In this document: positions 1 through 64,000 of the stretch, one piece after another | Layout: every line of letters begins with the position of its first letter | Numbering within the stretch: the stretch's first letter is position 1 | Assembly: GCF_001194135.2 (NCBI RefSeq) | Contig: NC_068991.1 | Span: 39,465,602-39,529,601, forward strand | DNA length: 64,000 bases | Origin: Octopus bimaculoides | Lineage: Eukaryota | Direction: 5' to 3' | The notes under the pieces: generated by a model | Databases searched by the model: none | Told to the model about the DNA's origin: nothing | Seen by the model: the letters and a program-made list of their open reading frames with translations, nothing else | Program-made: the position numbers and the translations under genes

Positions 1-1374
1 TTTTTTTTTTTTTTTTTTCTTAATTTCTAGTAACATATTGGGCTTAATTGACTATAAATACCTTTCTCCAACAAAGATTGGCTTTATAGTAAAGATATTT
101 ATTGCTACAATTATAGAACACATTTAAATTTTATTCTATTTATTGAAATTCTGCATTTTATAATTGAGATACATTCATCATTGCAAGGTGAACTCTAAAT
201 GCTTTATTCTATAGTTCCCTTGTCTAACTCATCTAACAATAACCATGCCTTGGATAATCTTCAATGGTTATGGTACCACCTCCATACATGTGTATATGAC
301 TTTTTTTTTTTAGGGGGCAAGGGAATTACTCTATCATCTGTATTTATATTTTCATAACAGTCTTATTTGCTTCAGTGGATTTATGTAGAATAATATCTGG
401 TTTTTATAAATATCAAACTGAAAACCAATATTATTAGTTTTGTTGCTACTTCATTTGATAAAGAATGTTGTCATTAGACTGTGCAACATTTAATACAACC
501 GGATTGCTTTCAATGGATGTTATATTTTGCTTGCTTAAATATTTTGTTAGAAAGTACATTACAAAGTAAAAAAGTATGTAAGTCATTATTTGTATATTGC
601 AATGGTGTGGGCAAAATATATATTTCATAGAGAAATGACCTTAAGTAAATTTAGTTGGTTAAATTTTGGAAACAGCTCTGCAAAGGCTTCACAACATCTG
701 AAAGTAACATTAAACCATTTCTGATTAATTTATATAAAATTAAGCTAGTGTTTTCAAGTATGTGACTATTTATGTGGTGGTGGGAGCGTGAGAATCATAG
801 GAAAATTAAAAAATGAAATTCTCATTGTTATCTTGGATATGTAATTTTCTGTTTTTCAGCTGAAAAGCAACTTATTATCTTTTGGACATTTGACATATAT
901 TGTAACCAAATTTTTGTATTCAGAATTCTAATCTCCGATGTGAATGCATATTTCCTATGTTTTGAAGTAAGTTGCTAATGTAAATAAAAATGTTGCCTTG
1001 ACTACAAGAGACACCAACCAATAATGGGTTGTCCTTTCAATGGAAAGCCGCTCTTTTCAACTCTAACTTTATTTTAATGTTATTTCTAAAATTGGTTAGA
1101 GAGATAATTTTCATTCACACTCACTATTGCTACAAATTGCATAAGCCCTGCTCATATTTTCAAGAAGATATGTGGAAAGAATATATGCAAGTTCTGTGCC
1201 ATGTGCTAATAAATCGAAGTACTGCCTTCAGTTTTAATGGTGGTCTTAAAGAAGTATGCTTGGTTAGTTCAGACATGCTTGCATTACATAAAGTGTGATT
1301 TGTAATGTAATTTTCAAATTCTATGGCAAAATATTCAAACTCGGCTCTCATAAACGAAACATTGGAAATCAATA

Positions 1375-1412
1375 TTTATTTTCTTTTAGAAATTTCAAAT
1401 TGTTCATTTATT
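1375..1412 (-). terminator. Candidate polyadenylation signals (two AATAAA) of the TRNT1-like gene
   Basis: TTTATT on the plus strand at 1375-1380 and 1407-1412, about 230-270 nt past the stop. This is weak evidence in AT-rich DNA. Confidence 0.3.
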
Positions 1413-1644
1413 TGTACATTATATGTCATTTAATTAGAAATATAAGTTATTGAAGGCATGAATTTTTGCCTGTTCACTTTTACTCTCCTCATGTGGGCTC
1501 AATATATGAATATATATTTAGCTGCTTCTAATTTGAAAAAGACTGACTGTTTAGGTTGGTGGCACCTGTAGTCAAGGCTCAACAGCCGGGTGAAATACAA
1601 GAAATTTTGCTTGCTTTTTTTTTTTTACCCCCCTTTATATGTTT

Positions 1645-2040
1645 TTATTTTAAATTTTCTAAAATTTGCTCAACCATATCAAGTAGGTCATCTTTTTTCA
1701 TAGAGTAATTACTTTCTTTCCAAATACATTTCAATTTGGAAATAATTTTCTGAAAAAGTGATCCTTTTGGAACATTGCGCGCTAGCAAATCGTGTCCAGA
1801 GACAGGAAATTTTGGTGGATCCCAATGGTCAAAAGTCTTTAATACATCGTGTTTACCATTGTACTTCAGTAGTTCTTTGATATAAGATTTGATATTATGT
1901 TCTTTTCTGTCCATTAGTAACTGCTGGCAATAGCTAATGTTATCATCTGTAGCGTTCAGTGTGTTTCGTTGCTGGATAATAAATGTCCCTTGTCGGAGCT
2001 CATCAGTCGAGATTTTTACACGACTCTGGAAATTCAGAAG
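1645..2040 (-). CDS. TRNT1: TRNT1-like last coding exon (body/tail domain)
   Basis: 396 nt; ttcattacag|CTT; encodes [22 protein letters not shown]...ELLKYNGKH...[13 protein letters not shown]...[18 protein letters not shown]...ENLK*; TAA at 1647-1645. Confidence 0.93.
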   Translation of the reverse strand, partial: LLNFQSRVKISTDELRQGTFIIQQRNTLNATDDNISYCQQLLMDRKEHNIKSYIKELLKYNGKHDVLKTFDHWDPPKFPVSGHDLLARNVPKGSLFQKIISKLKCIWKESNYSMKKDDLLDMVEQILENLK

Positions 2041-4047
2041 CTGTAATGAAATTTGTTCAATTCAAAGTGAAAGAGATAAATGTAAGAATTTAGATTATTG
2101 AAAAGTTTTAATGAAACAAAGATTTCTGTCTTATTATGCCAATGAAACTGTTCAAATTTTTTCTTACATAATGCTAGTATGGTAAATATTCTGTAAAATT
2201 TGTATTAAAAGTTAAATGAAACTAACAACCACTTGACTGTAGGAAGACTAGTAGCAAATAATTATGAAATGGTGTGAATAAATCTATTATTAACTAGAAT
2301 ACTACTACAGATAACATGCAGGCATGGCTGTATGGTTAAGGACCACATGGTTTTCGGTTTAGTTCCGTTACGCTATACTTTGGACAAGTCTCTATTACTT
2401 CAGCTCCAAGTGAATTTGGTAGACAGGGCTGGGAAATGTGTTGTGTTGTGTTCTTGAGCAAAACATTTCATCTTATGTTGTTCTGCAATCACTTTGATAT
2501 CCTCAAATGTGGTGCACTGTGCACCTGTTGAGGCAATGTCAATTGATAGGAGTGAGCTTAATGTACATTTGATTACTGTGAACAAATTATTTGTGCAGGT
2601 CGTTCACCAAAAAACTGAACACATATGTCATCTTCAACAGAAGATTCCATCATTATGTGTGTATTTGTGCTCTATGAAGGTCAAAAACTATGAGTAGTCT
2701 TTTTTTGTCATTTCTCCAATTAAATTGTCTACTTTGTGCCTTCAAAGATTTGTGAAATAAGAAATCCCTTGAAAGATAAGGGTGAACAGTTAGAAGGGGC
2801 ATCTAGTTCTAAAACTGCTTGAATAATATATTGTCTAACCCATGCTAGCATGGATAAATAGATGTGAAATGAGCACTCACTACAGTATTCAAACTGGACT
2901 AAACCTGCCATATAGCTTGAAATATAACCATTGCACACATGAACAATGAGATTCACAATCTTTTAACATTTAAATTGACCATATGCAGTGCAAGTTTTTT
3001 TACAATAGAGATATCACATAAGCATGCTGATCAGTCAAATCTGGCCTTCCACACCTATCCTACAATGTCACTCTGAAAATAAGCTGTCATGAAAATCTCT
3101 TAGCTACATGACAATGCATTTTTAACTGAAAACAATGTAAATAAATAAGCATTACATTTAACAGAGTCCTGAATGTTAAAGGGCTTAAAACATGACATGC
3201 TCATGTTGAAGCATTCCCTTATTTGGAGGTTATAAATCTAATCGATCAAAGCTAACTGAGAAAATTGATTTTTATTGTAATGTGCTTTGTCTTAGTGAGG
3301 AGGTGGATGGTGGTGCTTCTATGCCTTGGCAATAAGGCTAGAGACTCACAAGAACTCCCTTAATCCTTTAGCATTCAAACCTGCCATAACTGGCCTAAAT
3401 ATTCTAGTTTTTGTTAAAACATGAATAAATAAGCATTACATATGACGAGTAATCTGAATGCTAAAAGGTTAAATTGCATTTAGGCTTTGAAAGATAAAAT
3501 ATTTTGTTTTTTTCTACCTGTGTATGAAGTAAAAGGGAGTGCACTAGCTATATCTCACACCTGTGATAAATATAGTTCATTCCATGATCATTGATAGGGG
3601 TTTGATCAACCCTATTGACTTGAGGGAGAAATGAGAATTGTTTTAAGTAATTTTCAATTGATACTAACAACAAAAACTAAATCACAACAAAAGAGGGATA
3701 CATAAAACATTCTGTATTTTACACCTACTCACATATGTATATTAGCTATCCCAGTTATGGCTATTCTGGAACACTTCACACAGTCACAAACATACACACC
3801 GTAGAATATTGCTATTTCTAAAAGTTCTGTCTAAATACTCTTTACTCGTTTCAGTCATTTGACTGGCCATGCTGGAGCACCGCCTTTAGTTGAGCAAATC
3901 GGCCCCGGGACTTATTCTTTGTAAGCCTAGTACTTATTCTATCGGTCTCTTTTTGCCGAACCGCTAAGAGATGGGGACATAAACACACCAGCATCGGTTG
4001 TCAAGCAATGCTAGGGGGACAAACACAGAAACAAACGTACACACATC

Positions 4048-4090
<43 letters not shown>

Positions 4091-7000
4091 NNNNNNNNNN
4101 TTTCAGTTTCCGTCTACCAAATCCACTCACAAGGCTTTGGTAGGCCTGAGGCTATAGTAGAAGATACTTGCCCACGGTGCCATGCAGTGGGACTGAACCC
4201 AGAACCATGTGGTTGGTAAGCAAGCTACTTACCACACAGCCACTCCTGCGCCTAAATGGTATTTTTTTTTAACAATTACAAGAGCCATGTTATGTTGATT
4301 ATATCTCATTACAAAGCAAACCCCACATATGTACTGTCTCACAGCTACAGCCTGCTCACCCCAGATCTACCACCAAATTTCTCTAAATCCTTTATCCTCC
4401 CAACTATAACATGCATCTCATTTTCAAAATTTATCCACTTACCTCTCATTCTCAGACTTACTATTATTTTAACATTTGGCGATGCTTATTTTTGCAAAAT
4501 AGCATGTGACATTGCATGACGCTTTGATGTGTACTTATTAACTACTGAAACAACAGTCTGGCGTTAAGAGATTAACAAACCCATGCAAGAGAATGGTGGA
4601 AGCAGCAAAAATGTTCAGGAGATAGAAAACATGAAAACAACTTTATGAAAAAAAAACAACAAAAATTCCTCTTCTAGATATAAAACTTTAAGTAATTTAC
4701 TGATGTTGTTTAGACCTAGATCAACCATGACTAAGTGGACCAGTATGTTTATTGCTCTTATTGTATAGATAGTTGAGTGTAATTTTGGAGAGCTGCTAGT
4801 TTTAGCAGATTAAATCATGTAGAAAGTTCATTGGTTGGCTCAAATTGTATATGGCAGAAATTCTTGAAATGAAGATGAATTAATATGACTTATAGTGATA
4901 TTTTTTTTGTTCATCATATAATTTCAGTTGTATTTAGATAAAGTTTTTGTTGCATATGGGTGGTCTATTAGTTATTTTATTGAATCCTATGTATATCAAA
5001 ACAGGAGATTGGAAAAAAAATTTTTGGTATTTATTCACCATTTTTTTTTCAGTCTGTTTTGATATGCAATTACTCTGCAAAAAGTATTTTGCAGTATCTT
5101 TTATGCATACTTCACTCAAAAATAATATCTACATATGACTTAAAAGTACTGGAATAAGCAGAAGTGCTTCAAGAGGAAACAGCTTGGATTATAACCCTAG
5201 CTATATGATATATATATATATATATATGGTCAGTGTTCCAGTTGATCCAATCAATGGAACAGCCTGATCATGAAATTAATGTGCAAATAGCTGAGCACTC
5301 TACAGGTATGTGTACCCTTAACATAGTTCTCAGAGGTTTAGTGTGACACAAAATGTGACATGGCTGACCCTTTGAAATACAGGTACTATTCATTTTTGTC
5401 TGCTGAGTGGGCTGGGAAAATGTGAAATAAAGTGCCTTGCTCAAAGACATGATGTGAGGCCAGGAATCGAACTCACGACCTTACGATCATAAGCCAAACA
5501 CTCCAACTACTAAGCCACACACATGCATATGATTTACTTTTTCAAACCAGCATATTTTCATGATAATTTTGAGTTGTTGGGTCATGTCCATAAGTAGCGT
5601 TTTCTCTTATGTTTGGTATAAAGTTCATGATTCCAAACCGTACAAATAGGCTGAATGCGATTCTACTCTGTAAACCTTGTCCTCAATAAAAATTACTGTT
5701 CCATAAATGTTGACAGATTTTTCCTAATGCCGGATTTACTTCTGCCTGTGTTGTTTTCTTCATGTAGACAAGCATTACTATATTTATTGTCAGTTAAGTG
5801 AACTAGTTCATTCTCTTGAGATAAAGGTTTATAGTTCCTGACTGCTTCTGGACTCTGGTCAGTCTTGTTTTAATTGAATGAGTATTTATGTTTTTCAAAT
5901 TTTGGCACAAGGCCAGCAATTTCGGTGGAGGGGCATGATAATTTGATTAAATCAATCCCAGTGCTGAACTGGTTCTCATTTTATTAACCCTGAAAGGACA
6001 AAAGGCACAGTCAACCTCAGCTGAATTTGAACTCAGAATGGACGAAATACCACTAAGCATTAATGGTTCTGCCAGCTCACCACCTTGTTTGTATCTTCAT
6101 ATTTGTATTTAGAACTAGTGAAACTTGATGATCTGTTCACACTTTGCTTGTTTTGAATCATTTTTAATGAATGACAAGGGACGGAGAGATGTGGCGATTT
6201 GCTGTACTTGGAAGAGATATGTCAAGCTAAGTAAAATCACTGTCTTCCACACATACAGGCTTGTTCTTTCAGGTGTCGGTGCCACATAGAAAGCACTTGT
6301 GCCAGTGGTGCGTTAACACACTTGTGCCGGTGCTATGTAAATGTACCTGTGTAAAAAGCACCCGGCACTTTGTTAAGCGGTTGGCGTTAGGACATCCAGC
6401 TATAGAAACCATGCCACAACAGACAGTTGGAATCTGGACAGCTCCCTGCTAGCTAGCTCCATGTCAAACCGTCCAACCCATGCTAGCATGGAAAGAGGAT
6501 GCTAAACAATGATGGTTTAGTTCTAGTTTTGTAAAAATCAATATGGAGACACTTCTGTATGTAAATATCTACATCTCATACTACTTCAAGCATTGCAAAA
6601 TATATGTTGGAGTTCGGATATAAATGATTTAACTGAGATTGTTGTCTGAAATTTGGCAATAAGTTTTCTTCTGATGATAGGGCACCCATCACATTTTGGT
6701 GAATTTTTAAAGACATTCAAACATTTTAACTTTCCATAATTCTTCAGGTTTAATTATTGTTAACTCTCTCTCTCTCTGGTTGGGTAATCATGTACCTTCT
6801 CTACAGCAAGACACCTGTTTCTGTCTTTCATCATCTGACACAAAATCACCTCCCCCAATGCCCCTTCCCCTCTCAAAAACTCCTTGTCTTGCAAGTTACT
6901 TAGTAATCTTGCCAGTGCGGGTGCCATCTAAAAAACACCCAGTCCACACTGTAAAGAAGTTGGCATTTGGAAGGGGATCCAGCTGTAAAAACCATGCCAA

Positions 7001-10000
7001 AACTGACCTTGTCTGTGCCGGTGTCACGTAAAAAGCATTCAGTTGACTCTGCAAGGCAGTTGGTGTTAGGAGGGGCATCCAGCCACAAAAACCATGCCAA
7101 AACAGACACAAGTCTGGTGCAGTCTTTTGCCTAGACAGCTCCTGTCTAACCCATGCCAGCATGGAAGGAGGATGTTAAACGACGATGATAATGATGATTT
7201 GTAAGGTCTACAAATAAATACCCAGTACATTTTCTTAAGAAGTTGGCTTGATTACAGTAAAATATCTGTAACACCAGTTGTAAAGGCATATTTAGGTATT
7301 AGTATATTCAGTATGATCACAGCAATGACCAATGAGAGATAACGGAGACATTTCTTCTGTACTTAATACTTGCCCTTCAATCAGTCATTTTTAATAATGC
7401 CAAGATATTAGCATTAATCCACATTGTATTATAGACAAATGAAAAGTTTCTGACCAGACTATGGATATGTGGTAAGAATTTTGCTTCCCAACCACATAGT
7501 TCTGAGATAAGTCCCACTGCATAGCATCTTGGGTCAGTGCCTTTTACTATAGCCTCAGGCCAACAAAAGCCTTGTAAGTGGATTTGGTAGATGAAAACTA
7601 AAAGAAATCTATCTCACACAAACACATATATATAATATATATATGAGTCCCCAACCATTGTTTGACAACGAGTGTTGCTTTGTTTACATCCCCATAACTT
7701 AGTGGTTTTGTTGGCCTCTTTTGAGACGAACAATAAATTCCAGATTTAAAAATAAAATACTAGGATCAGTTTGTTTGACTAGCCCTTTAAAGTTGTACCC
7801 CAGGAAAGCCACAGTCCAAGGACTGAAACAACATAAAGATAAAAAAGAAATACCCCCATATTTCCAGATCTCAGTACTGGCCATCACAATGCATAGTCAT
7901 TCACATGGTTGTATAAGTACTTTTTGCCACTACAACTCTTAGGTGTCTATAGCTTACATTGGGTACAACATATGGAATCTATATCTACTCCCTTTTTGAA
8001 TATTGAACAAGACCATTTCCATGAAGATACCAGGGTCCTGTCTTCTTTCCCACTTAAATCTTTGATAAGTTTACCTTGAAGCCTCTCAATTCCAGGTTTA
8101 GCTTCTATACCTGAAATTCCTTCTATTTCCCTATAGAGCAATGAGAAATATATCATCAGCCTATAGGAATTCCAATGGACTGCCAGTATAAAACTCCTGT
8201 AATGGCCTGCAGGAATATGATGAATAAATGAGAACTGAGGGTTGAGCATTGATAGACTTCTATCCTCATGCTAAAGTCACTGAAATCGTTGGCTCTCACT
8301 TTACTCACTGCATCTTTGACTGTAGCCTACACAACCATGAGCCACTTATCTACACCTAGTTTCCTTAGTGACCACTAAATGCAACCAAATGCCTTCTCAA
8401 AATCAATGAGTGCCCGGAATAGTGGTTTACTTTTAGCCAAGTATTTTTCCTGCAGTTGCCTCATTAGGAAAATTACATCCATGGTACCTTCCCAAGCACG
8501 AAGCCAAATTCCATCTCATCTAGGGCTACTTTTCCATGAACCAATTGTGTTATGACTTTCTCCATGTCTTTCATAATTTGATCCTGGAGTTTGACTTTTC
8601 TATAATTGCTTCTTTCTAAGCCATCTCCTTTGCTTTTATAGCAGTTTACAATGATACTGCTACAGCAGCCATTGGGTAAGACACCATCTTGTTTAACTTG
8701 ATTATCTATCCAAGTGGTCATCACGTATCCTACCTCACCAGATATTTTGAGTTCCATAATAAGTTTCTATGGCCTTTGACTGTTTCTAACTTGCAGAGCT
8801 TCCAAGTAAACATAATGGTCTTTGTAATCAGAGAAAATATGGATGGCTTTATCTAAGAAAGACAACAGTATCCATAACTTGTTTTGCAGGACTGTTTGGC
8901 TGTGTGGTTAAGAAGTAGTTCTCATTCCAACTGTGTTATTCCAAGTTCAATCCAGTGGAATGGTACTTTGAACATGTAGCTTCTATCATAACCTTGGGTT
9001 GTCCAATAAATGTTTTGTGAATGGAATTTGGTAGATGGAAACTACTGGCAGTTCATTGTTGATGTGCGTTTGCAAAGGATGCAAACAACGACAAGTGCTC
9101 TTTGTTGTTGTTGACAATGACGACAATGATGATGATCATCATCATCATGATTATTATTTAGCATCTGTTTTTCATGTTGGCATGGGTTAGATGGTTTCAC
9201 TGGAACTGACAAGCTGGAGAATTGCACAGGCACCAGTCTGTTTTGGCTTGGTTGCTACAGCTGGATGCCTTTCCTAATGCTAACCACTCCATAGAATATA
9301 GTGCAGTGGTTCTTAAACTGGGGAGAGGGGAGTCATGGAGGGTTTGGGAGAAAATAATTTATTTCATGTATTTGAGGGATTGTATTGCTGTGTCATGTAT
9401 TGCAGCTGCTAGTGGTGTCATGACTGTATGTACTTTGCTCTTGCTCTGTGAATCCTGCGGCACTTTGTGTTTCAAGACCATCACAAAATTTATCACAGGA
9501 GTCACAGTAATACGTTGGAGAGCCTCAAGGAGTAAGATGGTGAAAAAGGTTAAGAACCACTGATGTAGTGGGTGCCTTTTATGTGTCACTGGCACAGATG
9601 CCTTTAGCGTGTCACTGGCATTGGCCATGACTACAATTTCACTTGGCAGCAAATTGTGAAAAGTCTGTCACTTGTCATTTGCATCCATGAGACTCAACAT
9701 CCGAAGATCATACTGCACCACCTCATTCCATATGAAGTAATCTTTTGTGCTATTTGTTTTGTACCAAAATACAGACACTCATCATAAACACAGTAATCTA
9801 GTGATAAGCCTTTTTAGAAAACTAATCAACAACCTTATTGTTCACCACTTGCTTTAAAAAGTAAAGTATGAGACATTGATTGTTGCAGTGCAGCAAAAAA
9901 CCTAGTCAGTCATGTTATAAAGAAGTTCAATAATAAATAAACATTTGTTATACATATTACTACTATTAGCACAACATTAATTAGTTCAGCTAAATTCACA

Positions 10001-13000
10001 AAGAGAGCTGCATAAGCAGTACATACAACCATTTTAGTTAGCAAGGAAGTCTTTGCATACTTATTGAACATCCAAGAAATTGAAGAAAAATCTTCCTCAA
10101 ACACCAGCCTACAGTCTTCAAAATAGTTTATACTAATGTTGAATATAATGTCAGGAAAGCAGGCAGGAAAGTCAGAGCTAAAATACTGGTCAAACAATAA
10201 ATTTTCAGTGAAAATATTTCCCTCAGCAAGTGTGAACACTTAAGAGACTGACAGAAGCTAAAACTCCACACAAAGTGGCCTTTAAACCATTACAGAAGGT
10301 AACTAGTGTCTTATAAAGTTTTCATGATACACAAACTCCACTAAACACACATACAATAACATTTACAAATAATCCATAAAACTAGGGGACTTTATAGAAA
10401 AAAAGTAAAAAAAAAAAAAATACAATGACTGTTACAATCACAATGACAGAACAGGAGGTACCGTTATTGCCTTTATCAATGTCACAGGTTTATATCAAAT
10501 ACATTTAACATTAAATATTTTGCATCATCATTTAATATCTCTCCCATGCTAGCAATGGGTTGGATGGTTTGACAGTAACTGGTAAGTTAGAGACTGCACC
10601 AAGCTTCACTGTCTGCTTTGGTATGGTTTTTACAGCTGGATGCCCTTCAACCACTTTACAGAGGGGGCTAAAGAAATAAACTTTGTGAACAAGGACACCC
10701 AAAGATCTGAAAATTCTGCAATCCCTCTCTTACCCTTCTACTTCCACATCATTTCTTTATTTCTCATCTCTCTACAGTTTTATTATACTGCTGCTCCCTA
10801 CACTCTCTTTTGTATTGCCACTTACCACCTCCTCCACCTTGATTCATTCCTATTTCCATCACTTTCCCCCCAACCCAAACTGATATTCACTACTGACTAT
10901 ACCTCCAGCTGTGTTCACCATTTACTGCAGTCACCTCTATGCCAGTCTCTAATCATCTGTTACTCCTCTTTCGTACTCGTGAACTTATCAACTCTTCCTG
11001 TCTCTTTTCTCTGTTATATTAAATTTGTTTGTACCTTGAGGGTACACCCCAATACCTCATAACCACCATATGTTCTCTCTTTCCAGTTCGGGTAGCCTAG
11101 TATCATCACTACAAAAAAGACACCTGAAGAACCTGTATCTGTCCCTCTATCATACTTTAGTCTCTTAACACCTGGCACAAAGCCACCTCCCTCAATATTA
11201 CACCTCCACTAAATCAAGGAGCCTTGTCTTGTGAGTTACATGGTGAGTTACTAGTGTCTGGCATTAGAAAGGGCATCTAGCCATAGAAACCATGCCAAAG
11301 AAGACAGAAAGTGGGTAGATCAACTACCCACTTTCTTGGTTTTAGATTTTAAACAACTTTTGAAGGAGTTTTTCTTAACTAATTGCTTCAATGATTCCAA
11401 TTGATTGGAGTTATTCAACTCAGTATTAATACAAGTATGAGACCTTCACCTTCTCACTCAACTATATAGTTGATATACATCATTATATTCTCTTTATATA
11501 TAGATCACTCTCAGTCTTATTAAATGAGCAGAATATGATCTGCTGAGGCAGTTTAACGGCAATGAAACATGTCTGTTGCTTTAACCATTGAAAGACTAGT
11601 TTCCAAAACTTTTCAATTAGCATAATCTTTCGGAGTTATCTCCCTTGCTTACTGTTTAAAAAAAATATTTTTTAAACATACACAGAAACAGTGTTTCTTC
11701 ACTAATTGCATAGAAAATCTTCATTAGTCAAAGTTTTTCAATACATTATATTACATAGGTGAGACTGTACTGTGTCTGTATAGAGAATTTTTCCTGAAAT
11801 ATATTCATGCAGCCCTAGTTTTGATATACTTGACAAAAGCCAAGCAAATATATGAAGCCTTGTAATGTAAAACCTGCCAAAAGAGTTGAAACAGTAATAT
11901 ATTGTACAGCAGACAAATGTTTTTACCACTCAGTGAATCTGGAACTGAATACTGGCTTAATAAGCTGGTGAAGATAATCAAAACCTTATCTAATCATTCT
12001 GTTTTGTATCTAATTTTCAATCTAATACTAGTAAAATGATTTTGAAATGTTTAGTGGGGTTCATTAAAACTAGAGACCTTTCTACTGTTAATCACACTGT
12101 GAATTCAGAAATATATCTTGTTTTTAGCTGTCAAATGCCTTGCATAGTTTGTCAATAAAAGCTACAGAGGAATTAAAAGAAGCGGTGATAGTAGGAGTGA
12201 CTACATATGTCTTAAATGAAGTAACTTGTTGGGAGTAACTTACCTCGTTGTTTGTTTCTAACAATGCAGTAATTAAAGTTATTGGTGATGGTGACAGTTG
12301 TTGGCAATTATCACATACTTTTTGGAATTCGTTAATATTACTTGTCTTGGGCAATCCTGAAAAAGATGGGGTAAAAAATACATAAAAGGAAATTAAATAA
12401 AATAAAGAAAAAATTTTGACATAAATTTGACTTATTTTTTTTTGTAATGTTTATCTCTATTAGTTTTGAAGCTTTTATGAGGAGAGAGATTTCTGACTTA
12501 TAGTGGCTACTCTTATGAACTACAGATAGAAATTAGTGCAAAGTGAAAAAACAAAAACAAAGGCATTTTATTGGATATATATATACTACTATTCTAGTTC
12601 TTAACTCTTGCTTAGATAAACAACATATTTTTCTAGTTAATATTATGCATTGTAAATTTATTACTGACAGGAAAATGATACAGCAATGCCCACCAAGTTG
12701 TGAATTTTGATAAATCATGAACCTTCACTCTTTAACATTTAAACTGGCTATATCAGGCCCAAATATTCTACATGTTTTAGGCTCAAGCTGGCTAGATCTA
12801 GCCTCTTACACCTACTCTATAATATCATTCTAGAAATATACAATCAATCATTGAAATCTTGAAGCTACAAGATAATGCATGATTAATTCAAAGCAAGGTG
12901 AATAAAAAAGCATTAAATTCAACAGAATAAACTGAACGCTAAAGGGTTAAAAGTAACTCTAAGTATATAACTAAGAAACCCCTGTCAGCTGTGCTCAAGT

Positions 13001-14171
13001 AGATCTATGTCAAGTCAATAATAAAGGAATAACATAAAGGTACAGTACCTTGGATATGCCCTGACCCAGTCTAACCTGAAAATGCATCACCCAATCTGTC
13101 ATGAAGATGTAAACAAACCAACACTGGTCATCAAACAGTGAGGGGACAAACACAAAGACATGCACATGTATATAAGTGCAGGTATGGCTGTGTGTTAAGC
13201 AGCTTGATTCCCAACCACATGGTTCAGGGTTCAGTATGTGGCACCTTGGGTGTTTTCTACTATAGCCTTGGGCTGACCAAAACCTTGTGAGTGGATGTGG
13301 TAGATGGAAACTGAAAGAAGCCCATCATATATATGTGTGCATGTGTGTGTGTCTTTGTGTTGTGTTTGTCCCCGCTCCCACTGCTTGATTACTATTGCAG
13401 CTATGTTTACATCTCTGTAACTTAGAAGTTCAGCAAAAGAGACTGATAGAATAATTGTCAGGCTTTAAAAAAGTAAGTACTGAGGTCAATACATTCGACT
13501 AAAAATTCTTCAAGGCAGTGTCCCACCATGGTCACAGTCTAATGACTGGAACAAATAAAAGATATAAACACACACACACACACATGCACACAATAGACTT
13601 CCACAGTTTCCAGCTACCAAATTCACCCACTAGGCATTGGTTGGCTCAGGGCTAGAGTAGAAGACACTTGACCAAAGTGCCATGCAATGGAACTGAACCT
13701 AAAACCACATGGTTTGAAGTGATCTTCTTAACCACCCAGCCTTGCCTGAACCTATAAAGAATATGGGATGCTCAACTAATTTGTGCATCGTCCTACAAAT
13801 TTATAGGAAGCTGGTCCATAATATTAGAGAGATATTATTGGTTCTCAAATCAAGAGGTAAAGATAGATTAGTTTATTAGTGGAATAAGATATTAATTTAA
13901 CATAAGTTATTAATTATTGTGTAGGATGTGTTATGAAGGTTCGGTTTGTAAGTATCACTAAAATTAAAATACATGAATGCAAAACTTACCAATATAGCTA
14001 AGTATCCCCAGATGAAACATTGTGGACATCATATCAGCAGTAAGGGGACCATTCACAATCTTCTTTAACTCCTGCCAGATACGTTCACCAGAAACATCTG
14101 GAAAAGAAGGATGCTCAAGTGAAATTGATGTCATGTAAGTCTAATAACTTGCTTAAATTTTGTTTCTTTCC

Positions 14172-14212
<41 letters not shown>

Positions 14213-17200
14213 CTGCATAATATTATTACTATAATGTACACATAGATATATATGAATCTTCTGAGGACCATAGAAAATTGTGTGGTAATGAAATTGGAAG
14301 AATGAAGAGAAATTATAAGGAAGATCATTAACAATCAGGCATCTCTGATCTATTGTGGTCTATTACCTATAGCATCATCATCATCATCATTTAACGTCCG
14401 CTTTCCATGCTAGCATGGGTTGGACGATTTGATTGAGGACTGGTGGAACCCGAAGGCTACACCAGGCTCCAATCTGATTTGGCAGAGTTTCTACAGCTGG
14501 TTACCCTTCCTAATGCCAACCACTTCGAGAGTGTAGTAGGTGTTTTTACATGTCACCCGCACGAAGGCCAGTCAGGCGATACTGGCAACGGCCATGCTCA
14601 AAATGGTGTATTTTATGTGCCACCTGCACAAGAGCCAGTCCAGGGGTACTGGCAACGATCTCGCTCGAAAGTCCTTACACATGCTGCGGGCACAAGTGCC
14701 AGGAAGGCGACACTGGGCACAGGTGCCATCCCAATTTCGCTTGCCCCAATAAGTCTTCGCAAGCTGAGTTTCATTTCCAATGAAGGAGACGACGTTGGCA
14801 TGGGTGCCAGTCATCGAATTTAGTTCGATTTCGATTTCACTTGCCTCAGCAGGTCTATTATTGTTATTATTATTGTTATTATTATTATTACTACTACTAC
14901 AAGGCAACATAAGAAGGAGAAGAAGGCAGCAAGTGAGCAGAATTGTTACCATGCTGGACTAAATGCTTAGCAGCATTTCACTCATCTTTATGTTCTGAGC
15001 TCAAATTCTGCCAAGGTCACCTTTGCCTTTTGTCCTTTTAAGGTTGATGAAATAAGTGCCAGTTGGTTACCCACTAGCATCAACTAGCCCTCTCTCACCA
15101 AATTTCAGGCCTTGTGCCTATAGTAGACAGGATTATTATTATCATTATTATGATGATGATGATTTCTTTCATTTATAGATATAAAATGTGGGGATTTATA
15201 TTGTAGTAACGCCTGCACATGCGTAGTCTTACGCATGCGTAGAATTAAACAAGCAAGCGTTTCCCGCTCAATTCATTCTCTTTCTCGCTGGTCAGCGATT
15301 GAGCATGGATGTGTGTTTAAAGCTGTCTCTACATCTTTCGGACTTACGCTCGACAGCTCGCTCACACCTACAGAACAACGTCCCAACAACTATGCTCATA
15401 CACACAGAAGCTGTAACAACAAGAACTAATGATGTACATATTTACCACCTAAATAAAGTGTTGTTTAAGTTGATAGTCTGGAGTTCAGCGTTCCGTTATA
15501 TTCTATAATTTTATAGTAGAAAGTCAGGTATACAATCTAAAGATGTATAACCTACATTCCTCTACTAAAATATAAAACGATGAAGAAAAAAAGGAATGTA
15601 AGTATTTGTGGTATAAAATATTAAGAAAAAGAAATAATGTATACATAGTATACATCAATAAAAAGAAAAGATGACAATGATGTGATTGAACAGGAGGACT
15701 TCCAGGGTCAATTGAAGAACCCCACCATCCAAGAACTCCAGGAACATCAAGGGTAAGTGCTTGTTCCAATTTTTTTCTCTTATTTACAAGTTTATTCTTA
15801 AAGTGGTTGCATCTATTCTTGCTGTTTCCATCACTCACACACATCTTTCAATAAATTCACTTAAAGACATTACTTGTCTCTCATCTTGATCTTCCTTTTC
15901 TTGAAGAAGTCAATGAGCGTTCAACGGAAGAGAGAAGTCTCTGCCATACTTTTCAGCTTCACCCACCACACAACTTCTTTTGCCAATGGCACCAAACAAA
16001 GAAAACCACCTTCTTTGCCTGGTTAAAGAAGGGATGCAGTGCAATCATCACTATGGACTTAGCCCACAGTTGGATTTGTTCTACATGTGACAATAACTGT
16101 TTGTTGTAACTGCAGCAATACTGGGACACTGAAGGAGTGCATGAAAAACAAATTCGTTGCTCTGTGCACATCTCAGACAAGCCCATCTGGCAGAACTTCC
16201 ATGTCTGTAGAATTTACCTTGAACTTATTACACCCCTCAATAGCATGACTAGGCCAAAGACTTCTGGAAATTATCCATGGGAGTCCTCAATCTTAAAGTC
16301 CTCTGGAAAAGGCTAGCCAGTCTCCCTAAGTCACATTGAGAACATAGTTCCTCTTCACCTCCACTATAGATTGCTAGAGTGAAACATCCTCTGACCTATT
16401 GTCTAACTAGTTGAGGGCAGTGAGCACCTGATAATATTCTGTGTCAAGTGCACAGTCTTGGTCTTTGCTTCACCCAGGGCAGCAGCTCTGTCAAAAAGAT
16501 GAGCTGCAGAAAGATGTGCCTCATAAACAGTGCCCACAACCATTCATCATCTAGAAATCTATGCTGGTGGGACATCCACAGCATGCATCAGAAATTACAG
16601 TATGCCTAAGTATGTAGAGGGTTATGCTAACAAATGGACAACATGACCAGTAGAAAGTATCTATTCAACAAGACACTGAATAATGGCCAATCCAATCTGA
16701 TCAGGTGGTAACTAGGGCAAGGCATGAGAGCCAGGCAGTAAACAATAATGGAGGCAATGCAGGCATTTGGCACCACTGCTCATCCTTCCAGGGGCAGCTT
16801 CCTCTCTTCCCATTTCTAGGTAAGACTGGCCACCTTGTTCATCACCTTTGCCCAGTTCCTCTCCACCTGGAAGTTAGGATCAAACCAAATCCTGAGCAGT
16901 TTGACTGGTTCATTAGGCCAGCATTCAATAATGTTGTCCAATGGGTGCCCAGCTGCAAGTTCACTGACTTGTCTGTGTTGATCTTGGCCCTTGCCACTAT
17001 CTTGTTTTTCTTTACAATGAAAAACAGATACTGACCATCTTTGCTTTAGAAGTGCCCAACACCATGACAATGACGTTTGCATACACTGAAATGGCCTTCC
17101 TGGATCCCAGTGTGAAAGGGATGAACCTCAACTGTTCCAATTTCTGGAGAATAGCTCCAGAAATGGCGTCTCAGAAGAGGTGAGAGCAGCCAGCCCTGAT

Positions 17201-20200
17201 TGATTGAGTGTGCAACACAAAATAGTTCCAAGAGATGGCCGTTTACTTTGACCACTAAACAGCTGCTGCTGTGGATTGCAACAACATAATCTCTGTAAAC
17301 AGGTTCAAAACCAACCAATTTCATGATGTCTTCCAAGTAACAATGGTCAACCCCATTGAAAGCTTTTAACAGAACCAAATTGATCATGGCCCTATGGAAG
17401 CCACCTTTGGTCCTATGATGTATGACATCAAATAGAGGCTGTTTGGGGGTCAAACATATTTATGCCTACCTAACCAGATCACTGCTGACAAGTGCCAACC
17501 TTTTCACTTTTCATTAACACCTTGGCCAAAAATCTTATACTCTGTGTTTAGGAGAATTATTGACCAAAAATTGCCTACAACATTCTCTTTGTCAGCATTC
17601 TTTTTCAACAGTGTTATTCTTTGACTCACAGCACTAGGAATTCTTCAGTTTTGTTGTCAGTTGTGGTAGATATCTGTGAAGAGGTCATCAAACAAGTCTG
17701 GCATTAACTTGTAGAATTTGGAGGGGGGAAACCATTCAAACTGGGTGATTTGTTCCATGAGCAACTGCTCATTGACCCCTTATTTCAGAGATTGTGATCA
17801 CTTTTTGCAGAACCTCACACTGAGGGCTTGGCTGAAAAGGAAAGTATTTGTCATGAGTCTTTAATCATGCCTACAACACAATCTCTTTCTCTATAATCAC
17901 CAGGCAGAGTAAAGCTTCCTGCTCTTCTCATCTAAATGAATGCAGTGGGATGATTTTTCACAATGGACTCAACCTATCAATGGATTTGTCCCACATACAA
18001 CAAAGTTGTTCAACAAAACTCCATGAGTCAGTAATGTTCAAATGTTGAATGTATGCAAGCAGAATAGTTTCTGCATGCACACATCTGAGATTGGCCTAAG
18101 TTGGCAGCTTCTGTACATGTAAAATTTTACTCAAACTGGTTTTGCTCATCAGCAGCATTGCCAGGCCAGGTATTTCTGCAGGTTATTCATAGTTCTCAGG
18201 CTGGAAGTGCTATAGAACAGACTATCCAGTTTATTCTTGTCAATACCTAGAATTATTTCAGGAATTTTGTTGCTATTCTCCACTACCAGTTTTCTACTGA
18301 ATGCTGATGTAGAGATTCTACTGACTGCATTGCTCAACTGGAAGAGACTACAAACAGTACCAGACAATATTCCAGAAGTGCCCTATCTTGACCAACAACA
18401 ATTGCTCTGTCAAATAGATGAGTAGTGAGAAAACATATCTAGTAATCACACTTGCTCACTAACCAGAATCTTGGTAGATATTGCAACATCAGTACATATC
18501 TGTACATCATCACTTACAGTATACTGAGCCCTCTGCACAGAGAATGTTGGTAGTAGATATGGACTGCCTGACCAGTCAAATGTATCTCTTCCACAAGAAG
18601 TGAAATATCAGACACTTCAATCGAAAATCAAATGAAAACTAAGGCAAAGCATATCAGTTAAGCAGTAATATAAATAGAGACAATGTTTTATTTGCTATCT
18701 TTGCCAGACCCTTTTATGGATAGCTGCCTCTAGGATCATTTCTGGGTGAGGCTGGCCTGGATCAGAACAGGGATGAGATTATAATCTCATCCCTGTTCTG
18801 ATCCACTTAGAAGTCTAGACTAAACCATATCCCAAGCAATTAGACCAGTCCATCATGTTTCCCAATGGCTTTGACATGCCTTACCATGTGATGATTTGCA
18901 AGCTCACCAACTTGTCTGGATTCATTTTTGCTCCTGTCCCTTTTGAATCCCTTTGAATGGTGCCAAACGCCTCCTGATATTGTTGCTGTCTGATGTCTAC
19001 ATATGCTGATGTGGATCTTCCAGATCTAAGTTAAAATGGTATTCCTATTAATAACTTTTAGTTTCTGTAGTAATAGCTTGGTAGTCAGTATATAAGTGGT
19101 TCACTGTCAACTGTATCTCAGCTGCTATTACCGGCTTTTTTTACAATGCACAGCATTTTCTACTAAAAGTTTCAACAAGTCATCAAGACAGGCACTAAAG
19201 TTCTACCACCTTCAGTCCACTGTTTGCTCTGAACAGTTGAGTAATGTGTCAGTGGAAGCTGCACACATCTGCTTGAAATTAGTAGCATATGTTCTTGTCC
19301 ACTAAAGACTGAATTGTGGCTTTGTTGTTATGTTGTACTTCTACCACATGGGTCAATTGCACATGCCTCAGTTATGAGAAACAACCATCATGTTTATATT
19401 GAAGAAATAGTCAGAGGCCATTATTACAGCTAGCGCATAAGTTGCAATGCCTTTCCTAACTGTCTCTTATAATTTGCTGTTTAATTCTCCATCAAATATA
19501 TTTATCTCTATGGCTACTTCTTAACCTTTTCCCAAAGATTTTTTTCTTTTTGCTCTAGCTTGATCACATAATCTCTGTTCCGTGAGCTCCATTGATCATA
19601 CGAGCACCATTTTCATCTACAGGGTTGCTCAGGTAGTAACACTCCATGATCACAGCATTGACTTGTTTGTTCCATCTACGCCATGTGTGCTGGTCCATTG
19701 CTGGATAATGATAGGCTGGAGCTGGATCATTATCTCTGAGCCTGCCGGGTGCAACACTGTCACCATCAAGAGCTTCAGTTTCATTACCACCGTTATTCAC
19801 AATATTTCATTTTTTCATTGTTGCTCATATGAGGTAGCGATTATGAGGTTGAAGGTCAGGTTTGTGTAGGATGGAAGATTGCAAAGATAAAGCACTGTAC
19901 AAGCACTTGAGAATGAATGAAACTGAAAGTAGGTGGATAAAGAAAAGAATACATGGACAATTTCATAGGGATGTTGAAGATAAGACAGGCAGGGAAAACA
20001 GATGGCTATGGATGACTAAAAGCCTCCGGAAACAGAGGCTCTAATCTGTGCTGCCCAAGAGCAAGCATTAAGAACCAATTACATCAAATACAGAGTAGAC
20101 AACACATCAAAAAGTGGTAAGTGCAGAATTTGTGGACAAAATGGTGAAACTGTTTTGCATATTACCAGTCAATGTATGCCACTAGCCCAGAAAGAATACA

Positions 20201-23200
20201 AGAGATGTCATGACAACATAGCAAGCATTGCTTATTAGACAATTTGCAACAAGTATGGACTTGACAGAGCAAAAAAGTAGTATGGACATAAACCTGAAGG
20301 TATCATTGAACATGATAATGCAAAGATCCTATGGGATTTTATGATTCAGTGCGACCATGAGATAGAGAATAGGAAGCCAGACATAATCTTAATTGAGAAA
20401 GAAAGCAAATGATGCTGGATCATAGATGCCCAGCTGACAACAAGATATGCGATAAGGAAGAAAGAAAAGTCGATAGATATGACAGGTTAGCTTGAGAAGT
20501 TAAGCAGTTGCGGTCACTGGAAAAAGGTGGTAGTAGTACCAATAATTGCCAGAGTCCTGGGAACAGTGAGTAAAAATCTTGAGAAGTACATGGAACACAT
20601 AGGAGCTGCAATAAGGGTAGAAAGCTTGCAGAAAACAGCACTGTTTGAAACCGCTGAAATACTCTGGATGGTGCTCAAAAAACAAGGGGTGTTACTTTAG
20701 TTTACTGGTAGTGAACAGCTTTCTACTATAGGCACAAAGCCTGAAATTTAGGGGAGGGGAACAATTGATCACATCGACCCCAGTACTCAACTGGTACTTA
20801 ATTTATTAACCCCGAAAAGATGAAAAGCAAAATTGACCTCAGTGAAATTTTCACTTAGAATGTAGCGGCAGACAAAACACTGCTAAGTACTTTGCCTGAC
20901 ATGCTAACGATTCTGCCAGCTCACCGCCTTAATAACAACAAGAACTTCTGGTTTAGGTACAAAACCAGCAAATTTGAGGAGAGAGAATTTTTCTATACCA
21001 CTGGTTTCAGTACTTGACTGAAATTTTATTTTATTGGTGGTAATCAACTGGTTCTAAGTAGAGTTAATTTTGAAATTATAAGAATCTACAAGATGTATGG
21101 TTTACGATATTAAAGTAGTAGGAATAGAGTATGTTTGAAGAGTTTTTTGCTAGTTTGTTGTACAAAGCTGAAATATATGACAAAAGAAAGCAATGGAAAA
21201 ATAATTCTACTGTCTTGCCAACAAGGAAAAACTGTGTAGTTTCTGAGTCTGTTAGAAATAGGAAGCAGTTCTCCTTACTGTCTTAAAATAGTAAAGGGAA
21301 ACACAGGATCATTCATTCCTAGACACTCTATACCTGAAGAAAATGAAGGATAATGTCTTTATCAGAGCTGACCTGGAGCTAGCAACAACTTCAAGGTTTT
21401 TCTCATGAATTATTACATTAGAACAGTGGTTATCAACTATTGTTTTTTGTCTATGGACTCCTTTGATAAATATTTTATTCTGATGGACCCCCATAGCCAT
21501 TTGATATTTAAAAACTAGTTTTATACATACTTCTTTCAAAATTCCTATTTTGCTTTCTACATAGCTGTTTCTTGCAACACATACTAATGCATACATTTAA
21601 AGCAAAATCTTTTCAGGGGAACATAAAATTCTATTGTGGGTCCCCAATTCACTATTTTGTTGCATGGACCCACCAAAATATTATATATTGACCCTGGTTG
21701 AGAACCACTTTACTCCACTCCCTCCAAATTGAGGGAGTGGAGTAATGGAGGGAGTGGAGTAGGTAAAATTCAGACTACATATGTTTCCTAGCTAGCAGAT
21801 CCTCCGATGTAATAATTACTCAATGAGGGGTACTCTGCTAGCTACTCATCAGGCCAAAGACACCTTAGTCATATGAAGGTTACATTGTCATTAAGGAATT
21901 CCAAGTTATCTCAGCAAAATTATATCTTTGGCAAGTTAATTTGAGATTCCTTAATGACAATGTAACCTTCATATAATTAAGGTATCTTTGGCTTCATGAG
22001 TAGCTAGCTGATTACCCCTCATTGAGTAATTATCACATCAGAAGATCTGCTAGCTAGGAAACATATGCAGTTTGAATTTTACCTGCTCCACTCCCTCAGT
22101 TTGAACTTTTATTCACAGTCATAGCAACTCAAGTTGCTAACTGTGAGCTATAAAATAACTTTTTTCAGCTTATCAAACTTTGATATGGGGAAAGCCTACA
22201 AATTCCGACACCAATAAATTATTATTGTTCCTGAATGTTATTTTTACACATATCACACACTGCTTGAAGCTTAAACTTCCTACACTTGGATCTTTGGATC
22301 TTATAATTATATATATGTGTGTGTGTGTGTGTGTGTATACCTCTATGTGTGTGTCTTTGTGTTTGTCCCCCAATACTGCTTGACAACCAGTGTTGGTTTG
22401 TTCACATCCCTGTAACTTAGCAGTTCTGCAAAAAGAGACTTGTAGAATAAGTACCAGGCTTAAAAAAAAAATACAGAGGTTGATTCGTTCAACTAAAAAG
22501 TTCTTCAAGGCAGTGCTCCAGCATGGCCACAGTCTAATGACTGAAACAGATCAAAGATACAGATACAAAATACCAATATTACTAAAATAATGTACTATTT
22601 CAAGTCCTAGGACGCAATGGGTTGGTTACCCAGTTTCTATGGTATATAAGTAACTGAGATCACAACATTCCCCTCCATCACAGGGTTACTCATTTACGAC
22701 TGGATGGACTGGAACAATGTGAAATGAAGTGTTTTGCTCAAGAACACAACACACTGCCTAATCTGGGAATTGAAATTACAATCTTGCAATATTGAGTGCA
22801 TCACTCTCACCATGTCACGTGCCTTCACAATATTATTGGACAGACCAGTATAACATATTGGTTTCAAATTTTGGCACCAAGCCAGCAATTTTGGGAAGGT
22901 TGATTACAATGACTCTGGTGCTTAACAGGTACTTATTTTTGTGACCCTAAAAGGATGAAAGACAAAGTCAACCTTGGCAGAATTTAAACTCAGAGCATAA
23001 AGACAGACGAAATGCTGCTAAGCATTTTGCCTGGAGTGCTAACAGCCCAATATTAAAGACCCTCTTCAGACATAACTGACCATGGGATTGCACCTACAAA
23101 GTCCACCCCCCCCAGGCACAAGTCCGGGTAAGATTGTTTATGGAAGATTAGTAGTTACCCATGCATACCAGCCTCCCCTCTCCATGCCACCAATGTTATT

Positions 23201-24088
23201 GAAAGGAAAGATAAATGCCAATACAGCTTGGCACCAGTTGAGAGAACTGGAGCAATTTGAAATAAAGTGTCTTGCCCAAGAACACAACACACAGCCTGGT
23301 CAAGGAATCAAACTCACTACCTTATGATAGTGAGCCCGATGCTCTAACCACTGAGCCGTGTACCTTCACTACCAAAATTATCAAATAGAGAAATGATAGA
23401 TCAATATTATATAAAATACAAACTTACTAGATAGGCCATGAGCATTATTTTTGATGACAAGCAAAGTATCAGGGTTGTGCTGACTGGATGCAGAAGCAAT
23501 TTTGCCCCAAAACCTGTGGTTGTAATAAATAAGATATAAATGAAAAAAAAACCATAGGAAAATAAAAATGTAGTTAAAAGTGCAATAAAACATAGAGAAT
23601 ATTTATGAAATTTAAAGATCTCTATAGAACTATATCTTCACCATTATTATTGTTTTAACATCTACATTTTCATGCTTCCCTATCAGTGACACTTGCTTAC
23701 AATTAATACATGATGCAAAGAGAAGGGGACACAAACTCACATCATCATCATTTAACATCTACTTTCCATAATGGCATGTGTTGGACAGTGTGACAGGAAC
23801 TGGACAGCTGGGAAGCTGCCCAGGTTCAAATTGTCTATTTTGGCAGGGTTTATGCAGCTGCTCTCATCAATATGCATCACATGACCATACCAGTGCATAT
23901 ACATACATACACAATGAGCTTCTATCAGTTTCTGTCTACCAAATTCACTCACAAGGCTTTGGCCATCTTGAGGCTATAGTAGAAGACATTTGTCCAAAGT
24001 GCTATGCAATGGGATTGAACCCAAAACCATACAGTTGGGAAGTGATCTACTCAACCACGCAGCCACCATATGTACATACATACATATA

Positions 24089-24165
<77 letters not shown>

Positions 24166-27100
24166 GAGAGAAAAGTTGGACAGCGCCCTGAGAGAAAAGT
24201 TGGACATAAGAAGCATCAGATGCGGTTTGCAAGAGAGACTGTGCTTGTATGGTCATGTGATGCATATGGATGAGAACAGCTTTGTGAAGAAGTGTCACAC
24301 TCTAACAGTGGAGGGAACCTGTGGAAGAAGTAGACCCAGGAAGACATGGGATGAGGTGATGAAGCATGACCTTCAAATGTTGGGACTCACAGAGGCAATG
24401 ACAAGCGACCGAGACCTTTGAAGATATGCTGTGCTTGAGAAGATCTGGCAAACCAAGTGAGATCGTAGTTGTGGCCAATGCCAGTGTCACATAACTGGCC
24501 TGTTTAAAAGCACCTTCAATTGTTGGCTGATATGCCATGCTTGTGAAGACCTGTTGAACTGAGTGAAATCGTAGTCATGGCCGATGCCAGTTCTGCCTGA
24601 GTGGCACCTGTGCTGGGTGCACATAAAAAGCACTATTCAAGCGTGGCCAATGCAAATTGCGTCTGACAGGCTCCTGTACCAGTGGCATGTAAAAAACTCC
24701 ATTCAAGTGTGGCCAATGCCAGAGCTGGCTGACTGGCTCCCATGCTGGTGGCACATAAAAAGCACCCACTTCACTCTCAGAGTGGTTGGCATTAGGAAGA
24801 GCATCCAGCCAAATCAGATTGGAGCTTGGTGCAGCCTCCCAGCCAGCCAGTTCTCAGTCAAACCATCCAATCCATGCCAGCATGGAAAGTGGATGTTAAA
24901 CGACAATGATGATGATGATGATGACAGACATCACACACATCGGTTGAGATGGGCAAGCTTTATGATACAAGGTCAGTCAGACTCGCTGAGGATGACAATG
25001 TGATATTTTCACAAAGTTTGAAATCACTGCGATATGTGTACGACTAGCTTTACAATTTAGAAAATTTTCATCATATATATAAATATAAATTTGACATTGG
25101 CGATTCTTGTCTTGGGATTCACGGTCAAACAGCTGGGTGGAATTGCACGAAAAATTACACAGATGTGTAGAATGATCCGGTGGTGATGCTGGGCTTTGTA
25201 TTTTTTTCATAGCTCCCATGGTTACCGAGATAATCTACTATAATAATACTCTTGTGTTTATGAATGAGAATGGGAGGGGTGATAGATGAATAAGGAAGGA
25301 AGGATGATGTCATACTTGGTAGTGGGATGATGAAAATTGTACGCTAAAGAAAATAAATCAAACTGTGTTTCAACTCTGTGTGAATATATGTGTGGGTATG
25401 TGAATGCATGTGTGTGCGTGTATACGCGCAATGGAAATGGGATGGTTCATCTTTGTTTGCTTAGTATTTGGGTTTATTTTTTGATTTGGCTGAATCTTGG
25501 TTGGTTTTTCTTTTGTTGGTCAGTTATTTTTAGAGTTTTGACAACAAAAGCCATTCTAAAATTTTTTTAATATAAGCGTGTCCAAACAAATCGAATGTTC
25601 AAACAGAGCAGGTTTTACAGCCACATCATCCAAATTGACCGGATGAAACTGGGCTTAGCTAATATATATATATTGGACACAAAACCCTACTTGTGAAGAC
25701 CTGTTGAGGCAAGTGAAATTGAAAATTGAACCAAATTTGTTGACTGGCACCCATGCCAACCTTCCTTTATCGGACACTAAACTCAGCTTGCAAAGATCTG
25801 TTGGGACAAATGAGATCGAAACTGAACCAATTCTATGACTGGCACCCGTGCCAGGGGAACGCTGACAGCACCGTCCGAGCAGGATCACTGCCAGAGCAGC
25901 GGTCTGGCTTCTGTGCCGGTGGCACATAAAAAAGCACCATTTGAGCGCGATCATTTCCAGCTTCGCTTTACTGGCACTCGTGCCGGTGGCATGTGAACAA
26001 AACATTGGACTGACACCTGTGCAGGTGGCACGTAAAAAAACACCTGGAAGCTTAAAGATCCTGCGAATGGATAGAGATTTAGAGATGTATTACTCAAAGC
26101 TTTTGACAAAATAGAGGGGGATATAGCATCACATTATGTGGAAGACAACTGGAGGTTTCTACGGGACAACCTGCTGAGGGCCACTGACCAGATCTGTGGA
26201 TGGTGCAAAGGCCCCTCTCAACCCAAGGTAACGTGGTGGTGGAACAATGTTGACAGGGCCGTTAGAGAAAAGAAACATGATTGGAAGAATGGTGGTAGCA
26301 GGGAATTGTATCAGACTGCCAGAAGGGAAGCTAGGAGACAGGTTTATTTAGCTAGAAGAAAAGCAGATAAGGAAAAATTTGCCAATGTTCTGTGCCATGA
26401 GGACCAAAGACTTGTGGTATTTCGTGTTGCAAGACAGTATGTGAGAGAGAATTGTGATGTCGTAGGAGAGAAATTTGTCCACAAGGATGATGGTTCACTT
26501 CCATTAAACGAGGCTGCAAAGAGAGAGGTTTGGCAACACCACTATGAAAGATTGCTAAATAAAGGAATGAATGGGAGAAAGAGAATCTGCTGAATGCTGA
26601 CCCAACAGAAGGACAAGCTATCTGAATTGACAGTACCTTGGTAGATAAAGCAATTTAGGGTATGAAGACAAGGAAAGCCCCCAGCCCATCAGGAATCACT
26701 GCAGAGATGCTCAAAATATCTGGCAGTGTAGGCTATAGCCTAGTCACCAGTATAATAGACAAGGTGATTCATGAAAGAGTCATACCCAATGACTGGTGTA
26801 GCAGCACCATAGTCAACTGCTACAAAGGTAAAGGTGACTCATTAGATACAAATAATTACAGAGGTATCAAGTTGTTGGATCAGGTAATGAAGGTCATGGA
26901 GAGGGTCATAGCCCAACTAATTAGGGAGAGAGTCAGCCTAGATGAGATGCAATTTGGGTTCATCTCAGGGAAAAGATGCAGTTTGGGTTCATGCCAGGGA
27001 AAAGTACCACTGATGCTATATTTCTGGTAAGACAGCTGCAGGAGAAATACCTAGCCAAAGATAAACCTCTGTACCTGGCTTTTGCTGACATGGAGAAAGC

Positions 27101-30100
27101 CTTTGACAGGGTCCTCTGTTCCCTTATCTGGTGGTCAGTGATGAAACTAGGGATAGATGAATGGTTAGTGAGAGTTGTGCAAGCTATGTACAGGGATGCT
27201 CTCAGTAAGCTGAGCACAGTGAAGAATTCCGGGTAGGGGTAGGGGTCCAGCAAGGATCAGTCCTCAGCCCCCTCTTATTCATCATAGTCCTCCAGGCAAT
27301 AACACAGGAGTTCAAGACAGGATGCCCCTGGGAGCTCCTCTATGCTGATGACCTTGCTCTAATTGCTGAGTCACTATCAGAACTAGAGGAGAAATTTCAG
27401 GTGCGGAAGCAAGGATTAGAATCAAAGGGCCTTAGAGTCAACCTAGCTAAAAGTCTTAATAAGTAGGAAGGCAGACAAACCACAAATCCCTTCAAGTAGA
27501 TGGCCCAGCTCAATCTGTAGAAAAGATGTAGGTAGAAACTCCATAAGATGTACCCAGTGTAAGTTATAGACACAAGAGGTGCAGTAATATCAAAGGAAAG
27601 CTAACTGGGAAGATAGTTTTTGTATGTGGCAAATATTCAGGAGCAAATAAACACTGAAAATGTGCAGAGAACAGCTTCTGTCACATTCCAGGGAGAAAAA
27701 CTACAAGTAGTTGATAGCTTCCGTTACCTAGGTGACCAAGTCAGTAGCAGGGGTGGATACTCTGAAAGTGTAGCTGCTAGAATAAGAATAGCCTGGGCAA
27801 AGTTCAGAGAACCCCTACCTCTGTTGGTGACAAAGGGTATCTCACTCAGAGCAAAAGGTAGACTGTATGACACATGTGTACGAACATGGGCCATGACTGC
27901 TGAGGACATGCGTAAGCTCACAAGGAATGAGGCCAGTATGCTCCACTGGATGTATAATGTCAATGTGCATACATGACAGAGTGTAAGCGCCCTGAGAGAA
28001 AAGTTAGACTTAAGAAGCATCAGATGTGGTGTGCAAGAGAGATGACTGCGCTGGTATGGTCATGTGTTACGAATGGATGAGGACAGCTGTGTGAAAAAGT
28101 GTCACACTCTAGCAGTTGAGGAAACCTGTGGAAGAGGTAGACCAAGGAAGACCTGGGATGAGGTGTTGAAGCACGACCTTTGAACATTAGGCCTCATCGA
28201 GGCAATGACTAGTGACCGAGACCTTTGGAAATATGCTGTGCTTGAGAAGACCCGGCAAGCCAAGTGAGAACATAACACGTGGCCTATGCCAGTGGTGTAT
28301 AACGAGCCCACTTATGAGTACAGCAAAGACCTGTTGAGGCAAGTGAAATCAAAATCGCTGATGTGAATGATGACAGTACTGCCTGATTGGCACTCATGCC
28401 AGTGGAACGTTAAAAGCACCATCCAACCGTCATAGTTGCCAGGGCCGCTGACTGACTCCCATGCCGGTCGCATGTAAAAAGCACCATTCGAGTGAGATCA
28501 TTGCCAGTGTCGCCTTAATGGCACATGTGCCGGTGGCACGTGAAAAACAACATTTGAACATAGTCGTTGACAGTGGCGCTGGACTGGCTCCCATGCAGGT
28601 GGCACGTAAAGAACACTTTTTGAGCATGGTCATTGTCAGTAGCGCCTGACTGGACCTTGTGCTGGTGGAACATAAAAGCACCCACGACACTCTCGGAATG
28701 GTTGGCATTAGGAAGGGCATCCAGCAGCAGAAACTTTGCCAGATCAGAATGGAGCCCGGTGCAGCCTTTTGGCTCGCCAGTCCTCAGTCAAACTGTCCAA
28801 CCCATGCCATCATGGAAAGCAGACGTTAAACGACGATGATGATGATGTATAATTATATATATATATATTACTCTTTTACTTGTTTCAGTCATTTGACTGT
28901 GGCCATGCTGGAGCACCACCTTTAGTCGAGCAAATCGACCCCAGGACTTATTCTTTGTAAGCCTAGTACTTACGGGTGCATAACAAAAGACCATGTCCTT
29001 TCGAGTCAGTAATTTATATATACAGTAGTCACTTAACTATTGTAGGTGTTATGTCCCAAAACACCCCGTGATAGGTGAAAATCCGTGAAGTAGAAACAGT
29101 ACTGTACTGTAAATTTTTCTGTTATTCTTTTTATAATTCGTATATATTTATGGTATTAGAAATGCAAAACAACACAGGGGAATTGACATAAATGTAAATA
29201 ATAAACTGCAATAGGTGAATCGTGATATGGTGAGGGATTACTGTATATATATATATATATTTAATATAAAATATATATCATCGTAATCATCATCATTGAA
29301 CATCTGTTTTCTATGCTAACATAGGCTGGATGGCTCGACAGGAGCTGGCAAGCTCAAGAGCTGTCAAAGTACCATGTCTGTTTTGGCATGGTTTCTATGG
29401 CTGGATGCCCTTCCTAACACCAACTACTTTATAGAGTATACTTCCACTGTTTGGACCTATCAGACAGCTTCAGTTCCTTTGTCTTTGAACCAATGAGCAT
29501 TAGCTCTGACAATGCAGCCTTCCTGTTTCACCTTGAAGAAATGGTTGAGTGCCATTCTCACCACAAGTATGTCAGTTGCGATGCCTGTACTAATCACCTC
29601 TTCTTGTTTGCTGATTAGGTCTTCCTCAAATCTATTTCTTTCTATTGTTAACTCCTTGTTAATATTGATTCTACATTAATCACCCTCTTCAGAGCAATCC
29701 ACTGCCGGTTGTTGGCAATTGCCCCATCAACTACAGCTTAACAAGTTCACTAATTTGGTCCCTGTGGTCTTGTTGGTCAGGACAAGTTCAGCTTCCAGTA
29801 ACCAGGTCTTATCTAAACTGACTGTGTAAATCACAAATTTGTGGTTCTGTGCAGCTGACCAATTTGGATTATGAACAACCTACAGTATCCCTATCTGCTG
29901 ACTTAACAAATACTCTAGATATGATCTGGATGACCTGCTGTTGTTGCTCCATGTCCACACTGGCACAACAGGGAAATCCAATTGATACTTGTGAGACAGC
30001 TGAAAGTTTCTGAGCAGGTTTCCAAGGCTTTTGCATCCCCTTTTGCTGCTATGTACTAACCCCACACAGTCCTTCTGTTCAACCAAAATACTATTCCAGT

Positions 30101-33100
30101 TCCTCACTAGTACTCAAGTGTGAAACCATTCCCAGGAATGTTTCTAGACTCCTGAAGAAATCTGGCCTTCCAGCCCCTGTTGGGGCATAAACAGTCAGCA
30201 GTCTAAAGGCGCCACCTTTGCTGCCATTCATATCCAGAACTATTACCTTGCTGTCTGGGTCCAAGAAGACTGCCTGTACCTTGAGATCTAAGGATTTCTG
30301 GAATAGCATTACTACACTGTCACCTGGCCTTTACAGACTACAAGAGGAGAATATCTTGTAGTCTTTGAAAATGGATGCTAAAGAATGCTTCCTGAAAATT
30401 CTGGTCTCTCATTAATGTTGGTCATATCTAAATCAAGTGACCAGAGATTGTTGAGCAAGTGACTTTGCTTCCAAGCTGACCCCAGGCCACACACATTCAC
30501 ACACCCCACCCTAAGCAGTCATGCTAGTTGGAGAAAGAAAAAAAAAGAGGTCACTCACCTTAATTTTTGAGAAGCCCAGATGTTCTGGCTTCTCTACTGG
30601 TGAATGTTTGCTAAAAGGCTCTTCTAAAAACCTTTCATCTATTGTTTTCCTAAAAGTTCTAACACTGTTGTCTTGATTATATGTTTGTAATAATAATAGT
30701 GGTAAAACATAAAAAATCTACACTATAGATTTTTCAAATTACTTTCATACATATACCATGATCGAGTTTATATTTTTATAATTATTAAAATTTATTTAAG
30801 TTTCCATTTCAGTGAAATTATGGTCTATGTCCTTAAATTAGTGGTAATACTTTATTATTTATACATGATGATGATCACAGAGTAGTGATAGAGTGTAACT
30901 GTAGCATTACAAACACACACACACCTCTATTAAATCGTACTATAGTGATGGTTCAGTTATTTCATGTTTTATATTCTAACTACTCTGAAGTAAGCTAAAA
31001 TTTTGACATTGCCAACTTAAACAAGGGAGACAATCCAGAACTATTTGAGATAACTCAGCTCTTTGAAGGCTGATCTGTGCACATTGTGTGTGTGTGTGTG
31101 TGTGTGTAAATGTATATAAATATATAGATATACGTGTAAGTGTATGTGTAAGAAAGAAAAACATTCCTTACCGGAAGTAGCGAAGGATTCTGAGGTAATC
31201 CTCCTGGATTCTATCTTCTGGATTATCAACAAATCTCACAACTTTGCTTTTCAGGTTTTCCTGACCACTGACATAATCATATAAGACACCATCAAAGTCT
31301 GCAGAATGAAATAATAAAACAAAATTGACAAAAATAAAATGTTAATAAAATGTAATTTCCATTGTACCATTGTATTTTAACCTAGAAATCTTGTCCTTGA
31401 AAATTTAAAGTTTATTATCAATATTATAAACTCATTAATTTTTCTCAGAATATCTCATATTTTAACATTGATTAACTCAAAGCTTCTGGTGAGATAATGT
31501 TTTCAGTTAATTCTCCGAGTTGAAATTAGTTATTAAAGTGACATTAAGATGAGTTACTAAGTGTAAGAAACCACAAAAGAGTACAGCAATTGATAGAGGC
31601 TGAAGAAACCCAGGAAAAGGGAGCAAAAATGAAGCAAATGAAGTTTGTTGAATTTGAGCCAATTTATGTTAACGAATAAATCTTTATTTAATTCCACAAT
31701 GCTAAGTTTGGCTATTTAAGGTCAATGCAAGAAGGGAATATAAAAGCAAATTACTAACATATTTATTAGGAACCTAATCAGTTTAGATGGCAAAACTAAC
31801 AATAAAAAGAAACAGATAAACTATAATGTAATATAATTAGTTCAAGTTGTGTGTTATGATAGTCATTGATTGTAGTATTTACAGTGTTAGAGACATATTG
31901 CTGAAATATATTAAGTTTTAACTCAGAATTAACTAGGCCTGAAGACAAAGTTTTAGACCTACTTTCTGAGAAGAGCTCTCACACAACACACACTTCAGTT
32001 TATCTATAAGACATGTAATGTTATAATATATCAAGTTAGCAAAATTCCAGTATAAAGTTTGCATATTTTTATCTAAAATCCTCAGCCTCTGGTGGTGGGG
32101 GTGTCATCTGTGTCCAAGGAAAAGAAACATTGTCAGTGATCAGACATCAGGATGGCTGGGTTTGTCCATCTTCAATGACAACCTCACCAAATCAAAGAGA
32201 GCCTTGCTGAACAATTGGAGGTGGTGGAGCCCACTATTATACATGTAGTGCATGAAGACATCTTGTAAAGTTTTATGAGATTAGGAGAGCAGGTTCATGT
32301 CTGGTAAAACACAGAACTGTGTACTCTGTTCAAAATGTTTGATTGATAGCTCAAGCACTCAAAGGAACCCATCATGCCTAGATTCTTTTCTGATGGGAAG
32401 TTTGACCAAGAAGCTCGACAGGAGAAATAAATTGTTATGTGTTGAGCCCATAGAGGTACATTTCTGAAGTTTCTAGAGATCATGAGCAATAAGGTGATGA
32501 CATTGTCCCAAATAGCCACTTTTCTGTTGGCTATTTGGATCAATGTCATCACCAGCATTGAGGTGCTGGACACAGTGTTCAAGCCCTGGATTAAGGAGGT
32601 GGCCCAAGAAAAACTATATATATTCCAGTAAAACTTTGCTTCCTCCCATATGGTCCTCACAACTCATGAGTGGTTTGTCAACAATTTCTATGACCACGTG
32701 AACCCTAACATGTGTTCTCCTTAGCTCTAAAGACTTGAAGCCCCTGGACAACTTCATCTAAAACATCATTGAGAGGGACAACAAACATCAGTTCTATGAT
32801 GGCCATAGAGGATGTGATGAGCAACATGAATGAAAACCACCTCCACATAGCTATTTCATGATAGCACTGAGGATGTTATTGAGGCAATGAGACCAGTTTC
32901 TGTCGTAATCTGTTTCTATAAAATATCTAGTGGAATGTGCATACTATTTTTCTAAAAACATCTTGCTTTTTTTTAGTACAGTATATGTTTGTTTCAATAA
33001 ATTTATTTCAGTTTCAGTTATGTACTGCACACTGTAAAAGGCCCATTTATCAGTTCACATGATTTGTCTTTCACAATAACATACTTAGTCTGAATAGCAA

Positions 33101-33759
33101 CAGTTCAGTTTTCATTGAACAAAAGAGATTTATAACAGGGTAGCTTTTCTTGGGCCACCTCCTTAATCCAGGGCTTGAACACTGTGTCCAGCACCTCAAT
33201 GCTGGTGATGGCATTAACCCAAATACCCAGCAGAAAGAAGTGGGGTGGAATTATACAGCCCCAGTTTACAAGGAGAAAGGAAGGATAAGGAATGTAATAA
33301 ATCATAGAAGAGGTATGTAAGACAGAAGCTCTGGGGAGATAGAAGACATTAAAATGAGAAAAGTAAAGGGAGAGTGGTACTGTGGAGATATGACAGATTA
33401 CATTGTGAAAGCTTAGTGTACAGTAACACCATGGAAATAGAACAGATTACAATGGGGAAGGTAGAGGAGCTGTAGCCCCAAGGAGTTATAAGAGTACAGT
33501 GACAAAATTAGGAGAATAGTATCACTGTGGAGATGTAACTGATTCTTTGTTATATCTTCTCAGTTATATTATCCTACCTTCATTATTACAATCTGCTATA
33601 ACTCCACACTGACAACGTTAATTTGTTAATGACCACAATGGTAATGTCCTTCAGAAACCTTTGTCAGTGTAATCTCTTATGTCTTCTTATATTTCTCATA
33701 GTAAACACCACAGTGTTATGTTGCTGTCTGATTATATAGACAAATACAGGAGTGCATTA

Positions 33760-33794
<35 letters not shown>

Positions 33795-36700
33795 ACGTGC
33801 GTGTAGAATATCACAGATTATGATGAAAAAGGTACAATAGTGGCACAGTAATGGGAAAGGTAGGACTGTTATGCTATAAACATCTCACAAACATTCAGCA
33901 ATAAAGTGTTGGGCAATGACCATTTATATATCAGATAAAATGTAAAATGCTTGTTCAATATAGCATGTATAAAAAGTCACTTTAAGAGAGAAACTTTTAA
34001 GGGTCTCTTCCACTTATGTTGTAATCTAGCTTGTCTTCTCAACAAACAAAATACTAACTTCTCACCAGATCTCTCTCTCTTTCTCACACACTCACACATA
34101 CATTAGAAGATGAGTTTTTAGATGATAATAGTTTCACAATTCATATTAATAGTTTTCTATTTCCCTATAACACTAATATCTTTACCTCCCTGTAAATATG
34201 AAAGTTTAATACTCTTAGTACACCAAGTATTTTTCTAAGGGCTAAGGGCTCTTTCACTGCCAAAGTCCTGATTCCATTCCTTGTAACAGTAGTAGTGTTT
34301 CATCTTGTATCATGGAATCTCAAAACAGGACATTGCCAACAGTGCATGGATCTGATGTTCCACAAAAGGAGAAGGACTGTCAAACAGATTAGGAGAGTAG
34401 TAGCAATGGGAAGATGTAAGAATTTATGATGAAAAAGGGAACACAGAAGGAGCTATAAAAGACTAAACAAAAAAATTAGGAAGACACAGGCATGGCTGTG
34501 GTAGGGAGCTTGCTTGCCAACCACATGGTTCCAGGTTTGTGTGTGTGTGTCTTTGTTCCCCCCCACTGCTTGACAAACAGTGTTGGTGTGTTTATGTCCC
34601 TGTAAATTAGTGGTTCAGCAAAAGACACTGAGAGAATATGTACCAGGCTTAAAAAAAAATGTACAGGGATCAATTCATTTGACTAATAGTTCTTGAAGGC
34701 AGTGTCCCAGCATGGCTGCAGTCTATTGACTGAAACAAGCAAAAGACAAAAGATAAAAGATCAGACAGTAGTACGTGAAACTATAAAATATTACAGGAGA
34801 GAGAGAGATTAGCAATGTGGAGATAAGTCATGTTATGGATGCTCACCTTCTAATGGAGTTGTAGGGGCACCATTGTGACATACTGTACACCAATTTTTTT
34901 CCATTTGCTACAGTTGTATGTGAGGAGTATGGGTTCCTGCTAATGGTTTGCCTGTCCTTTCCTTGGTATTGCCTATGTCTTTTCCTCTATCTGCCTCTCC
35001 TTTTCTCTTCCCTACCATGGTTCCTTAATTGTTTAGCATTTAAACTGGCCATATCTGGCCAAAAATTCAACTCATTTTATGTACAAACTAACCATATCCA
35101 GCTTCTCACACATATTATACAATACCATTCTAAAAATCAACAATTACATCATCAAAATCTCAAAGTTACAAGATAATGCATGATTAACTAAAAATAATGT
35201 GAGTAAATAAGGAATACATTTAACAGTGTAATCTGATTGCTAAAGAGTTAAAGAATGGTTTTTGCAAGACCACTGAATCTTGTAAAATGCTATACCATCT
35301 CAATTTTCTTTTCTTCACTGATTTTAGAAGGTCCTTATGAGAGGCTCTGTGATGCTAGATGATGTCTTGAATCCAATAATTTGTGGTTGAAGTATATGAT
35401 GACTAAGATGTTGCAGTAGCATCTCATTTCCATTGTCTGTATCTTCCTCTGAATCTCTGCTGTGAGAGTCCATGTCTCCCATGCATACAGGAAAATGGTA
35501 AGTATCAATGCATGCAGGGAAAGTGTAATTTTACTATTCAGTGATGTTCTTACCTTTCCATATTGGTTTGAGTTTGGTGAATGTAGTCATTGTCTATGCA
35601 GTTCTTGCAAGGATTTCAGGCCTTGATCTTTTACTTCCAGGTAGTTGAACTGCTACACTAACTAGTTTCTGTCCTAGTACAAGACATCTGTTGAGATGGC
35701 ACCATGCCATAGATTTGGTTTTTCTTTTCTATCACTGACTTCTATTCTAAATTTGGTGGAAGCTGTATCAAAGTTCTAGACTAATTCATTCTGTTCATCT
35801 TCCAACTGATCCAACAACATCATCAGCAAATTTTAAATTTGTGATGTCTCCCCACTCTGATACTGACTACACCCACATAGTTTCCCAAAGTATTGATCAT
35901 AATCAATTCCAGAAAGATGGTAAAAACAGTGGGCAAAAGGAAGCAGCTCTGATAGACTCCTGCAATGGCACGGAACCATTCTCCAACACTGTCTTGTATG
36001 TGTACTGCATTGGTTGCTTTATTGTTGTTCAATTTTACAAGTCAAATTCTGCCCCATGATGAACTTTTTCATTGTGGTGCATAGAGCACCATGTTGATCT
36101 TCATGATGAAAGACTTCTGTAAAGAGCTTCATGATGTCATCACTAAGACAGACAGGATATACTTATCAATCATACAGGATGACTGGAATGTGAAGGTAGG
36201 GAAGAATACCCAAGGTGACTGGGGGGAATTTCATTGGCCCCCTCATGTAATGACGTTTCAAATGAGAGGGAATTGCACCTACTGGAATTTGCTAGTTATA
36301 ACAACATGATGCAGTCAAATACTGTTGGTAAGTACAAAGCATCCTATATATGGCATGCCCTCAACAGACCACACCAAAATAGACTAATTGTTTTAGTACA
36401 AAAATGGTTAAAAACCGATGTAAACAAATGAAAGACAAGAACATCTTCATGAACACAAGTAGGTGGTGACCGTGATTGAGTCATAATGAACTTCAAGGTG
36501 CTCTTGAAGAGAATCAAAAAGCCAAAAAATAGCTGGCTGAGATTCAGCTTTATAAAACTTAAAGACCCCTTGCTTTTTCTGAATGATTTAGTGGAAAATT
36601 TGCATCATTACTCCTCCACAAAGACCAACACTACATCGGCAATAAGTGAAGTTCTGAAGAAAAGCCATCACAAATCCAAACCACAAAATATTAGACATAT

Positions 36701-39700
36701 ATGACAAAAGGAACTAGAAGAGGATAAGAACACAGCAGAGGGGAAAACAAATATAAGACAATCAATCAATAAGGAAAATTATAAGGGAATAAAAGAAGCA
36801 AAACAAGGATAGTAACTGAACAACAACACCATCAACATCCTCCTCCTCCTCCTTTTTTAATGTTCATTTTTCATGCTGGCATGGATTGGACAGTCTGACT
36901 AGGGCTGACAAGCTAGGGAGCTGCACCAGGTTCCAGTCTGATTTGGCTTGGTTTCTACACCTGGATGCCCTTCCTAATGCCAACCACTTTACAGTGTGTG
37001 CTGGATGCTTTTTACATGTCACAGGCACAAGACTCTTGCAGGCCAATCCTCTTCATCAGGGTGAGCAGCCTTAACACTTCTGCTGTGGAGGACAGTTCTT
37101 TTTGAGTACAATGAGGTGCCAGATATCCCGATCCTTTGTCATCTTCTCTTAAAGGTTCAGTATCCTGAGGTCATCTTACAGTACTTTGTCACAATGTGAA
37201 GATATTGATGGTAGTGTTTCTAGTAACAACATGTAACTGGTTACAATGAGAAAGATAGGAAGTTAATAGTAATGGGAAGATATCAACAGATTACAGCTAG
37301 AAAAGTGTTAGTGTGGATGTGTTCTAGATTACAGCAAGAAAAAGAGAAGGACAGTAGCATTGAGGAGATTGATATCTTATAATAAAGAAAGGTAGAACAG
37401 CTGTTACAATGTAAATAATTCACAAAAGATGTAACAATAAATATTTTGACAAAAAGTATTTATGCAAAATATAAAGTGTAATATACAACTGAAGCTTTAG
37501 TATAGCATGTACTAAAAGTAAAGGATTTGGTCAGCACAAGCCAAACTTCTAATTCCTCGTACTGATAACAGTGCTGTTTCCAGGCTGCAAAACATAATTT
37601 CCTAATTCTTATGTTGAATTTTTATTATTTCTGTTAGTATACATCTGTTGATCTATAAAGTAGGACATAGTCAATGATGCATGGACTTGATATTCCATCA
37701 GAGAAGGACCTAATTTGTCAGCATGAGGAACTGTACAACCAATGAGTAATAATAGGGGTTAAAGAAATGACTAAAATTTTACCCTGTGGAGTAAAAATGC
37801 TTTTAACCCTTTAGTGTTTGGATTACTCTGTCAAATGTAATGCTTATTTATTCATACTGCTTTCAATTAATCATATCTTATCTCATAGCTTTGAGATTTC
37901 AATGATGTGATTACTTACTTTTAGATTAACATTGTAGGGTAGGTGTGAGAGGCAGGATCTGATTGGTTTGAACACAAAACAGGTAGAATATTTGGGCTGG
38001 ATATGGCCAGTTTAAATGCTAAAGGGTTAATCTTATTTTAAATGTTTAAACTATTCATTCTAGAATCCCATTTGATGGTAGGAGATTCAGGGCTGTTTTG
38101 AAAGGTATGTAGTCAGTTTTCTGTTGCCAAGAACAAAAACTGTCATCATGAAATTGAAGAATGTCTAACGGGAAGACAGTAACATTGAATTGATATGGCA
38201 GATTACATTCATAACGATAGGACAGAAATACTGTGGTGATATAAGAGATTTACAGTGAAAAAAGTAGGAGGACAGTAGCACAATGAAGATATTAGAGATT
38301 TACAATGAGAAAGATAGGGAAACAGTAGCAGTGTGAAGATAGAACAGATTACAGAGTAATTTGTATCAAAGAAGACAGAGAGAGACATGTAAATGAGCTG
38401 ATAAAATATCCGATATTTTGTCTGGTGACTCATGTGTCTGAATGTTGAAATCAATCTATATAGGTGAAGATTAATGGAAAGGTCATTCCAATAATAAAGA
38501 AAAGCAGGTCAAGAATGATGCTCTCAACAGTGTCAGAATTGATAAAGATCTTAATATAAAAGAGTGTTACAATTTGGCAACTACAATAATATAGCTAAGA
38601 CATTTATATATCAATGATAGAATCTTCACTAATATTCTAATCAATATTGAGTCGATAGCATTTACATGGCAATATCAGGGACTTTTGTTAATGCATATAT
38701 TGACTACAGGATAGAGTCTGTCATTCTGGGGAGTTAACTTACTCATGTTTAACCTACTAATGATGCTTAATTAGTCTGAACATAGTTTGTAGTGAGACAA
38801 ATATCAATATTTAAATAAAGATTTCAGGAAGAGATAGAGAGTGAAGATAATAAACAAAAAACTATGGATGCTTGTCATATTTCTGAAATAAAGATAATTG
38901 TAGGTTGTTTTTCTTTATTTTATTGGTCAGTAAGGAGAGAAAACAGTGCCAATGACCTTTCTTTAGAACCTCTGAGATTGGTGGGAGGGAGGGGGAAAGA
39001 GAGAGGGGAGAAAGGTATTTTCAAACTGGACAACTGACCTGAATGCTGGCAACAGACTAGGCTCTACTAAAAGCACCCAAGGTGCTAGGTGGTGGTTGTG
39101 CTATATCAGGTGATGGATTAGTCCTACCACCCATGTAGGTAGAAGTGGAATTAGAACTCAGAAATGCAATGAGTCAGAACACATACCACAATGCTTCTGG
39201 CCAGACTGTGTTACAAGGCAAAAGGAAAAGTAAGATTAAGTGGGATTTAAAGTTAAACTGCAGGGAGCTGGAATAAATACTGAGGCATTCTGATGCTCTA
39301 ACAACTCTGCCAATTTGTGGGTCTTATGGTAAATAAAATTCATTAACAAGATAAGATAATTAGCCAGATATTTTACAGTTAAACCACAACTGCAAAATTT
39401 TAGATTTACTAAAATATATCATATTTAGAATAAAATGCAGAAAAGCACAAACTTCAAATATATAGGTCATATTTTAATTATGCTCAACCACTATTTCATT
39501 GGCATAAAACCTCATTATTTATTTAATTATGTAATTAAGATACATAATTATTTGATAAATTTAAAAGTAATGTTTACCCAAATTGCTGGTGGTAAGGGGA
39601 AATGCACTGGAACATGCAACATGTCTCAGAATAGATTACTGTTTTTGACTTATTAAGGTAAAGGCGTACAGATTTAATTCATCTTTAGATTCTAATGAAC

Positions 39701-42700
39701 CAGAAATTCTGTCACCCAGAATCATCATTATTGTCGTCATCGTCATCATCATTTAATGTTTGTTTTCCATGCTGGCATGGGTTGGACAGTTTGACAGGAG
39801 CCAGAGGACTGCTTTGACATGGTTTCCATGCTCTTCCTAATGCCAACCATTTTATAGAGTGTACTGAGTGCTTTTTTATATTGTATTGACACAAATAAGG
39901 TTACCAAATAACTCACAAGACAAGACCCCTCAACTGAGGGTGGGGGGGGCGTAGTATTGAGGGAGGTTTTATGTCAGGATAGAATTAGTTGTCTTGAATG
40001 TCTCTTTGAAAAGAGGATGACAAGACAAAAATTATGAAGTCAGAAGCTATTTGAAAACGATACCGTCATCATCATCATCATCATCGTTGTTGTTTAGCAT
40101 GTGTTTTCCCTGCAGCTGGCCAGTTGGAAAGTTGTCCAGACTCTAATCATCTGTTTTAGTTTGGTTACAATGGCTGGATGCCCTTCCTAAAGCCAACCAC
40201 TTTACTGAGTGTGCTGGGTGGTTTATATGTGGCACCAGCATGAGTGCATTTCACATGGCACCAACATGAGTGCATCTTAGGTGGCACTGGTATAAATGCA
40301 TTTTACGTGACACCGGCACAAGTGCATTTTATGTGGCACCAGCATGAGTGTATTTTACATGACACCATTACAAGCACATAGCATGTGGTACTGGCACGAG
40401 TGCATGTTATGTGACACCAGCACAAGTGCATTGTACATGGCACTGGCACAAGTGTATACCATGTAACACTGGCATGAGTGCATGTGACGTGGCACCAAAC
40501 CTTCACATAAATTATGTTGGGACTAAGCAATCATCAAAAAATAGTGTTAAGAGTGTAAAATAGCTGAAAGACAGACTTCAAGAAAAAATTATATATGTTA
40601 AATGGCAATACATTAAAAATAGCACAGATTTCCTCTAACAATATATCTTCAGATTCAACTTATTAAGCAGTCTGACAAAGCAAGTATACTTTATGATGGC
40701 TTATGATTTTCCTTTCAAGAGGGGTGGGGTGGGGGGAGAAAAAAAAGAAGGAATGAAGCCATTTTAAAGCTATATCCCAGACACCAATATTTCTGCAAGA
40801 TTATGGTGGACAGCTTGAAAAGTAACTAAAAAATTAATCAATAAAACAATTACTGGATGTTTTTGTTAATAATAACCATTAAGTGGTTCATGAATTTTAA
40901 TTAGAGCTGTAACGCTTCTTACAAAATTGTTTATCAACATGGAAATCATTAACTGTTATGTTAATTAACATGGGATAATTAACAGTTTTGTTTATTTATC
41001 AATGATAAAACTACAAACTCAGTTAATTTACATTTTTTTCTATTGGTTATGTCTGTAGATATGACTAATGAAAAATAGAAATAAGACTGTCATTTAGAAA
41101 CATATTGTAGTGAGAAGCTCACACACATACACACAAATGCGCACACATAAACGCACATACATGCATGTATGCACACATGCCAGAGTCAATTTTGATACTC
41201 AAGTTACACATGATAGAAAATAACCATTTCCTAGATGCTTTATCTAGGATTAAAGAGACATATATTGAAACTGGAATTCCTTGGACTGTCTATGCTCAAT
41301 AAGAAGGAGAACAATAGGAAAATAAGGAGAGGAAAAAGAATGTGAGATCATAGTAGTAGTAGTAGTGATGGCAAGAAAAGTAGCAGTAGTATTAATATTA
41401 GTAGTGATGAAGACAGTGATCTGGCAGAATCGTTAGCATGCTGGGGGAAAAATGCTAAGCAGCATTTTGTTCGTCTCTATGTTCTGAGTTCAAATTCTGC
41501 CAAGGTTGACTTTGCCTTTTATCCTTTCAGGGTCGATAAAATAAGTACTAGTTGAGTTCTGTGTTTGATTTAACCAGCTTAGTCTCTTCCCCAAAACTAC
41601 TGGCCTTGTCCCAAAATTTGACACATAAAAAGCACCATTCGTGCATTGGGACTCATGGAGGAAATGTGGCCAATGCTAGTGTCATGTGACTGGCACCTGT
41701 GATGGTGGCATGTAAAAAGCATGGAGGCAATGTGGCTGATGTTGGTGGCATGTAAAAGCACCCATTACACTTTTGGAATGGTTGGTGTTAAGAAGGGCAT
41801 CCTGCTGTAGAAGCCAAACCAAATCAGATTGAGTCTGATGCAGCCCCTCAGCTTACCACCCCTGGTCAAACCATCCAACCCATGCCAGCATGGACAACGG
41901 ACGTTAAATGATGATGAATATTAAAAGTGATGGCAGTCTCAGTAATAGTAGCAGCACTAGTTAGAACTGGCATTAGAATAAATCTCAAGGGTTTAATATC
42001 ATTATTTAAAGAACGATTTGTAACAGAGTAAGAGCTGTTTATTTCAAACTGGTTTGGCTCAACACTTTCATTTACTTTACATTAATTTTTCCTACTAGCA
42101 TGGGTTAGAGGAATACATTATTGAGATATAGTATTACAACTGGATGTCTGTCTTGTCACTGACTGTTATCTGATTTTCTAGTTAAGAGATTTTTTTTTTT
42201 ATTTCACCGGTTTGAAGGCATGAAGTGAGCAGACAATTTATTTACAGGTGGAGTGACAACAACAACAACACTGTCCATAGCTAATAACTTTTGTAAAGTG
42301 CAGATATAAACACAAACACACATGTATGCACATGTGCACACACATACAAATATGACAGGTTTCTTTCAGTTTCCATCTTCCAAATTCCCTCACAAGGCCT
42401 GAGGGTATTGTAGAAGGCTCTTGATCATGGTACTGCACAGTGTGAGTGATCCTTGTGTCAATACTAATTTTAAGAAATGAATCTTAGTTCAAATGTTAGA
42501 ACCATAATTTTAGAGTGATCAGAATCAAAGTAAACATGCTGATTTCTATAAATATTCATTAGTTAAAGACAGCAGAGAAATTTTTGTGATGAATCTATAT
42601 TTGTTGGTTACATGCTGGACTAAATGTTATGCAGCATTGAGTTTATCTTTCAAAGTTATGAGCTCAAATACTGCAAGGGTCGGGTCAACTGTATGATAAA

Positions 42701-45700
42701 ATAAGTACCAGACATAAAATGATGAAGGTTGATTTTAGTTGATATTACTCGAGCTGGGAGAATTATTAAAGGCTTCGCAATATTTCTTCTGCTACTTTAT
42801 GTTCCAAGTTCAAATTGCATCACGGTCAACTTTACCTTTCACTCTAAGGTGTTTGACTTCAGTATTATTTTTTATCGCATGTGTATCATGAGTTTATCAT
42901 GTGTGCAGAACCCAATTTCAACCAACTATTTATATGATAATTTCTAGACAGTTCTTTCAGTGATAGTGTTATAAACAGCTATTTTTGGCATGATTAGCCA
43001 GAGAGAATTTGGACTTCACTCATTATGGTGCCCTGGTTAGATTCTTTCTCAAAGCTGTTTTCACAGCTTCGTACAACTTTCATTTACAGCCTCCTCCTAC
43101 ATGTATCTGTCACTGACACACTAACAATCCAAATACCATTGACCCCTTTTTTACTCTAAACCTAGGCTATTTTTATCTTTGCATTCAAGTTCTGTGAACT
43201 GGCAGAACTATTAAAGTATTTTTTTTCAACTCTTTACTTTCTGGATAAAAATCCTGCTGGGATCAACTCTGCTTTTCATCCCTCCAATGTTGATAAATTA
43301 AAGTACCAGTCAAGTACTAGAGTTGATGGTATCAACTAATGCACCCTGCCTCCAAAATGCTTGCCTTGTGCATCTGTATCATCAGCATCAATGTGGGTGG
43401 ATTTTCCTAATAGTTATTTTCACAGTTCCATAACAACTCAGAGATGAGGAAGAATCATTGCCATACATTTTTGCCTCACTATGAAGATTTGTTTAACCAT
43501 TAATTATCTGTAATGATTTTCAACACCTGTGAATATGATGTGCATATAATTTGGTACCGTCTGTATTTCAGACCTTGTATAAAATGTAGCAATAAATGTT
43601 GTATATACACTGACATCAAATCTTGTCATAACTCATGCTACAACCTCATTGGGAGTCTATAAACTAAAGTAACCAGTCATTTACTGGATCGATGTAATTA
43701 ATCAATCCCCTCCCCTCACTATTGCAGGCTTTGAGTCTAAATCAGAAACCACTATTAGGGAAGAGAAACAGAGACACAGAGACCAGTGGCCAGGGAAGAT
43801 ATGATATCTGGTCTTATATTCAAACCTGTACCACTGAGTTCAATTTCTACCAAAGTCAGCTTTGCTTTTCATCTTTCCATAAAAGTACAACTATACAAAC
43901 TTTCAAAAAATGTGACAAAAGAAATAATTGGTTTTATACTTTACCGAGAAACATTGCATTTATGGTGAGATCTCTTTTGTTAGCATCTTGCTGCCAATAT
44001 GAATTAAGTTCTTGTGTAGCAGCTCCCTTGACAATTGCTGAATCTGTTCGAAGTGTAGAAATTTCAAAGTTTTCCTATAAACCATGAAATATAAATTGTT
44101 ATAAATGTTATTGATTTGTTTATTCTCACTGACATTTAAATCTAATATTTACATGCACATATGTAAATGCATCCATACACATGATATATCTGTACATATA
44201 TCAATAAATATGGCTACATGTGATAGGGATAGAAAACAAAACAATAGCTGGGGTTTTTTTTTCAACTCTATAAGCTCACAGATCCAACTAGGGAAGAATA
44301 AATGTAATAAACATTAATTATTTAGCATTGAAATATGGCTAATAATCTATATCTATAAACATCAATGTCTGTTTGTCTTGAAACAACATCATCATTTCCC
44401 AACAAATCTTTATCAAATTTTGCAGGGAGATCCATATGCAATCCAGAATTATGTATGAACAAAGCATCCCAAGTTTGAGGTCCCCTTAGGGCAAAATAGG
44501 GATAAATCAAGAAAAGTGAAAATTGTAGAGATACTGCAAACTGTAATAGAGTAGGAGTGATAGTGCAAAGCAGAGAAATGCCAGTTTGTCACATCAAAAT
44601 GTGGTTTTTCTTTCTCTAATTGGTCTTTCAATAATCTCCCACATTGTCTCACACACACACTTATACACAAACACATATGGAAAGCTGTTGTCATCAAATT
44701 TTCATGTTCAAAAGTAATATCTTTGTAAAGTTAATACATGGTCTCAAATACCATGGGAGCAGAAAGTAATTTATTCTTTCATTGTCTCTCACTAAATTTG
44801 TTTCTGTTTCTAAAATATTCAGGATTCATATTCTACAAACCAAACTGTTAACTTATTTAATGTTTGAATATTTTACAAGCCTAATGGCTTAAACATGAAA
44901 CAGGAAACATATTTTCTATCTGTCATGGAATTTGGAACCACAAACTAACTTTCTGAAAATGTGATTTCTTTTAAAGAGGAATTCTTCATAATGAATGTGT
45001 TCCAATATATAGTCTTTATAAGGCTGCAAGCTAGTAGAATGGTTAGCATGTCAGGCTAAATGCTTAGTGGCATGTTCTGAGTTTAAATTCCGTCATGGTT
45101 GACTTTATCTTTCATCCTTTCAGGGTTGATGAAATAAGTACCAGTTGGGTACTTGGGTCAATGTAATCAACTTACCCCTCCCTCTAAATTGCTGGCCTTT
45201 ACCAAAATTTGAAATCATTATTTACATTCTTTGTATATTTTGTGTGAAATATAATTAGCTCATGGTATTGTTACACATACTGATGGAATATTTGATACTT
45301 GTGCTAAAAATACCATGGTCCACTCTCATTCTAGGACCTCAAAACAGTTGTTTGATATACCTGTGTAACAAACCATAAAGCTTGCCAGAGACAATGCAAA
45401 CTGGAACAGTGTCTTGAGAAAAACAGTAGTTTTGTGTAGCTTGAAAGCAAGATGAAAGTTCCTTTGTTATCATTTTTATGCCTGTTCATCATCCAATTTT
45501 CAGCAACTTTGGCAAAATCATCAGTACAACATGATAAAAAAACATACTTTGTCAAGCACAAGAGTTAAAAAAAACCCATCTAGATTTAACCTCACTCATA
45601 TACAGCCAAGCATAGATTTTCATTGAAAATACCCTACATTCTATGGCAGGTAAGGATTTTGATCAGGGTAAACCATCACCTCCAGAAGCACTGCAGTCAC

Positions 45701-48700
45701 AAATCAGTTAAGAGTTTCCTCAGGTAACCAGCTATAACAATCAACAACTGGAATAGCAGGTCTACTAAAATGAATTACTCTTGGTTTGATACATAAAAAG
45801 CAATTAGTGACATCTGGTATGGGAGAAATTATTTTCCTTGATACTTATGATGGAACAGGTAAAACCTTTGATCAATCAAATTTTAATAAAATTTCATTCA
45901 CTCAAGTAGATTGCTATTGTTGTATTGCAGTGGCCTCATTTGAAATTGCTGCAACTTTACTCACAGGGACAGGACTGCTTGTTCTGCTTTGAAACTGCCA
46001 CTCAACATTGCACACAATAACAGTCTTGTATGCAATATTTACAAAGGATCAGGCAGCAAGCTGGCAGAATCATTAGCATACTAGGCAAAATGGTTTAGCA
46101 GCATTTTATCTGTCTTTACATTCTGAATAAAAATTCTGCCAAGGTCGATTTTGCTTTTCATCATTTCAGGGTCAGTAAAATAAGTACCAGTTGAGCATTG
46201 GGGGTTGATGTAATTGACTTACCCACTCCCCTGAAATTGCTGGCCCTGTGCCAAAATTTGTAATCAATATTTACAAAGGATCTGGACAAGCAGAGGTTGT
46301 GAAGTAAGCCAAACTGACAGTATGTGATGAGAGCATATTGTCTAAACGACTTGCACCTGAGGTTCTTGGTGGCACCTTAAAAGATCTCAGAGTTGACATG
46401 AACATCATGGGTGGAGTCACACAATCTTGTTCTCAGGCAATTTCAATCAAACACTGTCAGTCATCCCAAAAGTACACCTACAAATGAAACTGGGAGCACA
46501 CCTCAAAGAAATTTATGTTTGAAGACTAGAGAAAAGTTTGTCTTTCTACCAACATGAGAGTTGCACTTGATAGAAATGTCACACCAGCCAAATTTGCTCA
46601 AATTTCATTTCACTTGAGGTCGTGAAGAGGGAGGGGGATGATCAGCTACCATGTGGCACTGAGAGCAGAGATGTAAAAAAAAAGAAAAAAAAAGAAGAAA
46701 AAAAAGAAACAAAAGAATACAAAGCAAAAGAACAAACAAAAACTGAAGAACAATCAACAAATCTCAAGAAATACTACTGAAAGTTTATTGTATTTATGAT
46801 TCTCAAAGAATTATATAAACCATGAGAGGCTTTCTGAATGTGCAATCCCCAAAATAACTACCATATGAGTTAAATCATTTCAATTTGACAAAAATGTTTC
46901 TATTTATTTGGTACCTGTGTAATGCTGGGTATCTCTGACGGTAAATATACCTGAGGAAATATGAATAGATTAATAGTAGATAAGAAATGATATCTAGACA
47001 TACTCTATAGGACAAAAGGCTAATTGCATAGGTAACATATAAGGAGGTTGTCTATCATGGTATATAATCCCATGACTTCCTCTTCGAAGGTAATAATTGG
47101 TGCCCAGTGGAGACAGAATTCCAAAGGGTCTGCCTTTCACCATTGATTTACTATTAGTTTATATGGACTGACATAGTTTAAAAGATAGTGCCAACCCATG
47201 AGACAAAATTTTCTTTCCCCAGTCACCCACTAAAACACAGGAAAGGGGCCAATCTGATACATCAACACATATGCACATCAATCCAAACTTGAACCATCAT
47301 CTCCAATTAACATACATGTAAACCACAAAATTTAATCTTCTCTGAGACACACATTTCTCAATTCCTATCCCTAACCTATCCCTACTCTCCAGCCTACACA
47401 TTTATAATCCAACTTAACTCAAGAATATGTTTGCAAGACATCCAGTAACTCTGACTGAAAACCTTTTTTGCACATCTTTTGGCCGTATTTGGCTCATGAG
47501 TTTGATTCCTGCCAGTGCATTATGTCCTTGAGCAAGACACTTTATTTCACATTGCTTCAGTCCACTCAGTTGGCAAAAATGAGTAGTACCTGTATTTCAA
47601 AGAGCCATCCTTATCACATTCTGTGTTATGCTGAATATCTCCCTGAGAGCTATGTTAAAGGTATGTATGTCAGTGGAGTGCTCAGTTACTTGCACATTAA
47701 TTTCACAAGCAGTCTGCTTTGTCGATCAGATCAACTGAAACCCTCATCCTCATAACTGATGGAGTGCAAGTTTGCTTTTTTTCTGCTCATCATGCACTGA
47801 GGACATCTATTTACTCTCTACTTTCTCTAAACTTATCATCCTCAATGACTTTAATACATAAAAGCCTTCTTTACTCTCACATACCACCCACACTGATGTG
47901 GATGGCACATGCTGAATTCTTTGCCATTTCCAAACTGCATCATTTACAACCTCCTCATATTTGTATCTGTCACTGATACACTGATAATCCAAATGTCAAT
48001 GATCCCTTTCTTACTCTAAACCCAGGCTATTTTTATCTTTGTATCCAAGTCCTGTGAGCTGGCAGACATCGTTAAAGTACTTTTTTAAAAACTCTTTACT
48101 TTCTGGATAAAAATCCTGCTGGGATCAACCTTGCGCTTCATCTCTCTGATGTTGATAAATTAAAGTACCAATCGAGTACTAGAGCCAATGGTATCAGCTA
48201 GTGCCCTACCTTCCAAAATGATAGCTTTGTGTTAAAACAATAATTATTTCTGCATTCATTGGATCAATCAATGCTCTTCCTACCACACAGCTTAACCTCA
48301 TTTCTCATATAATCTGCTACTTCAAGTCAACTTGTCCAAGCTCCTGTGATAACAACCCTCGGAAGGAAACAGCTTACTCACCGATTCTTTTGAAGCAATG
48401 AAAAGAGTGAGAATCATTCCACTATCTTCAAACTGTAAGTTGTAAAAGTAACTCTTACTTTCATTCAACTCCTCTCTCTTTTTCTCTCTACAGCAATCTT
48501 TTTTAAGCATTGACTCAACAAAGTTGGCTACACCTGTCCAATTTTCTACACAATGGTACTGAACCCAAAACCATGAGGTTGGGGAAACAAACTTCTTAAC
48601 CACACAGCCATGCCTTCAACAGATAGACTGTCAAATTGTTTCTCTGTGCAGACTCCATCTGCCTCTCATATCTTGAATCACTAGTTTTCTGATATACTGC

Positions 48701-49925
48701 TGCCTTGTTGCAGCAAGTACAGTTGGAGCTCTCTCTGATACACACTCTATCAACCCTGGAGCCTTTATGTGGTGGCTTGACCAGCTGAAAATAACACTCA
48801 ACTGAAAACTGACACTTGACCAATTCTGTAACATGTATCTTTTACTTGTTTCAGTCATTAGACTGTGGTCATACTGGGGAACTGCTTTGAAGAATTTTTA
48901 GTTGAATGAATTGACTCCAGGACTTATTTTTTTAAAGCCAAGTACTTATTCTATTGGTCATTTTTACCAAACCACTAAGTTATGGGGACATAAACATACC
49001 AACACTGATTGTCAAGCAGTAGTGGGGGTCAAACACAAATACAAAGACACACACACATACACACTCATAATTGTCACTAATTGTGACTGAGGGTGCTGTT
49101 TATATTAATATATATTTAAATATATATATATATACAACAGGGTTCTTTCAACTTCCATTTCTGATATCCACTCACAATAGTAGAAGACACTTGCTCAAGG
49201 TGCCATACAGTAGGACTGAACCCAGAATCATGTGATAGGGAAGCAAACTTCTTACCACATAGCCATGCCTGCACCTATATGTTAAACAATCAATCAGAGA
49301 TTGCCAGTCCTGTGATATAAGATAAAATGAAGAAAGAATTAGAAGAAAATAGATTTTTTCTCCAGGTCTCATGAAGAATCATTATTGAGAATGGTGGTGG
49401 GTGGGGTAGAAGGAAGGAAGGAGGTGAGTTGGTAAAGAAAATGAATAGATATCAATATTAGAAATATAGAACTGATTGGAGACTTATAAGTTGTAGGATG
49501 CCCAGCAGCTAAGTGACAAATTAGCTGCCTTAACCTAATGGAGAAATAAGGAGTCAATTATTGGTCATTTTGTGGCCAAAGATATCCACTAATTGGTGAT
49601 TGATCAGGTCTATTGAGTTTGGGTATAAGGGAGAATTAGTGGGAAGGGGTTGCAATGCTGGCCCTTAAACCAAGATCTTCATTAAAGTGCAAATACTGAT
49701 GAATTAGTCTGCTAGGAATTTACTGCCTACTCAACACCATTTGTCTAGATTAGTGGTGCAAGCAAGGCAATGTGGTTCAGAAGTTCACTTCCCACCATGT
49801 GGTTTTGGGTTCAGTCCTACTGCATGGTACCTTAAACAAGTATCTTTCTTTGGCCTTAGGTTGATCAAATCCTTGTGAGTGAATATGTTAGTCAGAAACT
49901 GAAAGAAGCCCATTGTACATACAAA

Positions 49926-49978
<53 letters not shown>

Positions 49979-51555
49979 ATATGTGTATGTGTCTATTTGT
50001 TTACATCTGTGTGCTAGGACAGTTGCTGTGAGTGGTGCTGTATCATTTCTCCTGTCAATAACTTGTTTACTTGTTTCATGCCTCCATAGATGTATGGAAT
50101 AAAAAATCTCTTACTTGAAAATCAATTAAAAGTTAGTGATAGGAAAAGTATCCAGCTATAGTACAATGCTTCAATATCATCATCATCATCATCATCGTTT
50201 AATGTCCGCTTTCCATGCTAGCATGGGCTGGACGATTTGACTGAGGACTGGTGAAACCAGATGGCTACACCAGGCTCCAATCTGATTTGGCAGAGTTTCT
50301 ACAGCTGGATGCCCTTCCTAACGCCAATCACTCAGAGAGTGTAGTGGGTGCTTTTATGTGTCACCCGCACGAAGGCCAGTCAGGCGGCACTGGTAACGGC
50401 CACGCTCAAAATGGTGCATTCTATGTGCCACCTGCACAAGAGCTAGCCCAGGGGCACCGGCAACAATCTCGCTCGAAAAATTTCATGTGTCACTCGCACA
50501 AGAGCCAGCCCAGGGGCACCNNNNNNNNNNNNNNNNNNNNNNNNNNNNNNNNNNNNNNNNNNNNNNNNNNNNNNNNNNNNNNNNNNNNNNNNNNNNNNNN
50601 NNNNNNNNNNNNNNNNNNNNNNNNNNNNNNNNNNNNNNNNNNNNNNNNNNNNNNNNNNNNNNNNNNNNNNNNNNNNNNNNNNNNNNNNNNNNNNNNNNNN
50701 NNNNNNNNNNNNNNNNNNNNNNNNNNNNNNNNNNNNNNNNNNNNNNNNNNNNNNNNNNNNNNNNNNNNNNNNNNNNNNNNNNNNNNNNNNNNNNNNNNNN
50801 NNNNNNNNNNNNNNNNNNNNNNNNNNNNNNNNNNNNNNNNNNNNNNNNNNNNNNNNNNNNNNNNNNNNNNNNNNNNNNNNNNNNNNNNNNNNNNNNNNNN
50901 NNNNNNNNNNNNNNNNNNNNNNNNNNNNNNNNNNNNNNNNNNNNNNNNNNNNNNNNNNNNNNNNNNNNNNNNNNNNNNNNNNNNNNNNNNNNNNNNNNNN
51001 NNNNNNNNNNNGAGTTTAGTGTCCAATTTAACTCGATTTCGATTTCACTTGCCTCAACAGGTCTTCGCAAGTGGAGTTTAGTGTCCAATTTAACTCGATT
51101 TCGATTTCACTTGCCTCAACAGGTCTTCGCAAGTGGAGTTATATATAAATATATGTCTTTTATCTTTTACTTGTTTCAGTCATTTGACTGTGGCCATGCT
51201 GGGGCACTGCCTTGAAGGATTTTAGTTGAACAAGTCAACCCCAGGCCTTATTTTTTTAAAGCCTCATACTTATTCTATTGGGATTTTTTTTTGCCAAACT
51301 GTTAAGTTACAGGTGTGTAAAAACATCAACACTGGTTGTCAAACGGTGGTAGGGGGAAAACACACAGACACACACACACATATATGATGGACTTCTTTTC
51401 AGTTTGTGTGCCAAATCCACTCAAGGCTTTGGTTGGTCTGAAGCTTTAGTAGAAGACACATGCTCAAGATGCCATGCAGTGGGACTGAACTTGGAACCAT
51501 GTGGTTGAGAAGCAAGCTTCTTACCACACAGCCATGCGTGTGCCTATATGTACAG

Positions 51556-51599
<44 letters not shown>

Positions 51600-53446
51600 G
51601 TGAAACCATTGGTACGTAGGTAATCGTTTTATATATATATATATANNNNNNNNNNNNNNNNNNNNNNNNNNNNNNNNNNNNNNNNNNNNNNNNNNNNNNN
51701 NNNNNNNNNNNNNNNNNNNNNNNNNNNNNNNNNNNNNNNNNNNNNNNNNNNNNNNNNNNNNNNNNNNNNNNNNNNNNNNNNNNNNNNNNNNNNNNNNNNN
51801 NNNNNNNNNNNNNNNNNNNNNNNNNNNNNNNNNNNNNNNNNNNNNNNNNNNNNNNNNNNNNNNNNNNNNNNNNNNNNNNNNNNNNNNNNNNNNNNNNNNN
51901 NNNNNNNNNNNNNNNNNNNNNNNNNNNNNNNNNNNNNNNNNNNATTTTTATATGGTAAATTCTAAAAATTTTTGGGGGGATGTAAGTGTAAATATTCCAA
52001 GACGTGCTGGTTTATGGCTGAGACCTAAATTGCAGGTAACCTTTCAACTTTTCCTGAAATGAGATGCCAAAATGCAGCTGCAATGAATGCCATGAGTGGC
52101 AGTCACAAACAATTGTCATGAACACTGACATGCACGTGCATCTTGTGGAGGTTATGGGTATAAAAATCAACTTGAACCATGTTTCTGGCATTAATAATTT
52201 GGACACATCAGGTATGACCCGGTTGTCAGCAGTGCAGAGAGAACAAGCTATTGGCTGATTGCAAGCAGGACAGCATGCCCTGGTTGTTATGAAAGTTTAT
52301 AATGTCCTTGTCAGCACCATCTATTGCCTGGAACAGCGATACAACAACACCAGCAGGACTGCAGACTGTGCCTGCAGAGGGCACCCTTGGGTGACCACGC
52401 CCAGGCAGGACTGCTTCATCCACCTGCTGTGATCACTTCAGTCTGGCCAGCATGACAGCTCGTGAGACCATTGACACTGGACAGCGACCCATCAGTGATG
52501 ACACAGTATGATGTCAACTGGTTGCCAACAACCTGCGTTGCTGTCGTCCTGCTCAAGGGCCTGTCCTCATCACCCACCACCACCAGGCATGACTACAGTG
52601 GGCTACACAGCACCGACATTGGTGGCATCAACAATGAAGGTCGATAGTTTTCTTTGATAAGAGCCGGTGCTGCGTTTCCACCTCAGATGGCAGAGTGAGG
52701 GTGTGGCGTAGGTAGGGTGAATGCTAGAGATGCATGTGTCATGGAGAAAGATGCATGGGGTGGCCAAAGCATCATGGTTTGGGGTGCTATAGGCCTGAAT
52801 CAGAGAATTGGGCCCCATGTGTTCCAAAATGTTGGTGCAGGCAGAGGGAATGGCATTACAGTGCAGCACTATGTTGACCAGATCCTAAGACCTCACATCG
52901 TGCCCTTCTTTGTGCATCACCATAGCTATGTGTTTCAGCAGGACAATGCTCCCTCCCACATGGCCAGGGTGACCATGGACTTCCTGCATCAGCACAACAT
53001 CAGAACCATGCTGTGGCCAGCTCTCAGCCTGGATTTGAACCCAATTGAATACCTGTGGGATAAAATCCAGAGACAGCTGAACCAGGTGGTCCCAAGGCCA
53101 ACAACTCATGTTATTAACTGGAGGTAGCTTTCCTCAGGATGTGAGCACAGGTGCCAATGGCTTTTGTGAACTGCCTCATGCTCTCCATGTACCGATGGTA
53201 TATAGCTGCTTTGAACACCCAGGGTGGGCATATACTGCATTGAACATGTTACGCCCTACAATCTTGATGTACTGGATCCACCCACTACCAGAACACATGA
53301 CAACAACCCATAGACTTTGGTCAAAGTGCATCCAAGAAATCAACTTTATCAGACTTATCAAAATTTATCTCTGACAATGAAATTAAAACATATTTCACAG
53401 TGACACGTCTTGCGTTTCTTTCACAGTTCAGTGTGTATATATGCAT

Positions 53447-53482
<36 letters not shown>

Positions 53483-54500
53483 CATCATCATCATCATTTA
53501 GTGTCTGATTTTCATGCTGGCATGGGTTAGATGGTCTGACTGGAATTGGTAAGCCAGAGAGAGCTACACTAGGCTCCTGTCTGTTTTGGCTTGGTTTCTA
53601 TGACTGGATGCCTCCATAGAGTGTATAGGTTGTCTTTTACATGTCACTGGCACATGTACCTTTTATGTGCCACTGGCACAAGTGCCTTGTACATGTCACT
53701 GGTACGGGTGTCTTTTGCATGTCTCTGGCACAGGTGTCTTTCATGTGTCACTGGCACTGGGCACAATTATGATTTCACTTAGCTTGAGAAGACATGTCAA
53801 ACTAAGTGAAATCATAATTGTCTTCTCAAGCACAGCAAATTGCTAAAAGTCTCAGTCACTTGTCATTGCCTCTGTGACATTCAACATCTGAAGATCATAT
53901 TTCACCACCTCATCCCATGTCATTAATATATATCATCATCATTTATATATATATATTTGTTTAACCTATGTGAGAATGAAAAAATAGATGTAAAACGAAT
54001 GATTGAATGAAAAAGACTTTATCCTTTAATGAAATTTATCTAGACTGGACGAAGATTAAATCCTTTCAAATCAGAAAATAGAAAAACATTAACAGATTAA
54101 AGAAGTGGAAAAACAAGGTAAGTTTAATAACAGGTTATGTGAATAATGCCTTACCTTGTCATTAATTCTTACAGTGACAGTTTTATGCTTTTCGCCATTC
54201 AGGTTAATCATTCGGATACCTTCTTCAGTAAAAATTACCTTCATTTCTTCAGGGCTGGCTGTTGTAGCGAAGTCAATGTCAGTTGGCCCTATCCCCATTA
54301 AAAGATCTCGTACTGCTCCACCAGTAATCCTGAGCATATGGTTGTGTTTTTTAAACACTTTGATAAGTATTTCCAGTTGGGGAGTAAATAAAGCATGAAA
54401 TTCAGGAGAATCTATTTTTGATATTAGTAGTTCTGTCATCTTTGCTTTCTTCTCTTTTTTTTTTCTAATAGGTATGTCCTGAATTATATTTTTGAAAAAC
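1645..54500 (-). CDS. TRNT1: TRNT1-like class II tRNA nucleotidyltransferase gene, 7 coding exons, 414 aa from the ATG at 54439; a further 5' exon is possible
   Basis: Manual splice reconstruction gives 285+130+127+86+108+113+396 = 1245 nt. Intron phases are consistent (0,1,2,1,1,0), all introns are GT-AG, and there is no internal stop. The protein is collinear with human TRNT1 as I recall it: GGAVRD..DIDFAT, xRDLTINxMFL, [15 protein letters not shown], SGERIWxELKKI, ELLKY, FPVSGHD. Orthology versus paralogy is not established. Confidence 0.93.
3837..4251 (-). mobile_element. tRNA-derived SINE (family A), young full-length copy with an internal (TA)n
   Basis: tRNA-like head (gcaggagtggctgtgtggtaag...ggttcagtcccactgc), tail ...ctgaaacgagtaaagagt, CpGs retained, possible TSD ctaaat. 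Many further copies, e.g. 7460-7720, 22320-22560, 34487-34760, 48838-49272, 51165-51540, 61760-62110, 62480-62780. Confidence 0.85.
5228..5520 (-). mobile_element. tRNA-derived SINE (family C)
   Basis: Head with A/B-box-like motifs (tggcttagtagtt...gagttcgattcctggc) followed by ccttgagcaaggcactttatttcac. Related copies at about 2400-2700, 23060-23370, 47480-47780, 54975-55195 and 63620-63930. Confidence 0.75.
7900..8760 (-). mobile_element. Degenerate RTE-type LINE reverse transcriptase fragment
   Basis: ORFs 8473-8757 ([24 protein letters not shown]) and 7947-8249 (..[20 protein letters not shown]) match the LINE at 26047-28850. Confidence 0.85.
9304..9562. mobile_element. hAT (Charlie-like) MITE nested in a LINE 3' tail copy
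   Basis: TIRs cagtggttcttaa / ttaagaaccactg; 8-bp TSD atatagtg / atgtagtg with one mismatch. Confidence 0.8.
12244..12356 (-). CDS. TRNT1: TRNT1-like exon 6
   Basis: 113 nt; tctttttcag|GA...GAG|gtaagt; encodes (G)[37 protein letters not shown], which aligns without gaps to [38 protein letters not shown]. Confidence 0.9.
12729..12949. mobile_element. TTAA-ended (piggyBac-like) MITE copy
   Basis: Same internal sequence as 37803-38030 and ends in ctaaagggttaa. Other copies near 2965-3187, 3363-3472 and 34990-35250. Confidence 0.7.
13178..13566 (+). mobile_element. Family A SINE, followed by an inverted partial copy at 13591-13750
   Basis: Head gcaggtatggctgtgtgttaag..., tail aatgactggaacaaataaaagat. 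The second copy is the reverse complement of the head region. Confidence 0.8.
13990..14097 (-). CDS. TRNT1: TRNT1-like exon 5 (motif E)
   Basis: 108 nt; ccttcttttccag|AT...G|gtaagt; encodes (N)[35 protein letters not shown](G). Confidence 0.94.
14372..14855 (-). mobile_element. Young LINE-3'-end-derived element with a (GAT)n tail
   Basis: Near-identical to 50177-51140 and 58770-58969; the tail matches the 3' end of the RTE at 28850; CpGs retained. Confidence 0.8.
14924..15150 (+). mobile_element. tRNA-derived SINE (family B) with an (ATT)n tail
   Basis: ggcagcaagtgagcagaattgttacc...gttctgagctcaaattctgccaaggtc...ttcaggccttgtgcc. Copies at 5898-6085, 20720-20929, 22860-23040, 41420-41620, 45025-45215 and 46051-46264. 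Confidence 0.8.
15520..17830 (-). mobile_element. Degenerate Tx1/L1-clade LINE, RT to 3' end
   Basis: Frameshifted RT motifs [36 protein letters not shown] and [33 protein letters not shown], followed by a T-rich 3' UTR. Confidence 0.85.
19540..19855 (-). mobile_element. 5' ORF portion of an R4/Dong-like LINE, inverted
   Basis: [25 protein letters not shown] and [10 protein letters not shown] resemble N-terminal regions of R4/Dong-type ORFs (from memory). Confidence 0.6.
19861..20718 (+). mobile_element. 3' portion of an R4/Dong-like (RLE-type) LINE
   Basis: [28 protein letters not shown] knuckle [18 protein letters not shown], and the restriction-like endonuclease motif [11 protein letters not shown]; several stops. 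Confidence 0.88.
21424..21710. mobile_element. hAT-like MITE
   Basis: TIRs cagtggttatcaac / gttgagaaccact; no matching TSD. Confidence 0.65.
21711..22103. repeat. Foldback palindrome (MITE-like), about 155-bp arms with a 40-bp spacer, plus a small perfect hairpin at the left end
   Basis: 21748-21900 is the reverse complement of about 21944-22097 with scattered mismatches. 21711-21744 is tactccactccctc-caaatt-gagggagtggagta. Confidence 0.9.
23428..23513 (-). CDS. TRNT1: TRNT1-like exon 4
   Basis: 86 nt; ccacag|G...A|gtaagt; encodes (R)[28 protein letters not shown], which aligns to [29 protein letters not shown]. Confidence 0.9.
24086..24160. repeat. (TA)n microsatellite
   Basis: Direct reading. 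Others at about 4060-4090, 49928-49970 and 57420-57458; (CA)n at 14174-14210. Confidence 0.95.
24166..24922 (+). mobile_element. 5'-truncated RTE LINE 3' end (C-terminal ORF2 + 3' UTR + (GAT)n tail)
   Basis: [44 protein letters not shown]; matches 27990-28850. Confidence 0.88.
25665..28850 (+). mobile_element. Degenerate RTE-type LINE (ORF2 RT region to 3' tail), preceded by an extra 3' UTR piece
   Basis: [54 protein letters not shown] (27341) and YLG (27724); frameshifts; tail taaacgacgatgatgatg. Confidence 0.92.
29023..29243. mobile_element. Tigger/pogo-like MITE
   Basis: TA-flanked; ends cagtagtcac... / ...gagggattactg. Confidence 0.65.
29440..30650 (-). mobile_element. Degenerate Tx1-clade LINE: ORF1 end + APE endonuclease + linker
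   Basis: [11 protein letters not shown] start motif, [19 protein letters not shown]-like motif, WTWSN..SRSYL, GCIVRA. Confidence 0.82.
31172..31298 (-). CDS. TRNT1: TRNT1-like exon 3 (motifs C and D, EDYLR template)
   Basis: 127 nt; ttcattctgcag|AC...CG|gtaagg; encodes (D)[41 protein letters not shown](R). Confidence 0.95.
31882..33035 (+). mobile_element. Decayed maT/DD37D-like Tc1/mariner element
   Basis: Broken translation: ..VHEDI.., [22 protein letters not shown]...YIFQ.., HVNPNM..; possible TIRs tacagtgt../..cactgta. Confidence 0.7.
35300..36092 (-). mobile_element. RTE LINE RT fragment
   Basis: [41 protein letters not shown] resembles the RT GVRQGCLLSPTLF region. Confidence 0.8.
36095..36800 (+). 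mobile_element. RTE LINE APE endonuclease fragment, inverted relative to the adjacent RT piece
   Basis: [11 protein letters not shown] (GDWNAKVG), [23 protein letters not shown] (HNQIDYILV). Confidence 0.78.
37803..38030. mobile_element. TTAA-flanked piggyBac-like MITE, complete
   Basis: TTAA-ccctttag.../...ctaaaggg-TTAA. Confidence 0.8.
40231..40500. repeat. 26-bp tandem repeat, 10 full units plus a partial unit
   Basis: Consensus about ggcaccagcacaagtgcattttatgt with an exact 26-nt period from 40231 to 40490, embedded in a LINE-tail-derived element. Confidence 0.9.
43945..44074 (-). CDS. TRNT1: TRNT1-like exon 2 (general-base Glu, basic/acidic motif, flexible loop, motif B)
   Basis: 130 nt; tttatag|GAA...CTCG|gtaaag; encodes [43 protein letters not shown]. 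Confidence 0.93.
45390..46520 (+). mobile_element. Helitron RepHel PIF1-helicase remnant
   Basis: [13 protein letters not shown] (Walker A), [31 protein letters not shown] and IMGGVT; upstream [21 protein letters not shown]; multiple stops. Confidence 0.85.
46051..46264 (+). mobile_element. Family B SINE inserted in the Helitron remnant with an 18-bp TSD
   Basis: TSD caatatttacaaaggatc at 46033-46050 and 46265-46282. Confidence 0.92.
50177..51140 (-). mobile_element. Young LINE-3'-end-derived element spanning a gap; 62-bp tandem units at 51012-51135
   Basis: Near-identical to 14372-14855; two identical 62-mers follow the gap. Confidence 0.8.
50521..51011. other. Assembly gap (others at 4091-4100, 51646-51943 and 58970-59011)
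   Basis: Runs of N, all flanked by repeats or microsatellites. Confidence 1.
51960..53435 (+). mobile_element. Decayed Tc1-like DD34E transposon
   Basis: [14 protein letters not shown] start (ATG about 52213), [19 protein letters not shown], and FQQDNAPSH...[12 protein letters not shown] with 34 residues between D and E; right TIR ...cttgcgtttctttcacagttcagtgt. Confidence 0.9.
54155..54500 (-). CDS. TRNT1: TRNT1-like coding exon 1 (head domain, motif A with catalytic D54-x-D56)
   Basis: Encodes [14 protein letters not shown]...[30 protein letters not shown]...[17 protein letters not shown] at 54439; donor AAG|gtaagg; acceptor tttcttttctttgaatag ends at 54501. The 5' boundary is less certain than the 3' one. 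Confidence 0.92.
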
Positions 54501-57416
54501 CTATTCAAAGAAAAGAAATAATTTTGTATTGAAAATAATGTTCACACATATTATAGTTTGATTTGGTTGCCTTTTTATAATATCAGAAAATCAAGGGTTT
54601 GGTTCCAAATTAATGATGTAGCATAACAGGTAACTGCTTTCTGTGTCTCAGAACTTTTAAGAACTCAAAGTCTATCACAAGCTTCATTCTCAAGTGTTTT
54701 ACTTTGAAATATAATGAATGAAATATGAAATACTTGGAGCTGATCTGAACTCATAATATAAGAGCTGTTATTTGTCTAATACTATATTCACTTGGCCATC
54801 TCACCTCTGCAAGACCGAAAAATGACCATTGCTCAGATCAGAAGAGTGGTGGAAATAGTGAAACTGATGCAGTTAATATAGACTGTGAAGGATAGTTAAT
54901 ATGTTTGGGGAAGAGACAGTGTTCCATGTGATATACCTAACAGGATCCTTGTTAATAAGGGACAGTATATAACTGGCACTCAATTGGTTATGACGACAAG
55001 GGTTCCAGTTGATCCAATCAATGGAACTGCCAGCTTATGAAATTAATATGCAAGTGGCTGAGCACCTCCCAGATACGTGTACCCTTAATGTAGTTCTGGG
55101 GGAGATTCAGCATGACATAAAATGCGACAAGGCTTGTCTTTTGAAATACAGGTTCTACTCAATTTTGCTAGCTGAGTGGACTGGAGCAATGAGGTAATGT
55201 TTGGATCAAACGTTCTGCATATTCAGCTATGCTCTATAGTTTCTTTTACTTACTGTAGCCAAGGCCATGATAGAGAATTGCTTTCAATAATAGGTGCAAT
55301 GATATGTCTTTCATAAGTGATTTCACACCAAAATAAATGTGTTATCTAATGCTAACAACACAGCTTCAAGATGTCAAAATATACTATTATTCTGAAAAGC
55401 TAACTGAAATAGAGTAATATGGAACTGATGTAACTATGGACGGGTGTGAGATGTTGAGGTATTGATTTATGTATTAGTAATCACTAATCTGCCCTTCCCA
55501 ACCCCTTCACTTGCTTTTTTTCTTAACCCTCTCATTAATTCCTTCCCTCTCCCCTGTTTCCTGCAATAGTCCTCCCTCTTTCTTACAATTCCTTCATCTC
55601 TCCAGCTGGGATCATCATCCACTCTCTCTTATGTTCGCCCTTAGTAATAAGTTTCATTTAAGTAGATTTTCTCTTAACCATCAGATATACTTTAGTTTTG
55701 GTTTTTATTAAGAAACCATATATGAAAAACAGACATCAAAAGAAAAGAGATTAAAAAAAACAAAAATTAGTTTGTTACATAAATTAATTAAAATTTTCAT
55801 TGTTCATATTTATTTATTTCATTGAGGAATTTAATTTAAAATATAGATTAAACAATGTTATAAACATTTAAAAACTTATGCAGTTATTGTATCTTTCTTC
55901 CTCCTTCTATATGTTTGCTAAGTAATACTAAATTTGATGCAAGTGTAACAACAGGAGTCACAATTCTTTTACATCTTCTACATCCTTATTTACTTTATAG
56001 TGACATTTAATTTTTTGAAAATCTACAACTTGAATAATTTTGTACATATTTAAAAGCTGATTGTCATTTTCCTCCCCGTCCCCTTCTATATGTTTACTAT
56101 GTAACACTACATGTGACACTAATGTTACAGAAGTAATAAAAATTTGGTAGAGAGAGGGAGAGAAAACTTGCAAGATATAAGGCAAGAATTACTTGTGTTG
56201 GTGCTGTGAATAAAACATCCAGTCCACTCTGTAAAGTGGTTGGCAATGGAAAAGGCATCTAGCTGTAGAAACCATGTCAAAGTAGACAGAATGTCTACTT
56301 TAGCAGGGTGCATGATGCAGTTCCCCATCTTGTCAGACTCTGTCAAACCATTCAACCCACACCAGCATGAAAGCCAGATGTTAAATGATGATAATTAAAT
56401 GTTTTCAATTTATATGGCTTTCATACATTTATAATTTTTTAAAAAATCACAAAACTCTTTGTTTTTAGTTGTTTGACCCAAAGTCAACCTTAATAGAGCT
56501 GTGGCCATATTATCTTTTTCTCAGGCACAGTTCACCAAGTACAACATTAGACAACATGCCTTTTTTCTAAGATGTCATGGTGGATTCGATGGAGAATTGG
56601 TTGCTATTTCTAGCATGTTGAACAACCACATAAATCCTTTCTTGTTGGTATGTCTCTATTTTTGTTTTTGCAGTCAGGTGCCTTTACTAATGGCAATGAA
56701 AGGACTATCATATGAAAGTAGCATGTTTTACAGTGAGGCAGCATGAAACAGATTATTTTGCCTTACTTTGAAAATGCATTGATGTTGTAGCCAGGTCTAG
56801 CTGGCTTGTTTCCCACTATCAAGTATAATTCTCATCATTAGAAATTCTATAAGAATTGTATATAGATTGGGTCCTCAACAGCAGACTGGGTCTTCACATC
56901 CCTCACTTTGGATCATTGGTAAGTGATATCACACCTTTGTGTGGTGTCACATTTCAATGGCAAACACTTGGATTCATGGAAAGAAGTATTTTATTATCTC
57001 AAACAAAATTTTCTCAATCCTGTGCCATATGGTTTCAGATATTGTCCCATGGTGTGGTATATTGGACAAGTGTCTTCTTCTACAGCTCCGGGCTGACCAA
57101 AGCCTTGTGAGTGGATTTGGGAGATGGAAACTGGTAGAGGCCCAACATTATCATCACAATCATTGTTTATATGTCCACCAATATTAATATGGGTTAGAAG
57201 GAATTTGTTGAAAATGATTTTCTATGACTGGATTCCCTTCCTGTTGCCAACCCTTACCAGTTTCCAAGTAAGGTAATATTTACCCATGGCCAGATGTTTT
57301 CACAGAGGATTGGAAGTAAAAGACACAACTTGTATGATTGTGACACATGTTTACAATGATCACGATATCAAGACAAGGAGGCAACAATGCACACACACAC
57401 ATACACATATGTGTAT

Positions 57417-57458
<42 letters not shown>

Positions 57459-57463
<5 letters not shown>

Positions 57464-58323
57464 TGGTATTAAAAGGTTCCAGGACTAGTTATGTTTAATA
57501 AAAAATAACTTTACCTAAGTTTTAATATCATCTCCTTTGAAATAGTCACCTTGCACAGCAATACACCAGTCCTAGCATTGTTGACACCTTTGGAATCCAG
57601 TCTGTCACATGTTTTCCGTAAGCAAGTCGAGGACCTTCTGTGATTTGCTCAGGATCTCAACAATAGTGTTAATATGGCAACCTTTGAGCTGCATTTTCAT
57701 CTTGGGGAAGAGATGGAAGTCTGCAGGTGCTAAATCTGGTGAACAGGGTGGGTGTGGAAGTGACACCATGTTCTTTTTGGAAACAAACTCAGGAATGAGG
57801 AGAGCTTAGTGAAAAATCCAGTTCTTCACACTCCACAGATCCAGTTGCTTTTGCCGAATGTTCTTCCTCAAACTATTCAAAACGTTGTAGTAGAACTCAT
57901 GATTGCCGTCTGGCTCTGGGGGACGAATTCTCAATGCACAATACCACATTTATGGGGGTGATGCTTGTGGCAGGTCTTCCAGAGGCATTCTTCCACCTTT
58001 CAAGCACCTGTGCCACCTGAAGCATTGCATACAATCCATTGCCTTGTTGCTGTAAGCATGCTCAATATCTCTGAAGCAGACTTCCCAAGTTTAACACAAA
58101 ATTTCACATTGGCTCTTTGCTCCAACTTGCTGTCCTTGACAAAAATTTAAGACTACAGCATATACATGATCACAAATTTCACAACCTGTGAAGTAAAGAC
58201 AGCGATATCACTCAGCACACTGCCTCATGAAGGTCACTGCTAGCTCTCTCCATGCACACAACCATGTGCTGCCATCTGTTGGTGCACAACAGAACTAGTC
58301 TGAGAATTTTTGATACCACCTTG
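57459..58323 (-). mobile_element. Internally deleted mariner (DD34D-type) element
   Basis: TA-flanked TIRs tgagatggtattaaaaggttccaggactagtt / aactagtctgagaatttttgataccaccttg; PHPPCSPDLAPADFHLFPKMK motif. Confidence 0.88.
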
Positions 58324-58688
58324 TATATGGTACTAGTGTGTGGTACCTTGAACAAGTGGCTTCTTTTAGAGCCCTGGGCTGACCAAAGCCTTGTGAGTAA
58401 ATTTGGTAAATGGCAACTGGAAGAGGCCCAACATAATCATCACAATCATTGTTTATACGTCCACTTGTATTCACATGGGTTAGAAAGAATTTGTTGAAAA
58501 TAATTTTCTATGGCTGGATACCCTTCTTGTTTCCAAGTAAGGTAATATTTACCTATGACCAGATGTTCTCACAAAAGATTGGAAGTAAAAGTTGCAACCT
58601 ATATGATGGTGACACATTTACAATGGTCATGATGTCAAGCCAAGGAGACATCAATACACACAAACACACACACATGTATATATATGTA

Positions 58689-61205
58689 CAATCATACCTC
58701 ACCTTACATTGTTAATTGGTTCCAGAGGACATGACTTAGGTCGAAATAACCATTATTTAAATATATATACATCATCATCATCATCGTTTAACGTCCGCTT
58801 TCCATGCTAGCATGGGTTGGACGATTTGACTGAGGACTGGTGAAACCGGATGGCAACACCAGGCTCCAGTCTGATTTGGCAGAGTTTCTACAGCTGGATG
58901 CCCTTCCTAACGCCAACCACTCAGAGAGTGTAGTGGGTGCTTTTACGTGTCACCTGCACGAAAACGGCCNNNNNNNNNNNNNNNNNNNNNNNNNNNNNNN
59001 NNNNNNNNNNNATGCTATTAGAAAGAAATAATTTCAAATATTGTACTGTTGCCTACCTGATAGCTGACATTGGTGTTACTTGTTGAGGCTGGTGTAGGAG
59101 ATTACACACTACACGCCGATAGTTGGGGATTGTCAGCTGACTCCTGTTGTGATGGTGTAGATCATTGTGCCAACTTATCTAAAGTTCCTTGAATTGTCTT
59201 TTTCTCCTTCTCTTCAAGGATTAAGTAATAAGGTGCAATAGTATCTTGACAACCCACTAATATTTTTACAAAACATTGTGTATTGAGATCCATTTCCTCA
59301 AACAAAGCAAGACATTTCTTGAAATGAGAAAAAGCCTCTTGCATTTTATTCAACGTAAAATGATGAGGCTTGGGATCAGGTTTTTCTTCTTCCCTTTTCC
59401 TTTTATTCATGAAGTTCCATCAACTCTTTGTTTGTTAGGGACTGTTTATCTTTCTCAAATAATTCATCAAAATCTGTACTTCCAGCTCCATTTCCAGTTC
59501 ATTGCTCAACTGCACCAAGGTCTTGTTCACTTAAAACATTGTCAAAACCCATAAAGTCATTGACAAATTATGGGTACAACTTCTTCCACGCACCATTCAT
59601 AGCCATGCTCTTCTACTCCATGCAGCTGCTATGTTCACAATGGCTTTGTAGATGTAACTTTTCCAAAAGTCACAGATTGTAATGCTTTCATCAATGTCAG
59701 TTGCAGATATTGCTTGGCATAACGTACGCTTCATATAATAGCGCTTGAAGATGGCAATTATCCCACTGATTGCAGCAGTGAGGTAGTGTTAGGAGGGAAG
59801 AAGATAACAGTAACACTGCGATGGAAATCTCTGATGTTTTTTGGGTGGCCTGGAGCATTATTTAAGACAAGCAAAACTTTAAAAAGAATCCTTTTAGCCT
59901 TACAGTACTTTTCTGCTTCAGGAGCAAAATCATTGAAAAACCATTCTTCAAAAATAATGATAGTGATCTAAGTCTTTGAATTGGCCATCCATATTTCAGG
60001 AAGAGATTCCTTGGGCATGTTCTTAAGAACTCAGGGGTTCAGCACATGATATACAAGTAGCAGTTTTATCTTGCAATTGCCTCCCAACACTAAGGTCAAA
60101 TGTTCTTTTGATACTCTGTAGCCAGGAATTCTTTACTCTTCCTTGGATATGAAAGAACGATCTGGTAATTTCTTCCAGTAGATATCAGTCTCATCAACAT
60201 TGAATATTTGTTCGGGTAGAAATCCATTATTTTCAATAATCTTCGCTAAAGTAGCAGGAAATTCCACTGCAGCATCATCAGTTGATGTGCTCTCACCTTG
60301 TTTCTTGAGAGAGTGCAAATTCTGTTGCTGCTTAAACATCATAAACCATCTCTGACTTGCACCTTAAATTCTACGTCTTTCTCATCTGGATATTTCTTTT
60401 TCAAATCTTCAAAGACAATGCTTTCTCCTGAATTATTTCCTGACTACAATTTGCTTGCTGATGATTCTGCCTTTCAACCTAAAGGGAAAGAAGCTGCTCC
60501 ATCTCTTCATAGATTCATCCCCTTTTCTTGTTGATGATGGTACTTTTCATCCCTGGATCATCATCCTTCACATGTGCCATAATCCTATCTCTATCGTGCA
60601 CAATCGCTGATAAAGTCGTACAGTTCATCTCAAACGATCGTGCAATGGCTACAATCTTTTCATATCGTTTTATCATATCCACTTTATCTTCCAGCAATAT
60701 GGCTTTATGCTTACCACTTTCACTAGGATTCTTCTTTGGAGCCATGGGGCTAAAATGTAAATCACAAAAATGATTGTACAAAATTTCACAGCACTGTTGA
60801 CGTGAACACATTTGAAAAGCTTGTGGCTGGAGCATGAATCCTACCTATTGGAAAACATCTGAACTAGTATACTTGTTCCGATTCGTATTACCGTGAACCT
60901 GTAACTTTTAATGTCTTTTGTTTTTAAATGAATTTTAATTCTTTATGATGCATACTGTATTTTAATATTAATTTTAATATACTATACAGATTATATGTTT
61001 CTATTGCTTTTTTTAAATTTATTTCCCAGAGATGAATACGAAGGTAACCAATTGATACAACCCAGAACTAACAGTGTAGTATATTATGAACATTATTGCT
61101 GTTTTGCCAAGTGACATAAATTAATATTGTATTTAATAATTCAGAAAGACTGACATATCTTCAGAAATGACGTAACTCGAAATGACTTAGCCAGAGGTAT
61201 ATGTG
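58689..61205 (-). mobile_element. Decayed Tigger/pogo transposon (TIGD1-like transposase, ATG about 60745)
   Basis: MAPKKNPSESGKHKAILLEDKVDMIKRYE.., PEQIFNVDETDIYWKKLPDRSFISKEE, C-terminal FTLNKMQEAFS; TA-flanked ends caatcatacctc / gaggtatatgtg; contains a LINE-tail insertion and a gap. Confidence 0.88.
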
Positions 61206-64000
61206 TATATATATATATGTATGTACAAACGAGGAGTTTCTTTCAGTTTCTGTCTACTAAATCCACTCACAAGGGTTTTGGTCAGCCAAAACTGGGGCTA
61301 TAGTAGAAGGCACTTGCCTGAGATGCCACACAGTAGGAAACTAATAATTTAGTATATTCATAACTTATTTACTAAAATCTAAGAAAATATGACACCACAC
61401 CTGGATTATGGACACCAATGAAAAAATTAGTCGTATGAGTTCTAGAGCTCATGACAGACCTAGGTCTAAGTGTGTATGTATATATGTGTGTGTGCTTGCA
61501 TGCGCATGTCTCTCCTTGTCTTAACATTGTGTGATGTTGTAAACAAATGTTACCGTCATACAAATGTTGTTCATTTCCAATTTTATGTGAAAAAACGTCT
61601 GGTCAGGAGAATATGGAAACTTGCTTGGAAACTGGTGTGGATTGGCTACAGGAAAGGGCATCTGCTGATGGAAAATCTGTTTCAATGAGTTCCATTGTGA
61701 CCCATGCATGGAAAAGTGAACATTAAAAATGATGATAACGATAATGACTTCATCTTTTATCCTTTACTTGTTTCAGTTGTTAGACTGTGGCCATGCTGGG
61801 GCACCACCTTGAAGAATTTTCAGTTGAACAAATTGACATCAGTACTTATTGTTTTGTTAAACCTGGTACTTATTTTATTGGGATCTTCTGCTGAACTGCA
61901 AAGTTATGGGGATGCACACACACCAACACTAGTTGTCAAGTAGTAGTGGGGGACAAACACATACACACGACAGGCTTCTTATAATTTTTCAGTCTACCAA
62001 ATCCACTCACAAAGGTTTGGTTGGCCCAAGGCTATAGTAGAAGACACTTGCCATGCAATGGGACTGAACCCAAAACCATGAGGTTGGGAAGCAAGCTTCT
62101 TACCACACAGTCTTCTTTACCATTCAAGCAATGTTTATTTCTTAATAAGTGGGTTTATATCTACTCCAAGTATTAAGAAATAATATTGTATAATGATTAC
62201 AATTCTATCATATCACAGTGAAATCAATGCAAGATCTGTAACTGGACCTGGAACACTGATGGTCCATCAGTGAAAAGACAATGAGTACTTTTAAATGAAA
62301 TATTTAACATGTTTGCTGCAAATTGCCCTTCTTTAAGAAGAGATACCCACTTGACTACAAAGCAAGGTTGGTATATTTATTGTGGTTATTGCTCCAAGTC
62401 ATCCCTGATCCAGCAAACTTATGATCAAGGATGTTCCAGCCATCTTTCATCTCCCTTGAAGAATTTTTATTAAACTCATTGACCCCAGTATTTACTATTT
62501 TTTTGTAAAGCCCGGTCTCTTTTGTCAAACTTCTAACTTACAGGAATGTAAACACACCAACACCAGTCATGAAATGGTGGTGGGTGACAAACACATACAC
62601 AAAGACACACACACATACATATATATGAGTCTTTCAATTTTTGTCTACCAAATCCTCTCACAAGATTTTGGTCAGCACAAGGCTATAGTAGAAGGCACTA
62701 GCTCAAGGTGCCACATAGTGGGACTGAACCTGGAACCATGTGGTTGGGAAGCAAGCTTCTTACCACACAGCTATACCTGCATCTAGCCATGATCATCTTT
62801 TTCTTTTGTAGACAATCAAAGACTTCTTTTTTTGAAAGAGAATAGATGTATACTTTGAGGGAGATTTAGCTGCTAAGTAAAGAGATTCCTTTTTTTGGTT
62901 GATATAAGGTGATGTAGGGCTTTGGTAAAAGGAACAACAAAATGATGACTGCAGCTGTATATGAATTCATGAAGCTTGAATCAATATCTTAACTATTCTG
63001 ACAGGTTGCTTCAACTGTTTTGAATCCACTCTTTGTCCCCATGAGCCTCATTTTACATCTTCTTTCCATGCCAGTATTAGTTAAGTGTGTTGTTATAATT
63101 CAAGTGAGTTCTGACTCAGAATTAATAACCTCCCAGATAGGTTGGAGGATCATGTTGTTTGTTCCATTTCTGGTTTGGTTTTCATGACTGGATGCCTTTC
63201 ATAATACCAACCACTTCACACAGTGTATTTTATTGTGGTGCCAAGACTAGAAAGCTTGTCATGTCCTTGACTAGAACAAAGGGCCTTCTCAACCTTACAG
63301 TGTCCTTGTTTATTAAAAGCACTTTGACCTAGGAGGGGGTGAATAAAAGTTGGAGTAATGATGGAAGGAGCAAGTTGAGTAGTTTGAGAGGAACAAGGGT
63401 ATGATGGAGAAAATAGAGTGAATGAGGAGTGATGGAAGAGTGACAGAGCTAGAGAGAGTAATGGAAGAGATACAGTAATGACAGCTATATATTTGCTTGT
63501 TAGAGAGAGTGATAAATGTCAATAAGGGGATGGTCTGGGGAAGAACAATACAGTGGTCTCTGTGAAGGAGGCTTGATATTAAGTGTTTAGTTTTTTGCTT
63601 AAAGAGGAGAGGATCCCCCTTTGGTTATGAATGACCATGGGATTGCACCTAGAAAGATATCCTCCAAGACACAAGTCTAGGCAAGGTTCTTTCATGGAAG
63701 ACCAGCAGTCGGCCATGCATACCAGCTACTCCTCTCCATGCTACCAATATTATATAAGGGAAAGGCAAAGGCTGATTACAGCTTGGCACCAGTGACACTG
63801 CAACTAATTTCTATAGCTGAGTGAACTGAGCAACGTGAAATAAAGTGTCTTGCTCAAGAACACAACACAGTCCGGTCTGGGAACCGAATTCACTACCTCA
63901 TGATTGTGGGCCTGACTAATTGAACTATACACCTTAACAGTACACAAAATTGATTTGTTGAAGCAGCATATTCAGATTTCATTACAGAGGTCTTATAAAG

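Follow-up and report, generated by a model that had tools for sequence, protein, structure and literature searches.

To our knowledge, CCA-adding activity that is split between enzymes or only partial has been described in no organisms other than bacteria, fission yeast, one choanoflagellate and one amoeba. The human CCA-adding enzyme is encoded by TRNT1, a disease gene. In animals, a single TRNT1 gene is generally assumed to serve both the cytosol and the mitochondria (PMC4538823). In the human protein, each of the substitutions D103A, G104A and R105A results in CC-only addition with C addition unaffected, and R105A lowers the kcat for A addition 77-fold (PMC2910056). In the choanoflagellate Salpingoeca rosetta, the CC-adding enzyme is a Holozoan TRNT1 of the alphaproteobacterial type (a-type) in which the core motifs A to E are present and the flexible loop has lost the DGRbAxV consensus (PMC7014341), and Acanthamoeba castellanii combines two CCA-adding enzymes with a CC-adding and an A-adding enzyme (PMC7947759). 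In our literature search, no paper connected CCA-adding enzymes with octopus or cephalopods, or retrogenes with TRNT1. Here, we describe an octopod TRNT1 gene which, judged from its sequence, would probably be a CC-only adder, an activity not reported for any animal.

The gene lies in a window of 64,000 nucleotides of the Octopus bimaculoides genome (contig NC_068991.1, positions 39,465,602 to 39,529,601), and all coordinates given here are positions in this window. Using tblastn and an exact splice model, we find seven coding exons on the minus strand, all with GT-AG splice sites, and an uninterrupted ORF of 414 aa, in agreement with a preliminary description of the locus; the encoded protein is identical to RefSeq XP_014770670.1 of O. 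bimaculoides. Exon 1 (54155-54439; ATG at 54439-54437) encodes aa 1-95 and contains motif A (GGAVRD, 40-45; DID, 54-56) and the beta-turn region NGEKHK (81-86). Exon 2 (43945-44074, 130 nt), the reverse complement of which reads GAAAAC...TTTCTCG between ag and gtaaag, encodes aa 96-139 with NFE, the basic/acidic (B/A) motif R104..D106, the flexible loop and motif B. The loop extends over 43994-44044 (D106-W122, 17 aa), and the interval originally singled out, 43997-44044, corresponds to codons D106-Y121 of it. Motif C and an intact EDYLR motif are encoded by exon 3 (31172-31298, 127 nt), followed by exon 4 (23428-23513, 86 nt), exon 5 (13990-14097, 108 nt) with an intact motif E region, exon 6 (12244-12356, 113 nt) and exon 7 (1645-2040, 396 nt including the stop codon), which encodes the body and tail, i.e. 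the tRNA-binding part. Thus, GGAVRD, DID, NFE, R104/D106, EDYLR and SGERIW are all present, as had been read from the letters. Pfam identifies a PolyA_pol head (PF01743, E=1.5e-32) and an RNA-binding domain (PF12627, E=2.3e-9), human 4X4W is matched with E=2.6e-119 over residues 7-412, the identity to human TRNT1 is 46% over the full length by BLASTP and 44-47% in structure-based alignments, and the AlphaFold model (pLDDT 91.3) has a TM of 0.86/0.92 to human TRNT1 8CBM (8CBM_E). The window gene is a TRNT1, a class II tRNA nucleotidyltransferase of the alphaproteobacterial type (Holozoan a-type).

Intron 1 (44075-54154, minus strand, 10,080 nt) contains two assembly gaps (50521-51011 and 51646-51943) in which a canonical alternative exon 2 could have lain. 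In tblastn searches of the window with the canonical exon 2 peptides of Octopus, Sepia and Patella, only the divergent exon 2 was matched, and the orthologous loci of O. vulgaris (L006) and Argonauta (L001), which have no gaps, likewise contain no canonical alternative exon 2. The window contains no tRNA genes or Rfam families. PP4R3 adjoins the intron-bearing TRNT1 in O. vulgaris and Argonauta; the neighbours of Patella TRNT1 differ and PP4R3 is not among them, and synteny with the ancestral mollusc locus is uninformative.

In the loop of the window gene, the consensus T-D-G-R..V..T.D has become I-V-K-G..Q..N.Y. The length of 17 aa from D106 to W122 is unchanged, E117 and W122 are kept, and a loop deletion of the bacterial type is not seen. 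The equivalent of DGRbAxV is VKGAATQ in Octopus and VQEASSQ in Argonauta. The loop is identical in the O. bimaculoides, O. vulgaris and O. sinensis copies of the intron-bearing gene, and the copy of Argonauta hians has a related degenerate loop (TSVIVQEASSQELSSYW); the octopus loop is therefore not an assembly error. The B/A motif is kept in Octopus (R104, D106) and lost in Argonauta (Q and T in STLQTT). In the canonical octopus TRNT1 copy, the loop segment is DIKTDGRHAKVEFTQDW. Among approximately 275 other animal TRNT1 proteins, G-R in the loop is always kept and T-D-G-R-b-A-x-V is found in nearly all; x-G-R is missing from 5 of 279 sequences with motif B context, and these are exclusively octopod copies of the intron-bearing gene. 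Moreover, TLR[IV]D..T[DN]GR.A.V.[FYH]T.[DN]W together with RRD is present in all 112 other bilaterian loops read out among 117 bilaterian matches (octopod paralogs and P0094 left out), which bears out the statement in the preliminary description that the loop is strongly conserved in animals. Canonical loops in other mollusc TRNT1 proteins rule out that this loop is routinely variable across molluscs.

The equivalents of human D103, G104 and R105 are all replaced in the octopod gene, by V, K/Q and G/E. Because the positions that are needed for A addition in the human enzyme have all been replaced, we suggest that the window enzyme may add CC only.

The divergence is not confined to the loop. 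That the loop is altered has stood up, and a change in motif B had been overlooked: this ribose-binding motif is KRD in all copies of the intron-bearing gene, and all the other sequences that we examined have RRD, the change being conservative. Motif C has three departures from near-invariant residues (F148V, D153N and G163D), the invariant G86 of the beta-turn region is now K (G86K), and E35M and A39T lie beside GGAVRD. Defining as near-invariant the 101 columns that are at least 95% conserved in 111 other bilaterians, the intron-bearing octopod gene departs at 16. The number of departures is 2 in the octopod canonical copies and 1 in the decapod copies, and ordinary sequences have a median of 1 and at most 5. 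All 16 shared departures are in aa 1-165, i.e. in the catalytic head (16/63 columns vs 0/38 elsewhere, Fisher p=4e-4). Residues G40-D45, D54/D56, E99, E171-D172..R175 and S212-W217 (motifs A, D and E) are kept in both Octopus and Argonauta.

Pairwise NG86/YN00 estimates of dN/dS for the intron-bearing gene are 0.11-0.12 between Octopus and Argonauta and 0.22-0.26 between O. bimaculoides and O. vulgaris, and those for the canonical copy are 0.09-0.16. Within the gene, dN/dS is 0.06 for the head domain outside the loop; in the loop and B/A motif, which comprise only 21 codons, it is 0.69 vs dN=0 in the canonical copy. In total, the window gene is under strong purifying selection, and the loop is relaxed. 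Contrary to the original proposal, the loop has thus not been rewritten to a new fixed sequence; within the head domain, no other part is under such weak constraint, and this points to loss of loop function.

The changes beyond the loop, i.e. E35M, A39T, G86K, RRD>KRD and the three motif C residues, could alternatively reflect that the head has been remodelled for a new job, such as acting on other RNA substrates, an altered nucleotide preference or a non-catalytic tRNA-binding or regulatory function. The very low dN/dS of the head at present would fit rapid change that then settled at a new optimum, and next to a full enzyme, one that only adds CC seems superfluous. On the other hand, the metal-binding and CTP/ATP-templating residues (D54, D56, E99, E171-D172..R175) are kept and so are 38 of the 38 near-invariant columns in the tRNA-binding part, which argues for the ordinary substrate and chemistry, and we found no evidence for any other substrate. 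We consider this alternative unlikely, although it deserves serious attention.

The same head changes, 16 of which co-occur, could also be compensatory in a full CCA-adding enzyme with a new, co-evolved loop family, which would have become a cytosol-only isoenzyme by subfunctionalisation of dual targeting. A novel working loop is conceivable from the sequence because loop families differ widely between phyla, co-evolve with the rest of the enzyme and work in their own context with no universal position (PMC2910056, PMC7014341), and the strong overall constraint and the retention of the 17-aa length, E117 and W122 would be in line with this idea. However, working loops are conserved within a lineage, yet 8 of the 21 residues in the loop and B/A motif differ between Octopus and Argonauta compared to 0 of 21 in the canonical copy. 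Moreover, there is no conserved basic residue in the loop (K111, beside the lost Arg position, in Octopus; Q in Argonauta), and Argonauta is without the Arg and Asp of the B/A motif, the residues that position the CC end for A addition. We regard a full CCA-adding activity of the window protein as improbable, and we favor the model in which it adds CC only.

The O. bimaculoides genome contains the second TRNT1 with a DGRH loop that the preliminary description had proposed to search for: P0021 (XP_052826521.1) is encoded on another chromosome and carries a presequence. In O. bimaculoides, O. vulgaris, O. sinensis and Argonauta alike, a loop-divergent protein of 413-414 aa is accompanied by a canonical protein of 448-450 aa. 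The canonical copy is an uninterrupted single ORF on contigs of O. bimaculoides (L002) and Argonauta (L003) and on a decapod-like contig (L004), and the nearest relative of the protein encoded by the latter is a Sepia esculenta transcript (P0005, run SRR31864759; PMC11917092). The exons of the window gene (285/130/127/86/108/113/396 nt) are closely paralleled by those of Patella vulgata TRNT1 (378/130/127/86/108/113/399 nt), the intron phases are 0,1,2,1,1,0 in both with all six coding introns in place, and the exon lengths are preserved exactly among the octopods compared. The six introns at Patella positions rule out that the window gene is itself a retrocopy or processed pseudogene. Given that the other copy has a single coding exon and that the window gene keeps the limpet exon lengths and phases, we suggest that the canonical-looking gene probably represents an old retrogene, the window gene being the copy that has the ancestral structure and diverged. 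The earlier view of the window gene as a derived TRNT1 paralog was thus correct about the existence of a second copy and probably incorrect about which of the two is the derived one.

In an NJ tree (200 bootstraps), the single-exon octopod and decapod copies form one clade (bootstrap 99.5), the sister of which is the loop-divergent clade (bootstrap 100), with stems of 0.34 for the loop-divergent and 0.06 for the single-exon clade. At the single-exon copies, we observed neither a poly(A) tract nor a target-site duplication, and the alignment of their flanks between Octopus, Argonauta and the decapod contig stops at the CDS. As the flanks do not align beyond the CDS, a single origin of the retrocopy is suggested by the tree and parsimony, and a retrogene origin as such by intron loss and the tree. 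An orthologue of the loop-divergent gene outside octopods was not present among the best 120 full-length matches, nor was one found in a last-exon search of 50%-identity representatives, in which clustering could hide one; in the JGI metagenome contigs, all 14 of the 14 animal loci containing the loop region are canonical.

Queries of 175 aa and 84 aa covering exons 1-3 identified no transcript-derived fragments of the loop-divergent gene in the public assembly collection, and the one additional member of the cluster (P0124, 89 aa) resembles an ORF from a genomic last exon. The canonical copy is present in public assemblies as contigs of approximately 2.8 kb, which are probably transcripts because they are too short for an intron-bearing gene. 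Expression of the window gene we infer only from selection and the RefSeq models. This lack of fragments, together with the loss of the presequence and of key residues, would be expected if the retrocopy had made the parental gene redundant and this gene were decaying (an incipient pseudogene) or its annotation an artefact, but in four species neither an ORF nor any splice site is disrupted despite a synonymous divergence between Octopus and Argonauta of approximately 1.1-1.2, the exon lengths have not changed, and dN/dS is as low as in the essential canonical copy, making decay very improbable.

The N-terminus bears on where the protein functions. Met1 of the window protein is located 10 residues before the SPEF anchor, as is the internal Met32 of the canonical copies, and in three species, reading upstream in frame leads to a stop codon before any ATG. 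The first 31 residues contain 4 K/R and 4 D/E vs 5-8 K/R and 0-1 D/E in the canonical copies and are thus acidic and of the mature type. The window protein has no mitochondrial presequence; the canonical copy carries both a presequence and an internal start codon. These features suggest that the window protein is cytosolic or nuclear and that the RefSeq label "mitochondrial" is probably wrong. Tomita et al. reportedly described the repair of mitochondrial tRNA 3' ends in squid in 1996. The specialised repair of truncated or overlapping mitochondrial tRNA 3' ends, a role that the preliminary description had offered with this precedent in cephalopods in mind, is hardly credible for a protein with a cytosolic-type start and no presequence, given that the presequence-bearing copy is the canonical one and that such repair needs A addition, most probably lost here.

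Combining the gene structures, the loop and head changes and the N-termini, we suggest the following scenario for the CC-adding reading: (i) a processed single-exon TRNT1 copy would have arisen before the octopod/decapod split and retained the presequence, the internal cytosolic start and every canonical motif, so that it looks like a standard dual-targeted CCA-adding enzyme; (ii) the intron-bearing parent would have survived in octopods, now starting at the equivalent of the internal Met and without the presequence; (iii) the parent would have lost the T-D-G-R..V loop residues through which the nucleotide pocket changes over from CTP to ATP, and would have altered other near-invariant positions of the head that are connected with A addition or with ribose binding (G86K, RRD>KRD, three in motif C and, in Argonauta, also the Arg and Asp of the B/A motif); and (iv) it would have kept DxD, GGAVRD, E99, EDxxR as the nucleotide template, motif E, and the body and tail that bind tRNA. 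In this model, the parental enzyme would bind tRNA and add C74 and C75 but barely or never switch to ATP, and the terminal A would come from the canonical copy, the activity of which is likewise predicted from sequence. We consider the chances evenly balanced that the window protein is such a cytosolic or nuclear enzyme of the CC-adding type that has reversed roles with the retrogene. The broader claim, that this would be the first A-addition-deficient CC-adding-type enzyme in animals and that it came about by a retrogene taking over the essential dual-targeted function in coleoids, we advance more tentatively, as a possibility somewhat short of even.

A CC-adder beside a full CCA enzyme looks redundant, and the octopod gene raises the question of why a CC-adder would be retained in this setting. 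The natural loss of the three human A-addition residues in a highly constrained animal enzyme provides a ready-made test of the model in which the loop acts as a lever, in the same enzyme lineage as human TRNT1. The two octopod genes would also provide a clear example of a retrogene inheriting the ancestral function with the parent diverging.

With canonical animal TRNT1 (human 4X4W, 1OU5 and 8CBM) the octopod gene shares the fold, and the exon structure is that of mollusc TRNT1; it differs by the absence of a presequence, the lost loop consensus, KRD for RRD and the 16 head departures. The human loop mutants are engineered single changes, whereas the octopod loop has drifted as a whole in a natural, selectively maintained gene. 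In the bacterial CC-adders of Aquifex, Bacillus halodurans and other species, the switch to A is similarly disabled and C addition kept, but the loop is deleted there and its 17 residues are retained in octopus. The CC-adders of Schizosaccharomyces pombe and Acanthamoeba are duplicates from eukaryotes in which the loop is degenerate, in S. pombe together with the B/A motif as in the Argonauta copy (PMC7014341), and Acanthamoeba parallels our reading of octopus in having a CC-adder beside full CCA-adding enzymes (PMC7947759); unlike the octopus gene, these enzymes belong to e-type or other lineages, are non-animal and involve no exchange between a parent and a retrogene. The Salpingoeca a-type enzyme is like the octopus protein in its lineage and core motifs, and in both the loop has kept its length and C-terminal residues and lost the consensus (PMC7014341). 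They differ in that the partner is an e-type A-adding enzyme in Salpingoeca and a full canonical a-type enzyme in octopus, in that the octopus protein also has departures in motif B, in motif C and beside the beta-turn, and in that the Salpingoeca enzyme is predicted to have a mitochondrial targeting sequence (PMC4538823), which the octopus protein is without.

A tblastn search with human TRNT1, refined by exact mapping of the splice sites, places on the minus strand of the window a gene with seven coding exons, all bounded by GT-AG sites (exon 1, 54155-54439; exon 2, 43945-44074; exon 3, 31172-31298; exon 4, 23428-23513; exon 5, 13990-14097; exon 6, 12244-12356; exon 7, 1645-2040) and a 414-aa ORF. 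By exact look-up its product is RefSeq XP_014770670.1/XP_014770671.1, named "CCA tRNA nucleotidyltransferase 1, mitochondrial". Exon 2, the reverse complement of 43945-44074, lies between ...tttatag and gtaaag, and its codons for D106-Y121 occupy 43997-44044; the altered loop reported there in the preliminary description is real, and the gene model agrees with the existing annotation. Fragment-sized protein searches returned no transcript-derived piece of the gene among public assemblies. An O. sinensis protein annotated as isoform X2 of this gene (P0122, XP_029642677.1, 388 aa), with the alternative C-terminus ...KIISIQYLV, may reflect transcript evidence and alternative splicing at the 3' end in that species.

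The gene spans 53-55 kb in Octopus, with introns of 1.6-12.6 kb (window 1645-54439; O. vulgaris L006 10001-65073), and 12.5 kb in Argonauta, with introns of 0.45-7.3 kb (L001 10001-22465); in Argonauta as well as O. vulgaris, an oppositely oriented PP4R3 adjoins it. Intron 3 contains, at 26138-27976 on the plus strand and antisense to the gene, broken ORFs resembling a non-LTR retrotransposon reverse transcriptase (RVT_1 E=0.008, short of the Pfam cut-off), and G+C at 24-30 kb (0.42-0.44) is above that of the rest of the window. Four related tandem arrays (24578-24766, 28498-28677, 40226-40497 and 53634-53757), two of which flank the reverse transcriptase-like region, have 66-nt and 26/52/78-nt units with a common GGCAC...GTGC core and probably are parts of one repeat family. 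Runs of N mark assembly gaps in intron 1 (50521-51011 and 51646-51943), in intron 6 (4091-4100) and upstream of the gene (58970-59011). A perfect 62-nt x 2.1 repeat at 51012-51140 abuts the first of these and is possibly an assembly artefact; apparent ORFs at 50251-51215 extend across the Ns of this gap and are spurious.

The segment between NFE and motif B was read out for homologues from molluscs, nemerteans, brachiopods, arthropods, echinoderms, hemichordates and vertebrates. Outside the octopod window-gene copies, 112 of 112 follow the single pattern TLR[IV]D..T[DN]GR.A.V.[FYH]T.[DN]W and then RRD, in line with the strong conservation of the animal loop given in the preliminary description, and 14 more animal TRNT1 loci on metagenome contigs have the canonical loop. 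Among 279 gathered sequences with motif B context, x-G-R is missing solely in the five octopod window-gene copies. No orthologue of the window gene from decapods or other taxa turned up among the best 120 full-length hits, on the metagenome contigs, or among 50%-identity cluster representatives queried with the last exon, where clustering may mask one. The window-gene copies of O. vulgaris and O. sinensis have the O. bimaculoides loop with one N>D change; that of Argonauta hians has a related yet different degenerate loop, TSVIVQEASSQELSSYW, and has also lost the Arg and Asp of the basic/acidic (B/A) motif (STLQTT). Motif B is KRD, not RRD, in all window-gene copies.

The divergence extends beyond the loop. 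Of 101 alignment columns with conservation of 95% or more across 111 non-cephalopod bilaterians, each of three window-gene copies departs in 16, the octopod canonical copies in 2 each, the decapod copies in 1 and single ordinary sequences in a median of 1 and at most 5. All 16 departures lie within residues 35-163, in the catalytic head (16/63 head columns versus 0/38 elsewhere; Fisher p=4e-4). E35M and A39T flank GGAVRD; T62S and T101S are further head departures; G86K converts HGT to HKT beside the beta-turn element; T109I, D110V, G111K/Q, R112G/E, V116Q, T119x and D121Y lie in the loop, R128K in motif B, and F148V, D153N and G163D/E in motif C and the entry to motif D. G40-D45, D54/D56, E99, R129-D130, E171-D172..R175 and S212-W217 are unchanged, and body and tail retain all near-invariant columns.

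The same octopods possess a second TRNT1 of 448-450 aa, on other chromosomes, with a presequence-like N-terminal extension and the loop DIKTDGRHAKVEFTQDW (P0021 = XP_052826521.1, P0137 and P0043); the canonical-loop paralog for which a search had been proposed is thus present. On genomic contigs each canonical copy is one continuous ORF in a single coding exon (O. bimaculoides L002 10001-11353; Argonauta L003 10001-11347; a decapod-like ENA contig, L004 10001-11347). We assign the L004 protein to a decapod because it is 85% identical to P0005, found in run SRR31864759, which is named in a Sepia esculenta transcriptome study (PMC11917092). The window gene, by comparison, is identical to TRNT1 of the limpet Patella vulgata in its internal exons (130/127/86/108/113 nt) and six intron phases (0,1,2,1,1,0), as are its O. 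vulgaris and Argonauta orthologues; exon 1 alone deviates, being 93 nt (31 codons) shorter. Coding exons number seven in these genes versus one in the presequence-bearing canonical coleoid TRNT1. An NJ tree (413 columns, 200 bootstraps) unites the single-exon copies of octopods and decapods with 99.5% support and places the loop-divergent clade (100%) as sister to them; a grouping of all cephalopod sequences has weak support (62.5%). Read most simply, a processed copy would have arisen before octopods and decapods separated and kept the canonical function, and the intron-bearing gene would have diverged. Each of the three single-exon loci has a polypyrimidine-AG acceptor-like site 27-95 nt before its ATG, which suggests a 5'-UTR intron and a recruited 5'-UTR exon; no remaining poly(A) tail or target-site duplication was found at these loci. 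The canonical cephalopod copies are fast-evolving (58-60% identity between octopods and decapods, 53-59% to other molluscs), and in octopods their motif E region has S>A (IAGERIW). The gene pair is unmentioned in any paper found by literature search. The core inference of the preliminary description is supported by all in silico tests run, but the window gene is the one with the ancestral exon structure, and the canonical function would reside in an old retrogene.

Replacing D103, G104 or R105 of human TRNT1 by Ala yields enzymes that add two C residues and no more; with R105A, kcat for A addition falls 77-fold and C addition stays intact, and R105 is modelled in a salt bridge with E164 of EDxxR (PMC2910056). 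Exactly these three residues are replaced in the octopus protein. Given these replacements and the precedent of a choanoflagellate CC-adder, we favor a CC-adding-type activity, to which we would give about even chances. Alternatively, the protein may have acquired a new activity or substrate, a possibility that deserves distinctly less weight. The 21 codons of B/A motif and loop have a dN/dS of 0.69 in the window gene, with 8/21 residues differing between Octopus and Argonauta (a small sample), versus dN=0 for that segment of the canonical copy in the same comparison; this contrast suggests that loop function was lost rather than a new fixed one gained. The loop is altered, as described, yet "rewritten" fits poorly: it looks lost amid wider remodelling of the head. 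Less probable still is that the protein is a full CCA-adder whose loop is novel.

That the gene is decaying is very unlikely. In pairwise comparisons its dN/dS is 0.11-0.12 between O. bimaculoides and Argonauta (dS about 1.1-1.2) and 0.22-0.26 between O. bimaculoides and O. vulgaris, against 0.09-0.16 for the canonical copy between Octopus and Argonauta; Octopus-Argonauta protein identity is 77% and 81%, respectively. The window gene is about as constrained as the presumably essential canonical enzyme and therefore not a pseudogene, in agreement with the preliminary description. The head outside the loop is its most constrained part (dN/dS 0.06). AlphaFold predicts a confident TRNT1 fold (pLDDT 91.3, pTM 0.82), closest in structure to human TRNT1 (8CBM_E, TM 0.86/0.92), and the sequence matches 4X4W at E=2.6e-119. 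Least likely of all is the earlier suggestion of mitochondrial tRNA end repair: Met1 precedes the SPEF anchor by 10 residues, exactly the spacing of internal Met32 in the canonical copies; in three species the frame upstream of it reaches a stop with no further ATG; and the N-terminus is acidic and mature-like (the first 31 residues of canonical copies have 5-7 K/R and 0-1 D/E), making a mitochondrial role unlikely. As the start codon at 54437-54439 corresponds to the cytosolic one and there is no presequence, "mitochondrial" in the RefSeq name is probably a misnomer.

A CC-adding-type activity would have parallels in known systems. The a-type enzyme of the choanoflagellate S. rosetta has a full-length loop lacking the DGRbAxV consensus, is a proven CC-adder and is rescued by the human loop (PMC7014341); motif C, also affected here, is a hinge supporting the rearrangement (PMC7014341; PMC7730189). 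In Acanthamoeba a CC-adder coexists with a full CCA-adding enzyme (PMC7947759). The eukaryotic type itself is thus already known, and the window gene is its first candidate in Metazoa.
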